In this document: one piece after another, positions 1-64,000 of the stretch
Numbering within the stretch: the stretch's first letter is position 1
Layout: each line of letters opens with the position of its first letter
Source: Podarcis liolepis
Taxonomy: Eukaryota
Reading direction: 5' to 3' (one strand)
Assembly: GCA_965112155.1 (NCBI GenBank)
Contig: OZ218108.1
Length of the DNA stretch: 64,000 nucleotides
Notes under the pieces: model-generated
Databases searched by the model: none
What the model saw: the letters and a program-made list of their open reading frames with translations, nothing else
Told to the model about the DNA's origin: nothing
Translations under genes and position numbers: made by a program

Positions 1-195
1 CCTTATCAACATGGTTGTGGTTTTTAATTTATTTACCTCTAGCGATAAACCACAAGTAAGATAATGGGTTTTTCCTGTTTTTTTGTTTTGTCACATTGCA
101 AATTTAATTAATTGATGCACTTTATTGTGTGCTTAGTGTAATAACTTATTATTAGTCTGTTGCAAATGCCCCTTCTTAAAATCAGGAGATGGCAA

Positions 196-486
196 GAGTC
201 CTGCTGGATCAGGCCAGTGGCCCTCCTTCTCCAGCATCCTGTTCTTACAGGGACTGACCAGATGCCTGGGAGAAGCTCAGAAGGAGGAGCTGAGCTCCAG
301 AGCCCTCTTCTCCTCTCCTGCAGTTTCCAGCAACTGGGGCTCAGAAGCACCTCTGCCTGCGACCGTGGAGGCAGAGCAGAGCCGCCATGGCTAGTGGACT
401 TTGATAGCCCTTCTTCCCCATGAATTTGTCTAATCCTCTCTTAATCTAAGTTGGTGGACATCATTGCTTTCTGAGGGATAAACTCC
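196..486 (-). mobile_element. CR1-type LINE 3' end fragment (degraded)
   Basis: cctgctggatcaggccagtggcc...ccagcatcctgttct...gaatttgtctaatcctct resembles a common squamate CR1 3' terminus; shorter related copies near 34625 and 59600; bounds approximate. Confidence 0.6.
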
Positions 487-878
487 GTTGAGTGACTTGT
501 AACATTTTAGGTAGCTGCTCATTGACATTTTTAATTTGCAATTCCTGTTCTTAACAGAAGCTTATAAATAACACACCATATATCACTTTATAGTATACAT
601 AACACTGGTATACATGTTTCATGCTCTCCTACCCTTACAACCCTACTATTTAGCTGCAATAATAGTAAAAGAGAGATTCCTAACATTTCGTGTTAATAAA
701 TGGGTTCGTTATGATATTTTAATATGCTTTCTGCATGTGATTCACGATATCATTTGGTCTTTATGAAATGCTCCTTTGCAAGTTTTGTGTTTAAAGCTCT
801 TTTTTCACCCCTCCTGCTCTTTCCTTTTTTTCTTTGCCCTTCTGTCCTTCTTATATTTTCCCCCTCCACACGTATCAG

Positions 879-3800
879 ACCAGGATCTTTAGTTAGCAAT
901 GGGAAAGTCAGGATCATTCCATTTGATTACGAAGTTGGCCAAGAACAGGAAGAGTGTGAAGAGAACTATGAGGAATTAGGCAAACAGTTAATAGAAGATT
1001 TTTTAGAAAAAAGTCACAGGACTAGAAGTTCACAGGGACGAAGGAGCCCGAGGCTCTCAAAAAGGGAGAACTTTGGCCATCCAGAAAGAGCAAGACACTC
1101 ACGGAAGGCTTGCCCAGAATCAGGACATCCCGATGTTCCTTGCTATCCAGAGGAATATGACACAATAGACAGGAGAAGAAAGAAGAAGCTGAGATATAAC
1201 AATTTTGAAGAATGCGAGCGAACTGTACTGCAAAGCAGTGGTAACCGGAGATTTTCATCAGGCAGCATTAAAGCAAGAACTGAACATAACCTATATCCTG
1301 ATTATGATGAAACTGAGAAATGGGGCAGCAGCCCCATTGAAAGTGAAGAGCAGTTACCGGAATATCCAGTTCTGCGTCCATACAAGAATGGCCTTCTAGT
1401 CAAGAGTGGCAAGTTGTCCGTTAACCAACGCGCAAAGCATGACTCAGGATCAGTCCATTTTGATGGTGAAAATGAGATCCATTCAGAACAGCCAGCTCAC
1501 TCTTTTGTGCCATTGGGTGCCCTTAAAGAGTTTGGCAGCTGTTCATCCAGCATACTCCTGTACTCCCCAGTTTCAGATGATGATGATGATGAAATGGAAG
1601 AAATAGCAATACTTTCCCAAGCATGGCGTGAATCCAGTGTGCGCCATGTTGGAGACCTTACTGACGCCCATACTGGAAGTGCCATATCCCTGTTACCAAG
1701 GGACAAAAACTCACATAGGATGAGAGGAGGAAAGCACGGCTTTCTTAAGCAAGACTTGACCCTCTCTCCTGTTGAAGAGCCAACGGAAGAATACGTGGAC
1801 ACAATGGATGAACTGCAGTGCTTAGTTGAAACTGTGTCTGAATACTTAGCTGAAAAAGAGGAGGAGATTAGCAAATTTGAAACCCTTCCTGCGAGCAAAA
1901 ACGCAAGCGATGGTCCCAAACTGGCCGGTGCTGATAAGCTGGTGGAGGAAAGTGCCTCTTTGGAACAGGCAAAGCCAGCCGCTTCTGCCGCAGAGGAGAG
2001 CGAGGGCAGCAAAGGCATAACAGAGGCACTGCCAGACTTGTCTGGGGTGAAGAACACGGTCAGCTCCTTATTTAGTTCTTTCACCGAAAAAGTGGGCTCA
2101 GGAACAAAGCACTTAACAGCCTCAGTTGAAAAACTTGTATCTCCCACACCAGAGAAACCTGAAGCCCCTGGTCAACCCGAGGGAGGCATCACAAGTCTGT
2201 TTTCAAGTAAGCCTAAGTCTGAGGGTGCCTCTCCAGAACTGAAAGCAGAAAGCAAATCGGATGCCAGGTTGCCCACGGCAACTTCCCCTTCTGTGACCCA
2301 GAGTAGCCGTGAGCGAGAAGCCGGTGATGCCAAGGCCAGCATCCCAGAAAAGACGGCGGGAGACAACAAGGCTCCTCCAAGTGTCCAGGATGCTTCAGCA
2401 AACGCTGCTCCGCCCCCTTCTCTGGACCCCAGCTCAGTCGTGAACTCCGTCTTAGGCATCTTCAACCCTTTGAAAATCTTCTCCGAAAAGGAAGCACCGA
2501 AAAAAGAGACTGCAAAACAGGAGGAGGCTGTGAAGGTGGAAGCCACGCATGCCAGTGCTTCTGAAGCCAAGGCAGGTGGGAAGGAAGCTGAAGGCAACGC
2601 GACAAAACCCACCAACGTTGCGCCTCCCGAAATGAGCAAGAGCGAGGCAGAAGCGAGCGCAAGCAGCGGCCCCGTCTCCTCCATCTTTGGCAAGCTGTCG
2701 AGCTCCGTTAGTTCTTTTAGCTTGAAAGCCAGTTTTGAGAGTCTGGCTGTTCCCAAGCAGCCAAGTGGGCCGCAGAAGGCTTTTGATGCGCTGCCGCAGG
2801 CCACAAGTCAGCCAGATAAAGTTGTTAAAGAACACCCAGACATGCCAAGAAATCCACAACCTGCAGGGAAAGTGCCAGAAAACAAGCCAAGTGAAGCCAA
2901 GAAGGAGACTGGTACCGCTCCGCCGTTGGAGCAGGGGGAACCATCTGAGAGCTTTTTCAGCCCACTTAAGAAATCCTTCAGCCAGTTGCTGCTCCCTTCT
3001 TCTGCTACCGAAACTGTGCCAAAGGAGCCACCACCGGGCTTGGGGAAAAGTCACCGTTCTGAAGATGATGTCAGGAAAACAAGCTCCGCAAGCAGCGAAC
3101 CCAACTTCCCTTTCACCGGTAAGCTCCAGATTCCCTTTTTGAGCGGTTTTGGCTTTTCAGACAAACCACCGCAGGACAACAAAGAGAAGCCAGGAATTTT
3201 CACTTCATTCTTGAAAGCTGCTTCTGTGGAAAACCTGACAGCTTCAAAAGATCAAACTGCCCCACCAAGTTTTAGTGGAAAGCCACCAAATGCTGAAGAG
3301 GGTCACAAAAGCAGCAACGTGGAAGCTGCCAAAATGGACTCGTCAAAGTCTCAGGCAGTTCCCGAGGCACCGCAGAGAAAAGAGGAGCCGACGAGGAAGA
3401 AAGAAACCGGTAAAGAAGATGGTCTGGGTGCACCAAAACATGGAGATAAAGACCAGGGTGCCTCAGACACTTCAAAAATTGCCCACATGGATCATGATCC
3501 CAAACGCATGGGTGCTCTGGACCACAAGGATTCCAAATGCAGGGGGGAGCTGGCAGCCCCCACAAAAGAACCTGACTTAAATACCACAGCAGGACAGCCA
3601 GTGGTTCCTGGTGGAATCAGAGAGGACCAGGTAATGGATGATACTCCGAAGAAGGCCCCACAGCCAGGGCAGGGGTTGCTCTCGGGCCTCTTCCGGCGGG
3701 CGTCTTCAGACCACATAACCCACACGGAAGAGTCAAATGCTAAAAATGAAACGGACAGCCAGAAGAGCAGATCAGCCGGCTTACTTTCTGGATTATTTAG

Positions 3801-6800
3801 GTTTGCTTCAAGTGAAAACCTGACCGAAAGTATGCCAGATAAGGCAAAATCAGGCTCTCTGGGCATAATGAAGTTTTTTGAGAGGAGCGAAGAGACTAGT
3901 TCTGGTGACAAGTCCATTGGCTCACATGTGACTCCTGGTCCCCAAGAAAGCACTGGGGGGAAACCGGAGACGGGCAGCTTCATAAAGAACTTCATGCAGA
4001 GGCCAAAAGAAAAAGCGGAGGAGGCAGTGACTGAGACTGCGAAGGCGAATGGTCATTTTCCTCACCCAGAACTGAGCAAAAGGGACAACGGACATGGTCC
4101 CGTCCCTTGGAACCCCCCCTCTCAGAATGCTTTAAGCTCACAGTCAAAGATACAAGACTTATCGGGGCAGCCAACTCTTTATAGACAACCTACGGATTCC
4201 AATATTTATCAAGCAGTTCTCAACGAAAGGTCAAATGAATTTCTCAATTCCTCTTTGCTGAATGCTAAATTGTATGGCCACTCAGAGCAGCATCTTGCTC
4301 TTGAGGAAACAAGGAGCCACTCTAGCTTTGACTGGGAATATGATGCAGGAGCATTTTCTCTCAGTGCCCACCAGGTTTCCTTGCCCGTTTACTACGTCTT
4401 GCAGCAGAATTCTGTCCCATTGGCTGAGTTTCTGGAATGGCCAGACTCTAGTGATGCCGTAGTGAACTTGTGTAAAAAAGATGGCAATGCCAATGTCGTG
4501 GATTGGAGGTCAAATGCCAGTTTTGATGCCCTGAGCATGGATTTCAGTGTCATGTCACACGAATCGTTTGATCAGTTAGACTTACAAGATTTAGGTCTAG
4601 AAGAAACGGAAATGTGGGCAACGCATTCTCTGAATGGAAACCTTCCTCCATTTGATGACTGCAGCTATATTTTGGAAGAGATGCCCATGGACTTGAGCTA
4701 TTCGTCGGCATGTGATGGCAATATGTGGACCTTAATTGATCAGGAGTCCTTGAGCTTGGAGGGCAGTTTTGTCTATTCATCTTATAGCCATGAGTACCAG
4801 GACTGGCTGGTGCTGCTTGAGAAGGGCGTGTGGTGGCCGTCGGAAGATGGCGATTGTGGATATTACATGTACAGGGATGGTCAGTTTGTTTATTCCCTGC
4901 TCACCGACCCCACTGGGCAGTATGTCTACATTTGCACTCCTGACACTTACACCTACCCAGACTACTGGGATTATAATTATCCGCAGAGCATTTTGCAGAG
5001 CACTGTCTTGGAAGATGACATGATTGCCGTTTGCGGTTTCAAAGTGCCTCTTGGTAATGAAGACGAGTTATTCTGGTTTGCTGAAGAGGAGCAATTGGAT
5101 AATTACTCTGTAAACAAACCACTTGATTTGTCTGTAGCTCTGCAGAGAAGTGATCAACTTATGAACATGAATTTAGAGACCTTTTCGCAGATGTTTGAGG
5201 AGTCCATTTATTACCAGAGAGAGCAGCCTTTAGACTTTTCAGGATACAAACTTCAAAAACTCAAAGTAGACTTTAGGCCTGAGAATGACATGGAGTGGCA
5301 CTCAGAAGAGCCTCCCCTGACCCTTGACCTTAGAGTTCACTCCAGGGTGGCTTCCAGTGGGAGGCTAAAAGATGATGCTCTACCCAAACATCCGGACAGG
5401 ACCCCTGCTGTGACAGTTTCCGAAAGTGGACAGTCAAGACGGTTTGGTTTCCATATATTCCAGTCTTCTGCTAAGCCTGAGCCTTCATCGGCATCTCAGA
5501 CTGTCACAGAAGTCAAAACCACTGAAGAAGATAAAAAGCCACCTCTGAATAAAGTCGCATCTTTATTCTCTGCTTTGGGTGGCCTGATGGGTAAGGGTAT
5601 GGAAGCGCATGAGACAGTGGAAGACACGGCTGTGAAGAAAGGAGAACCGGTGGTGTTGGGACACAAAAACGATGCTCTTCCAGCTTCGCCACCCAGGAAA
5701 ACAGGAGAGGATATGCAAAACCAGCAGCACACTGAGCGTGAACAAGAGAGAAAAGAGAGAGGCAGATTAGTTAAGTCTGTTAGGGATGAAAAGCCAGTGA
5801 TTTCTCAGAAAAAGCCTCAGCTGGTGAGGTCTTCCTCTCAGCTAAGCCAGGGTCCCTTGGACAGCAAGACCAGTCAGCTGGATAAGAGTGTTAAGCCTGC
5901 TCCCCTCCCAAGTCAACAAAAACCCAAAGTGGGCGAGGATGAACCCAAGAAAACCCAGCCAGCCCCCAGCCAAGCGCCCACGGAGGCCGAGGGCACATTG
6001 TTTAAAAGTGCTCTCAAGATTCTCAGCCTGGGAGAAGACTCCTCCACACCTGCAGCCGCCAATAAAAGTCAAGGCCCCGGGTTCTTTGATTTCTTTAAAA
6101 CGCAGGTCAACAAAGCCCCACAGCCACCACCAGCACCCCAACCAAATCTGACGAAAAATGAAGCCGAGAAGAAAATGCCTCAGGAGAAAGTGGAGCCCCC
6201 AGGCATTTCATCATTCTTTGGTTCCATAGGGGATCTTTTCAAAGTTGATGCAGCCCCTGCCCCACCAAGTGCCGCTGCTCCACCAAAGAGTGGAACCCAC
6301 ACCTCCCTGAAACCGAATGACAACGCGGAGCAGCGGAGCAGAGAGCCAAGTAAGAGCAGCACTCCTGCCCCTCGAATCCCCGTGGAGCAGGCTCGTGGGG
6401 AAGCTGCCCAGAAGCCCACAGTCCCTAAGGAAGAACAGCATGGGAAAGTAGGCAAGGAAGCTGCTCCAGTGAAGAAGGAGGACATCCCCACCGCAGAGAA
6501 TGCGGAACCCAAGCCTCCCATGCAGGCAGGCCCTCGAATGGACCAAGCAAATCGCTCTCCAGGGCAGCATGGCCACGGACCAGCTGTTGCAGCGGGACCG
6601 CAAGGCCATGCAGGAGCCATGCCTGGTAAAACTCAGCCAGGAAAAGCCAGCCAGCCAGCCAGGGATTCTGGGTTTAGCCTCCCTTTTGGCTTGTCGCAGG
6701 CAGCACCTTCGAAGCCTCCGCAGGGACCGCAGCCGGCTGGCAAGAGCATCTTCTCCTCCTTCTTCGGTGCCCCAGAGAAAGCCCCTGCCCCAGCTCCAGC

Positions 6801-9695
6801 AGCTCCTAATGCCAAGCCCCCGGAAGCAGAGGGTCTGTTCAAGATGCCTTCTTTCTTTTCCGGAGGGCCCACCGCAAAGAAGAACGTGCCTCAGAGCAGC
6901 TCCAGCTTCAGCTTTTTCAACCTGCCCTCCTTCCTGGATGACAAGCCACCGGCAGCTGCTCCTGACAAGGGGAATATTGCAAAGCCACCTCAGCAGCAGG
7001 CAAGCAACCTGGGAAGGCCGCCTCAGCAGCAAGCAGGCGCAAAGCCATCTATGAAGCAGTGTGTTTCTGTTGACTCTGGCATTGGACTTGCCAGACAGCA
7101 GGGCTTGAAGGATAAAGAGGCAGCGGCTGGTGTTATAGAAGCAGTACTTGGAAAGCAAGAGGCTATTGGCCCGGAGCACAAGGCAAGTGAGCTAAAAACT
7201 CCTGCGGCTGAGCATGCTGCGGCAAGTGCTTCAGAAGCGAAAAATGAGGTAGAGATACCTTTTGTGGCCAGTAAACCTCCTGATGATGGTACAGATAGGG
7301 AAGACCACTCAGTCTGTCCTGATCCTGGCTCTCAGGTCCCTACGCTGCAGGAAGACGTTCCACCTTCCCTTCCGGAGATTCCACAACCAGAGGAGCAGCT
7401 GCAAGACAAGGCAGAAAAGAGTGATGGTATTGTGGTGTCCTCTGAGAAGGAATTTGTTCCTTCAGGTGGGAACGAGACTTCTGAAAAGGCAGAGCCCGGT
7501 CCAGTTTGTGATGAGACTCCTGTGGCTCTTGAGCCATCTCCTGCTCCTGGAGACCTTTCACAGGAGGTTGTACCTGAAGAAAAACCAAGCCTCCCTGAAG
7601 TCAAGCCCCCAGAACCCAAGCAACCTGATAGGACCCCAAATACTGCGGGAGAGCAGCAGGCTCAGGGCCAAAGGCCTCTCCCTCAAATGGCAGCAGCAGC
7701 ACCTCACCTGCAGGAGAAACCTAAAGAGCCTGAGGCTGACAAATCAGTTCTAGATTCCTCAGTTGAAATGTTTTCCAGCTTCATGACGAAGATGAAACCA
7801 ACCAAAACATTATCTGGCTTCTTTTCCCAGCCTCAGACTCCAGCAGCTCCTAGTGCCCAAAAGAAGAGCACTTCGTTTTTCGGCCTTTCCTCCCTGCCCA
7901 CTGGGCCTCCTCCAGCATTTACAAGTGATCTCTTTGGCATTTTTAAAGGAGCAACAGACGAGACCCTTTCAAAGCCTGCAGGGAAGACCGCAGGCACTTC
8001 AAAACCCCAGGAAATGAGCTCCAGGGCAAAGGAGGCTGTGGGCCCAGTTCCTGGTAAAGGTCTCGCAAAACAAGATAAAGCCTCTAGGGATGAACTTTTA
8101 GGGACAAATGCCGGCAGCATTTTGAAACAACCGGACCAAACCTCTAGGGCTGAACCTACAGAGAAAGAAGCTAGCAGTGACTTGAAACAAGACGCCCCTT
8201 CTGCTTTAGCAGATGAGAGTTTGGGAAAAGAATGTACAGCAGAATTGGAAGCTGAAAACAGTGGAAGACCTGAACATGGTCTGGAACCCTCCCTTAATGC
8301 TTCAGAAACTTTAGACTCAAGTAGGGATCAGGGCCCTGAAGTGGTACAGCTGGACACAAACTTACTGGCATCTGATGAAGCAGGGAAGACTGCCCCGTGT
8401 AGTCAAGAGGTACATGATGCAGTTGAGACGGTGCTGCTGCAGGAGAAGAGTGAAGTGCCTGTGGAGCCCTTAGAAAATGATGCTGTCCCTGCTGTTGAAG
8501 AGCAACTGAGCCCGGCAGGAGAAACAGACGTTGGCCAAATGGATTTGGACGGTACATGTGAGCTGGAACCCAAGGTTGGTGAGGAAGATGAACACCTGAA
8601 ACTGTCAGAACTGACGGATACTTCACTAACCACTGAAGAAGTAACTACAAAGAATGAGGCAGATGTAGATATTTGCCCACCAGACACGTTTGGGACCCTG
8701 GAGATGGAACCCAAAGCTGCTGCAGATGAGGCCCGTGACTTGCCCCATCAGGATATGGAAAAGGTCCCTGAAATAAAACCTGATCTTCCTCCTGAGCAGA
8801 AAGAGCCTCTAACCGTCAGCGAAGCAGCTCCAGAAGCTGCTCCCTTGAAAAGCAGTTTGGCTGGTAAGAGCAAGCCAGCCAGTGCTCCTGCAGAGGCCAG
8901 CAGCACCAAGCCCATGTTTGAAATTCCAAGCATGCCCACTTTGCCCAAATTTGGCTTCATGTCTTCTGCAGACAGCAGCAAGCCATTTGGCTCCTTCTTC
9001 TCTGCACAGCCGCCTTCAGCAAGCAAGCCTGCGCCTGAGCCAGGCCTCGTGTCCAGCTTCAACAAGTTTTCCTCAAGTCTCTTTGGTGGAGGAAGTGATG
9101 AGAAAGCAGGTAAAGTAGAGGCCACTTCGGGTGCTGTGTTTGGAAAGAAGCTGGACTTCTCATTTCCGTGGCAGAAAGATGCCAAGGAGGCGGTTCTCAA
9201 GAAGGAACCAGATGTGCCAACACCAAAAGCTTCCTCCAAACAGGAGGTGGCCCCAATTGCTTCATCCAAACTGGATTTGAAGGCACCAGAAGCTGTCTCG
9301 AAAGCCGAGGAACAAGCAGTGGATGTGACCGGTGCTGATGGGAGCCCAGACCTCTCTGCCTCTGACCAGCCAGCTGACAGTGCTGCTGATTCAGACCTTT
9401 CTTCTAAGCAGCCCGACAGCAAGAGCAACGAATGCTCTGATGGCCCCACGCCTGACATTCCGGTTGTGCCCAACAAGGAGCTGGAGCTTGAGGTCTCCAG
9501 AGAAACGGAAGATGAGCCAAGCACCATTTCCAGTGAGCCTCCTGGGCTCCCTTTGGAGGAACCAGCAGAAGGCGCCACACAGGTTCAGGATGAAGTAGAG
9601 CAGAAGGAAAGTGTCCCTTGTCCAGAAACGGAAACACTTGCTACTGGACTGCAGCCAGCGGAGCAGAGTAGCCCTGAGCCACTCAGGAAGAAAAG
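879..9695 (+). CDS. UNC13B: Giant alternative coding exon (~2939 codons; reads through to TGA at 9715-9717 if the GC donor is not used)
   Basis: Uninterrupted 2997-codon ORF. ~80-nt AG-free pyrimidine tract (797-876) ending in CAG at 876-878 gives a phase-2 acceptor (AG|A CCA GGA = R-P-G), the same phase as the exon at 11778. Candidate phase-2 donor AAG|GCCAGT at 9695/9696 makes the exon 8817 nt (3n). Coding status is strong; the 3' boundary is uncertain. Confidence 0.8.
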
Positions 9696-10211
9696 GCCAG
9701 TAGCCAAAACAGCATGATAAATGGTGCCAACTTGTGAGCCATTTATAATGCAAGTGCCGTAACGGTAGATGCCTGACCTCTTAGATCAGACTCCTCTAGG
9801 CTGTGTTTGGCATTAGTAGTACCCAGTGGTAGGTAGAGTTGTGAACGCTAGTTGCTAGACTGCCCACCCAGAGCCTCTCCTGCCCTTCTCCTTCTCAACT
9901 TCTGGTTTCCTTTGTTCCAAAAGGCTGCAATGACTCTTCCCCTTTTTCTCTCCGTTTGTGCTGTGTCCTTGTGAGTGAGCTGCTTTGAGTATTAGTTTCA
10001 TTAACCTTCCGTAGCCTAATTGTGTGTGAGAGAAAATGACTTGTACCTCTAGATGACATGGTGGGAGGAAGGAAATCGGGGGCTCTCTTGGTTTGCAGAA
10101 AGCTTAGTTAGACAACATACAAGGCATTCACATTTTAAGATGGGAGAGAGACCCAGATGGCAGCAAAAGCTGTTTCAGTGGTTGCGGTTCAGTCACCTGC
10201 AGCATAACTTT

Positions 10212-10445
10212 TCTACACCCAGAAGGGGATTCCGATGAAACAGCAGATAAAAGCTTTCTGACAGTAGCAGCTGTTGAACAGACTCCCTGGGGAGTTGGTG
10301 GACTCTCCTTTCTTGGAGGTTTCTAAGCAGAGGTTGCCTGGCCATCTGTCATGGATTCTTGAGCTGTGATTCCTGCATTTAGGGGGTTGGGCTGGATGAC
10401 CCCTGGGGGTCCCTTCCAACTCTGCCTTGCTAAGATTCTGTGATT
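10212..10445 (+). mobile_element. CR1 LINE 3' end
   Basis: gtggactctcctttcttggaggtt...gattcctgca...gtcccttccaactct...attctgtgatt: CR1 terminal stem and ATTCTRTG-type tail; related to copies at 29250, 50380 and 53000. Confidence 0.8.
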
Positions 10446-11777
10446 AAAACCTCCTCCCTGCCACCAGGACAAGTTAAACATGGCCGTGGACTATTAAAGG
10501 TACTAATGCCGAAACATCCAGTTCTTGCTGCTCGGAAGCTGTTACTGCCCAGCTAACATGATTCCGTTTTTCTCTACTTTTACCAGCTGTATTCAGCGGC
10601 ATTAGCTGAATGTGCTTTTCTGTCTTAGGCTGCAGGCATCTGGAGCCAATGAGGAGCTCCTTGGTGTCCCCATTAGGTCTCCAAGCAAGCTGATAACTGG
10701 CTTTCTAGTTTACCATATCTCAAAAACATGCTTAATTATTCCATATTGAAGAGAATTGCAGTGATTTCATGTTACAGCTATCAGTATATTAGTGACTTTT
10801 GCTCCCTGTTTACCCCTGTCCGGGGGATGATTGGGGCCAGTGTTCTTGCTGCCCCTCCCTAGTTACAGAACTGCTAGTCACTAAAATCATTGCTAAATCT
10901 GCATTCCTCACCTGCATTCCTCATCTCTAGACAATTGGCCCAGCAGGGATCCTGCTTCAAGCATTTTCCTTTCTGCCCAGCCTGTTTTCCAAGGAATAGA
11001 TGGGATTTTCACAGTGTAGCTGCCTTGGGTCCTCTTGCAGATATCTCTGCCTATGTGGGCTGCCAAAAGCCAGGCGGCACTTCAATAGCGGCCCAGAAGC
11101 ATTTGTGCCCCTTCCCTCTTAGAATTCCACAATGGAGAGAGAGAGTGTGGGTGTCTTGTTGAATTAACAGCTCCTGGTGCAGTAACTCCAACCTTATAAT
11201 AATCAGTCACTCCCAAGCAGCAACAGCAATGGGCCCATGTTGTGCTGGAAGACAGGGCTGATTTTTCTAAACGGCAGCTACAACAGGATCCATTCTCAGC
11301 TGCTGGAGAAACTTAAGAATGTGTTAATGAAATGGGAGTGAAGATGAAACCCTCATGTCCCAGAATCCACGTGCAGTTGACATGCTAGGGGCAAACGTTG
11401 TTGTGAGAAGGTGTTGAGCTTAGCAGTTTAGAGGTTCAATGTGCACAAAACTTTTGCTGCCATTCTTAATTTTCTTATGGCCTGTGAACAATTTACAGGA
11501 TGCGCAGCAGATGATGCTATCTGTTCCTGATTGATATATCAGTAGGGTCCAGAGGCTTAGGCCCAGCACAAAAATTGCAAACACAAACTTGGAAGTGGCG
11601 GGCGACTGAGAACAGTGGCTGCAATGTGCAAGAGACATTTGCTTGGCTAGAGTTTCCATTTGATGCGTTGGCCTGGTGTAGTTAGGATTTGCGCTCTCTC
11701 TCTCTCTGTGTGCATGCATTGTGCTGTTTCCTGGTTGCCAAGACCTTTTGACTTACTAATGCCTTGCTCTCTCACAG

Positions 11778-12074
11778 TCCTGCCAGCAGTAGTAAGTTTG
11801 GTTCCTCCTGTAACATCAGTCAGGGAAGCTCTCAGCTGAGTGAGCTGGACCAATATCACGGGAGTGTGCCCTGCTCCGAACACGAGGACGAGCTCGCAGA
11901 AGGGGTGCCTGCTGCTGCTCCTCCTCACCCGACAGAGGGCCCTGCGCCATCTAGCGAGCAGCATGAGCCCCAGGAAGTGCACAGGGAAGGAGAGGGGAAG
12001 GTGAAAGAGCATGCCACACCTCAACTACCTCCTGAAGCAGACGAGCCCAAAGAAGCCACGAAGACACCGGGCAG
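11778..12074 (+). CDS. UNC13B: Exon: ubMunc13-2-type N-terminal linker (S)[27 protein letters not shown]...KTPG
   Basis: ctcacag| acceptor, AG|gtaggt donor; 297 nt, phase 2-2; matches recalled UNC13[29 protein letters not shown]. Confidence 0.92.
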
Positions 12075-12527
12075 GTAGGTGGTGCACATTGGCCATGGAT
12101 TCCTGGGAGTTGAACTTGAGGTCATTTTTCTGGTTGATCTTGGGAGAGACAAACAGGATATGGGTGTAGTGCCATAGCTGGTTTTGAGTAGTCCACTGGT
12201 GTCTAGGGTCAGAAAGGGTAGGGCAAACATCATTAAATAAATCTAATTAATCCTCCCCTTCATCATCCTCATCATTTTACACCCATCCAGTGACTAATGT
12301 GGTGCATTCCTTACAGGGTTCTCTACCACAGTCCCTGTTGGCCACACTTTCTGTTCTTTCCATGCCATTCTCTGTGTTTTGCTGGCCATCCCAGGTCTCT
12401 TGGGGCCAACTGTTCTCAGCGTTTGTTCCCACCATTACAATAAAAGCTTCTTTTCATGTGTTGAGTTTCATGAGACTGCTCTTGAGTTTCCAGCACTCAT
12501 TTTTTCCTTGTTTTTCTTTTTTGCAAG

Positions 12528-12618
12528 TCACCTTGACGAAAATGAACTTCTCCTTCTTCCCGCTGCAAGAGCCCGCTGGATCCGAGCCATTAATAAAGTG
12601 CGGCTTCAATTTGAAGAG
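12528..12618 (+). CDS. UNC13B: Exon: calmodulin-binding helix (ARARWIRAINKVRLQFEE)
   Basis: Long T-rich tract + AAG acceptor, GAG|gtaggg donor; 91 nt, phase 2-0; Munc13-1/ubMunc13-2 CaM motif with anchor Trp. Confidence 0.9.
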
Positions 12619-13997
12619 GTAGGGCCCGCGAAATGTCCCTTCCCCCATCCTTCCACCTGTGTCTGTGCTTGTAAACCTTGCCATGACTGTTGTCTGAAGG
12701 TTCCTTTGCTTGTCTAAGGGAGACACCGTTCTGGGGCAACTGCACAAATGGTGCATGTTCCTCTCTGGTACCAACAACTTGCTGAAGTTGACTGTGGTGG
12801 GCTTAATTTGTTGACCCCACGGCAGAGGGGTGCAGAACTTGTGCCCCACCAGATTTTGTTGGACTCTCTCCTCAGCCCCAACAGCCAACAGGGCTGGGAT
12901 TGGGGCGAAGTTGGAGCTCAGCGACATCTGGGGGCACCAAGTTGGCTACCTGTGTTGTGTAGAAGAACCAGAATTATTTATGGAAGTGTTGCGTTGACAT
13001 CACTGTTCCTGTGTCTGTAGTTTGTCTTCTGAGGCCCTTCTCTATGTTCCCTTTCCCCAAAAGGTTTGGAGGGTGACAACACAAGAAAGGGCCTTTTTTG
13101 TCGTGCCCCCCCGTTTGTGGAATGCTCTCTCCAGATGCTTTCCCAACCCGTTGTGGGTGTGTGGGAGAGGAGACCCTTCCATGAACTACTGTGCTGCTCC
13201 TGGCGGCCTCCCAAGAGCACCCAGAAGCCGAGTGTTGTCTGAACAGGCCGAAGCAGAGAGTGGCAGCAGGTTCCCTCTCTGCCCCGTGTTGTTGTTGTCT
13301 TGTGCCATTTGGATGCTGCCCTGGCCAGCGGAAGGCCATTGATGTGCCCCGAATCAAAATAGGCTCTCATGTTTGCAACCTTGCCGTTTTAGATGGATCA
13401 GAATTTACACAATGTCACCGGGCTCTTCTGCGAGTGGGCTTAGCATTGCAACTGTGTTGTTGAGGTATCACAAAAGGGTCCTTGGCAGCAATGATATTTT
13501 TCATGGAAAGGGGAAATCTGAGCTAAATGTGGGGAAAATACGGGGTAGCAGTTTTAGGGGTTTCTTTAAAACAAGAGCATGCAAAAGGAGCCCCTATCTA
13601 ACACTGATGTCAGGCTTTCTTAGCAGTTTCTCATGCAGGGCAGAAACTGTGTTTTGCTACACAGAGTATCAAAACACTTTTTTAATTCTTAAGCAAGTCA
13701 GAAGCCTGTTGAGTTGAATTAAAAGATCCTGACGGGTGTAAGAAATGTGAGATATTTACAAAAAGCCGTCAACCCAAGAGCTTTAACAGAACAACCCGGC
13801 GAGTTTGTCTGTCTTCTGAAAAATGCTGCTTTGAATCATTTAGTAAATTGTTTTGAAAAGTAAAACTCTCAAGAGCACTGGAGGCTTCTGCGCACAAAGA
13901 GAATTGGTGGTGTGTGAACGACAAGCGGCTCTTGATGGCTGCAAGCAGACCCCTCGTGCCTTCAAGTGCCTCCCTCCATCTGCTTTCTTGTGGGGCA

Positions 13998-14197
13998 NNN
14001 NNNNNNNNNNNNNNNNNNNNNNNNNNNNNNNNNNNNNNNNNNNNNNNNNNNNNNNNNNNNNNNNNNNNNNNNNNNNNNNNNNNNNNNNNNNNNNNNNNNN
14101 NNNNNNNNNNNNNNNNNNNNNNNNNNNNNNNNNNNNNNNNNNNNNNNNNNNNNNNNNNNNNNNNNNNNNNNNNNNNNNNNNNNNNNNNNNNNNNNNN
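13998..14197. other. Assembly gap (200 N)
   Basis: Run of exactly 200 N; a round number suggests a scaffolding placeholder of unknown true size. Confidence 0.98.
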
Positions 14198-15012
14198 AGG
14201 TCCAAATCAGTTTGCCACCGAGGGAAAGGAGGCATTGGGCATTGGGCCTGTAGGGCAGCAGACTCTTCTGCTCTCCTGCTGCTGCCCCAATGGGCAGAGG
14301 TGATGGAAATGGTAGCCCAACAGCAGTTGGGGGGCCACAGGTCAGAATCAGATCATTTTGAAGCCCAAACCTGTCTAAGGCTCTCATCCCAAATCCACAG
14401 ATAATCTTCTCCCCCATCTGAGAGAGGGGTCTGGAATGGGAAGGGCTTTCTCCTCCTCCTCGCTGGCTCTCCTGATCAGCAGATGCTTTTCTCTTTTAAA
14501 ATGTAGATTACAGGAGTCTGAAGAGCTTTCCTGTTGTGGCTCTTTGGAGTTCAAAGAGTGTGCTGCCATGATGGCCTGATGAATTCTGACACCTTCCCCA
14601 TTGCTGCTTGCCATGCCTCTTTGGAGGAAAGAAGAGAACAAAACCTGATTTAATTTGTACATGGGATGGATTTGAGCAAGGCGCCCTTGATTTCAGAACT
14701 GTCAGGGGCGCCTGTGCTGTGTAACCTGAACTGACGGGAATAATTCACAGATTTAAAGCCGCACAAAAGCCGCTCGGCATTCAGTCACGTCAAGGTTATT
14801 CCTTGTAGCGTGGAGCATTTCTTGCCTTGTTGAACTGATGTGTTTTTAGGTGTTGGTTTCTCCAGGCCAAGGCAAGATCCTGCTTTGCCCGCGTGATTCT
14901 TAAGTCTGCAGGAGGCCTCACCCGGGTCCCTCAAGAGCATCTGGCTGACAGATTATAACATGTGGCGTGCCATCACTGCTTGCCCTCATTCATTTCCCCC
15001 TTTGCTTTCTAG

Positions 15013-15091
15013 GCCAGCCGGGGGTCTCTATGGCATCGACAGCATGCCTGACCTGCGCAAGAAGAAGCCCACCCCACTCGTCAGTGACCTG
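15013..15091 (+). CDS. UNC13B: Exon: [26 protein letters not shown]
   Basis: tttctag| acceptor, CTG|gtgaga donor; 79 nt, phase 2-0; conserved Munc13 motif. Confidence 0.95.
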
Positions 15092-16785
15092 GTGAGACTT
15101 CCTGCCCCCCATCTCCCCTCCATGAATATAATGGAAGTGGTATTTACTGCTTTTCCTTCACGTGCAGAAATGCTATAGGAACAAGACTCTTATGATGAGT
15201 TAGACCTGGATAATGTGGATTCCTGGCAAACTCTCATTTGAAAAGCTGCAGCTTCTTGATGGAGCAAGTTTTCTCTGGAGGCCTCTGCGTGGCAGTCTCC
15301 TGCCCTCAGTCCAGCTAAGCTAAAAGCGAGGAAGGCAGGGAAGAGACAGATCTTTTCCCAAGCATTTCCTCTGTTTTGTAGACTCTGAAACAAATGTGTT
15401 AGTCACGTTTGCCTCTCTCTGCTGTGTGGATGTATTTTGCAGACTCTCCCCTTTTCAAGTCTTGCTTGTTTCGCTTTATATGCTGCTTCCACCGTTCAGC
15501 ATTTATTTAGCCCTCCCAGGGTCTTGTGTGCCACATGCAACTTGGAAATGACCTGGTCTCTTGTCCAGATGAGGGCTCTGTCTCTTCCACCCAATCCGAC
15601 ACTGATTTCTTGAAGAAAGGCCTCACTCGTGACTGAAGGGCTGGCTTTCATGCCTTGCATTTGGCACAGAAAGGCGGTGGAGAGATTATCAGAGTCAGTA
15701 AATCAAGGCGATGTAAATCTTTGTCCAAAACACACCAGAAAACATCAAAGCGGGAGTCATGGGCAGTGGGTGAAGGCAGGGGCGGTGCTCTAAGAGGGGG
15801 GTACAAATTTGGAAAGAGAATTGGCTACATACAGCAGGTTTAAAACTAGGCATCAGGAAGAGCCTTGTTCTGAACAACTCATGTATTGGAAACTGGTGAA
15901 AAGGGGATGACAAACAAGTTGTGGAGATTTCTTTATATAGAGGAATCGTGCCATTTGGTTGGCTACAGTGGCATAGTGTGGTGGGCAGGGTCACAGGGGC
16001 AGCTGGCCTGGGTGCAGAAGTCTTTAAGGTGCAAAATTTTGAAAGGAAGAAAAGAAAAAGTAGCAATAATAAATCAATCGTAGTCCCTCCCCCTCACACA
16101 GAAAATTCCCCAAAGTTCACAGGGTGGACTGAGGAGAGGATTTGGGCGACAGCTGGTTGCTAGGGTGCCCCCTGAAGGGCTTTAGAAAGATCCCAATCCC
16201 CTGTCCTGTTCTCCGCCATGCTTGATACTCACAGGGCACCGCTGCTGCCGCTCAGGTAGGTCACTGAGCTATTGCCCCTTCGTTCCACCCTATCAGTGGG
16301 CAGTGCCAAGGATACTTGCCTTGCCCTGGGTTCTGGCAACTCACGCTAGGCCACTGGTTGGTTATAAGGCTTCCATAGTTTTTCAGAGCTGCACAATTAA
16401 AAGCAAGAAAGGTTTCGATTAACATTACTGAGACTTAACAACAGATTTCAGGAACACACTAGATGAGCACAAGAGTCCTTCCACTTCCTTATCAGTAGCA
16501 TTGACCAAGGCCAATGTCACCAATTCCTCTAGACGCTGAGATGGGAGTAGTATTTCCTAAACATTTCTGCAAAAGGAAAGGAAAGCCGTGAACTTAGTTT
16601 CTGCACTGGCAGCAAGATCCGTCTTGCTTAATCCACACAGCGTAGAATAATAGCTACCTGGAGAATTGCATCTGTAACCTTGCAAAGAGGAAGCCTGGGC
16701 AATGTGTTTGTAGCTTCAGTGATGGGGGGACTAATGGAATTAACCTGTTATGCTTCTCTTGTATGCTGACATTCTCTTCCTACAG

Positions 16786-16791
16786 GCCATG
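16786..16791 (+). CDS. UTR-free: 6-nt microexon GCCATG (Ala-Met)
   Basis: gctgac (branch-like) + attctcttcctacag|GCCATG|gtaagt; phase 0-0; yields LVSDL-AM-SLVQSRK, the sequence seen in Munc13-1. Confidence 0.9.
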
Positions 16792-17724
16792 GTAAGTGGA
16801 GATCCAACCGTACACTCCTTCCTACAACCACCTATTTAGTTGCATTTCCCTTTCTGGTGGCTGCCCCCCCTTTTGTTTATTTCTGCAGCTTTCTCAATGG
16901 AGATAGCCTGCCACAATCCCCTTCCTTGCCCATCAGTGCCTTCAGGATCCCACACAGTCCTGCTGTGAAATGACCCTAGTTCTGGGGGCTTGGGCCACCT
17001 TCAGAGTGAGCATCATCACCTTGCCTGAGGGGCTCCGTGGATGAGGCCCTGATCTGCCTCCTGGCCCCCCTGTGCACTTGGCAGTGGGAGCAGCCAGTGG
17101 GCAAGCTCATTTCAGTCAGTGCTGAATATGGCATGCGGACGGATCCAGACATGCATGCCCACTTCTCCCTTTCTCAACCCTCCATGCGTGGTGCCTGCCC
17201 CTTCTGGTCCTCTTGCACGGAGGAGAATTGCTGGTTTCCCCCACTCACAGCCTGCGGGGATGGTCCAAATTGTATCCTGCAATGGAAGAGGCCAGCTTCC
17301 TTGAAGGCTGCCCTCAAAACGTTGGGCAAAAATCTATCTGTTGGGGATCCTTTGGGTACATCTTGCCTTTTTTCCCAAGCAAGAGGCTGGATTCAGTAGG
17401 TCTGTTGGATCCCTTTATGTGATCCCCCTTGGACCTTCCTTCTGTGCCCTGCCTGTGACACGAGGAAGGGCCGACTAGCAACTCTTCCTCTCAGGGGCAG
17501 AGGAGCTGTGGTGGGAATGGCAGAGCAGGCAAGGCTGCTGGAGCGAGGAAGCCTCTTCTCTCCTGCTGCACTCCTGTTAGTTTGGCTTCCTGCCCTCCCT
17601 TCAAGGAGCTCAGGGTGTCTGACTTGGGGGTCAGCAACATGCGCAGAGACCACCCTGAGCTGTGAACGATGCTCTTGAAAGAAGCACAAGGGTGCAGAGT
17701 AACTGAGGCTGCTTTCTTTCCCAG

Positions 17725-17799
17725 TCGCTGGTCCAGTCCCGGAAGGCCGGAATTACCTCAGCCATGGCCACCCGAACTTCTCTCAAGGACGAGGAGCTG
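17725..17799 (+). CDS. UNC13B: Exon: SLVQSRKAGITSAMATRTSLKDEEL
   Basis: tttcccag| acceptor, CTG|gtaagg donor; 75 nt, phase 0-0. Confidence 0.96.
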
Positions 17800-18663
17800 G
17801 TAAGGGAGCCGGAGAGCTCGCCTCCGCCTTCTGGCAGGCCCCGGCCTGTGGTCCGAGTGCCCCTCGCGCTCTCCGTGGAGCACAAAAGCCGGCTCAGAGC
17901 GAAGCTGGCGTGGAAAGTCCGCCCTCGTCGGCACAGGCGAGATCAAAATAGCATGAAAGGGGGAGACTTTCAAAGGCAGCCAAGAGAGCTGAACTTGCTC
18001 CCACAGAACAGCCATTACAAGAACAATGGGGGGTGTGCCGGGGGGGGGCGGTTAATTACCTACGTGGGACTGCTGAAAGGAAAAGCAGCAGCACCTGAGG
18101 AGACGGAACAGAGCGGCTCTCGCGCTGCTGCTTCCATCAAGTCTCCTGCTCCTTGCCTGTCCTTTGAAAGTGCTGCCCAGGGCCCGGCTCTTAGGGGCGA
18201 TGGGGCGGGGGCCATGGAGGGCTCCCCACACGCTGCCACCGCAACACAATGCAGGCATTGCTGGTCTGGTCAGTTGCCGGGCCTTGTTGAAAGGAAGCTC
18301 ACAGGAGAGGAGGGCTCTGCTTGCTCAGTCTACGTGGATCAGGCCCCACCACTCTGGCTTTGGTTACCAGGGGCAGCTAGCACACTCGAGGAGCTCTTCT
18401 CCTGCAATGAAGTATTTCCCCCCCCCCCCGGCCTCTTTTGGTTTGGAAATGCTGGCCCTGAACACGTCCTTGCTGAGTTTGGCAAGGAGCTGTTCGCTGT
18501 AAGTGCTGCTCTCTGCGCGCTGCCTGGAAGGGCGGCTCTGCTTCAGGGCTGACCCCAGCAGGCATCCCATAAATCTGGCAGGTGTGGCCGGGTCCCGTAT
18601 TCTGTCCCTTCAAGAAAACGGGGCCTGATCCCTAAACGAAACAATTGCAGCCGCTCGTGCTGA

Positions 18664-18936
<273 letters not shown>

Positions 18937-21900
18937 TAGCCCCTCCCTTTCCTGTGGGGCAAGAACTGCTAGGGGTAGAGGGGGCGGGCTGTAGGGCAGC
19001 CACGTTTGTTGCGTTTCTCAGTGGCTTGTTTTTGAGGAATGAGGCAAATGAATGGAAAGGCTTAAAAAATGGGGGCGAGGAAATGGAGAGAAGGCTCTTG
19101 AGATTCTGAACAGTGGGTCTCCCTGGTGATGGTGCTTCGTCTGCTCTGGATGGGGCTGGGTAATGGGTGCCCCCCCAAGTGTTGTTGGGCTACAGCTCCC
19201 CTTGTCCCATGGGGCCTGGGGGCGCAGGAGAGTTGGAGTCCAGCAGCACCTGCCGTGGGGCAATCAGGTGAGCCAGCTCTGCCCTGCAGGAGGTGGAGAT
19301 GTTCTTCAACCCAGCCTTGGCACAGGAGACCCAAGTGACCTCAGTGACCAGAAGGACCTTGTAAACAGCTGTGTCCTCTCTAGACGGAGAGCATCTGACT
19401 GCTTGGTAACCTCCCCTCTGGATCTGACCTAGTCCACTGTTGTTCACTGATGTCATCTGTCCTGGGAGGGCCCCCCTTTTTTTTTTTCCTTTTTGTTGAA
19501 GGAAAAGCCAAAATAAAATAAGTTTACTCTTGTGGGTTTCTGTCTGTATCACAAATAGAAAGCTGTGTTTTTGTCTTTCTCTTCTTGGAGGAGAGGTCTC
19601 TTTCCCCCTCCATGGGGAAAACAAGCTGTTTCCTTGTTAGCTTCTGACTGCTTTGGCCTCCTGTCTTTGGGAAGAGTTAAAGCTCAGAAAAGCTGACACT
19701 TTGGGCAGTAGCTTTGTTCTGGGCTGGCCCCATCCCTCTTCCTTGAAGGACATCAATGCTCAGCCTGGCTTTGTGTTTCCTTCTTGCCTCTGCTCTTGGC
19801 ACCTGAATGTTTTAGCCAAGTAGCATTTTGGTCTCGGTGGATCACTTTGAATATAATTTCAGCCATGGAGTCCCAGGAGGAGTTGCCTCTTGCTTTTGTG
19901 TGGTGTGTGCAAATTGCCTCCTTTGTCTTGTGAAGGACAGATGGCTCTGTGAGGGAGGTAAAAAAGAAAAAGAAGTCCACCTGGTTTGCAGCTTCACAGA
20001 AATAGAAATCTCACATTTTGAATGCAACAGGTGCGGCAGATGCATTGATGCCCAGATGGCAAATCCTGCAGGGAAGCTATGAGGCCTAATTTTGGTTTGG
20101 TTTTCTGAGAGTTGACCCACTGCTGGCAGTTTGCTGAGGCTGCCTGCTCAGCCTGTCTTTTCCTAGAGTTGAACTAGACAGGTCATTGCTGCTTGGTATT
20201 ATTCATCTGAATCACGACCATGGTTTGTCAAGAGGCCTGCTTTCTGAATGCAGAAAGGAAATCTGTGGGGTGTGTGGAACAGGGCAGAGATGAGAGACCA
20301 TAATCCAGGACCTTGGCAAAGCACTTAGAGGGAGTGTCCTGCAGTGGACAAATTAGGCTGAATCCTTGCCATGTCTGTTGCTGTGTCTTCCTCTCTGCTG
20401 CATGAGAACTCTTGCGCCCGGAGAAGCAGCAAAGTTTGTGCAGTAATTTAGATGGCAAGAGTCTGCAGCTGCAAATGTCAACATTTAGAGAAGGGAGCAA
20501 GTTCACTCCCACCAGAAGTCAAGTCTGTTCCTCTGCAGGTTGTTCCCTTTTCTATCTGTGACTTGAAGTGGCTGTGAGTGAGCATTGTTGTGGTCCCAAC
20601 CAAGGAGGAGCCGGTGGAGCCAGGCAGGTGGGCTTCCGCAGCACCAAGGAGAGCTCCCAGTGAGCAACTTGCTCCAAAGAGGGTTGGAGGTGGAACTGTG
20701 GCCCTTTCAAGCCCACAAATCTGCCCCTCCGAGGTTCTGACCCCTTTTGGAGTAGTAGACCTTCTGTGGTCTGAACACAAGCGCTTCTCCTGCACTCCAT
20801 GGCTGGTGCTGTCAGACTGTCTAGGCAGCAGGGGAGGCACTGGGTTCCTTGAGCCCCGGGAGAAGGCGCCCAGGATGGTCCAGACTCTGGTTCTGTAGGT
20901 GCTTGGGCATCCAGCTGGGAGCCAGATACCTGGTCCAGCCTCAGCTGCTGACACTGCGGCCTCCTCTCAGGGCAGGAGCAACGGTTCACAGGGGCTCAGA
21001 ACAGTTGCTTGTATGCCATGAATGCCATGACCTGGGATCATGATTTGGACATACATAAAAATCTGTACACTTCGGGATCCTCTTGCAGGAGAACCAAGGA
21101 TTGAAAACAGACTCTGCCATTTGGATGCCCCCTTTTCTTGGGTTTCATATCCTTATTTCTTAAGTCGTGGTTTGAGCACACTTTATCTTGGTCTGGTTCT
21201 GCGCCATTTTGAATTGAGTTTGATAGTAGCATGTAGCTTGCCTACGTTCAGTTAAGGTCTGGAGCCCCATCACAAAGCATCCTCAACCCCCCCCCCCGGC
21301 AGAGCAGAGGGGAGAGACTATTTTCCCCAATGAAGATAAGGGGGGAGAGGAGGGTGCCCCCCTCCCTGGCGCATCTGGCAGGGCTTGCAGCATCCTTGAC
21401 TCAAACCCTGGAAGCCAACCAGCCGCTTTGGGAGCTGGCTCACTTCCGACTCCGCTCTGGTTGTTTGAGCAAAAGGGGCAGCTTGATGCAGCTGGGAATT
21501 CTCGTTCTCTTCCTCTTACAAACCTTGGTGCGGAGTGTTCAGGCGGTGATTGAAGTGCAGCCTTTGTGAGCGCCAGTTTCGTCACAGGCTCTCTGTCAAG
21601 AAATGTTTGGGCAGCAGAAGGAACGCTGGTTTTTATTTTAAATCACAAAGCCTATTTTAGGGTTCCAAGAACAAATCATTTTCAGGCATTACCCTCCTAC
21701 CTAACAGATGTCCCCCATACCATCAGCAGGAGGAAGGTGCACATTTCTCCACTAAGGCAAATGGCACTTGGGGGAAAACTCCTAAGGGGATCCCCAGTTC
21801 CTGTGCAGCAAGCACGTTCTGTTGGGGGCTTCCCTCTCCTTGTGACCACCCTGCGCAAGATGCTGGGGGAGCCAGAAGCCACGGGGGGGGGGTGTTCTCC

Positions 21901-22305
21901 TGAGGCTGGGATCCTGTTCTGTCATCTGGCCAGGAAAAGACCTTTAAGTTACAGGCTAGCAGGATCCCCTTTCCCCCTACTCAGCCTCTACTTATAAACG
22001 CTGTTTCTGTCTGCCTGTCTGTGTGTGCCCATGCACCACTCCATGTTTGCAGCTCTCCCATTAGCAAGAAGTACTCTGTTTCTGACTGCTACATAGCTAT
22101 CGCATTTGAGCCTTGGGTGGCATCGGGAATCTCAGTCTTGCATATCACACAGCCCTGACTTAGGGGAACTGAGTTGGGTCCTACTTCCTGGAAAGCTAGC
22201 ATGATTCCAAGAGCAGTTTTGCTCCCCAGCCCTCTTTCCGGCCAGATCGAAGGGGTCAGCTCCTTGCCAGCCTTCCCTTGCTAATCCTTTCCGCCTTGTT
22301 TGCAG

Positions 22306-22533
22306 GAGCAGCAGAGAAGTCCTCGAAGCATGGGGCCGAGGATCGCACCCAGAACATCATCATGGCCATGAAGGATCGCATGAAGATCCGAGAGAGGAAC
22401 AAACCAGAGATCTTTGATCTGATCAGAGATGTCTTCAGTGAGAGCAAAATGACCCACTCTCAGCAGATGAAGACGGTCAAGCAGAGCGTTCTGGACGGTA
22501 CCTCCAAGTGGTCAGCCAAAATCACCATCACAG
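22306..22533 (+). CDS. UNC13B: Exon: C1-C2B linker ([15 protein letters not shown]...WSAKITIT)
   Basis: tttgcag| acceptor, ACAG|gtcagc donor; 228 nt, phase 1-1. Confidence 0.96.
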
Positions 22534-22648
22534 GTCAGCAAGGCGGCCTGAGCCGTTGGGGGGGGGTGAAGGTGCCTTCGCTGCCCCTGGAACTGCCTCA
22601 TGTGTTTCTTTAGCTGTGCCGTCTTGGTACAATGATGTCTTTTTCTGA

Positions 22649-22813
<165 letters not shown>

Positions 22814-22945
22814 TAAGTATTTGTGTGCCGTTTTTTCCATTCTTCTTTCATAGATTCCTGTGTTGTCCTTTTTGTTTACAAAACCCCTGGGGGGGGGCAA
22901 ATACCCACCAAATATCTCAATAATAATAAAAAGGCCAAAAGTTGT

Positions 22946-22995
22946 TGATGATGGTGGTGGTGGTGGTGATAATAATAGAAATAATAATAATAATA
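22946..22995. repeat. Compound trinucleotide microsatellite (GAT/GGT/AAT)
   Basis: gatgatggtggtggtggtggtgataataatagaaataataataataat. Confidence 0.85.
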
Positions 22996-23199
22996 TAATC
23001 TATTTAGCCCTGATTCAAGATAGCAGCATCCAGGGGCACAAGAAGGGGTAGCCAGCCAGCCAGCCAGCCACAGGCATTTCTGGAGAAAGACAATTGAAAG
23101 GGGCCCAGTTGTCTGGCTTCTTGTCTGGTTTGTGTAGTGAGATTGCTTGGTAGAGGCAGGAGGTACAACTGTGGTGATCATCTGAATCACCTGCTGGAG

Positions 23200-24028
23200 A
23201 TGCAGTTTGTGTTTTCAAGATTGGGTGCTATGGCGGAGCTGCTCAGTCTGTGGCGATTGTACAATATAGCTTTGCAGGGCTCTGTCTTGCCCCCCGAGCT
23301 CTTCAATGTCTTCTTGAAACTGACAGGGGAGGTTTGCCAGGGATTTGGGTATCTGCCTTTTCATCTGATCCAGAAGAGGCTGTGGACGTCTGGGCACCAT
23401 GATGGGCTGGGTGTGGGCTGAGGAGCTGGAGCTCAGTCCAGGGAAGGTGGAGGTGCTGCTGTTGGGTGATGTGTTGGACCATGAAAGGTAGACGACAGGG
23501 CTGCACTTCCCCTGTGGCCAGCTCAGGGCTGCATGTGGAGCCAGCTGTGCTGAGAGATGCCTAAGTAGAAACCGATGCCTTACAACGACTCCTGATTTCC
23601 CTTTTGGGAAGGGATGATCTTGTCTTGGATATCCATGCTGTGGTAACACCCAGTTGGAGGACTGCTATGCAGTATATATGGGGCTGCCTATGCAAAACAT
23701 TAGGAAACATCGGTTATTCCAGAGCACAGCAGCCAAGATATTAGCTGGGACTCATTTGGGGGAACTTCACTGGCTTCTGATTTCCATCGGAAAGTGCTGA
23801 TTCTAACCAAGAAAGCTATTTATACCCTGGGGGCTCTTTTCCTGTAAGAACCTCCCTTTCAGTGGAGATCTAATCAGGCCCTTCCAGAAGCTAGAGGGGG
23901 CTGCCACTGCAGAGAGGGCCTTTTCCGTGGGGCTGCCCCACTTTCTTTGCCTGCTCCAGACACATTGACCCGGCCTCCTCATTACTCTCCGCTAAGCCTC
24001 CTGCTTTCCTGACCTTTTAACAGAACTT
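23200..24028 (+). mobile_element. Old L2-type LINE, RT-region relic (left part; resumes at ~26813-26940)
   Basis: Degenerate peptides QGSVLPPELFNVFLKLTGEVCQGFG (RT motif QGSxLSPxLF), LSPGKVEVLL and DCYAVYMGLP; L2-like tail tttgtaagctgcttt after the L1 insert. Confidence 0.7.
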
Positions 24029-24041
24029 GGGATCCGTCATC

Positions 24042-26799
24042 TTTTTTTTAAAAAAATGATATTTATTACTTTTTCAACATTTCCAACACAACACTACAAA
24101 CAAAAAAGAAAAGAGAAAAAACAATACAAATACAATACAAAAACGCTACATGGACTAACAAAACAAAGCAAAAACAAACAAAAACAATTTAAAAACACCT
24201 CAAACATTTTCAATATCTTATATTTCATTCACTTATTTCCAGCGACCTCCTCACACCTCCCTTTTTCCACTTCTATTAATTGTTTCAGCAATTCCTTTCC
24301 ATCTTACTCTGTTTTCTATCCTATAATTATCTTAACACATTCTTGCCTTATTTTTCCTTTAATTTTCTATTAATCTATTTATACTTAATTCCTTATGACA
24401 TTTCTACTAAAGCCATATAACTTCATTCCAACATTTTTCTAACATTCCTTAATTTTACAATATTTCTATAAATAGTCTTTAAACTTTTTCCAATCTTCTT
24501 CCACCGATTCTTCTCCCTGGTCTCGGATTTTGCCAGTCATTTTCGCCAATTCCATATAGTCCATCAACTTCGTCTACCATTGTCCAACACTTCAGTGCTT
24601 TCAAGAAGCAACCATTCTCTCAACCAGCAAAAAGCAGATGGTTCACAACGAAATTTAAAGGTCTGGTAGGGCAGGTCCACCTCCTTCTTTGGCATCCATC
24701 AGTATCTTAAGTTTTACTCAAGGCTTCCTGCCCTGCCAAACAACTCTAGAAACATCCCTCTGCCACCTCCTGAAACACTCCATCCCATCCAAAGCTTGCA
24801 ATGTTTGAAACAAAATCAACACCCCCAGCAATACAGCAGCCCTCATCCCCACCACAGTACAGTGGTGCCCCGCAAGACGAATGCCTCGCAAGACGGAAAA
24901 CTCGCTAGACGAAAGAGTTTTCCGTTTTGGAGGTGCTTTGCAAAACGAATCTCCTATGGGCTTGCTTCGCAAGACGACAATGTCTTGCGAGTTCCTGCTG
25001 GTTTTTTCCCCTCCCCCCCTTTTTCTAAGCCGCTAAGCCGCTTATCAGCTGATCCGATCAGCAGATAAGCCGCTAAAAGCCGCTAATAGCGCTAAGCCGC
25101 TTATCCGCTGATCCGATCAGCAGATAAGCCTCTAAAAGCCGCTAATAGCGCTAATCTGCTAATCCTTCAATGGGCTTGCTTCGCAAGACGAAAAAACTGC
25201 TAGACGAAGAGAATCACAGAGCGGATTCTTTTCGTCTTGCGAGGCACCACTGTAACCCGGCCCAACAGTAACAACTTCTGATTTGTCCATATTTCCAAAT
25301 CCCCCTTCTCTTCAATCCAACATCCTTCACAGTTATCCTTAAACAGATTCACATTTTTGGCAGTCATACTAACCCCCAAATACCTCTCTTTCTCAACCAA
25401 TGGTAGTCCTGTCGCCTCCTGAAACTCTGTCAAGCTTTCCTTTTCCAGTTCAGATAGGGCTCTGGTCCTCAAATTCATCTGTTCTTTAAGTTCAATCATA
25501 ACGAATGTCAGCTTATGTTCATCAGGTTGTATGGATGGGACTCTCCTCTCCAGTTGTATTGCTTTAGATTCAGCAGCAAGGGTTTTTCCCCTGACTTCAT
25601 CTGCAGTTTGCCGTATCAGAGTAGATTCCTGTGTCAGTTTCTGGGTGGTTTCTGAATTGGTATTCACCTTTTGTCCCAAGTTATTTAAACTTTCTACGAT
25701 TAAGTCAATTTCAATATTTGCAGCATCCATTTTCACATTATCACGTCTGTTTTCTTGTGAAGTTGTTCCAGCGAATCGTTTATTTTCAATAATGCAGCCA
25801 CTAAGGCCTCGTCTGTCGACATCCCGTCTGTTTTTTCCTTTCCATTTGCCATAACACTTAAGAGATTCAAGGTCAATTCCAAAGTCTCACACTTTTTTAT
25901 CTTGCAGCTGGAAATTCCCCTAGCCCAGCTTCTGTAAAGTAATCAATTTCAAAAGCTTCCACTAGGGGAAAACAGTTTCTATTTGTATCGGTCAGTATGT
26001 CCTCTTTTAAACACAGTTTCAATAATCCAAAGTTAGTTTCAATTTTCAGTTACTTTCCTCCTTTTTTTTGAAAACAACCGGAGACAGTAGAAACAATGTA
26101 TTCTCTTGTTTAGCTACCTGTCAATGAACGTTCTAAACGCTGTCAATGGATGTTCCAAAAAACATCAATCCTGCTAGCAGCCCGTTTCCAGGGTCAGAGC
26201 GGCGGTATTTTAACTCTCTTAACTCTCTCCTACAGGCATATTCAGTCCACCACTCCCCCCCCCTTCTTCTGTCTCCAAAGGGGGGGGGGTTAGTTCTTTA
26301 CCGATGGAAATTTAGTCTTTTACAGAAGGCTTTCCAAGACTTTAGCTTGAGGCCTCCTTGCTTCAGTTTATCTAAAAAAGGGGGAGCGGACTTCCTGTAT
26401 TGAACCTCCCTGTTTCGATGCCAGATTAAACGTTTAAAAATCCAATTCTTCCCAATTCAGCTCTACTCACGGGTAATTACTTTAGAGTCAAATTGTCCAC
26501 AGGAAAAAGTCAGTGCTCTCCGGCAACAGCTATGCGGCTTTGCTCCGTGGAAGAAGCAGACGATTCGAAGCACCGCGCCACTCACCCCACATCGCTCCGG
26601 ATCCCCGAAACCGGGTTTCCCCGCAAGTAGGGGAGGCGCAAAAGGTGCCCGCCGAATCCCACGTTCACAGGCTTCTCCTGCCTGTGATTTTTATGGGTCT
26701 CCGCCTTCGCCGTGGCGGTACAGACCCAAATTCCCACGGGGCAAATTCCTCCCGATCAGAGGAATTCCGCCATTGCCGGAGGCACCAACCCGGAAGCCC
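24042..26799 (-). mobile_element. Internally deleted L1-type element with both ends and a 13-bp TSD
   Basis: TSD GGGATCCGTCATC (24029-24041) / GGGATCTGTCATC (26800-26812); T-run and TTTATT (AATAAA on minus) at left; CpG-rich 5'UTR starting GGGCTTCCGG at right; ORF1-like coiled coil and ORF2 pieces (YLGVSMTAKN, LLGRV, WQGRKP, GGGPALPDL, KLMDYMELAKMT). Confidence 0.88.
24860..25252. mobile_element. Tc1/mariner (pogo/Tigger-like) MITE, 393 bp, inserted in L1 ORF2
   Basis: TIRs CAGTGGTGCCCCGCAAGACGAA / TTCGTCTTGCGAGGCACCACTG (21/22), TA on both sides; removing it restores L1 codons R-V-T-V-V. Confidence 0.93.
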
Positions 26800-26991
26800 G
26801 GGATCTGTCATCATTACCAGGTTTTTTATTTATTTGTACTGTATTTTTGAGTACCTTTGAGTATTGTTTCTACTTTTGCTCCTTTTATTGAAATCAGTGA
26901 TATTTAAGTGGTCATTTGTAAGCTGCTTTCAGGACAAGGCAAAAGGAAAAAGTAAACTTACATGGGCCTCTGGTTTTCTAATCGTCAGAGG

Positions 26992-27190
26992 CAGGGCCGG
27001 CCCACCCATGAGGCAAGGTGAGGCAACCGCCTCGGGCGGCAAGCTTCACAGGTGCAGCAGATCCCAATGTAGATCTTTATCCCCGCCCCGTTATGGATGT
27101 AGATTTTCATTCAGCCCTTATTCCCAAGCAGGGAAGGAGAGACCATTTTGTGGTTCGCCTCAGGTGCCCAAATGTCTTGGGCCAGCCCTG
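26992..27190. mobile_element. hAT-type MITE, 199 bp
   Basis: TIRs CAGGGCCGGCCC / GGGCCAGCCCTG; 8-bp TSD GTCAGAGG / GTTAGAGG. Confidence 0.85.
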
Positions 27191-28689
27191 GTTAGAGGGA
27201 TTATGCTCCCTTCATCTTGCTTCAGGAAGGGCGTCACGGTGCCTGCAGGGTGCTTCTCGGTTAACAGTGCAACCCCTGTATCTGTGCCCAAGTGGCATGA
27301 AACCTGGCGGGCAGCACAGTGACTTAGAGAGCGCGGAAAGCTGCAGCTAAGGACTTTGTTAGTCTGCAAAGTGGTTGCCAAGTTAACAAGAGATGCCCTC
27401 AAGTTGCTGCTGCTGCTGTCGTTTCACATTTAATTAACGCTAAACCTAAAGCGGAGACGGCTGCTGCAGAACAGCTTTGTTTGATGGGCACTCAGCTTCT
27501 TTAAAAGGGTCTCCTCCTCGACAGCAGTTGGCCAGCTTTTCCCTTCCTCCTCTCGGCCTCCTCCCTCCCTGGGCAAAGGAGCCCCATAACCCCCAGAAGA
27601 CCCCCTAAGTGTCAGCCAAGGGACCTTTTCGTTTGGTACTTTTGTCGGCTATCTGAGCTGCCAAGGCTCTTCTTCCTTGAGAGCAGATTTTGAATGAAAA
27701 TGGATGAAGTGGGTCTTCTGTGAGCTAGAGCAGCTCAGCAGGATCCCACTCCATTCTGAGTGTAAGATGCAGTTTGTGTTTTCAAGAAAATTGCGCATGT
27801 TACAAAGATTAAGCTTCCTGGTCGTTCTCTGGAGAATCATTGTCCGCAGGAGGCCTGGCAGGTTCCTTACACAGTATTCTGCAACCCATCGATAGTTTGC
27901 GGAGACACCTCCAGGTTTAAGAGCATGAATGGAGGAGAGATGGAATCCTCTGCAACTGTGCTGATGTTTGCGTTGGGCTGAAAGGGGTGCGTGAACATCC
28001 CGGGATCAGCTGCCACCCAGTGACCCTTCCCATTGCCCCAGGGCGGGTTCAGCACCGGGAGTGGAGTTTCTCTTCCCCCTGGGCTGGGAAGCCAGTTTCC
28101 TCCGGACGTTCGCTGCCCCTTGGAAAGCAGAAGAGCTGCCTGCTCACAAGGCTGGAGCTGGAAAGCTGAGACATGGGCGCGTCGAACCTCTGCTGACGTC
28201 TCCAGATGTAATTGTCTCAAAGGGGGAATCAGAAAGCACAGCTCATCAGGGGAATAATCACGCATAAACACAGGATTTCGGTGAGATGCTGAGCGTGATA
28301 ATAGGCTGGGCCCCTGCAAGAATGATTACAGAGCCAGGCGGAAGCTTTTAAGCAGCGACACTGTAGTTAACCACCCAGCTGGCTAGTTCGAGAGGATTTA
28401 ATGGTAATCAAAACTGTTACATGCGGCTGCCTCATCTACACCTGATATTGATCATCAGCTGCAGGGAGGCTCTCATCTCTTGTAGCAGCTGGACTGGCTC
28501 TGGTAGCGAAGGAATAAATATATCACAAAGTACCCCGCTAACTCCCCTCCCCCTCCCCACAAAGCACCCGGCTACACTGCCACGTGGCTGGAAGAATACC
28601 ATGCCTGGCAGCTTCTGAAACATTGGCATGACTTGGGCAGAGAGAGACCGCCCACATTTGACCACTTGCAGTGTCATCCTGTTAAAAAT

Positions 28690-29340
28690 GCACAGAGTGT
28701 GGTTCTGAGAGAGGAGGAGTTGTGTTTTATGTGAAGGATGTGTAGACTTGTGAATAAATATATGACTGGAGCATAGAAAACAAATTGAGAGTATAGGGGT
28801 AAAAGCTGTAGGAGACAGAAGCACCTTACTGGGGGGGGGGGGTGTCTGCTATAGACCTCCAAGCCAGACTGAAGACTTGGGTGGTGCAGATTACCAGCCA
28901 TTCAGAAAAGAGAGCTATAGAAGTCGTGGGAGACTTCAACTTCCCTGATATCTGTTGGAATGCAAACTCTGCCAAGAAGGTGAGGTCCAGCCTGCACTCT
29001 GGCTCTGAGAAGGCCAATTTCAAAAAGCTTAAGGAAAGGAGCTGCTGGGTGAGATTCCCAAGGTCAGAAATACTCAAAGAGAAGGGAGTCCAAGTTGGGT
29101 GGGGGTTTCTAAAAGGAGAAACTGGAGTTTCTGTGAAACACAGTGTTTGGGCTTATTATATGCGTCTCAGGCTCTCTCTCCACACACACCCACACCCACA
29201 CACACCCCAACTACTGGTGCACTTGACTCTCGAGAAGCCTGCTTGATGCAGCATTTCCAGAGCAGTTGAGATTCCTGCACTGCAGGGGTTGGGCTAGATG
29301 ACTCTTGGGGTCCCTCCCGACTCTGCAATTCTATGATTCT
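28690..29340 (+). mobile_element. CR1 relic: endonuclease-domain fragment followed closely by a CR1 3' end
   Basis: GVCYRPPSQTEDL and VVGDFNFPDICW (APE endonuclease motifs), KANFKKLKE; terminal gattcctgcactgcaggggttggg...attctatgattct; bounds approximate. Confidence 0.78.
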
Positions 29341-30927
29341 AAGCCCGAAAAGAGAGGTGGCACCCCCTGGCCCATCCAGAGAGGGCAGAGCAGCGCCACC
29401 CCCGGGGAGCGAGAGGAGCACAGTCAGAGAGAGGCCTTCCGTGAGTCCGAATGGAGCTCTGCTTCCCAGTGGAAGCCGAAGGCAGGAAGGTTTCGGATGG
29501 ACGGCAGCCTCCCTGGGAACATCTCCCGTTTAATTCACTCTCAGCCGTACAAATTGCCAGGCGTTTAAAAGGTGTCAATTAATGGATCCCGAGTTACAGG
29601 TCAGAGGCAACTGGAAGCGCCGCAAAGGCTTGGGGGAGAGCGAGGGAAATGCCACTGCCCTGATTGACAGAAGCTTCGCCGTTCGCCCATGACCCATTTT
29701 TTCACTTTCTTCTTCATTTTCTTCGGGTTGCTTGGCAACAGATGGTGCATTCTTAAAAAGGCTAAATCCCAAGCCGTGAGCACAGGCTCTGCGATGAGGC
29801 AGGTCGTGCGTTTTCCTCCCCAGGCCGGGTGGTTGCCAGGGCTGGTTAGGATGAGTAATTGTTCCCATCATGGGTCCACCTGGGCCTCTGCCTTTCATTC
29901 CGTCCTTTCTGTCGCTTGCCCTTTGTGAGCTGAGACATTGGCCACAGGAGCCAGCCCGTCTTGCTAGACACACACACACAAACCTGTTCTGGGGCTGCGG
30001 GGAGAGAGGTGGACCCAAAAATGACTTTAGTCCAGACACATGCATCCTCTGTCCCTTGTACCTTTAGGTTGGCTTCAATATCGCATTTGCACACCAGAGA
30101 TTGCTTCCAAAATGACTTCTGAAAAGGCTGCGTGCCTCTGGAAAGGAGGTTTTCCGTAAGGATTCAAGAGCAAGCTGTGAGATGCTGGCTTGGTTCCTTC
30201 CTGCTCAGTGTAGCACCCCAGGAAACAGCCGCAGGAGTGGCAAATGTTCATGTCAAGTGATTTTTACCTGTGTCGCAATAAGCAGCCGTGCGGACAGGTT
30301 CCAAAAGTGCCTTCCTGTGGGGATCCAGGACCAAGGACGAGGGTTACAGCTTTTCCTCCTGGGAACGAGCTCAGCTTCTGCTGGGGATTGTCCAAGCTCC
30401 GTGCCAAGATCACACGCAGGGTTGTTTTTGTATCGACTGGAGACTCAATGGCTTTAAACTGATGTGAAAAGCAAACAGCAGCCTGTCTTCACATCTTGAG
30501 GAAACATCATATTGGGCTGCCTGGGAAAGAGATGGTTGCCGGGCAGAGCCCAGCTCCCTCTGCCAGTTGTCTCAGGTCTCCCAACCTCACAGCTGGCAGA
30601 GATCTCCAGGCCCTTCTGGGTGGGGGAAGCATCATCTGGCGGGCTCAGCTTATATGTACAAGATTTCAGCTGGATGTGAGGAAGGATGCAAAGTGGTGGC
30701 TTTGCATCTTTTCCTTTGGCCTGGAATCCCTCAATCCTTCCTCCTTTCCTCAGCAAATGGTGCCTTTCTTTAGGAAAGCCGAGCCTTATACAGCAGAGGG
30801 CATTTGGGGCAGTGGAGGAGTGAGGGAGATACTTTTTAAAGGCAGGAGACTGAGCTACACGACAGTGCGCTCCCTCCTTGAACATCTTGAGACTTAGGCT
30901 GGTGCGCTGCTCGTTTGGAGCTCTTGG

Positions 30928-31290
30928 AGCCTCGGTCCAGTAGACCTGAAGGAGCATCTCCACCCCCATCGTTCTACCCGGACACTGAGGTCCAGCTCCG
31001 AGGGCCTTCTGGCGGTTCCCTCATTGCGAGAAGTGATGTTACGGGGAACCAGGCAGAGGGCCTTCTCGATGGTGGTGCCCTCCCAGTGGAACGCCCTCCC
31101 ACCTGATGCCAAAGAGAAAAACAGCTATCAGACTTTTAGAAGACATCTGGAGGCAGCCCTGTTTAGGGAAGCTTTTAATGTTTAATAGGGTTATTGTATT
31201 TTAATATTCTGTTGGAAGCCGCCCAGAGTGGCTGGGGAAACCCAGTCAGATGGGCGGGGTATACATAATAAATTGTTGTTGTTGTTGTTA
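30928..31290 (+). mobile_element. L2-type LINE 3' end with (TTG)n tail
   Basis: acctgaaggagcatctccacccccatcg...gggaaccaggcagagggccttctcg...gaagccgcccagagtggctgggg...aataaattgttgttgttgttg; close copy at 46745-46955. Confidence 0.85.
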
Positions 31291-31296
31291 TCTTGA

Positions 31297-31758
<462 letters not shown>

Positions 31759-32822
31759 TAAAGGGACATTGTGTGAGCGAGACACAGAGAGAGACCCACT
31801 TCAGTCTGTGCTCAGCCAATAATTTAGTTGCTGGGCCTCAAAAATACAAGCTGCAAAATCTTCCCACCTGGAAGCCCTCTCAGAGTCTGGCAGAGAGGCC
31901 ACAGAAGTGGCTTCCCTGAGCCTTTCCCTGCAGGGCTGCCTTCTGAGCTCTGACTCGGCTGCCCTGCCAGGAGTGTCTGCAACCTCTGACTGGGCTCAGA
32001 ACCCAGATCCGCTGCCTCTCGCTGCGCACACAAGCAAGAGAACAGCTGCCGTGAAGACCCCTCCCCCAGAAGAGTGTTGTGGGCAGAAGCAAAGCCGTCC
32101 GCAGACACCTCTCTTTCACACCCCCCACGAGGCAGCAATATTTGGGGAAGAGTCTGGCTTGGTGAGAGCTCGAGGCAGATGGTGCCTGAGTTTGGGGGGA
32201 GGGCTTGCTTGCCTGCAAGAGTCCTCCGCTGCCCCCCTGCTCTGCTGAGCCCTCTCCTGCTTTCTTGCCTGGGCTCTCATGGGAAGGGAAGGTTTGGGGG
32301 GGGGGGCACATTTCAGAGAGGGGCACTTGGCTGTGTCACAGAGGGAACGCTACTCCTCTCGCAGCCTGTGAAGTTGTCTTCTTCTCCATCTTCCTGATGG
32401 GCAGCTCCAAGGCAGGTGCTCCCAGGGCAGCCTTGACTTGACTCTTGGCTGAGCCATCCCAGGGCTCTGAAGACATGGAAGCCACCTTCCGCCTCTTCCC
32501 TTGTCTCCTTCCTCTGGAATTGGATCCCCTGGGAGCAAAGGGCTGTTTCAGTTTCTTGAAGCCCAAGGCCTCCAACTCCAGGCTTTTGTAGCCAAGGGCA
32601 GGATCCTGCCACTGACACTGCAGTGGCTGAGGGGACACCGGGCTGCAGAGAATGGAGAATGGGCTGCAAAGTTTGCTTGTGAGCCAGGTAGGCAGGAGCA
32701 GGGCTGTCTTGCTGGCACAGCTCTCTGTCTGCAGAGCCCCAACGCTGGTCTTTTGAGAGGCCCCCAAATGGGGGAAGGGGTGCAGTCCTAGCCTTGGGGT
32801 ACAGAGCGCAGGGTTAACTCTG

Positions 32823-33061
32823 CTTTTTAAAAGAAAAGGTTTCTTCTTCTTTTTGGGTTTTTCAAAGACTTACAAACATACAAATTACAAAGACACAAAT
32901 CACATACATTTCTGATACACATATATTTGACTTCCTTCCCTCGTTTTGTGGTTTCTTTTTGTTTAAAATTTCCACCCTGAATTTTCCACATTGCTCCATC
33001 TTTAAGTTATTATCTAGTTTCTCTTAATAATACTTTTAGCTGTTTGTTTTACGTTAACCCT
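32823..33061 (-). mobile_element. 5'-truncated L1-like 3'UTR insertion
   Basis: AT-rich block in GC-rich intron flanked by CGCAGGGTTAACTCTG (32807-32822) / CGCAGGGTTAGCTCCG (33062-33077), 14/16 match. Confidence 0.6.
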
Positions 33062-33193
33062 CGCAGGGTTAGCTCCGGCTGCCGCTCCCCTTTCTTCCTC
33101 CAGCCAACCTTGCTGTGCTTTTGTGGACACCCAAACCGTGTTAGGTGAGGCTCAGGGTTTCCCTCTTGAAAATGGGCTCGTTTTTCCTTTTAG

Positions 33194-33309
33194 AAAAAAG
33201 AACAGACAAGTCTGCCGTGTCCGGTGCCATCCGCCTGCAGATCAACGTGGAGATTAAAGGTGAAGAGAAGGTGGCCCCTTACCATGTCCAGTACACCTGC
33301 CTTCATGAG
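33194..33309 (+). CDS. UNC13B: Exon: [38 protein letters not shown]
   Basis: ttttag| acceptor, GAG|gtaagc donor; 116 nt, phase 1-0. Confidence 0.96.
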
Positions 33310-35337
33310 GTAAGCTCCGCAGCATGGTGGAGGCCCAAGGCGGCAGCGTCGTTTCTCGTCTTACAAAAAGAATGTTGTGGCACAGCGAATTCAGCATCCC
33401 CAAGGGCGGTTCCTCTGACTCTGGAAACCCCTCTCTCTTGCCTGCGTCTCTTGGATTCCTGGGGAAACTGGCAGGCTAGTGGGGCAGAATGGGGGGAGAT
33501 TCTGGACAGACAGAAGCATGTCCTTCTTCACACATGCTTAAGCTATGGATTGCGCTCCTGCAAGACGCCATGACGGCCACCAGCTTGGACTGCTTTAAAG
33601 AAGGATGAAGCAGATTCGTGGAGGAGGAGGAGAGGGCTATTGATGGCTACGAGACTCCTTGGCTTTGCTCTGCCTCCCTGTTGGTGGCAGGGATGCCTCT
33701 GAATGCCAGGTCCCGATTTGGCTTTGGGTGCCTTGTTAGCTTCTCCAGAAAAGATTTGCAGGCTGCTGCCCAAAACAGTCTCCTGCTCTTGTGGGCACAG
33801 CCTGCTTCGATTTGTGCAGGGTGGCCCCCTGCCTAGGGAAAGAGAGGCACGTCCGTTTCCTTTGCTTATTTATTAGCTCCAAGGACGTTGTGCTGACTTT
33901 TGGTCGCTGCTCAGGAATGAGCAAGTTCATGGCCTGCTGGCATCTCCTGCACTGCAGCCTCTGGGCTCCAATTAAAGTCCTGGAAGAATCCTGGTTCTGG
34001 GATGATTAGGCAGTCATGTCCTCAAAGTTTCAACAAGGACCAAATGGAAAGGACTCCATCTTCCCAACATTGTCCTTTTCCGGCTGCGTTGGCTGACGGG
34101 CCTTTTGCAGTGGTGTGACTGTTCATTCCTGAGCCCCAGAGCGGAGAAGAGCTGTCCCTGAGCAGGCTGACAAGACGGAAAGCTCAAAGATGATTTGGGC
34201 CCGAAATTGAGCCAGCGGGGATGTCATTAGGAAATTCATTTGCATGACAGCAGCAAAGAACAGAAAGCTGGCCAGTAATGAATGTCTAGCAGGACACCAG
34301 TATGTGATCTGCTTAAGCCATTTCCTCACCTTCTTTCTCTGCCCGGCCACCTGATGGTTTCATAGCCCCTCCAAAAGGGGGGTTAATTGGGGTCGCTTTA
34401 GGGAGTCCCATTTTGCTCTGGGAAGTGTGGTTCAAACTCCACCTGAGTTGAAGCAGGCAAGCTGGCTCAGGACCAGGCCCCTTGCCGCCAACGGGCTCAT
34501 CCTCTGGGGCTGCCTGGCCTGTTTAAGGAAGCGCTTTGCTCCAGGCCGGCCTCACAACCTTCTCTGGTTTTGCCTGCCCAGCAGAGCTGCCCAGTCTGCG
34601 ACCTGGTTCACTTGTGGAGAACAGAAGAAGAGCCTGCTGGATCAGGCCAGGGGAGCTGCGAGTGGGAAATGGGAACTCCACACAGAGGGATAGTTGGAGA
34701 GAAGCAGCACACTGATCTTGGTAGCTCAGGCACAGAAGAGGAGCCTTTTGGACCCTGCATGCCACCCCTCAGGCATCGAGGGCAGCATCTCTGTGGTCAC
34801 TTCTATCCCCCCTTTGCATAGAGAGCTCATGGGTGACCTGCCCTGATTCGATCCCCTGCCCATTGTATCTTCACAACACCCCTGTGAAGTAGAAAAGGTG
34901 TCAAGGTCACCCAGAGAGGATTTGAACGCTTCACACAAGTTCTTGGCAATAGCCCTCACCTTGAGCTTGAGCTTTCTGCAGAAGGGGTTGATTAACCAGA
35001 AAAGATTTGGGTGGGACAGCAGAGGTTGTCAGGATGCAGTGCAGGGGGGGAGAGCAGCCTTCAGGCCAGGGGGAAGGCGAGGGTGGGGGACGAAACCCCA
35101 CAAGTTTCCCCAAGCTACAAAGGCAGGTGGACTCTGGCCACTGGGCATCTGCTCTTCCCTTTCTGAGTTCTTTAAGAGTACCCCATGTATGTCAACGATA
35201 AAGGGAACCTAACTATGAGGGTGCTCTGTACCACTCCGACCTTCTGTTGGGTCCACACCCGAAGCAGTGCTGTGTCCGTGTCTGTGGCAGCAGCAGCCCC
35301 TGCGTTGATGTGCTGGTCTGCTCCTTTTCTGTTCCAG

Positions 35338-35501
35338 AACCTCTTCCACCACCTGACCGATGTGCAAGGAAACGGGGTGGTGAAGGTTCCTGATGCCAAA
35401 GGGGATGACGCCTGGAAGGTTTACTTTGATGAGACAGGCCAGGAGATTGTGGACGAGTTTGCCATGCGCTACGGGATCGAGTCCATCTACCAGGCCATGA
35501 C
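35338..35501 (+). CDS. UNC13B: Exon: MUN region [10 protein letters not shown]...[11 protein letters not shown]
   Basis: gttccag| acceptor, AC|gtgagt donor; 164 nt, phase 0-2. Confidence 0.96.
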
Positions 35502-37104
35502 GTGAGTTCCTGCCCGATGCTGAGCATCCCTTTCATTCTGGGTGCCACTGAAAGGTCCATTGTGGAAAGGTTTCCTGGTTAGGAAGGGGCGGGCTTGTCT
35601 TTGATGCGAGAAAGTCGAGTCTGAGAGCAGCTCAGGAAGTTGTGATGGCGGGACTTTTGAGAACCACTGTCCTTTTAAAACCTGCCTTCTGCAAACTCTT
35701 CTGCAGAATATGATCCTGGCCTTTGTCGGCCATCAGAGTCCTCCTTGCATACTTCCATTTAAATTGCCAGTTTTGCCAACTGCAGGATCTCTGCTTCTGC
35801 TGCCTTGTATCTTAATGCTGTTCCCTTATTCTGGGATGCCAGAGACAGGGCCGGGTGGGGCTGGAGGGGGCTGGAGGGGGCTGGGGCTCCCCTTGGGAAA
35901 ACTGGATCCAGGTCCCCCAGGGAGGCTCAGGGAGCTTGTAGGTTCCTCTGGGCTCATCCTGCCATCCTCAGGAAGGAAGTGGCCTCATTTGCATTTTCTC
36001 ATTTAATTGCTCTCATTAAAGTGCAGAAAAGAAGCCCTCCCGCAGGAAAACTTAAAACTCATTCCCCCAGCACTAGAGCTTGTGGGATGATTAAAGTAAA
36101 CAATCAAAGAAAAACTGCTGTAAATAAGGGAAAACAGTGCTTGAAAGGGGATTATGTCACGAGACTGACAGGAGAGAAGCACTCTCTAATTAATAGAGTT
36201 GGCGAGAATGAGAGAGGCTGAGCACGGCTTGCTGGGAAGTTGCTGGAGGGGAAGGGCGGCGCGGAGCAGAGAGGCTCTTGCTCCAGATTCCAAGCAGGAG
36301 CTGAAGCAACAGGAGGCTCTGCTCTGCATCCCAGGTCCTGGGAGTCTCAGGTGGGGAGAGCCCTCCTGCTGCTGCTGCATTTGCTTCCCAGGAGAGGCAG
36401 CGAAGGATGTCTTGCCGTTGGGAATGTCCTTGCGCTCAGAGCGCTGGGCAGAGGCAGGGAGGTGTAGGTTCCTGGGCACTGGGTAAGTTTATTCCCAGCT
36501 GCTTCCTTATTCTGGCGCATCTTTTAAGGCGGTCTGTAAAACCAGCGGGCTAGTTAGCTGTGCTCCCTGTTGTGCCTCGTTGGTGCTGGGGGTCAGGCAG
36601 AGAGGACTTTCCTGGCAGCATCGGGACCACCTGGCACCGGCCCACTTGCAGCCAGGCTTCTGTATGGTGTGAAGCTCTTTGCTGTGTCATTCTGTTTGGG
36701 ATGGATCATGGGATGGTCTTGCTCATCTTCAGTGCCTATTATGGGTTATGAGTGGGATTCCCCTTCCCCACACACACCTGAGCCTCTCTGCTACATCCTG
36801 AGGCCCCTCTCCACCCCCATAGCGTGGTGCCTCATCCACTCTCTTGAGTCACTTGGAGCCATTTGCTCTGGAGGAAGCATGGGGGGTGGGGGGGAGGAGA
36901 TTTTTGCTCTTGACTTGCGCCCAGTGGCCTGGTTTTTGCAGGGAGGGGTGTGTGTGTTGGAGTGGATGAGCTGCTGCTGCTGCCCGCCCCCAGCACCTCA
37001 GTCACCCTGTGATTTCTGGCACAACAGAGGTTGGGTTGATGCTTGGTAGGAGAAGGGGAGTCTTTTTTGAAGATAAAAGGCACCTTACGCATGTCCTTCC
37101 TTGA

Positions 37105-37473
<369 letters not shown>

Positions 37474-39024
37474 TGATGCTGATGTAAAAATGGGGTTTGG
37501 CTTTTGCTGCCCAACTCCCCTTGGGACTCTGAGTCCCCTAAGTCCATGGTCAGTCAGAGAAGAATGGATGGAGGCAGGATCCAGTGGAAAGCAAGGCGGA
37601 TCTTTATGTTTTCTGTTGCAACAGAGTTCTCTCCGCACCTTCCTAGGGGGGAGAGACCCTGAACAAAAGTGTGCAGGAACCTTTAAAGACTTTTGACACT
37701 GCCCAACCCCCTTAGCCAAAGACCACCCCCAAATCATCATACATACATCACAGAAGGAGGCGGTCTACAGCAGAAATCCTGTCTGCCAGGATGCCTGATA
37801 ATGGCCGCTGATTGCATTACCTGGGTAGTCTTGCCATTCTTTTGTGATGGTTAATCCTTTAGTTCCTGAATCCAGGTCATAGGCTCACCCTATTCACCCA
37901 CAAATACGTCCTTAAGACAGGAAGACAATGGGAAGGCTTTCCCCATTTGCCTCCCTTACTGCAGAGGAATATTTGAGGTCATTGGAAGAGTCAAACTGGC
38001 TTCAGGATTGCTCTCCTGTACTAGTTCAGACACATGGCTTATATATTTAGATGTGTGTGCATTTATAAATATTTATTCTATCTTTGAGACCTTAGAATTC
38101 TTATAACAATGCCAGGGGCCTGCTCTGCCTGAAATGAATCAATTGGTGTTTGCATGCGGTTCTTTTGCAAAGTGGATTTTTGATGTTGCATGCCTGGTAA
38201 TGTAACAATCTCAAAATTGTTTGTGGTGCCGCTCTGTGGTTTTAAAGCAGAGAATGAAACCAAGCAGTGATGTACCAGCCCTTTAAAGTGGGCAGTGAAA
38301 ATGCCTTTTAATCCTTTCAAATCTCCAAGGCCTCAAGAGTTGCAAAATAACACTGATTGGATGTTTTCCCTTACTGTAAAGTAAGTGGGGCTGCTCTAAA
38401 TCTTCATGGGATCCTTTTTACCCACAGAGGGGTGATTCCTAAGGGATCCGATTTATTTCCTGACAGAGCGGCCCTCCTCAGGGCGGATTCCTCTGCCGCC
38501 ATGTTACTCCTCAGGCCTGGGCACCCAATGTGGCCCTTTGGGCATCTCTTTCACACTCTGGACTTTGTGCAGGCCACGCCCCTCTCCCCCTAAGCCACGC
38601 CCCTTCAAGGGCCCTGCTTCACGCCCTTCTCGGGTGCCTTTGCCCGGCTGGAATATGCCTTTGAAGTGTGACGGTGCCTCTCGCTTGCCTGAATGGAAGG
38701 TGGAGCAAAGTGTTTGCAGAAAAAGCATCTTAGCCTTTTGCAGCCTGCTGTCCAAATGTGGTCTGCTCACTTTTGCCCCTGTCATGGCGACCCTGGGAAG
38801 TTGCAGCCCCCGGAGGGAAAACGATTCTGCCCCTGCTGCTTCAATGGATGCAAACCTTTTCACTCTGTTTGTGTGTCCCAACAGACTGTAGGAACGAGTG
38901 GCCCTTTTTTTTGGGGGGGGGAGAAATGTACCTGAGAAGGGGAGCTCCCCTTTAGGCCTGGAAATAGGTAAGGACCACCTTTTGGCCACCCCTGTAACAC
39001 ATCCTCTTCTCCTCCCGCACACAG

Positions 39025-39093
39025 AAAGAGCGATTTGTTAAACTTCTGGACCAGCTGCACAATTCCCTCCGCATCGACCTGTCCATGTACCGG
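39025..39093 (+). CDS. UNC13B: Exon: [23 protein letters not shown]
   Basis: cacacag| acceptor, CGG|gtaaga donor; 69 nt, phase 0-0. Confidence 0.95.
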
Positions 39094-40887
39094 GTAAGAG
39101 CCACACAGAGAGACTGTGAATAGTTCTCGGCACTCGTGACCCCCCCTCCTGAGCCTGCAAGTGCCTCGAGTTCATTATGTCTGCAATCCTCACTGCAGTG
39201 CTGTAAAGTAGGCCAGCCTGATTATCCCCTTGTTGGCCTGGGGGGGGGGCGAGAGAGGCTTGTCTCGGGTTTTTGACTGAGGCAGGGGCTTCGTGGCTCC
39301 CACTGAGTGGAGTCCTGCCAGTCCTTTCTGCTTTCTTAAAAATAAACCAAGGGTAAGAAATGTCTGAGCAGACAAAGGCTGGCTGGCTGGGTGGGGAGCT
39401 GTCCTTCCGCTTTCCAACTCAGAAATCCTCCTGTGGGAGGAGGACACTTCAGAATTTAAAAATGGAGTGTAATAGTGACCTTTTGCAGAGTTGTCGTGCT
39501 CCCATCTAAATTAGCAAAGATTGGGAACAGGCTTTGCAGCTTGATAGCCCCTCTCCAAAAGACGGGGTGGGGAGGGGAGCCGCGCTCTTGCCTGCAGCTT
39601 CTGCGCTAGGAACCATGGTCAGTGCATCTGCCCAGGCAAATCCAGCATCACTGCGCCCCTGCCAGGAAAGCCCAGCCTATAACACTCAGGATTCGGTTTG
39701 GAAGGCTCTTAGTTAGGATCCCTTGACGGGTGTTTCCACTGGGCTCAGCTGAATGGCATCAACTAAAGCAAGCCTCTTTGCCAATTATTTTCTCTTTATC
39801 CCCTTAAAGGTGACCTTAGGAGGACTATGATACCTAGATTGGGTCTTTATCGTGTTTTGGATAGCCTCTATTCCCATTATTATTGCTATAGCAATGCAGA
39901 GCATGCTGCCATTCAATGGCAGGGAGAGTTTCTCCTCCTTGCGCTCAAGCAGAGAGAGCTGCTCTGCTTTGGTATACAGCCAGTTCGGCACGTGGTGACA
40001 ATGTTGAGAGTTTCAGTTTCATTTTTGCAGTTTGGGGTTCTGCATAGCAATAAACAAAAAAGAATGTGCACCGCCATTGGCTAGAAACAGCGCGAGGAAA
40101 TGGCCTTTGGGAATGGTGTAATTATACGATGTAGAATAATACCGCTCGTTATGGTGGGGGGGGGGGAATAGCTAATCCTTGGATGAGATGCCGGTTCATT
40201 CTGCTGCCAAAAATAGTAGCCTAGTGTGAGCTGCAGTGAAATGTAATTAGATCTAATTTGTAATGATAAGACTCTGTTGCATAAATGGGCTCCTAATTGA
40301 TTGTCCCCAAAGTGCAGCTGACGTTCTGTCTTGGGGAGCGAAGCCCTTCCACATTCATTAAAGGTGTCTTCTGCCCTGGAAACGTCAACAAGGGGGGAGG
40401 GCAGCTCCGGCTCAGAAGCCAGCAGGGCCAGAAGCATCCAGAGAGGTTTCTTCCTTGTTGCCTTGGCTCTTGCTCACAGCCAACTTTTAAAAGGAAGCAT
40501 CCGACCTGTTTCCTGACGTTTATCGTTCTGAGGATGCCTTAACACAGAGTGGACCAAGCATGTGGCTGTTGGGTGAACTGGTATCATTGTTGTGACCAGG
40601 GACATCCTGCACTGAGGGGGAAGTCTCCCTTCCTTGTGCCCCTCCCTGCCGCCCCTCATCCCAGTCTCATTTTACTATAACCAGTTTTTCCTGTCAGGTT
40701 AGACTCATGCAGGGATGTGGTCTTCCAAGTGATGTGAAGCTCCCATCAGCACCAGCCACCAAAACCAGTAGACAGCAATGATGGGAAGTCCCCAAAACAC
40801 CTGGAAGGTCACAGGTTCTCCACCTTCGGAAGACCCTCCTGTGCCTGTTTGGGCCACTGAGCTGGGTGTTTGTCCCTGGGTGTTTGA

Positions 40888-41238
<351 letters not shown>

Positions 41239-42241
41239 TGACGCTTTCCCTGCAAAAACTCGCTCTTTAATGCTCAGTTGGAGCAAACAGCAGTTCAGGT
41301 TTTCTGCAGATTGCCATTTGCTCCAGTTGAGCTTCAAAGAGTAGGTTTTTCATGGGCAAAGCTCCGGAGCAAAAAAGGGTGCTCCTCAGACATGGAGCTT
41401 TAAAATGCAGACTGTGCCTGGAAAGAGCGGAGAAATGTCAAGTGTGGAGAAGCCTTCAGCCTCCTAGTCCAAGGAGAGGTCAGCCTTTGCCTCCGAATGC
41501 AAGATCTCTCCTCCATCCTTCCAGCAAGTGGAGATTCTGCTGCAGGTCCCAACTGAGTTGTTATCGCATCTCGCTCACTGATGTGGCTATGAACTTTCCC
41601 GTGTGCTTATCTGACAGCCTTATTCATTTGCCAATTAATTAAATGCTGTTTATTTGTAAATATCCCTGGAAACAAAGTTAAGTACTGGAACAAAACAATT
41701 CATTTTACAGGAACAAGAAGCCCATTATTCACAGTGAAGGCTGCTGATTGGTAATGAAATCTGCCTTTGTGCTTTTCCAGCTAACGGGGAAGCCAAGTGA
41801 TGATTTCTGACACCCGTAAAGCTATTACTGCTTCGATGTGAGTGCTGGTGCAGGAAGCAGCAGGAACACCTGTTTGTTTTATCTGAACAAACAGGCTTAT
41901 TCTGCTCCTGGAACATCAATACCTGTGCTGTCAAGTTCTTTTTCAGGCCAGGTGTCTGAGTTTGTTTTGACTGCTGCAGAAATTCAGAATAAATGTTCTG
42001 TAATGGTTGTTTTCCTCTGTTTGCAAATGTTCTGAGAAGCTGCATCTAAGGTTTTCCCTCTTCCAAAAACTCTGGTTTTTAAAGCTGCGGGGGTCCTGTG
42101 CATTCTCCAGGGCAGCAGGTTTCTAACACCCTTTGTAGGCAACAAAGCCTTGGCGATCTGACTGCCAGCCTCAGAGGCATCGCGACTTGTGGCACTTGCG
42201 GCTTCTCTCTCCCTCCCACCCTCTCCTGCCTTCCTTTCCAG

Positions 42242-42376
42242 GTCCAGGAATTGCAGAGCCCTCCTCGCGCCAGTCAGGTGGTGAAGGATTGTGTCAAAGC
42301 CTGCCTCAACTCAACGTACGAGTACATCTTCAACAACTGCCAGGATTTGTACAGCCGCGAATACCAGACAGACCCT
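42242..42376 (+). CDS. UNC13B: Exon: [45 protein letters not shown]
   Basis: tttccag| acceptor, CCT|gtgagt donor; 135 nt, phase 0-0. Confidence 0.96.
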
Positions 42377-42995
42377 GTGAGTCGAGGGTGACAATAGCAT
42401 TTGTATTCCACTTCAGCTGGAAAGCCCCCCCAGAGTGGCTTAGTAAGGGGTCAGAGTGTCTCTGCCCTTAGGCCCAGGCTTCCTTTTGTGGCACACGTTC
42501 CAGGCTCAGTCCACGCTTTAAAGCTCAGCGTCAGAGCATCCCCTGCTAGCGCTCGCCCCAGGAAAACCCGTCTTTTACCGCTGAATCGGAGCAAATGGCA
42601 ACCCACAGAAAAACCAGTTATCGTTGCTCCGATTCAGCGGCAAAACACGGGGGTTTCCCCTAGAAAGTGCCGGGGGGGGGGAGGCACACACTTGGAGAAA
42701 GAGCTTTAAAGCCCCGGCCTGTGCCTAGAAATGCAGCATGAAAAGCAGACTGGATGAAGCTTAAGAAACACGACCGGGAGGGTGGGAGGGAGAAGGAAAA
42801 GGGAAGCCCAGATCTCAGCTGCAGAGTTCTGAAAATGAGAAATGTGGAGAGCAACGGCACCAACTCCAGGGAGCCCTGTGGGCCCAGGAACCCACAATGT
42901 TTTTGCTCTGGGTGCCCGGCTTCCCTCTTGCGCTCTGGCAGAAGGCGCAGGCCCTGGCCCAGTTGCCCATCTGGTGCCCTTTGCTTTTCCTCTAG

Positions 42996-43129
42996 AACAA
43001 AGCTCAGGACATGCCGCCTGAGGAGCAAGGCCCCAGCATCAAGAACCTGGACTTCTGGCCCAAGCTCATCACCCTCATTGTCTCCATTGTCGAAGAGGAC
43101 AAGAACTCCTATGCCCCCGTCCTGAACCA
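42996..43129 (+). CDS. UNC13B: Exon: [44 protein letters not shown](Q)
   Basis: cctctag| acceptor, CA|gtaaga donor; 134 nt, phase 0-2. Confidence 0.95.
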
Positions 43130-43621
43130 GTAAGAGCCCCTCTTGCTTTGCTGCCAGAAGCAGACTCCGTGAGCCGGCCGGATTCGCTTTGCCTGCCTGT
43201 CTTTTCTGCCTTTCTGTCTGTCTTTTGGGGGTGACACTCTTTCGATGGTGTTCCCACTCACACCCCTGCAGTGTTAGAGCTCAGATACTCTCCTGGCGAG
43301 TGGGGTGAGAGCAGCTCCTCTTTGGGCTGGCCTTCCAGGTGCCTTTTTCTCTGCTGCCCCCCCCCCGAGCTCTGTGTGGATGTTAGGTCTAAGCGGGGCT
43401 GGGGGAGGGGCTGCGTGCGTAGGGCAAGTGAATAACACAGCAAGGTTGTCAAGGGAGCAAGAAGGACAGGATGTAGCCCAGGGGACTCTCACTCAACCCA
43501 GGAATTTGTGATAATTCGGGAGACAGACCTCATTGGCCAAAGGTTACGGGATCCTACAGAATCCTTCTTGGCAGCGTCTTCTGAGAGTGATCCACCGTCA
43601 GGGATCTTCCCTTCCCTTTAG

Positions 43622-43707
43622 GTTTCCTCAGGAGCTGGCTGTTGGGAAGATCAGCGCCGAAGTCATGTGGAACCTCTTTGCTCAGGATATGAAATACGCC
43701 ATGGAAG
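43622..43707 (+). CDS. UNC13B: Exon: [28 protein letters not shown]
   Basis: cctttag| acceptor, GAAG|gtaggt donor; 86 nt, phase 2-1. Confidence 0.96.
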
Positions 43708-45448
43708 GTAGGTGGCTGGTCTTGGCATTCCTTACTGCTGCAGAGGGTTTGACAAAAGCGGTTCCTGGCCTTTGGCCCAGGTGTTTTGCAGGAGGTCTTG
43801 CTCCCTGCTGATGAGCACATTTGCCAGGGGCCGGCAGTGGGCTGGAGCGGCTGCTTTTAGTGCCTTTTGATTTCCAGGAGGCTCTTGTTGAGGCTCCCAA
43901 CCAGCCATAAATGACATGGGAGCTTTCCCTGCCCTGCTCCAGCGAGGCTCCCATGGGCTGTGCCTTCCAGCTTCTTGCTCGGCAACTGACCAGTCACGTT
44001 CCGCTTGGGTCAAAGCCTTGCAAAAGCCGGCTGTCCTCTAATCAAATTACTTCTCCATGATGCTGCAGCCGGAATCCCTGAGCTCTGTGCCGTGTTCTGC
44101 AGGAGCTGCCAAAAGCTCCCGGGGGAGTTTCTGAGGCCACCCAAGGAAGCCTTGCCAGCGCTGCTCTGCCAGCTCAGCGCCGCTGTCGCTTCTTGGAATG
44201 GAGCTTGGCATCCCTCGCCCCGTCAGGAGACTGAGGACTGGCCTTCCTCCTGCACCAGGCGAGAAGCTGCCAAGCCCTAAGAGCAGCCGCTGGCTCTGTC
44301 CTCTCTGGGCACAATCACCTTCCCATTCTCTCTCCCCCTGGACAGAGGGCAACATCTCTCTGCCCTTGGCCCCTGAATTCACGCAGCTGGAGGACACGAA
44401 CTCCCTGCTCCCCTGGATTTGCGCTGTGGGCTGGTACCTGAGTGGAGCAGGGCAAAGAGGGTGACCCACAGTTCATGGCATGTTTCTGTGGACCTTCTTC
44501 TTGGGTCTCTGCTTCTCCTGCTCTTTGGCATCCTGGGATGTGGGGCAGGGGAGAGGGCTGCTTGCCCCCACCTCTAACCCAGACCTGTTGCTGACGTCCA
44601 CTTTTTCTTTGCCCCTTCTCACTGAAAGGTTTGCTCTACACTTTTATATATACGGCATGCTTTTTTTTAATGTATGCTTTTTTAAATGGAAGCAGTGCTT
44701 GCGGTGGGGCTGGGGCCATCGCGATGGTCGGAGAGTCCTGTTGGTTGCTCCTCTCTGCACAGCCATCTGGGGAGACAGGAAGGGGGATCAGCCACATCCT
44801 GCACAGCCAGCTTTGGCTGGGAACAGAACCAGCCTCTCCTGAGCTCCAGTGCCTGGAGGAGGCTTGCAGAGCTGGCCAGACAGGGCTGACCACTGATCCA
44901 CTGCAAACTCCCCACTCCAAACTCTCTTTGCCACCTAAATGAGCCACTAGTCTCTGGGGAGCATTTGGGGGTGGCATTCCTACTCTGGGTGTTACCTTAA
45001 ATGATCAGAGCATTAGAAAAATCCGGGCACCTGAGGTTACTTTGCTCAAGGTGAGGGATCAAACCAGCAGGAAGACTACATGGCATGGATCCTGCCATTA
45101 GATACTCCTCCCCACCCTGCGATATCCTGGCAACATGCATGCTCATTTGAGTAATGATTATCCCAGGCCTCCAGCTCCTGTTTATGCAAAACACAATGGG
45201 GGGGGGGGAGGAGAGGGGGAAAGGGGCCAGGCGGTTAACTGCACTGAGCCATGGTGAAGCGTCCTTCTGTGGGTTTGATTTTTCAGCCTTTAAAGCCGTT
45301 GCTGCCTTTGCTCCCTTTTCAATGCTCTGGGTTTGAGCATGATGCATTTTGATCATGGCTAATAGGCACAGGGGATGTGATCTGTGTTTCAAGATGTCGC
45401 TTCAGGTAATTAGCATCCAATTGGTTCTGACACCTCGAAGAGCAGGAG

Positions 45449-45450
<2 letters not shown>

Positions 45451-45482
<32 letters not shown>
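45451..45482. repeat. (CA)n microsatellite
   Basis: Perfect AC run. Confidence 0.95.
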
Positions 45483-45484
<2 letters not shown>

Positions 45485-46744
45485 CTGGGATTTTGTCCTC
45501 CCTCTGCTGCAGTTCTGCTGTGAAGCGGAGCTCTTCCTTAGGAGCGCAAGTGGGACTCTTCCATCTCCTGTGTTTTGGTGGGCTAAGCCTCTTCCCTCTG
45601 GGCTCCTAATAATGTCTGGCCTGTGTGTGCTTTTTGTCTCACCCCCTTGCTCATCTCTTAAGTTCTGGATAGAATGAGCACCCTCAAGGCATCACGTGGT
45701 AAGAGCCTTCCTTGTGGTGACCCTTCTGAATGTTCGGCTAAAGACCTTTCCTCTCCATAGTGAGAATAATAGCACATAGCCTCCCCCCCCACCCCCCCCT
45801 GTGGTCTTCCATGTTAACAGATGTAGAACGTGAAGGGAGAGATCCAGAGGGTGGCAACAGGAGAACGGGGCCTTTTCTGCGGTGGCTCCCCACTCTCTCC
45901 AGGGAGGCTTACCCGTTACCTATCTTTAGATGCCAGGCAAAAACACCCCTCTTCTTGCAGAAACAATCTGTAGCCCTTTAAACTGGGGGGTGGGTATGCT
46001 TTCGGTTTGTCTTGTGCTTCTATTTTGCAAACAGCCCTGTCATCCTCGAACGAAGGGCAGCGTAGAAATTTAAATAATAATCATAAAGACGTGAAGGGTC
46101 CTTCTGAGCATCTCTCCCTAGAGGAGCGATTCCTGGTGAGGATGGGAGCCAACTGGAGGCCTCATATAGAGTGCCTTCTCTTTCTCTGGGCGGGAGCCCT
46201 CTCGCCTTGCTCCGCTTCTGACATGGATAGACAGGAGGACTGGCAGCTTTTTGGAGTTGGGAGTCAGGGAGGGCTGTGTGAACATGGGTGGTTGGTTCAC
46301 TCCTGCCTTTTCTCTGTCCAAAGCCCCACCTATATTTCGCATCCGCATGGTCCTCTTCCAGGGCGGTAAGAGCCTTTTTTATTTCTCCCTGACTTTATTC
46401 TAGTTTAGCAGGTTCCCACCCCCCTCCCAGGCTGTGCATAGATCACAAACCCCTAAGTGATGCTTAGTTTGCAGAGCAGACACGTCTGCCTGAGCCCCTT
46501 TCCATGGCAGGCCGGTGGCGGCAGGAAGCAGCTTGTGTGTGTGTCGCTCCCCCCTGCAGAAAACCCCGCCTGCTGCTCCTCTGCTCTGCGTGCGCTTTCC
46601 CTCCCAGCTTCTTCTCAGGTGCCAGGCACTGTAGGGCCTTCTCCTGGCCCACCCTCCTTCCAGAGAGCCTCACTGGGAGAGCTCCACTGCTTGGCTGTGT
46701 CCATGCGAAGCTGTCCTGGTTTTGTGTTTTCATTTCCAATCACA

Positions 46745-46955
46745 ATTCAAAGCGTTGGAGCTGACCTTTAAAGCCCTAAACGGCTTCAGTCCAGTATACC
46801 TGAAGGAGCATCTCCACCCCCATCGTTCAGCCCGGACACTGAGGTCCAGCTCCGAGGGCCTTCTGGCAGTTCCCTCACTGCAAGAAGCAAGGTTACAGGG
46901 AACCAGGCAGAGGGCCTTCTCGGTGGTGGCGCCCGCCCTGTGGAACGCCCTCCCA
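46745..46955 (+). mobile_element. L2-type LINE fragment (same family as 30928-31290)
   Basis: Direct similarity to the 30935-31100 segment; peptide FKALELTFKALNGFSPVYLKEHLHPH...RAFSVVAPALWNALP. Confidence 0.85.
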
Positions 46956-47242
46956 TTGGCTCTGTTTGCCCTGGATATTATCAAGTGGGGCTCAGTGGCA
47001 TTTACCAGCAATTTTAAAGGAATTAGGCAGCCCAAGGATAGAAAAGTTTCCGCCAGGATAGTTGGCGTTTTTTGCGTTGAGACAAGTGTCATGGAAACAT
47101 TCTGGAAGCGAAGGTGCCAAAAGCTGAAGGCCCTGCGTTGGCTTCGAAGTCTCGTCTCTCCGCGTCCTGAAGTCTTAAGATGGGCTGGGAGAGCCAGACA
47201 GCAAGAGGCCTGAGCCCAGGAAAAACCCACAGGGAGCCTCGA

Positions 47243-47500
47243 GGAGCCAGTGTGGTGTAGTGGTTAAGAGCGGTAGTCACGTAATCTGGGGAACCGGGTT
47301 CGCGTCTCCGCTCCTCCACATGCAGCTGCTGGGTGACCTTGGGCCAGTCACACTTCTGTGAAGCCTCTCAGCCCCACTCACCTCACAGAGTGTTTGTTGT
47401 GGGGGAGGAAGGGAAAGGAGAATGTGAGCCGCTTTGAGACTCCTGAAGGGGAGTGAAAGGCGGGATATCAAATCCAAACTCCTCTTCTTCTTCATCATCA
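47243..47500 (+). mobile_element. tRNA-derived SINE (Squam1-like)
   Basis: Box A TGGTGTAGTGGT, box B GGTTCGCGTCT, core gggtgaccttgggccagtcac, L2-like tail gagccgctttgag, (CTT)n end. Confidence 0.85.
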
Positions 47501-47790
47501 CACACACGGAGGAGACAAAGAGCCTGAGTGTTTCCTGTTCTCTTCAGAAGTCTTGTGGTCCTGAGCAGTAAGGGTGAAAACGGTGTCCTGAGCCTAAGGT
47601 GTGGGGAGGAATGCAAAGGTCTTCTTCAGCTGCTGGGAATTCCCTCAAGGGGTCTTGGGAATGCCCTCCATGCTGTGGGGTGCTCCTTCTGATTGGTGTT
47701 GGCAGAACAGGAAAAGGTGGGCAGGGGATTTGTTCCAATTACTTAAACCTGATTAATGTAAAATGAGACTGAGGCTAGTGATGGAATTTA

Positions 47791-47956
47791 CCCTATTTTT
47801 CCGTCTATAAGACGCCCCCATGTATAAAATGCCCCCCATTTTGGGGAACTCCGACTTAAGAAAATGGGGGGAGAGCTATATGTGTATAAGACGCCCCCAC
47901 ATTTTGGAAATTATTTTTTAGGGGGAAAACCTAGTCTTATACACGGAAAAATATGG
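47791..47956. mobile_element. Tc1/mariner-superfamily MITE, 166 bp
   Basis: TIRs CCCTATTTTTCCGTCTATAAGAC / GTCTTATACACGGAAAAATATGG (21/23); TA on both sides. Confidence 0.9.
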
Positions 47957-49705
47957 TACATTGGTCCTACAATTATTCTGTAGCAGAAGACCTCTTGCTT
48001 TCAGGAAGGTGGCTTCCTCTTACCAAATGTCTGGGGATCTCCTCGCGTCTTCAGGCTTAAATGGGTATCCAGGTGACCTCCTTTCTTTCTCTTTCTCTCC
48101 CCCAATAAGTCTTAATTACTGGCCCTTGCCCTCCTTGAGTGCTAATAAAACCCTCCTGCTGTCTGAAGTGGGACGCAGAATTGCTCTGCGCTTGCTTTCA
48201 ATAAAGCCCCTTTCGCCTGGGGGCTTTCGGGATCTTGGACCAACCTTGCAAATGCCTGGCAAACGACCTGCTGTTGGGGATTCCAGGACATGGACGCTTC
48301 CCTGGCCGCTTGTGCTGAAGAGAACGAGAGGGGCGCCCTGGCCAGGATCATCAGCGCCAGAGGATGGTGGCACATCCTGCTGCCCCTCATTGCCCAGAGA
48401 ATGCACAGCTCTGCCCCTGGGAGGGAAGCAATGGCTTCAGCCACACAGTTAGGACCTGCAGATCCTCAGGTAGCTTGAAAGAGTTAGATCTGCCCGTGCC
48501 TCGGATGTGCCATCGAGTCTAAAGGCTGCTGCTGGCCTCCTGGGCTTGGCCTGCGCTTGGATGGGGGACAGGCCAGGAGCCCCCCATGCTGCTGTCCTGA
48601 GCTCATGCAGAAGATTGGGGGAGGTCCGTTTCACCTGGGGGGGGAGCCCAGGAGCCACTGGCCCTCGGCGAGGAGAGCAGAAGCTCCCTGGGCCTTGTGG
48701 TTGCAGCGTGTGGGTCACTTCTTGGCAAAAGGTGCCACTCAACCTGGAGAGCACCCAGCTGTCTGCCAGAGAAGGGGGTGGACAGGAGGGACTTTGGAAA
48801 AAGAGAAGAGGAGAAATCTGTGCTTGAGGCGAGAAGGCTGGAGACGACTGACCTGGGGCAAGATGGAGGCATCATGCGCCCCAATGGCCTTGTGGGAAGT
48901 GTCTCTCTTGTCACCTGGGCAGGCGGGCAGAGCAGCCTGTCTTAAACTTTTAGATCTGTATCCCACTTTTCCTCCACGATGGAACTCGAGGCAAAGTCAC
49001 GGGGCTCCCCGCTGGTCTCCCATCCAGCACCAGACCAGACCCAGAGCTGCCCAGCTTCAGCAAGGCAGCTGCTTCATGCCCTTTCGAACCGGACCTGGCG
49101 ACCTCTGTGGAGCAGGCAAATGCTTCTCCCGGCTGGTTCAGGAAGCTGCATGCGCTGGATTTGGAAGCTCGTTTTCGAGAGGCTGGAGGAGCCTGGAAAT
49201 CCAGGAGGCCAAACCCAGTGCGGCCTCCCCCAATTCCTTCTGGTTTGCCCAAGGACTGGGCTGGCTTGTGTGAGACGTGGGGCAGAGGCCCCTCCAGAAT
49301 ACTCTCTAGCACGGGGGGCTGCTTTTGTTTCTAGGGCTTTGCTTTGTGCTTCCAGCTCTAGGAGATGTGGAGCATCTTAGGAGGAGGACCAGCCCTAAGA
49401 AGCTGTTCTCCTCTCATTGCCATGGCAACCAGAAACTCTTCCCTTCTATTTTTGAAGTGCTGTGTGGAAAATCAGCTCCGGGCCCCAACCGGATGAACTA
49501 CCGTGCCCTGCGATCGTTAGCAGGATCCCAGGTTGCGGGGATTTCGTGGGTTTTGGACCGTGTGGCAGGGCGTTCTGCCCTGCGGATGTGCGGAGGCTCC
49601 TGTTTTTGTGGCAGGTTGCTGGGAAAGGAGCCGACTGAATTACTCACCTGACAGCATTCTCGTTCCTTCTCCCTCTCTCCTCCTCTCTCTCCACCTTCCT
49701 CACAG

Positions 49706-49832
49706 AACACGAGAAGCACCGGCTGTGCAAAAGCGCCGACTACATGAACTTGCACTTCAAAGTGAAGTGGCTCTACAACGAGTATGTCTGCAGCCTGCCA
49801 GCCTTCTCCGGGAAAATACCTGAGTACCCTGC
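49706..49832 (+). CDS. UNC13B: Exon: [41 protein letters not shown]
   Basis: ctcacag| acceptor, GC|gtaagt donor; 127 nt, phase 1-2. Confidence 0.96.
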
Positions 49833-50378
49833 GTAAGTACCTGGCTCACCCTGGGACCTCCGGCTCCCTTGCAAGGCACACACCCCTTGCCACCCCTGTG
49901 CCACTGCCTCCCCTCTTCGGAAAGTGGAGGCGCCTTAAGTTCTCCGGAGGATTCGGCTGTGTGGCTCACAGTGCCCTTTCCCAATGGCCTCCCTCCTGCC
50001 TCCTTCGTCTTATGGGTACGTGGAGCAGGATGCTGCCTCCCCAGGTTAACATGCTCACTGGTGCCAGGGAGGCCTTTCTGAGGTGTGGGGTTACCTCCTG
50101 GAAAGGCTGGTCTCTGCCACTTACTCTTTCGGTTGTCCAACGAGACACACATTTCTGTTGGCGTTTGTTCACCGCCCCCCCCCCATTCAAGAAGAAACTT
50201 TAGAGGGCTCAGCCCGGCATCACAAAAGAAGGTCCAAAGGCTGGCGGTCTGCTGCCAGAGGGCTCTGAGCTGGTAGGACAAGCTGGAGCTATCTGTCCTT
50301 GCTTAGCCCCTCTCCTGAAGGCTGAGGGGGCAGCTCTGGCACCAGATGTTGCCTCTGGCCCCACAGAGGAAGAGCTGG

Positions 50379-50895
50379 CATAGAGTAATGGAATCATAGA
50401 ATTGGGAGGTACCCCTGGGGTCATCTAGTCCAACCCCTGCACTGCAGGAATCTCAGCTAAAGAATCCCTACCCAGTGGCCAGCCAAGCTCTGCTTTAAAA
50501 CCTCCAAGAAAGGAGGGAGTCCGTTCCCCTGTCGAGCAGCTCTTACTGTTAGAAAGTTCTTCCTGATGTTTAGTTGGAATCTCCTTTCTTGTAACTTGAA
50601 GCCATGGGTTTGAGTCCTGCCCTCCAGGGCAGGAGAAAACAAGCATCCTCCATCCTCCATGTGGCAGCCCGTGAGATATTTGAAGGCGGCTATCATATCT
50701 CCTCTCAGTCTCCTCTTTTGCAGGCTAAGCATCCCCAGCTCCTTCAACCGTTCCTCATCAGGCTTGGTTTCCAGACCCTTGATGGTCTTGGTCGCTCTCC
50801 TCTGCAGACCTTCCAGCTTGTCAGCATCCTTCTTAAACTGTGGTGCCCAGAACTGAGCGCAGTATTCCCGGTGGGGTCTGACCAAGGCAGAAGAG
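50379..50895 (-). mobile_element. CR1 LINE 3' portion (ORF2 C-terminus + 3'UTR)
   Basis: Minus-strand peptide ALVRPHREYCAQFWAPQFKKDADKLEGLQRRATKTIKGLE...LSLQKRRLRGDMIAAFKYL; terminal gaatcatagaat. Confidence 0.92.
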
Positions 50896-52990
50896 AGTGA
50901 CTTGCAGTTCTGTTCTCCCCCTTTCTCTTTTAGGTCTCCAGTTTCTCTCTTGAGGGGGGGGGCACAAAGGCCCTTGCCAGCCCCTCCCACTTTTCTCAAA
51001 GGGCTCATCCAGACTTCCTTTTGCACCGCTCAAAAAGGTCCCCCAGTCCTGCTTAAACAAGGCCAGATCAGACCCTTGGTCCATCGAGCTTAGTGATGTT
51101 GATTCTGACTGGCAGCAGCTGCCCAGGCTTTCTGGCTGGAGTCCATCCCAGCCGTGCCTGTAGCTCCTGAGCCTGGAGCCTGGGCCCTTGTTCATGCAGC
51201 CCTTCATGTTTGCAAAGGGGGAGAGACCTGCCCCCCGGGCGCTAGCAGTGTCAGAAGCAGGGCGGATGCATGCAGCCTTGCCGTTCCTTGTGTGCCATCC
51301 TAGGCCATAGAAAGGGGAGGGAGATTGCCAAAGCAGGAGGAAGTTTGCTCAGGTAGCACCCTTGTTGGATGTCTGCCAGCACTTCTTGGCAAAGCTCCAG
51401 AAATTAAATGCAGCAGGGTCTCTTGGCATCTGATTCTGGGGCTGAATTGCTCCTGTAGCTGCGAAGATTCAGGCTGTGGATTAGAGCAGAAGCTGGACCT
51501 GATTGGGGTCCAAAGTACCTCCTGAGTCTCTCGTGGGCTGGAGCAAGGCTTCCTTCTGGCCTCCACCTTCCTGGCCTTGTCCTGAACAAAAGAAGGCTGT
51601 CACGTGTGATATGCTGCCGGGTTAACTGTGGTTCCAGACCTTTCTGGTCTTGTGGAAACTGCCTTTGGAGCCCTCACAGCCACCAGCAATAGCCTCTCAG
51701 CAGAATCCCAGCAGGCTCTGGACCTCTTGGGTGCAGCCAGGCGTTGGCTCCCTGGTCCTGCAAAACAGTGTGAAGAAGGAAGTGTTCCGGAGTGTGAATC
51801 AGACGCCAGGATCGGCAGCCACGCTGTGCCTCTGTGTTTCTGAGCTGTGAAAGGCAGAGTGTTCGGATCACGTAGAAGAGATGGCGCGCGTTCCGTCCTG
51901 CTCATTATTAAGGGCTAATTACCCCCTTCCCCAAGCCAATTCCATGCTTCCTGTTTCTAGCCCACATGAGAATCTCCGCTGCCGGCTTCCACCACACACA
52001 GCCCCGACTCTGAGCCGAGCGCCAAGGATGATTCAGTCGCTTTCAGGAGGATAACAAATCCGCATTTCTGAGCTGTCTCCCTGTGCACCAGACTTGCCTA
52101 GGCCTCCCCACCGAGAGAGCCAGGAGAAGGCGGCACCCACCGAGTGGTTGGATGGCAAGGAACCTGGCTCTGAATTGGCCCAAGTCACCTGCTTTGCCTT
52201 GGCTGTGCGGCGAATTGGGCTGTCAGTCAGCCACCTGCCATCTGCGGATGGAGAACGGATCTCAGTGCTAAGCATTACTAAGCAGAGGGCGCACTGAGAG
52301 CCAGTGTGATCTTGGCTGCCCTCTGGACTGTTGCCATGGCACTTCTCTGCCGCTGGGCCAGGCTCATATTTCAGCCCAGGGGCTGTTTGCAGACACCTCC
52401 TGCCTCTTCCAACGCCCTGCCTTGCCTTGCCTCTTGGCGGCAGCCCTGGCAGGATCCCGGGTCTGATGATGTGCGTTTGCTGAGTCACTTGCTTTCCTAA
52501 TAATCTGTATCGCCATCAAATTTGGACGATATTAACACTTCCCTGCTTTGGCTTTCTCTCCAAATGTCAGCAAACAACTTAAGGCAAACCGGAGCCTCAT
52601 CACTCTTGGAAGCGGGGCTCTGCGTGGGCAAGAGATGGAAAAATAACATGTGATGGCGTCGTTGCCCACGGCTGGCAGACTCCAGTTGGTTCAAAGAGTA
52701 GGGGGAAGGTGTTGGGCAAGAGCGCCCAGTTTCGCTTCCCTTCCTTCCAGCCTCCGTGTTCAAACAGGCAGAGAACTCACTTTGCCTGTGGGACGTCAGA
52801 GCCTTCCTCCCAACCCCGGCGTCTCCTCACTTGCAGCTGCGCATTCCTTTCCTCGGCACCGCAGGGAGTGTTCAGCGCTGCCGAGAAAGGCTGGCCTTGC
52901 TCTTGACTGCCTTAGCAGGTGGCACCAGCCCCTGATAATCTTCTGGCTCAGCAGAGGCCTCCCTAGCCTTAGCAGGAACGGTGGAGGGAG

Positions 52991-53357
52991 TGGGAAGAGA
53001 AGAATGAGAGGTGAAACGAGAGCCATCATCCAGTATCTCAAGGGCTGCCTCCTGGAAGATGGAGCAGCCTTGTTTTCTGCTTCTCCAGAGGGGAGGACAT
53101 GAACCAATGGCCTCAAGTTCCAAGAAGAGATTCCAACTAAACATCAGGAAGAAATTTCTGATGGTGAGAGCTGTTCAGCGGTGGAACAGACTCCCTCGGA
53201 AGGCGATGGGCTCTCTCTCATTGGCGGTTTCCAAACAGAGGTTGGATGGCCACCTGTCAGTCAGGGATTCTTCACTGTGATTCCTGCATTGCTGTGGGTT
53301 TGCCTAGATGTTCCTTGGGCGTCCCTTCCAAGTCTGCAAATCCAGGGCTCTATGATC
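52991..53357 (+). mobile_element. CR1 LINE 3' portion
   Basis: KRRMRGETRAIIQYLKGC, RFQLNIRKKFLMVRAVQRWNRLP and the CR1 3' terminus. Confidence 0.88.
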
Positions 53358-55505
53358 ACAGCGCTTGAGCAACTCTTCAGCTGCTTACGCTTTTTCCCAA
53401 GGTGCCAGAGATTCCCCAGCCTTCCTTCTTACCCTCTGGCAGGCCTTGCGTTCCTCCATGAAGACTCCCTGGCCTCTCCCAGCTCTCTGTCTGGAGGCTT
53501 CCAGCTGCCTCTGCCATGGGAGTCTCCAGGCCCCTGCTGGCCTGACGTGGCTGTTCCTGTCCACTCCGGATGGGACTCTTGCATTGTTTGAGGGCTGCTG
53601 GTTCTGGGTCCTAATCACGGCTCAAGCACCTCCCAGGAACTGCACAAGCATCTTTGCCCTGTGGGCAAAATAGTTCTGCCAGAGCAGGCTCTGCTCCCAG
53701 TCCCAGTCCTGAAAACGTCATTGCTTGAGTGTCCTTGCTAGACAAAGATGGGCAATGTGCTTTGACAAGGCTGCCCTCCTGCGTGAGGGCGAGGGGGGAG
53801 TCACAGGTACTATATTCTGGTGCTCTGGAAACATAGGGTTACTACTGCCATCAGCACATGTTAAAGGGGTGCATAGAAGGTCTCGATAGGAAACTTCGTT
53901 GTGCCTCAGAATTTTGGGGGCATGAATGTCTCGTAGCCCCAATGCGGGGTGCCTAATTCCTGGACCACTTTTGTGTGCAATCAAATTTCTCAGATTCTTG
54001 TGAAATGTCTCAACTGCAAAATACCCTGCCGTGTGTGCATTCAAACAGAGCTTTGTGGCGCTTGCAACTTGCTGGAAACTTGCTGGCTGCGGTGTGGATG
54101 GGCCGATGCCAGCTTTTTAACACCATGCCAATTACAATTCCCAGCATCGGGTAGGCTGTGCCTTTCTATTCTGAAGTGTGAAGGGTTATTTCAGGCTTCC
54201 CAGCATGCTCTGGGCTTTGCTCTCGCTCCCTCCGTAGTGTCTCTCACTTTCTTTGCAAATTTAAGCACCCCATAATTAGCGCCGTTTGTATAAACTCAGC
54301 TGCGGGTTTGGAGAGGGCCGTAATCGGCTGCGAAGATCGCACAATGTGCTGCTTTGTTGACTCCCCTTCCCTTGTTTGCAAGCACCTTGTGTTTCAGCCG
54401 CGCTTCTAGACAGAGGTGGGCTCTGGCTCCGCACGAACACAAGCAGGCAGACAGCAGCCTCGCAGCGCCAGGCGAGTGTTTCTGTTCTCCTGGGGACAAA
54501 GAGCCCCCTGGCCTCTTCCGTGGCTTGTTCTGCCTCCGGGGCCTGAAGATGCCTCTGCCCTGGCTGCTGTCGGAACTTCAGGCAGTCCCGGTTGACAAAG
54601 AACCGATCCTGAAAAGCAGTGCCTGGACTGGGAGGGGTGAGGAGCAGCCCAGGGCAATCCAGCCCATGTGAACAGAGTTTAGGGTGATTTGGGGTCTGGG
54701 CAGGCGGGGGGGGGCTGTGCCTTCCCTCGACTGCTTACCAGAGCAGTGTCATCTGCCGCAAGAAGACACACAAACACAAGCTTGGGAGAGAAGCCATCTC
54801 GTTGACATGCACCTAAACAGAACGATTCAATCATCCAGCATTTAGGTAAAATGAGTGAAGCAACCTGAAGGCCAGTCACTCTGTTCTCCACACTTGGACG
54901 GAATAATGGCAAGCTGTCCTTCTTTCTCTGAAAGAGATTCTGCCTCGGGAGAGAGACCTCTCGCTGCATCAGCTCTTATTAGGGTATAAATGGAGACCAA
55001 TTTCCCCCCAACTGGTCTTTTGTCTGCCTCGCCATAACTTTCTGCAATCTGCAGCTCTGTCACTTTCCCAATATCCCATCTCTTACATCGATTCTGGGCC
55101 TCTGGGGATGCTGTGATAGCCTTGGCTGTGGCAAAGAAGACGTGCAGTCAGTGTTTCAGAAATACCTGGGACATGTGAGGCACACTCAGAACGCCCACAG
55201 CTCAAGGGGCCACATCCAGACCTTGGGTCCCTGCCCCCTTCCTTGGGTGTTTAGTCAAGAGCAGGATTCTCCCTTCATTCACTGGAAGTCATGCAAATCC
55301 CTGTAATTTCCTTCCCTGCACTTTGCAGTGCTACAAGGCAGAGGACATGAAGTGAAGGAGGGAGGGGGAAAGAGAGGGGGGCAAGGGCCTGTGAATATTC
55401 TGTCTCCTTCCAATGCTGGGGGGCTGTTTTGGCCAAGTTTGGTGGGGAAGGGCTTTGCAAACCCCTCAGATGCCGTGGTCTTCCTTCCTTCCCTCCCCAA
55501 CGCAG

Positions 55506-55602
55506 GTGGTTTGAGCAGTTTGTGATGCAATGGCTGGATGAGAATGAAGACGTGTCCCTGGAATTTTTGCATGGAGCTCTGGAGAGAGATAAGAAGGATG
55601 GG
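55506..55602 (+). CDS. UNC13B: Exon: [32 protein letters not shown]
   Basis: aacgcag| acceptor, GGG|gtaagg donor; 97 nt, phase 2-0. Confidence 0.96.
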
Positions 55603-56121
55603 GTAAGGTTTTGGAACACAGAAATAAAGTAAATCATCAAACCATCAATTCTAGCATGGGGGGGGCACCTAAATTGTATAATTTGGCATCTGAATGATTG
55701 TTATTAGGAATTGTATTATAATTTGGCATTGATATAATGAGGCTGTTATTGGATTATTGGGCAGCAGTGCTGTCGTCCAATGTTTGAATTGTTGTATGGC
55801 TTGTGAGTTTTGCTGCCCTGCCGTGTATAAACTTAATAAATAAGGAAGCCAACGGGTATCCTTCAGGATTGTGGAAAGCTTGGTTGAAAACAGAAAAGTG
55901 TTACATCAATTCAGTAAGTGAGCAACTATTTGTTTTATTCATTTATTTCATAAAGTATATACACTGCTTGATTGTAAAAACAAAGCAAAACCTCAAAGCA
56001 GTTTACCAAAACGTAAAACAAGAAAACCCAGAAAAAAATTACAAAACATACAAAAAGTTAAAATGCTAACGCAGATTAAAATTCACATGGTAAAAGGCTT
56101 GCATGAACTCAAAGGCACCAG

Positions 56122-56276
56122 GTAGAATCACAGAATCGTGGAGTTAGAAGAGACCCCGAGCGAGGGTCCTCGAGTCCAACCCCCTGCAGTGCAGGAATCT
56201 TTTGCCCTGCATTGACCCTGGAACCTATGGGCCTGAAATTAAGATCCTCATGCTGTACCAACTGAGCTATCCCGGT
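56122..56276 (-). mobile_element. tRNA(Lys)-like SINE with CR1-derived tail
   Basis: Reverse complement reads ccgggatagctcagttggtacagcatgagg...cttaatttcagg...gattcctgcactgcagggggttggac...attctgtgattct. Confidence 0.8.
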
Positions 56277-56313
56277 ATTTCTCCACACTGCGTGTTTCTT
56301 TGTTTGCATTCAG

Positions 56314-56457
56314 TTCCAGCAGACATCTGAGCATGCTCTCTTCTCCTGCTCGGTGGTGGATGTCTTCACCCAGCTCAACCAGAGTTTTGAAATCATCAGG
56401 AAGCTGGAATGCCCCGACCCGGCCATCCTGGCCTGCTACATGCGGCGCTTTGCCAAG
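56314..56457 (+). CDS. UNC13B: Exon: [48 protein letters not shown]
   Basis: cattcag| acceptor, AAG|gtgatg donor; 144 nt, phase 0-0. Confidence 0.96.
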
Positions 56458-56663
56458 GTGATGCCTCTCCCCCACAGGACCTCTAGGAGCCTCGTTCTCT
56501 GGGGGAAAGGGGTGCAATTATCATCACAGTCAACAGCAGCACTTGTTAGTGGCTTGTTGCCAAAACGAAACCTCAGGGCGACTTAACGAGATGAAATTCA
56601 GTTGTGACAAACCATTAAATGTTTCTCTTGTGCCGCTCAGTAACGTTTCTGGTCTCCTTGCAG

Positions 56664-56741
56664 ACCATCGGGAAGGTGCTGATGCAGTACGCAGACATCG
56701 TCTCCCGGAGTTTCCAGGCCTACTGCTCTAAGGAGAAAGTG
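56664..56741 (+). CDS. UNC13B: Exon: TIGKVLMQYADIVSRSFQAYCSKEKV
   Basis: cttgcag| acceptor, GTG|gtgagt donor; 78 nt, phase 0-0. Confidence 0.96.
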
Positions 56742-57636
56742 GTGAGTCCTTCTGCCTGGTTGGGGTGGGGATCGCAGAGGACAAATGGGGAGAAGACGTA
56801 CCCCTCTCTTCTTAGCCATATCCTCAAGGCCAGGCGCCTTTGGACAGATAGCTGCCCTCCCAAGACCTCGTTGCACAGATGGCTCTGATACCAACTTAGT
56901 GTGGAGCCAGCATGCAGGGGCCCTTGCTTAATTTGCAGGATTTGTTTACTGTGTGTGTATGTATATATATATATATATTGCCAGAAGCCACCCAGAGTCA
57001 GGTGGGTGGCATTTAAATATTAAAATGGTTGTCTGTAGACCGACGGGCGTTCTTGGAGTGCACTTTTTGCAGCCTGGTTCTCAGGGCAGGAAGTGCCTCG
57101 TAACCCTTTCCTGCTGCTTAGGAGTGGAAAGTTGCTTAGCCTTAGCTCACAGAAGGGTCACAAAATGAGAGGCACTTCCCGTCCCCGAACGTTGTGCTTG
57201 TTCGTTCATTGGTTCCCCGGGAGCTAGTGCTCTTTCTGCCTTGACAAAATGTTCCCCTTGACCCTCCCCTCCCTCTCTCCAACTCCTGATAGTGATGGGA
57301 GGGCATCAGGTCCTGCGGGGGGGGGGGGTATGGCACTCCAGCCCTTTCACTTGTTTCTCAGTCCAAGACTCTCTGCCAGTTGGTCTTCCAGCTCCAAACA
57401 TCAGCTGGGCTTCTCGGAAACCGGCGGAGAGAGAGAGATCAGTTCACTTCCTGCTGGCTGGGCTACTGAATTTGCAGAACTCGCTTCCTACCTAAGGGAG
57501 AAATGTCTTCCTCCATCCATTTCTGGCCTTCTCACCTGTATGTGGCCCTGGAGGCTTTGCGCAGAGAGAGTCGGTGGCCTTAGCATTTGTCTGTCTCACC
57601 AGTAACCTGTCTTTGGCATTTTCTCCTCCTTCTCAG

Positions 57637-57714
57637 CCCTGCATTCTGATGAACAACATCCAGCAGCTGAGGGTGCAGCTGGAGAAGATGTTTGAAGCCA
57701 TGGGGGCCAAGGAG
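57637..57714 (+). CDS. UNC13B: Exon: [26 protein letters not shown]
   Basis: ttctcag| acceptor, GAG|gtgaga donor; 78 nt, phase 0-0. Confidence 0.96.
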
Positions 57715-58411
57715 GTGAGAGCTTGGAGGAGCCCTTTGGAGCGTGGGGCTCAGCACTGCCTTGCCAGCTGGGCAGGGATTGGATTTTGTGGCTAGCAGGC
57801 CTGCCACGGATTGCATCATGCACCACCAAGAGCCAAAGTGGGGAACTATAATTCCCACCAGGCCCAGCCAGAAGGCTAATAGTCAGAAGGGGGGAGAGAT
57901 GGACAGACATGTTGGCTACTCCTGTCATAGAGAAGGAAGGGAAGATGAGGCCACGGCCTTCGTTGAACACGTTTCCTAACTCTTGAGTTTCTAAAGGCTT
58001 CGTATGGATGTGAAATGGCCTGAAACATTCACACCATCGGTTCGCCATGTGGTGGCCAACTTGAGTGAAGCTGGGTTGCTGAAAGCTGAGATGCAAATGT
58101 GTAAAGACTTTGCTGAATGAGTCTGGTTTGAAAATGTGCTTCTTCCAGCTGCTATAGTTGGCTATGGGTCATCCTTTGCAGCTGAACAGACTGTGTGTGC
58201 CCTTTCTCATTATTCTGGATACTTGCTGGGCCTGTGTGGATACAGCTGTGTTGCCTGATGCCTTCCAAGCCTTAAACACCTGTTGTCCTTAACTGGAGGC
58301 AGGATTTCCCCCCTCCATCACTGATTCAAGCTGTGACATTTTCTGCAACGCTGTGAGAATGCTTGGTCTAACCTTTGCCTGTCTGTCTCTGTCTTTCCCT
58401 TGCTTTCCAAG

Positions 58412-58597
58412 ACTGAGAATGTGGAAGAGAAGGAGAAGGAGAAGGACCAGGATCAAAATCAAAATCAGGATGAGACTCAGAATCAGGATGAGAATCAGGA
58501 ACAGAATCAGGAACAGGAACAGGAACAGGAAAAGGAAAAGGAACAGAATCAGGAACAGAATCAGAATCAGAAGCCTGAACCGAGGAATCCTAAGGCT
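58412..58597 (+). CDS. Candidate cassette exon: Q/E/N/K/D hexamer-repeat insert (TENVEEKEKEKDQDQNQ...EPRNPKA)
   Basis: CTAAC branch point + ~40-nt pyrimidine tract + AAG acceptor in phase 0, open frame, weak donor GCT|gttaga; 186 nt (3n). Confidence 0.4.
58428..58572. repeat. Degenerate hexamer repeat (GAACAG/AATCAG/GAGAAG/GATGAG)
   Basis: About 24 tandem 6-nt units, all variation frame-preserving. Confidence 0.92.
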
Positions 58598-58662
58598 GTT
58601 AGAATCCATATTGCTTACTCTTGGCCTTAAGACACTTCCTCCTTAGCTGTGGCTTCCTAGAT

Positions 58663-58868
58663 CAGAGCTTTCTAGACTGTGTGTTGCGACACGCTAGTGT
58701 GTCGGCTGCAGAATGTAGGTGTGTGGTGCGAATGCTCCCCGCGCTCCTCCCAGGGCTGGAGAGGGGTTAGTTCAACCTCCGGTTTACTTGTAAAACTGAA
58801 TTACTGTGTCATGAAATGATGCCTGTCTAAAAAGTGTGTCACCAACATGGAAAGTTTGGAAAGCTCTG
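58663..58868. mobile_element. hAT-type MITE, 206 bp
   Basis: TIRs CAGAGCTTTCTAGACT / AGTTTGGAAAGCTCTG (14/16); 8-bp TSD TCCTAGAT / CCCTAGAT. Confidence 0.88.
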
Positions 58869-59833
58869 CCCTAGATCCTGAATAGATGTAGGCTCTGCAC
58901 GTGGCAGTGAACTCCATGGTGGCACCGTGGCATGGGGTGGCTTCTCCCTGGCAGCATGTCAAGAAGCAGCTCAGAGCTTAGGAAAAAGCATGGAATGGGA
59001 AGTGATGACAGAGGCCGCCTTGGGCAAAGTGTTGCCATCCATGGGGTCTCTCTTGCTCCCTCTGGCCAACTTTGGTCTCCAGCACTGCTGCTAGGAAGAG
59101 GCCTTGGTGTCCCTGAAGCGCCTTAAGCGGTTTCCCCTTGGAGCCTCCATTCCGAGTTCTGCTCTGTGCAGATTCTCAGTCCCTCTTGCCTTTGTCTGTG
59201 TGCCGTGCAGGGACTCTGAATGCTGTTCCTCAGCCTGGCTAGCGAGTGTCGGCCACTGAGATAACGTAGCTCTCCCGCTTTTGGATTTAGTCAGCTGAAC
59301 AAATAGCTAGAAACATTTGCTGCTCATTTTAGTGCAGAGCTTCACCCTTCCCTCTCCGAAGCCTTTCCCCTTCCCAGCTTATCTAGAGTTTCCCATGAGT
59401 CACCTGCTCCTTTTTCTCTAGGTCTTCTGCAGCGGGAAGGCTTGCCAAAGGAAAGCAAATCCTGCACTTACAGGAACTTGCCTTCCAGGAATAAGTGTAG
59501 TCATAGTCATTGATGACCTCATCTAGCTTGTTGTCTGTGAGTGTGTTGACCCTTTCGCTGTGAGTCTCCATGCAGTTGAGACTGGGGGAACATGGGAATA
59601 GCCTGCTGGATCAGACCAATGGCCCAATTGGTCCAGCATCCATGGACCTCCATCAGGCATTTCCCAGTTTTTTGCAGGGGGTGGGTGGACAGGAGAATGG
59701 AGGGCGGGGACTGGGCCGTATGTCTGCCTGCCTGTCTCTGAGCTTATCCACATTTTCCTTTCCTCCACACTTTTCAGGCACCGTCTGCATTTTAAAGTTT
59801 TATGTCTGAGCACTTTTTTTTCTTGCTCCAGAG

Positions 59834-59970
59834 CAGCCATAGGCAAACTCAGCCCTCCAGATGTTTTGGGACTACAACTCCCATCATCCCTCGCTAACAG
59901 GACCAGTGGTCAAGGATGATGGAAGTTGTAGTCCCAAAAACATCCTGAGGGCCGAGTTTGCCTATGCCTG
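59834..59970. mobile_element. Palindromic hAT-type MITE, 137 bp
   Basis: Arms CAGCCATAGGCAAACTCAGCCCTC...GGGACTACAACT / AGTTGTAGTCCC...GAGGGCCGAGTTTGCCTATGCCTG; perfect 8-bp TSD CTCCAGAG. Confidence 0.93.
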
Positions 59971-62276
59971 CTCCAGAGGTTTCCCCATGAAAACCCACTC
60001 TTTACTGCTGAATTGGAGCAAACAGCATTGCACATAAGCACCCGGTTGCCGCTTCTTGCGTTTCATCTTTAAAGAGCAGGTTTTCACGAGGAATGCTCCA
60101 GGACGAAATAAAAAGCAATCAGGGTTTTAAAGTGCAGACTCATGCCTGGGAAATGCCAGGCAAAAGGTAAGTGTGGATCAGTCCTTACTCTCTCTTGTGT
60201 TCCTGCCGAATGAAGACTGGACCATGTTAAGGTGTAAGAGCCATCAATAAATAGTATTATTTACAATGGATGCAATAAGCACATAGTTTCACCATGGTTT
60301 GTTCAACAAGCCACAGGTTGTCTTTCAGTCGAGCAGAGAAGCCAGGACTTCTTTTCAGAGCCGCCTTTGTTTCCCAGCTGCCCTTGCCTCCAGACTCTGT
60401 TGCTTAGCACATGCCCAGCGTGGGATGGGCAAACCATAGTCGGTTAAGACACTTGGTTTCAGACATAACATAAAACCATAGTTAAAACATGGTTCGTGAG
60501 CCCTGTACAAACCACAGCATCACATCTTGGTTTGTTACCAGAAACTAAACCACGGTTATTGTGGTGGGCTGGGTTTGGACATTCAGAGAAGCCGCACTTT
60601 GGCCAGGCAAGCCATGGTTTAGTGTTAGATGTGTTTCATTCGCACAACCACGTCATCCCACAACCACCACATCCCCAGCAGTGTAAGAGCAGGTGGGGAG
60701 TTGAGACCAGCCTAAAGCAGAGGTGATGTTCATCCTCCCTGACTTTAGCCAGCGGGGCTGAAGCTGGCGAGTTGAGAGATATTTAATGTTATGTTATTAA
60801 GTAAAAGAGAGAGAGATGATCTTCCTGGCTGCCCACCTGCATCTTGCTATGGGCTATACCTGTGGAGTAGGAAGAAAGATGCTGGAGCCGGGAGGGAGGG
60901 AATCTCGCTCTTTGCTGCGCTTGCCCAGTGCCTGCCTGTTCCTGGGCAGCGTGACTCATGCCAGGGGGCCAGCCGTTCCCTCGGCGCTCACACAGTAATG
61001 AGACCGGCTCCCTTAATAAGGCACGACACACACCAGCTTCAGCTGGTTGAATCCTGAGAGGCTTTTTTAAGCAGCCAGCTCTGCGTGCTTCCTCCTCCTC
61101 CTCCTCCTCCTCCCCCCGGGGAAAGGGAGAGTTTGCCTTCTGCCGCAGGGTCACAGCCCAGTTTCCTACGCCAACTGGGACGAGGAGGAGGGGAGGGAGG
61201 CGTGGGGCTCCCACCTGACCCCCTCCTGAGATGCACTCTCATACTAGGGCAGGTGAGAAGTCTCCAAAGCCCCCCCCCCCAACAGGGGCATTCGCTTGTG
61301 TGTGATCTTGGGGCTCTGTGACGTTAAGCTCTCTAATGACTGCTGATTGAAACGGAGGTCCTTAATTTGCCCCAGTGGGCGAGAGGGTTGTGGTGTCGTC
61401 TGACCAGAGGCTGAAACCCATTTGCAAAATTTATCCAAAGTACATTGGCAGGAAAGCAGTGAAAGCGTTTCAGTTGTGGGGGAAACACATCAGGTTATAA
61501 TGATTGCAAGCGGAAATAAAGTGTGAATACAGGATTAAAGCATTGGGTGAGGTGGCTGTTAAATGCAATAATTGTGGCCAAAATAGCAACAATTATTAAA
61601 TTATTATTATTCTACTAAACTCTACTTTGAAATTTGTCCAAGCAAGTCCAATGCTCTCGTGGGCTCAGGTAAAGGTGACCAGAAATCAGCTTCCCTTTTT
61701 CTTGGGGGGCAAGGAACACTCTCCCTCCCAGGGTCTTATCCGGGAGCTCTGAGCCCCGAAAAGTATCCTCCTCCTCCCCCCTATGGTCCATGGAGACACA
61801 GTTTGGCCACCGCCTCATTGCCATGGCAACCCCTTGTCTGTCTCCCCCTCCGTTCGGAATCCAGCAGCTCTGCCCTCCTTTGCAGCGGGAGGCAGGCAGG
61901 CTGTTGGAGAGCCGCCCTTCACACCCAGGGCTTTTACTCCGTGGCTCTGGAGGCCTCGACTTCAGAAGCCTTAGGCTCTCGCAAACACTCTGAAAACAAG
62001 AGCAAACCCACATTGTCGCTTAGGGAGGCAGAATCAGAGACTAGGATGAAACACTATTCAAGGCTGATTGCAAATGGTTCGCAGATTATACGAAGAACTA
62101 TCATAAGCAGGTTAAATTGCTAGCAGGTTTGGAGTAAATTCAGTAGTAAAAGTTACATTGAGAATAAGATGAGGAAAAGAAGGTATGGTTTGATTGTAAT
62201 ATTCAGCAGTAATTGTTATATGGAGGAAACCATGGAAGGGTGGAAGGGAAGCCAGTGTTTAATGTATTGTAGGGAA

Positions 62277-62280
<4 letters not shown>

Positions 62281-62324
<44 letters not shown>
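62281..62324. repeat. (CA)n microsatellite
   Basis: Perfect CA run. Confidence 0.95.
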
Positions 62325-62330
<6 letters not shown>

Positions 62331-63214
62331 AAATAGAAGTTTCTGTGGGCAGGCATCTCTCAGGGGTGCAATAGGCAGAGGCCAGGGATGAACTATTGGG
62401 GGTCCCTTCTGTTGCTGCAACGCACTGTCTCCGCAGATGGGCTCCTGTCTCTGTCCCCACCCTGCCTGGAATATAATGGAAAGGCAGAACAAGTGTACTT
62501 AAAATGATAATCGCTGGGAAAGAACTGAGCACATCTGTTGAGAGAGACACTCCAAACCAGCTTGAAAAGGTGCTTGTTTTTCATGGCAGTCGTTGGCCCA
62601 GAGCCCAGAAACCAGCAATGCCTACAGGTAGCTAAGGAATCTCTCTTGCCAAGGGCTCTGGCAGGATGGCTGAGTGGATTTTGGTGTGTTTGTAGCATGA
62701 AAGGGAGCAGAGAGAGGCAGCGTCTCCTCTCTGCTGCCTTCTTGATGGGCTTCCACCCATTGCTGTTGGATCTGGGGGTGCCTTCCCCTTTCTGTCCCCT
62801 CTCGATTTCCCCGTGAATGTGTGTAGCCCTGAGTTGGGACCTAAGTCTTGTGTTTGCCACACAGGTTGGCGCCAAGAGAGTCTTGCTGGCTTGGCTTGGC
62901 AGGTCTGGACTGTCCTCAACTCCGCAGTTGCTGGAGGACAGAGAGACGTGGCCTCGCGGATGGTCTTTCGCTTGCTGCGGCCTTTGCCAGGCTGGGCTTT
63001 CTGATGCGAGACAGATGTTGTTAGAAGTGGGGAAACTTTTGGAGACACTAGGCGCTGCGGCAGAGTTGCTTGCTCCTAGTTCCTAGCACCAGCCTAGTGC
63101 CAACAGGCAGACGCACCCTCCTAGCCATTGATCTAGAACTCTGTGTCCGAATGGAGGCAGTGGGCACGGATGCTCTTGACGCTTCTCACTTCCCTTCCTT
63201 CCTCCTGCCCACAG

Positions 63215-63303
63215 CTGGATCCAGAAGCCAGCGACTCTCTCAAGGAGCTGCAGGTGAAGCTGAACAACGTGCTGGATGAGCTCAGTGCTGTGTTTGGTAA
63301 CAG
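63215..63303 (+). CDS. UNC13B: Exon: [29 protein letters not shown]
   Basis: cccacag| acceptor, AG|gtgggt donor; 89 nt, phase 0-2. Confidence 0.96.
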
Positions 63304-64000
63304 GTGGGTGCCAGCAGCCCAGGGGTTGCGGAGGGAGATGGCCTTCCTGCTGTGTCTGCCTCACGAGATGGAAAAAGAGGCCTGGAGTTTGCTCCTTTCC
63401 CTTTTGTTAATCCTCAAATCCTCACGCACGAAAGCAACCGAAGAACCGAGAAACGTTTACGCACTTCTCGCCTGGCTCAAAGTGAAATAGTCTCTGAACT
63501 GTGAAATCCGCCGCGAGTTCATATTCTTGGGATCCTATCGGTGCCAGATTTTGCTTGCCGGCTCATTGACTGAGTGCAATTTCTCTCTTAACATTCAGAG
63601 GGCGATATGGCGGCTTTAGCAAGCGGCAGCTGCATTAAGGGAGAGAAAGTGCTCTCTCTCTCTGGTGCAGCTCTGCTATCAGCACACAAGCGCTTAGTCA
63701 GGGCCGGGAGATAAGGGCATTCCGGTGAGCTCTCCTCAATATTGACAAGGCAAAGTCGGGCTCCTCCTCTGGAATACAGAATCGAAACTGATCACAAGTT
63801 CTAGGGGCCCAGCCAAAAATGTTAAGGGTAGGGTAAATCCCTTGCTTGGATTTGGGACACACAAGCCCATCTCGTAGGTCCTGGACTATTTCCTTCTAGT
63901 AGTGAATGCCTGTCTCCTCCGCTGGCAACCAAATATGGGAGGCATTTTAAACTCTGGGGACTTTCCTTTTCCGCCTCCGCTGCTTCTCCTGCATTCCCTT

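Follow-up and report, generated by a model that had tools for sequence, protein, structure and literature searches.

A giant exon of UNC13B in the lizard Podarcis liolepis: an ancient coding region with a putative GC-donor/stop switch and candidate vesicle-tethering motifs

Munc13 proteins are essential for synaptic vesicle priming. The UNC13B (Munc13-2) gene of the lizard Podarcis liolepis contains, on the + strand between positions 879 and 9695 of the window (the whole stretch of 64,000 nucleotides of contig OZ218108.1 that was analysed), an exon of about 2,939 codons uninterrupted by stops, which raises the question of whether this exon is a genuine part of the gene and, if so, which proteins it would give rise to. 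The account that we favour, and hold to be reasonably probable, is that it represents an ancient, coding, alternative UNC13B exon, which ends in a two-way switch between a GC splice donor and a stop codon and which encodes a vesicle tether carrying ALPS-like and PxDLS-type motifs. The exon and its relevant neighbours are as follows:

797–878, + strand: AG-free polypyrimidine tract (80 nt without AG, 797–876, 87% C/T) and AG acceptor of the giant exon (877–878)
879–9695, + strand: giant exon, cassette form (8,817 nt, i.e. 1 base + 2,938 codons + 2 bases)
11778–12074, + strand: next canonical exon, 297 nt, acceptor phase as at 879 (tblastn; 3′ junction in RNA)
12526–12619, + strand: exon with calmodulin-binding motif (ARARWIRAINKVRLQFEE); raw reads and three RNA-like runs show the joint 12074>12526
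18712–18930, + strand: C1-domain exon of the priming core, 97–99% amino acid identity to Anolis, Varanus and eagle models

The exon lies within an open reading frame of 2,997 codons (724–9717, + strand). Over the exon span the other two forward frames contain 100 and 224 stops, respectively, and the exon frame none; the open giant-exon frame is therefore not a product of chance, and the run of about 2,940 stop-free codons inside a Munc13 gene, as described in a previous sequence-only reading of this DNA, is borne out. The AG-free pyrimidine tract of ~80 nt reported in that reading was likewise recovered, and directly after its acceptor a single base completes a codon. The first stop in the exon frame is TGA at 9715–9717, with TAA directly after it. 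Self-comparison of the giant exon revealed no significant internal repeats.

The exons from 11778 to 63355, among which the C2B and MUN exons are encoded on the same (+) strand, are 75–100% identical in the core to Anolis, Varanus and eagle models (tblastn), which places them in UNC13B. RNA of related lizards was inspected over positions 6900–12800, in the form of contigs for runs X1, X4 and X5 and of raw reads for run X23, all at low depth. In the contigs the 11778–12074 exon is joined to an upstream C2A-side exon and onward to 12526, where the motif is one that we take, from established knowledge of ubMunc13-2, to be the calmodulin (CaM) site; the giant exon falls between the C2A-side exon and the exon preceding the CaM-site exon, in line with its proposed location between C2A and the CaM site. 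Furthermore, the phase at 879 was confirmed to equal that at 11778, and at both of its ends the giant exon fits the phase of the adjoining UNC13B exons. The Zootoca vivipara model has its junction exactly at 879 (...DLDYHERAAI^RPGSLVSNGKV, the caret marking the junction) and in the RNA contigs ...DLDYHERGAI^S leads into 11778, so that both continue from ...DLDYHER.AI, as expected if a single upstream donor serves the two acceptors. In gene models of Zootoca, Pogona, zebra finch and Crotalus, C2A-side 5′ exons are spliced in frame to the giant exon.

Orthologues are present in more than 260 tetrapod proteins; squamates, turtles, birds, mammals and amphibians (Xenopus among them) are represented, and so are, outside the tetrapods, teleosts, sturgeon, bowfin and catshark, with amino acid identities across the giant exon of 91% in Zootoca, 44–57% in other squamates, turtles and birds, and ~30–33% in mammals. 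When the exon was compared with RNA contigs of a related lizard, 21 synonymous and 19 non-synonymous changes were counted, as against 11.6 ± 2.8 synonymous changes expected; the resulting omega of ~0.37 in this comparison speaks for purifying selection. The only indel within the exon in this comparison was one of +3 nt, whereas those in the intron measured 1, 1, 2, 3, 6, 1, 2, 3 and 10 nt. As judged by sequence comparison, these data show the giant exon to be protein-coding, under purifying selection and orthologous across jawed vertebrates. The encoded protein contains ~25 conserved islands, Phe, Trp and Tyr being the most conserved residues, and the following features were recognised within it:

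1507–1557, 2035–2115, 2671–2730 and 3766–3813, + strand: four upstream ALPS-like segments
1762–1878, + strand: most conserved block, acidic and helical (LSPVEEPTEEYVDTMDELQCLVETVSEYLAEKEEEISKF), mean identity 0.87 in 24 tetrapods
2035–2151, + strand: best conserved ALPS-like Phe-rich segment (..VSSLFSSFTEKVGSGTKHL..), conservation 0.80–0.85, passes the ALPS-like filter
4282–5379, + strand: Tyr/Trp-rich acidic module, identity 0.5–0.72 per 60-aa bin
4684–4698 (PMDLS), 5119–5133 (PLDLS), 5227–5241 (PLDFS) and 5314–5331 (PLTLDL), + strand: motifs in the module
5545–9186, + strand: array of conserved Phe-rich short motifs (ALPS-like and other blocks)
5545–5619, 6196–6255, 7741–7794, 7909–7959 and 9037–9102, + strand: ALPS-like segments in the array
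6079–6117, 6889–6936, 8926–9009 and 9139–9177, + strand: other conserved Phe-rich blocks

An overlap of the exon with the N-terminal coiled coil of bMunc13-2 or Munc13-3 was also considered and dropped, as no matches were found; the helical block at 1762–1878 did not match either protein.

The insert is mostly disordered and rich in Pro, Ser, Glu, Ala and Lys. No Pfam family was assigned to the giant-exon protein (0 families), a sequence search of the PDB returned only two marginal matches to designed proteins (E 0.015–0.025), and scores in the ESM Atlas were uninformative (0.77 or less). Across the whole exon 26 Phe-motif clusters were counted, compared to 15.5 ± 2.9 in shuffled sequences, as well as nine ALPS-like segments, compared to 1.7 ± 1.3, the latter being defined by an ad hoc filter and not by a published predictor. 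An ALPS motif proper is an amphipathic helix of ~18–40 aa that combines bulky hydrophobic residues with a polar face rich in Ser, Thr and Gly and carries few charges. The experimentally validated ALPS peptide of Piccolino (PMC13394108) passes the same filter, and several giant-exon segments resemble this peptide in composition and hydrophobic moment. Judged from such motifs, the insert would constitute a long, mostly disordered tether, the Phe-rich amphipathic ALPS-like segments of which would attach to vesicle membranes of high curvature.

It is conceivable, although we regard it as doubtful, that with the same gene structure the Phe-rich motifs instead serve as cohesive 'stickers' or as short linear motifs for protein binding, driving condensation with proteins of the active zone or of endocytosis, and that the PxDLS-type motifs have another partner. 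The motifs are short, many of them contain Lys or Glu, and only nine of the 26 clusters pass the ALPS-like filter, all of which, together with the composition of the region and the lack of an assigned structure or family, suits such a role; the resemblance of several segments to a Piccolino peptide that binds liposomes (PMC13394108) argues against it. Membrane sensing and sticker activity could also act together.

The favoured reading, that of a vesicle tether, additionally draws on the Tyr/Trp-rich module. The residues of PMDLS, PLDLS and PLDFS do not vary among 19 tetrapod sequences, and in teleosts the spacing of the PxDLS-type motifs is kept (~138–145 and 36 aa). A phmmer search with the module matched 65 clusters among 1.84 billion representatives, and all 20 of the clusters for which names were looked up proved to be UNC13B or giant-exon models, down to catshark. 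AlphaFold2, provided with an alignment of 19 sequences, gave no confident structure for the module (pLDDT 30.6). With a conserved core of the P-x-D-L-S type in a seemingly accessible region, the three invariant motifs are candidate CtBP/RIBEYE motifs, and would be expected, from the motifs themselves, to bind CtBP1 or the B-domain of RIBEYE.

At its 3′ end the exon carries two adjoining features:

9696–9701, + strand: GC donor, AAG^GCCAGT, at 9695/9696
9696–9720, + strand: read-through tail RPVAKTA, then TGA TAA; end of the coding sequence if the donor is unused, with the stop seven codons on

The donor at 9695/9696 is the only frame-compatible one within the last 400 nt of the exon and its context is otherwise consensus-like (G at +5, T at +6). 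When a 91-aa peptide, comprising the 3′-most 40 codons of the exon and the start of the 11778 exon, was compared with orthologous models, the conserved position of the junction (..K^SPA/T..SS(R/K)(Y/F)GSSCN) proved to be shared by the models of turtle, bird, mammal and Anolis sagrei; primate models were used only for reading off the junction motif. The tail is retained as well: the Zootoca X1 model ends in RPVAQTA, and like tails end models of Pogona, geckos, turtles, birds (RLVTNEA), and marsupials and placentals (RPVLN). Arg-Pro-Val tails imply a C at donor position +2 in squamates, turtles, marsupials, placentals and axolotl, while the Leu of birds is ambiguous. The intron is of the GC-AG type in Podarcis, as read directly from the DNA, and the Pro codons suggest that the GC donor is conserved in most tetrapods.

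Many predicted UNC13B models contain the exon, with lengths of 4,250–4,550 aa in tetrapods and up to ~6,000 aa in teleosts (for example Aquila, 4,539 aa; Pongo, 4,345 aa; teleost unc13bb, ~4,900–5,750 aa), and the earlier suspicion that it is already annotated was thus correct. Orthologous exon, position, junction motif and read-through tail in the predicted vertebrate 'isoform X1'-type models are all as observed here; the Podarcis exon does not differ from them in any essential respect and is another member of this set of inconsistently named predictions. Two forms can be distinguished among the models: a cassette form with C1-C2B-MUN (4,250–4,550 aa) and a terminal form consisting of C2A and the tail (~3,000–3,270 aa, ending in RPV.. 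or RLV..), the latter represented by Zootoca X1, Pogona, Paroedura, Crotalus, zebra finch and Pseudopipra. Zootoca, the nearest relative, has the terminal form only, its X1 model (3,208 aa) ending at the matching stop inside the exon without C1-C2B-MUN, while the cassette model of another squamate, Anolis sagrei, makes use of the conserved junction. From these gene models and the sequence, the conserved weak GC donor and the stop seven codons on may be viewed as a two-way switch: use of the donor would yield a giant Munc13-2 of ~4,500 aa (C2A, a 2,939-aa insert and CaM-C1-C2B-MUN-C2C), whereas a protein of ~3,200 aa with C2A and the insert, devoid of the priming core, would arise if the donor is not used.

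In the RNA of related lizards, sense transcription of the giant exon was seen, and contigs run unspliced across the donor at 9695 and the stop. Reads leaving the exon at 9695, named as a check by the sequence-only reading, did not appear: the joint 9695>11778 was present neither in the X1, X4 and X5 contigs nor in the raw reads of X23, all four runs being of low depth. In two runs the depth over the giant exon equals that over the following intron (~20, compared to 213 on the canonical exon); only run X5, with ~3.2 on the exon and 0.75 on the intron, and a few raw reads hint at an excess of exon over intron. Because the junction was absent and the depth lies near that of the neighbouring intron, cassette inclusion in this lineage is to be regarded as putative. 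The proposal of a ~4,500-aa giant Munc13-2 consequently stands in part: models of 4,250–4,550 aa in birds, turtles, other squamates and mammals agree with it, but the cassette joint was not seen in the low-depth RNA of related lizards and Zootoca offers the terminal form only. As a predicted product it is legitimate in principle.

The exon might, at least in lacertids, give a terminal product only, a rather unlikely outcome in our estimation, in which the weak GC donor is left unused, transcripts end downstream of 9717 and a ~3,200-aa protein of C2A with a disordered tail serves as a RIM-binding scaffold or competitor and not as a priming factor. The Zootoca model with its equivalents in five other taxa, the unspliced contigs, and the conservation of the short tail and stop all speak for this. 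However, both the donor, including its +5 G and +6 T, and the precise place of the junction are conserved and are used in many cassette models, including that of Anolis sagrei; furthermore, RNA depth remains flat to 11776 with no drop after the stop indicative of polyadenylation, and no AATAAA follows the stop, the only hexamers being ATTAAA at 10443 and 10493. These two hexamers are situated at the edge of, or just beyond, an interspersed repeat (10249–10445).

Far less probable is an autonomous gene nested in a UNC13B intron and equipped with a promoter and a start codon of its own, as might be supposed from the dozens of exon-only models (2,700–2,950 aa) and from the stop just after the exon. 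The first Met of the exon is preceded by 238 codons that include conserved blocks, and the sole in-frame ATG upstream (724) is part of the pyrimidine tract, from which only hydrophobic filler, missing from the Zootoca model, is encoded; moreover, the phases at both exon ends match the flanking UNC13B exons. The absence of Met from 238 conserved codons and the models joining C2A exons to this region indicate entry by splicing, which would proceed from a C2A-side exon of the ubMunc13-2 type. The idea that the sequence is a retained intron or a pseudo-exon, its reading frame being fortuitous and without function as protein, to which the equal exon and intron depth in two runs might point, is refuted in practice by conservation, given an 8.8-kb frame kept from sharks to mammals, the synonymous excess, the single in-frame indel and the aromatic-centred islands.

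Among known systems, the giant-exon isoforms of ANK2 and ANK3 (the 440/480-kDa ankyrins) also arise from a very large in-frame exon that gives a largely unstructured isoform. The UNC13B exon is similarly inserted as one very large exon, in frame, between canonical exons of a known protein, but differs in ending in a conserved GC donor and then a stop, by which it can become the last coding exon. The likeness to Piccolo and Bassoon proposed by the sequence-only reading holds as a motif-level analogy, with ALPS-like and PxDLS-like motifs recalling those of Piccolino, and not as homology, since zinc fingers, Piccolo-Bassoon homology regions and sequence homology are absent, Pfam assigns no family and all homologues are UNC13B. 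By analogy, the closest functional counterpart of the insert may be Piccolino, the ribbon-synapse splice variant of Piccolo and a long, disordered presynaptic scaffold with PxDLS-like and ALPS motifs, which binds RIBEYE via multiple PxDLS-like motifs (PMC6539712) and whose ALPS motif binds liposomes resembling synaptic vesicles and tethers vesicles (PMC13394108). In the giant exon the candidate counterparts are three invariant PxD(L/F)S motifs and nine ALPS-like segments; in contrast to Piccolino, its motifs are attached to C2A and, optionally, to the MUN core. Relative to ubMunc13-2 and bMunc13-2, the two isoforms of the published scheme (PMC5379939), the giant form would use the ubMunc13-2 N-terminus (C2A, RIM-binding) and the common CaM-C1-C2B-MUN core, with ~2,939 extra residues between C2A and the CaM site. 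It would act in a Piccolino-like manner while anchored to RIM via C2A, and in the cassette form would be coupled to the MUN priming domain. ubMunc13-2 itself has been used as an active-zone marker at photoreceptor ribbon synapses (PMC13394108).

The literature searched deals with ubMunc13-2 and bMunc13-2 only; in freely accessible papers, no description was found of a giant, large-exon or novel UNC13B or Munc13-2 isoform, or of Munc13-2 with PxDLS, which accords with the earlier statement that no functional description was known. An 8.8-kb coding exon retained ever since jawed vertebrates arose must be translated somewhere. A further-reaching reading, which we hold to be less likely than not, is that all jawed vertebrates encode a third form of Munc13-2, of ~480 kDa, in which the RIM-binding C2A and the MUN core are parted by a tether of ~2,900 residues with a vesicle-binding ALPS-like array and three CtBP/RIBEYE PxDLS motifs, the GC-donor/stop switch setting whether the core is present. 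If this is true, a Piccolino-like vesicle tether would be built into the priming machinery, for instance at ribbon or other high-throughput synapses, and the motifs render the hypothesis directly testable. The finding also bears on annotation, where the exon is at present called 'futsch-like', 'mucin-2-like' or 'uncharacterized protein LOC...', misleading names assigned by pipelines, and on the reading of UNC13B variants within this 'intron'. If translated, a giant UNC13B protein could connect RIM, vesicles, CtBP/RIBEYE and the SNARE-assembly domain within a single chain, and the same exon might also give a core-less tether, with a bearing on vesicle tethering and hand-over to release sites and on the mild phenotype that Munc13-2 knockouts show at ribbon synapses.

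A single open reading frame of 2,997 codons spans 724-9717 of the window, and across this span the frame of the giant exon contains no stop codon versus 100 and 224 in the other forward frames, i.e. it remains open far beyond chance. The sequence-only reading had placed a long AG-free pyrimidine tract before the 878/879 acceptor, and this was borne out: the 80 nt at 797-876, upstream of the acceptor AG, are AG-free and 87% pyrimidine. As 879 represents codon position 3, two bases must be supplied by the preceding exon. Canonical Munc13 exons were located downstream, on the same strand as the giant exon, by tblastn with orthologous models (last six lines below).

724-9717, plus strand: single ORF, 2,997 codons
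879, plus strand: start of the giant exon, with AG at 877-878 just before it
1762-1878, plus strand: acidic helical block, identity 0.87
4282-5379, plus strand: Tyr/Trp-rich module carrying PMDLS, PLDLS and PLDFS
9695, plus strand: end of the giant exon, followed by the donor GCCAGT
directly after 9695, plus strand: read-through tail RPVAKTA, then TGA TAA, in the window sequence
11778-12074, plus strand: canonical exon
12526-12619, plus strand: exon with the motif ARARWIRAINKVRLQFEE
14984-15091, plus strand: canonical Munc13 exon
17725-17799, plus strand: canonical Munc13 exon
18712-18930, plus strand: C1 exon
up to 63355, plus strand: C2B and MUN exons

The motif ARARWIRAINKVRLQFEE is the established calmodulin (CaM) site of ubMunc13-2. 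Beyond the exon that carries it, RNA contigs continue into a next exon whose first 25 letters were unmatched in the window with up to 3 mismatches allowed; up to the exon recognised next, at 14984, the sequence is unread only in a run of 200 N at 13998-14197. CR1-type LINE reverse-transcriptase fragments, together with pieces of a squamate SINE-like element ('RQRAFSVVAPALWNALP'), occur in introns of the MUN region at 46722-47213, 50457-51026 (minus strand) and 52650-53280 (plus strand). These elements point to a squamate genome, and the CR1-type repeat content combined with the 91% identity to Zootoca vivipara assigns the window to a lacertid-like lizard. The stretch 58289-58646 is low-complexity simple sequence with repetitive ORFs on both strands (e.g. 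'NQNQ...', 'LILIL...').

The translation of the giant exon, used as a query, matched more than 260 proteins, with identities of 91% for Zootoca vivipara 'unc-13 homolog B isoform X1' (3,208 aa), 38-57% for other squamates, 43-50% for turtles and birds (models of 4,183-4,554 aa) and 29-33% for marsupials and placentals, primates included (4,250-4,500 aa); axolotl was also among the matches. A phmmer search of 1.84 billion cluster representatives with the central module (4282-5379) matched 65 clusters, and all 20 whose names were looked up were UNC13B-type or giant-exon models, among them teleost unc13bb (Spinachia, 4,892-4,943 aa; Megalobrama, 5,754 aa; Nerophis, ~6,040 aa; Gadus, 4,877 aa), Scleropages, Oreochromis, sturgeon, bowfin, Xenopus and the catshark Scyliorhinus torazame. 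Similarly, the N-terminal conserved block retrieved only UNC13B giant-exon fragments (frogs, fish and mammals), bMunc13-2 and Munc13-3 being absent from its matches. Since both searches returned UNC13B-type or giant-exon models, catshark included, the exon is as old as the jawed vertebrates and specific to UNC13B. Publicly available gene predictions already include it for many species, frequently under the pipeline names 'uncharacterized protein LOC...', 'microtubule-associated protein futsch-like' or 'mucin-2-like', and its existence is therefore not new. A full-text literature search found no description of a giant UNC13B exon or isoform, and the isoforms given for UNC13B are ubMunc13-2 and bMunc13-2 only (PMC5379939).

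Comparison of related-lizard contigs with window 6900-8434 identified 40 substitutions, 21 synonymous and 19 non-synonymous (rough omega ~0.37); placing the same changes at random yields 11.6±2.8 synonymous changes, and 21 was reached in none of 2,000 simulations. The sole indel in the compared part of the exon is +3 nt at 8025, an in-frame GCA adding one codon in three related-lizard runs, and the adjoining intron in the same contigs carries indels of 1, 1, 2, 3, 6, 1, 2, 3 and 10 nt. In a comparison with 24 tetrapods, 60-aa bins match the window at identities of ~0.2 to 0.7, and 25 blocks stand out as conserved; by residue, conservation is highest for Phe, Trp and Tyr (0.66-0.71) and lowest for Ala, Thr and His (0.21-0.27). 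The first Met of the exon is codon 239 and comes only after conserved sequence, including the blocks EEYDTIDRRRKKKLRY and YPVLRPYKNGLLVKS, which speaks against an autonomous gene.

Across the upstream junction, the Zootoca model has '...SYDLDYHERAAI|RPGSLVSNGKVRIIPF...', indicating that acceptor 879 is in use there. Related-lizard RNA contigs carry, upstream of 11778, letters translating to '...DLDYHERGAI' (loose end 11775); thus, one upstream donor serves both acceptors, as had been proposed. The 3' junction '...K|SP(A/T)(G/S)SS(R/K)(Y/F)GSSCN' is kept in turtle, bird, marsupial, placental and Anolis sagrei models; its counterpart is the exon end at 9695, and no second frame-compatible donor turned up in the final 400 nt of the exon. 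Models without splicing at this site, from squamates, geckos, turtles, marsupials, placentals and axolotl, continue with Arg-Pro-Val and stop within 5-10 codons. Since Pro is encoded by CCN, position +2 must be C in all of these groups, and the protein tails thus point to a conserved GC-AG intron; the bird tails (Arg-Leu-Val) are ambiguous for this base. The giant exon is thus shown to be conserved and coding; it lies in phase between C2A and the CaM site, the position proposed by the sequence-only reading, and at its end a stop comes soon after the GC donor.

Two classes of gene model were found, namely a cassette class (C2A, insert, CaM-C1-C2B-MUN) and a terminal class with C2A and insert only (Zootoca, Pogona, Paroedura, Crotalus, zebra finch and Pseudopipra). 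We infer that, with its weak and conserved GC donor, the exon can act as a cassette, which would yield a giant Munc13-2 of ~4,500 aa, or as the final coding exon, which would yield a core-less protein of ~3,200 aa. In bird and snake models, the C2A-side donor is separated from the giant exon by an extra ~42-aa exon (RRYDSIDST...SLDLSD), for which tblastn identified no counterpart in window 1-878. Furthermore, some models, such as Patagioenas isoform X2 (3,393 aa) and model P0125 (2,996 aa), begin within the giant exon and continue into C1-C2B-MUN; by homology to models P0046 and P0125, such starts map to ~3571 and ~4300, and may reflect internal promoters or an annotation artefact.

Transcription was assessed over 6900-12800 in four related-lizard runs (Logan contigs X1, X4 and X5, and raw stranded RNA-seq X23; tissues not given), the former three being taken as RNA-like because the spliced joint 12074>12526 is present. 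Depth in X1, X4, X5 and X23 was 213, 321, 51 and 4 on canonical exon 11778-12074, ~19, 8-14, ~3 and ~0.2 on the giant exon, and 20-25, 15, ~0.75 and 0 on intron 9717-11776, respectively, with zero depth on the short intron 12075-12525. Giant-exon transcription in these samples amounts to ~3-10% of the canonical level, and is in the sense direction since raw-read mates are oriented as on canonical exons. Contigs run unspliced through donor and stop in X1 (9160-10322) and X4 (8239-10325), unspliced contigs also reach or cross acceptor 11778, and in two runs the signal is indistinguishable from unspliced precursor; one run and a few raw reads hint at a higher depth on the exon than on the intron. 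No joint 9695>11778, which would mark the suggested exit at 9695, was reported in the compared region of the four runs (tissues not given), and this RNA neither proves nor excludes exon inclusion. It lends no support to a short 3' UTR terminating shortly beyond 9717. Within the intron that follows the giant exon, RNA depth jumps to 76-469 at an interspersed repeat (10249-10445), which in each of the four runs is flanked on both sides by many differing loose ends; the region has just two poly(A)-like hexamers, ATTAAA at 10443 (the 3' edge of the repeat) and 10493 (48 nt past it).

The giant-exon protein returned zero Pfam families, no meaningful PDB match and nothing from the ESM Atlas, and its composition (Ser 11.7%, Pro 10.3%, Glu 9.9%, Ala 8.9%, Lys 8.0%) is, judged by sequence, typical of disorder. 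AlphaFold2 analysis of the Tyr/Trp-rich module with a shallow alignment gave a pLDDT of 30.6, from which no fold was drawn. PMDLS, PLDLS and PLDFS are invariant across 19 tetrapod sequences, and teleost proteins carry the same three PxDLS-type motifs at the same spacing. Short Phe-rich motifs, which with the acidic helical block (1762-1878) and the Tyr/Trp-rich module form the conserved islands of the protein, number 51 pattern matches in 26 clusters, versus 22±4 in 15.5±2.9 in shuffles. A simple ALPS-like filter (16 residues, of which ≥4 bulky hydrophobic, ≥5 Ser/Thr/Gly and ≤3 charged; internal Pro excluded; hydrophobic moment ≥0.35) identified 9 segments versus 1.7±1.3 in 300 shuffles (maximum 6), and the Piccolino ALPS peptide passes the same filter. 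Two near-identical copies of GLLSGLFR(R/F)ASS, 35 aa apart (3685-3726 and 3781-3822), suggest that one Phe-motif underwent a small local duplication; no other significant internal repeats were found in the exon.

The ALPS motif of Piccolino tethers vesicles and the corresponding peptide binds SV-like liposomes (Gierke et al. 2026, PMC13394108), while its PxDLS-like motifs bind RIBEYE (PMC6539712); at photoreceptor ribbon synapses, ubMunc13-2 is the Munc13 used as active-zone marker (PMC13394108). The giant exon contains the same two kinds of motif, the ALPS-like ones as defined by the filter. The 'Piccolo/Bassoon-like' scaffold proposed from the sequence holds only as a resemblance in proposed function, by motif kinds; membership of that family was rejected as there is no homology. 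Based on the motifs and the literature, the insert may constitute a flexible tether, anchored to RIM through C2A, that would attach to curved vesicle membranes by its ALPS-like segments and to CtBP1 or RIBEYE by its PxDLS-type motifs, and for which coupling to the MUN domain would be optional.

Follow-up and report, generated by a model that had tools for sequence, protein, structure and literature searches.

A conserved island with PxDLS-type peptides in the giant exon of lizard UNC13B, a candidate ligand of CtBP and RIBEYE

The giant coding exon of UNC13B (Munc13-2) was found in a stretch of 64,000 nucleotides from the lacertid lizard Podarcis liolepis, which is called the window in the following. 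A 371-residue island is the best-conserved part of this exon and contains all seven CtBP-motif-like peptides that were listed in a first-pass annotation of the same DNA. Judged from alignments of the island, it is a plausible, though still tentative, new ligand of CtBP and RIBEYE. The first-pass annotation had suggested a multivalent ligand of that kind. Five of the motifs are indeed conserved, and all lie outside the only fold element that is predicted with confidence; however, only two of the seven are canonical, and conservation is lacking for SMDFS and KVDFR. The pair of canonical motifs bears on the question of what ties the release machinery to the synaptic ribbon in physical terms.

The giant exon and its conserved island

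The exon is enclosed by an open reading frame of 2997 codons (724-9717), which is immediately followed by stop codons, and it is 95% identical to that of Zootoca. Its bounds were placed at ~850/877-9714 by tblastn with the UNC13B models of Zootoca, Anolis and Aquila. Downstream of it 22 exons (11776-63355), including those for C1, C2B and MUN, were identified by tblastn with full-length orthologue models at 75-100% identity. The C2A N-terminus of the ubMunc13-2 type is, according to the Zootoca UNC13B model, encoded upstream of the window and before the giant exon. The gene was assigned to UNC13B due to this C2A N-terminus and the C1, C2B and MUN exons in one transcription unit; the precomputed Pfam domains of UNC13B orthologues are C2, C1 and MUN (PF00168, PF00130 and PF06292). 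Orthologue gene models were used without modification. Pfam assigns no family to any part of the giant exon.

The known UNC13B isoforms, ubMunc13-2 and bMunc13-2, comprise about 1,600-2,000 aa and lack the giant exon. It belongs to the same gene and is located between the C2A N-terminus of ubMunc13-2 and the common C1-C2B-MUN exons. No description of an UNC13B isoform of roughly 4,300-4,700 aa, or of its island, was found in the literature searched.

A possible mouse counterpart, and the only hint at expression of the exon, is contained in a retina CuffMerge annotation, which lists an Unc13b exon of 8.4-9.0 kb at chr4:43,169,967-43,178,334/928 (PMC4991804 S3 Table). This exon ends 1.4 kb upstream of the next one, a layout as in the lizard window. 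The Musashi-dependent, photoreceptor-specific exon of Unc13b known from the literature is a different one, namely a 39-nt cassette close to the 3' end of the gene. The island is absent from all runs recorded as RNA. From two bulk RNA-seq runs of P. liolepis, made from unspecified tissue and read to ~12%, 4-5 reads were obtained over 5.9 kb (window positions 600-6500), which lends no support to expression. Two contig runs of doubtful RNA origin that cover the exon appear to be DNA, because their coverage includes 114 nt upstream of the acceptor, and were not accepted as transcripts. The Logan contigs of orthologues are likewise genomic; they contain nothing but the ORF of the exon, and at its start they read through into the intron.

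When 1.84 billion proteins were searched exhaustively with the island, and without a profile, 65 matching cluster representatives were revealed, every one of them a giant UNC13B-like protein. Therefore there is no paralogous family from which a function could be borrowed. One Logan-derived protein (P0096, 48 members) was part of the first automatic island alignments and was excluded from alignments A2-A4. In its composition the island differs clearly from the rest of the exon. Order-promoting residues amount to 0.42 (0.20-0.24 in the rest of the exon) and W, Y and F together to 13.5% (3-5%), and D and E (18%) by far outnumber K and R (5%). Around PMDLS and PLDLS the order-promoting fraction reaches 0.49, which is above the 95th percentile for the ORF. 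With an island that is aromatic, acidic and order-prone, disorder is not certain, and the motifs may be structural. The features discussed here are listed in Table 1.

Table 1. Features of the giant UNC13B exon in the window. Site rates are tree-based; values for the flanks are given second.
Feature	Position	Strand	Sequence character or basis	Site rate vs flanks
Giant coding exon of UNC13B (Munc13-2)	879..9714	+	ORF list, translation, tblastn	
Conserved island rich in aromatic and acidic residues, ORF aa 1190-1560	4291..5403	+	consensus of alignments A1, A3, A4	
Site 0, VVNLC	4459..4473	+	conserved as [VA][VILM]N[LF][CST]	0.51 vs 1.32
SMDFS	4534..4548	+	not conserved	1.29 vs 1.12
Site 1, PMDLS	4684..4698	+	canonical PxDLS, conserved as P[MIVL]DL[STR]	0.61 vs 1.37
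Helix and four-strand beta-meander (YQDWLVLLEKGVWWPSEDGDCGYYMY..GQYVYICTP)	4777..4941	+	AlphaFold2	
Site 2, PLDLS	5119..5133	+	perfect E1A-type PxDLS, CtBP pattern in 136/144	0.32 vs 0.89
Conserved linker between sites 2 and 3 (SVALQRSDQLMNMNLETFSQMFEESIYYQRE)	5131..5223	+	helical, low-confidence prediction	
Site 3, PLDFS	5227..5241	+	conserved as P[LV]DF[ST] in Q-P-L-D-F-S-x-Y	0.43 vs 0.80
KVDFR	5263..5277	+	weakly conserved	1.12 vs 1.14
Site 4, TLDLR	5320..5334	+	conserved as x[LFAIV]DL[RTS]	0.48 vs 1.70
PGDLS, third strict PxDLS of the exon	7546..7560	+	outside the range of the first-pass annotation, not conserved	

Conservation of the motif sites

Reading of the DNA and translation confirmed that all seven peptides are located where the first-pass annotation had put them, in the frame of the giant ORF. 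Conservation was assessed on 144 distinct gnathostome orthologue islands, including that of the catshark. It had been proposed as a check that the motifs should be conserved above their flanks, and this holds for five of the seven sites (VVNLC, PMDLS, PLDLS, PLDFS and TLDLR), which form local conservation peaks from catshark to mammals, and fails for SMDFS and KVDFR. The tree-aware rates of the five sites are 0.32-0.61 compared to 0.8-1.7 for the flanks, with concordant results from weighted entropy. The expected conservation across amniotes is even exceeded, since it reaches cartilaginous fish. It also extends to both teleost paralogue clades, one of which carries a doubled site (GPVDLT...GAMDLS).

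As CtBP pattern we scored P[LVIPME][DENS][LM][VASTRG], which is the pattern of the ELM class LIG_CtBP_PxDLS_1. Only PMDLS and PLDLS fit this pattern, while PLDFS, TLDLR, VVNLC, SMDFS and KVDFR do not. At least two matches are present in 121 of the 144 islands and at least one in 143, where shuffled sequences lead to an expectation of 0.076 per island. The P, D and L of sites 1 and 2 vary little or not at all. The substitutions at these two sites stay within the CtBP pattern: M, I, V, L or E at position 2, D or N at the following position, and S, T, A or R at the last.

Site 1 lies in the context E-E-x-P-x-D-L-S-Y-S-S; the pattern is kept in 120 of the 144 islands, and the catshark sequence is PMDLS as in the lizard. 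Site 2 is the best-conserved pentapeptide outside the core fold described below. Its Pro is invariant, its Asp and Leu reach 90% conservation or more, and its variants are PVDLS, PMDLT, PINLT, PEDLT and PMNLT; frog rows that read 'PLDL-' are in fact PLDLA and also within the pattern.

The three remaining conserved sites depart from the canonical form. VVNLC is not a canonical CtBP motif due to the absence of Pro; its weighted conservation is 0.63 versus 0.34, and in fish the site reads ALNLS, ALDLS or PLNLS. Site 3 is PLDFS in 98 of the 144 islands and fits the CtBP pattern in a single one, as a Phe replaces the canonical Leu almost everywhere; its Asp and Phe reach 90% conservation or more. 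TLDLR, non-canonical because position 1 is not Pro, has at least 90% conserved Asp and Leu and displays the sharpest local contrast to its flanks among the sites. The spacers between sites 0 to 4 are 73, 140, 36 and 31 residues long, and the 36 residues that separate sites 2 from 3 are a fixed spacing (interquartile range 36-36, n = 141).

At the position of SMDFS mammals have SVIWC or GVDCN and teleosts have gaps, and KVDFR is replaced in mammals by KGDFR, KVALE and similar peptides. PGDLS is already PGDFS in Zootoca and could not be aligned farther out; this lack of conservation makes it probably a chance match. As none of the three is conserved, SMDFS, KVDFR and PGDLS were dismissed as functional sites.

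They behave as chance matches would, and it was considered whether the whole cluster is a product of chance in a long exon of low complexity, or whether the exon is truly coding at all. In 5000 composition-preserving shuffles the CtBP pattern was not significantly enriched over the whole exon (3 observed, 1.1 expected, P = 0.10), which is what chance would predict. Within the island, however, 2 matches stand against 0.10 expected (P = 0.003). The strict form P.DLS was found twice in the 371 residues of the island, where 0.025 are expected (P = 2e-4), and three times in the whole exon against 0.15 expected (P = 6e-4). A 'loose' pattern made from the seven peptides reached P = 0, but this figure was rejected as evidence, because the pattern was fitted after the peptides had been seen and the result is thus circular. 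The real evidence lies in the conservation. The five sites have persisted over more than 400 million years, their rates lie at the floor of the gamma model, and the 9-kb open frame of the exon is maintained across gnathostomes. For the five conserved sites the alignments already refute the assumption of chance, and for the cluster as a whole it is hardly credible.

Predicted structure and alternative readers

Two AlphaFold2 runs were based on shallow alignments of 44-48 vertebrate sequences, the second one on 44 rows, and led to similar outcomes. The helix and beta-meander between sites 1 and 2 is the only element of the island that is predicted with confidence (pLDDT 75-78 in the first run, 67-75 in the second), and this core holds most of the invariant residues, i.e. 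the G, W, L, T, D and Y columns. The linker helix (island residues 281-311) has a pLDDT below 50. The same is true for every motif in both runs, and all motifs lie outside the confident core. Burial in a predicted fold, which would have spoken against the first-pass proposal, was therefore not observed, although the low pLDDT at the motifs may be a mere effect of the shallow alignments.

The conservation pattern also permits a different explanation, in which the island forms a structural or oligomerising domain on its own, or folds on a partner unrelated to CtBP. The likeness to CtBP motifs would then be incidental, with P-x-D-[LF]-S marking, time and again, for example the start of a strand, a turn or the entry into a helix. 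Such a domain would be in line with the order-prone, aromatic-rich and cysteine-containing composition, which is unlike the rest of the exon, and with a conservation that is unbroken for ~200 residues, between the WWPSEDGDCGYY core and QPLDFSxYKLxKxKVD. The conservation of ~60 residues around site 2, together with the fixed 36-residue spacing to site 3, fits an element that is folded, or folds on binding, better than it fits isolated linear motifs. The near-invariant Phe of site 3, where CtBP ligands have Leu, points in the same direction, as do the predicted core and the tentative helices and strands adjoining sites 2 and 3. Sites 0 and 1 share the extended pattern [ND]L[CS]x4-6 D-G-N x2-4 W, which looks like the internal duplication of a larger unit. 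On the other hand, neither AlphaFold2 run assigns a confident fold to any motif-bearing segment, and relatives in Pfam, among PDB sequences or among known structures could not be identified. A PDB sequence search with the island returned nothing at E up to 1, the best ESM Atlas score of 0.76 is meaningless, and a comparison of the island model with 48,161 chains gave a best Z of 3.7, by which no fold could be assigned. The steep drop of conservation at the flanks of sites 1 (0.6 vs 1.4) and 2 (0.3 vs 0.9) resembles that of linear motifs, and the tolerated substitutions closely track the CtBP consensus. A domain of this kind, structural or bound to another partner, is the main alternative to docking on CtBP and is possible, although we regard it with some doubt.

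The five conserved sites have the core Phi-[DN]-[LF]-[S/T/C/R] in common. This may point to a recogniser different from the CtBP cleft, or to a structural repeat, and only two of the five sites are canonical. The sites could be docking motifs for another reader of Phi-[DN]-[LF]-[S/T], bound via beta-strand addition, for example in a SUMO-type interaction or by a partner under phospho-regulation, to which the Ser/Thr of position 5 and the Ser-rich tail behind site 1 would be of use. PIDLS and PLDLS also fit the permissive SUMO-interaction patterns of the ELM SIM class. The shared hydrophobic, D/N, L/F and S/T/C/R positions, of which Pro is no part, and the conserved S-Y-S-S run directly after site 1 agree with such a reader. 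However, no candidate for it is known, and true SUMO-interaction motifs are usually hydrophobic at three of four positions, which among the sites applies to VVNLC only. Furthermore, site 2 always has the Pro and sites 1 and 3 almost always, which is unexplained if position 1 is ignored. Another reader of the five sites is distinctly unlikely.

Proposed docking on CtBP and RIBEYE in comparison to known systems

In the reading that is favoured here, though with less than even confidence, the island would act as a protein-interaction module, in which PMDLS and PLDLS dock into the PXDLS-binding cleft of CtBP1, CtBP2 or the B domain of RIBEYE. The degenerate copies VVNLC, PLDFS and TLDLR might contribute weak contacts, and avidity could be gained on CtBP dimers or tetramers, or on the regular cleft lattice of a RIBEYE ribbon. 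The giant isoform of Munc13-2 would in this way be tied to the CtBP1-containing active-zone matrix or to synaptic ribbons, like Piccolino and Bassoon; a truncated form which consists of C2A and the giant exon only could be an alternative carrier. What the sequences show is that the motifs exist in frame, how they are conserved and substituted, in which gene they lie, and that no fold is confidently predicted around them; the binding partner, the multivalency, the tissue and any effect on priming are inferred.

That the giant isoform joins Piccolino and Bassoon as a second multivalent ligand of RIBEYE/CtBP in the presynapse appears rather unlikely. In that case sites 1 and 2, aided by sites 0, 3 and 4, would clamp the island to the PXDLS clefts of the ribbon surface or to CtBP1 tetramers. 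Disordered arms of ~1,100 and ~1,400 residues, rich in Phe motifs, would connect the RIM-binding C2A and the C1-C2B-MUN part to the ribbon. The predicted helix between sites 2 and 3 (36 residues) would span roughly 45-50 Å, which might come close to the short cleft-cleft distance of ~47 Å that has been reported for RIBEYE B' sheets.

In agreement with the first-pass annotation, which named photoreceptors, ubMunc13-2 serves as the Munc13 at ribbon synapses of the retina, where RIBEYE is located as well (PMC7660176; MINFLUX preprint). According to work cited in PMC7660176, photoreceptor transmission changes little when Munc13-2 is lost. A link between Munc13-2 and CtBP was not found in the literature searched (CtBP, giant exon, interactome, RIBEYE mass spectrometry). 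A deeply conserved PxDLS pair in an insert of ~2,950 residues, in a Munc13 gene that is used at ribbon synapses, is a concrete hypothesis, which, if true, would provide the first function for a 9-kb exon retained across jawed vertebrates. If CtBP1 and not RIBEYE is the partner, the module could establish a connection between priming and CtBP1 at synapses of the conventional type. Should the CtBP hypothesis fail, the island remains a previously unrecognised conserved domain of Munc13-2.

Site 2 is identical in all letters to the PLDLS motif of adenovirus E1A, and site 1 (PMDLS or PIDLS) presumably matches the variants of Knirps, RIP140 and FOG. In contrast to Munc13-2, which is a cytoplasmic vesicle-priming protein, E1A and the transcription-factor ligands are recruiters of nuclear co-repressors.

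The binding of RIBEYE-B and CtBP by PXDLS motifs of Piccolo/Piccolino and Bassoon, to which the first-pass annotation had referred, is supported by published work (PMC10760060; bioRxiv 10.64898/2026.04.28.721253). A PXDLS-type motif of Bassoon holds CtBP1 at conventional synapses and anchors ribbons, as cited in the latter. The candidate use of such motifs in an active-zone protein is what the island has in common with Bassoon. However, Bassoon belongs to another gene family without sequence relationship to the island, and its interaction is experimentally demonstrated.

The closest parallel is Piccolino, which binds multivalently to RIBEYE-B filaments by seven PXDLS motifs; the PXDLS clefts remain accessible in the ribbon lattice (bioRxiv 10.64898/2026.04.28.721253). 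The RIBEYE cleft is necessary for the co-localisation of Piccolo and for ribbon function (PMC10760060). Piccolino/Piccolo and the giant Munc13-2 are presynaptic active-zone proteins that arise via alternative use of a giant exon, and each contains several conserved PXDLS-type motifs. The PVDLT variant of Piccolo is present at UNC13B site 1 of teleost paralogues, and the short spacers of the island (36 and 31 residues) are within the range of those of Piccolino, roughly 25/45. While the binding of Piccolino was demonstrated by ITC, sedimentation and cell assays, the island is known from its sequence. Instead of about 6-7 canonical PXDLS motifs in unstructured spacers of ~25-45 residues, as in a Piccolino-type array, it has two canonical and three degenerate motifs in surroundings that are aromatic and acidic and not plainly disordered, and sites 1 and 2 are separated by a predicted folded core and a gap of 140 residues. 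The mode of action of the island may therefore be like that of the Piccolino array, but its architecture is not the same.

Gene models and expression of the giant exon

The giant exon lies in an open frame of 2997 codons (724-9717, + strand), as seen from the ORF listing and its translation. When ORF residues 1190-1560, a 371-residue segment called the island here, were used as protein query, 150 hits were obtained, essentially all of them UNC13B (Munc13-2) models or unnamed giant-exon fragments; the top match (95% identical) is the Zootoca vivipara 'protein unc-13 homolog B isoform X1', which places the window in a lacertid lizard. The Zootoca, Anolis and Aquila models, mapped by tblastn, place the classical C2A N-terminus of the ubMunc13-2/Munc13-1 type upstream of the window. 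The precomputed Pfam domains of the orthologues are PF00130, PF00168 and PF06292, while the giant exon itself matched no Pfam family.

Two kinds of gene models exist. The long kind (~4,300-4,700 residues) comprises C2A, the giant exon and then C1-C2B-MUN. The short kind (~3,000-3,300 residues) contains the C2A domain and the giant exon only, ends directly after the latter and is found in many species (models P0001, P0006, P0010, P0041, P0047, P0049 and P0081). In the window the frame ends with ...AQTA, followed by TGA TAA (9690-9720). An Anolis sagrei model (P0004, 4946 aa) also has a galactosyltransferase domain (PF01762) and is probably a chimeric prediction with the adjacent gene.

The island was detected in none of the runs recorded as RNA. 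For this species, two bulk RNA-seq runs (tissue unspecified, ~12% of each run read) yielded 4 and 5 reads on 600-6500. Two small contig runs labelled 'RNA?' cover the exon, but are probably DNA, because 114 nt of intron before the acceptor are covered as well; the Logan contigs of orthologues are genomic. The only positive hint is a retina-derived CuffMerge annotation of mouse Unc13b (Murphy et al. 2016, PMC4991804 S3 Table), in which the exon may stem from reads or from the reference annotation. It spans chr4:43,169,967 to 43,178,334 or 43,178,928 (8.4-9.0 kb), and the next exon follows 1.4 kb downstream, a layout as in the window, where ~879-9714 is the counterpart. Inclusion of a 33-nt cassette just upstream is 0.25-0.33 in wild-type versus 0.04-0.17 in photoreceptor-less Aipl1-/- retina (PMC4991804 S3 Table). 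The Musashi-dependent photoreceptor exon of Unc13b was rejected as the giant exon, being a separate 39-nt cassette.

Features of the window, with the forms of the peptides among 144 orthologous islands
Feature	Position	Strand	Form or evidence	Wider CtBP pattern	Rate (flanks)
Giant exon	~877-9714	+	tblastn, Zootoca, Anolis and Aquila models		
Further conserved blocks	1144-1188, 1372-1404, 1762-1875, 2044-2139, 2953-2991, 3673-3696, 3778-3801, 7741-7782, 9139-9180				
Site 0, VVNLC	4459	+	[VA][VILM]N[LF][CST]; fish ALNLS, ALDLS or PLNLS	2/144, mostly without Pro	0.51 (1.32)
Longer pattern, site 0	4465-4506		NLCKKDGNANVVDW		
SMDFS	4534	+	mammals SVIWC or GVDCN; teleosts gapped	no	1.29 (1.12)
Site 1, PMDLS	4684	+	P[MIVL]DL[STR]	120/144	0.61 (1.37)
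Longer pattern, site 1	4690-4728		DLSYSSACDGNMW		
Core, helix and four-strand meander	4777-4941		YQDWLVLLEKGVWWPSEDGDCGYYMY...GQYVYICTP; AlphaFold2		
Site 2, PLDLS	5119	+	PLDLS, PVDLS, PMDLT, PINLT, PEDLT, PMNLT, PLDLA	136/144 as counted	0.32 (0.89)
Site 3, PLDFS	5227	+	P[LV]DF[ST], Phe replaced almost never	1/144	0.43 (0.80)
KVDFR	5263	+	mammals KGDFR, KVALE, others	no	1.12 (1.14)
Site 4, TLDLR	5320	+	x[LFAIV]DL[RTS]	no, without Pro	0.48 (1.70)
PGDLS, strict PxDLS	7546	+	PGDFS in Zootoca		
22 further exons (C1, C2B, MUN parts)	11776-63355, downstream		tblastn, 75-100% identity		
200-N run (assembly gap or mask)	13998-14197		intron between exons ~12526-12642 and 14978-15091		

Presence and conservation of the PxDLS-like peptides

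The first-pass annotation had pointed out seven PxDLS-type peptides, and all of them were found in the DNA and in the translation, in the frame of the giant exon; a further strict PxDLS, PGDLS, lies beyond the range covered there. Chance was estimated with composition-preserving shuffles. The island contains two strict PxDLS (0.025 expected, P = 2e-4). The wider CtBP pattern, P[LVIPME][DENS][LM][VASTRG], which we take to be ELM class LIG_CtBP_PxDLS_1, occurs in it twice (0.10 expected, P = 0.003). Across the exon as a whole this pattern shows no enrichment (3 versus 1.1 expected, P = 0.10). A loose pattern spanning all seven peptides was not counted; its 'significance' is that of a post hoc construct, since it was drawn up after the peptides had been seen.

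For conservation the island was excised from every hit, which gave 144 distinct sequences from squamates, turtles, birds, marsupials, placentals, a salamander, frogs, sturgeon, gar, bowfin, two teleost paralogue clades (one of them named unc13bb) and the catshark Scyliorhinus torazame. P0096, a Logan-derived protein that is possibly human, was part of the first automatic alignments and omitted from A2-A4, the later ones. Site rates were taken from a maximum-likelihood tree under a gamma model; weighted column entropy ranks the sites identically. The D/N-L/F-S triads reach the floor rate (0.26-0.30). A lack of conservation, which would have spoken against the proposal, was not observed: five peptides are conserved down to the catshark, and only SMDFS and KVDFR are not; PGDLS is unalignable beyond Zootoca and was not kept. 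Five of the seven sites are thus genuine and ancient, two being canonical; SMDFS, KVDFR and PGDLS are noise. A chance origin of the five is ruled out. The Pro of site 2 is invariant in four independent alignments. Among the apparent misses there, four are frog sequences in which a gap in the alignment interrupts PLDLA, a form that also satisfies the CtBP pattern. In unaligned islands at least two matches occur in 121 of 144 and at least one in 143 of 144, versus 0.076 per island in shuffles.

Among the teleost paralogues P0143-P0164, one clade of giant UNC13B-like proteins (up to ~6,000 aa) has two copies of site 1 (KKGPVDLT....RGAMDLSRSA, aligning at ~4650-4700), and in the other, unc13bb-like clade the site is degenerate ([AP]PNLSYSA). 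Outside the island and the further conserved blocks the exon is fast-evolving. In the order of their positions, these sharply conserved blocks read YPEEYDTIDRRRKKK, LRPYKNGLLVK, a 38-residue acidic helix-like block (LSPVEEPxEEYVDxMDELQCLVETVSEYLAEKEEEISK), GVKNxxSLFSSxTEKVGSGxK, FFSPLKKSFS, two copies of GLLSGLFR, KSVLDSSxE..S.F and, close to the exon end, FGxKLDFSFPWQK. None of them matched Pfam.

Predicted structure of the island

AlphaFold2 was run twice, once on the whole island using 48 aligned orthologues and once, using 44, on the C-terminal 271 residues. Both runs agree on a moderately confident core (pLDDT 67-78) in which a single helix precedes a four-strand meander. Most of the invariant residues lie here, with Gly, Trp, Thr, Asp and Tyr invariant in the consensus WWPSEDGDCGYYxYxDGQYIYSLLTDxTGQYVY. 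The core had no match among solved folds (best Z 3.7), PDB sequences or Atlas clusters and no detectable relative in Pfam, PDB or fold libraries; among 1.84 billion representative proteins the island is carried by giant UNC13B-like proteins only. The core appears to be a small, so far unrecognised domain restricted to gnathostome UNC13B.

The five conserved sites and everything else outside the core have pLDDT below 50 in both runs, so that the motifs are not buried in a predicted fold. This does not amount to proof of disorder, because the island is a compositional outlier: order-promoting residues make up 0.42 (0.20-0.24 elsewhere in the exon) and W+Y+F 13.5% (3-5% elsewhere), with D+E at 18% and K+R at 5%. 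The strongest rival to a docking function is an island that folds, either by itself or on binding, and in which the P-x-D-[LF]-S elements have a structural role. Phe, invariant at site 3, and the lack of Pro at sites 0 and 4 speak for it, as does the duplication-like pattern of sites 0 and 1 ([ND]-L-[CS], 4-6 residues, D-G-N, 2-4 residues, W), which is seen in fish too and suggests that the duplicated unit exceeded five residues. We regard this rival as quite possible, though less likely than not.

Downstream of site 2 conservation extends over ~60 residues (PLDLSxALxRSDxxMNMNLETFSQMFEES...QPLDFSxYKLxKxKVD). Sites 2 and 3 (5119-5241) are separated by 36 residues from Asp to Asp (interquartile range 36-36, n=141); the intervening segment is conserved and, with low confidence, predicted to form a helix. 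Spacing of such constancy is compatible with a structured linker and, equally, with two-point binding to a partner of fixed geometry.

CtBP and RIBEYE as candidate partners

The background to the proposed CtBP/RIBEYE ligand is borne out by the literature. The cleft of RIBEYE/CtBP2 binds PXDLS/T; co-localisation through the PVDLT of Piccolo requires this cleft, and a cleft mutant does not rescue ribbon function (PMC10760060). Piccolino carries seven PXDLS motifs spaced by roughly 25 and 45 residues, Bassoon likewise carries PXDLS motifs, bundling of RIBEYE-B filaments depends on multivalency, and clefts remain open in the ribbon lattice, at distances of about 47 A and of 58-71 A (2026 preprint, bioRxiv 10.64898/2026.04.28.721253). 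A helix of ~30 residues between sites 2 and 3 would reach across some 45-50 A, a length close to the ~47 A reported from cleft to cleft in RIBEYE B' sheets; this agreement is our inference. At retinal ribbon synapses the Munc13 is ubMunc13-2 (PMC7660176; MINFLUX preprint). In the literature searched, no paper ties Munc13-2 to CtBP or to PXDLS motifs, and none describes the giant exon.

The ligand reading itself is partly supported; of the ancient sites, two are canonical and three degenerate. Tentatively, docking of a CtBP-family protein at sites 1 and 2 would be the single most likely mechanism, whereas a specific tether to the ribbon seems unlikely. That a different reader recognises Phi-[DN]-[LF]-[S/T] appears quite improbable. 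With docking at sites 1 and 2, the island would be a PXDLS-bearing presynaptic scaffold segment. A form with C2A and giant exon but without MUN would be a scaffold and not a priming factor.

The first copy of the doubled teleost site 1, PVDLT, is the same as the RIBEYE-binding motif of Piccolo, and the MUN-less UNC13B form would resemble Piccolino, the truncated Piccolo.
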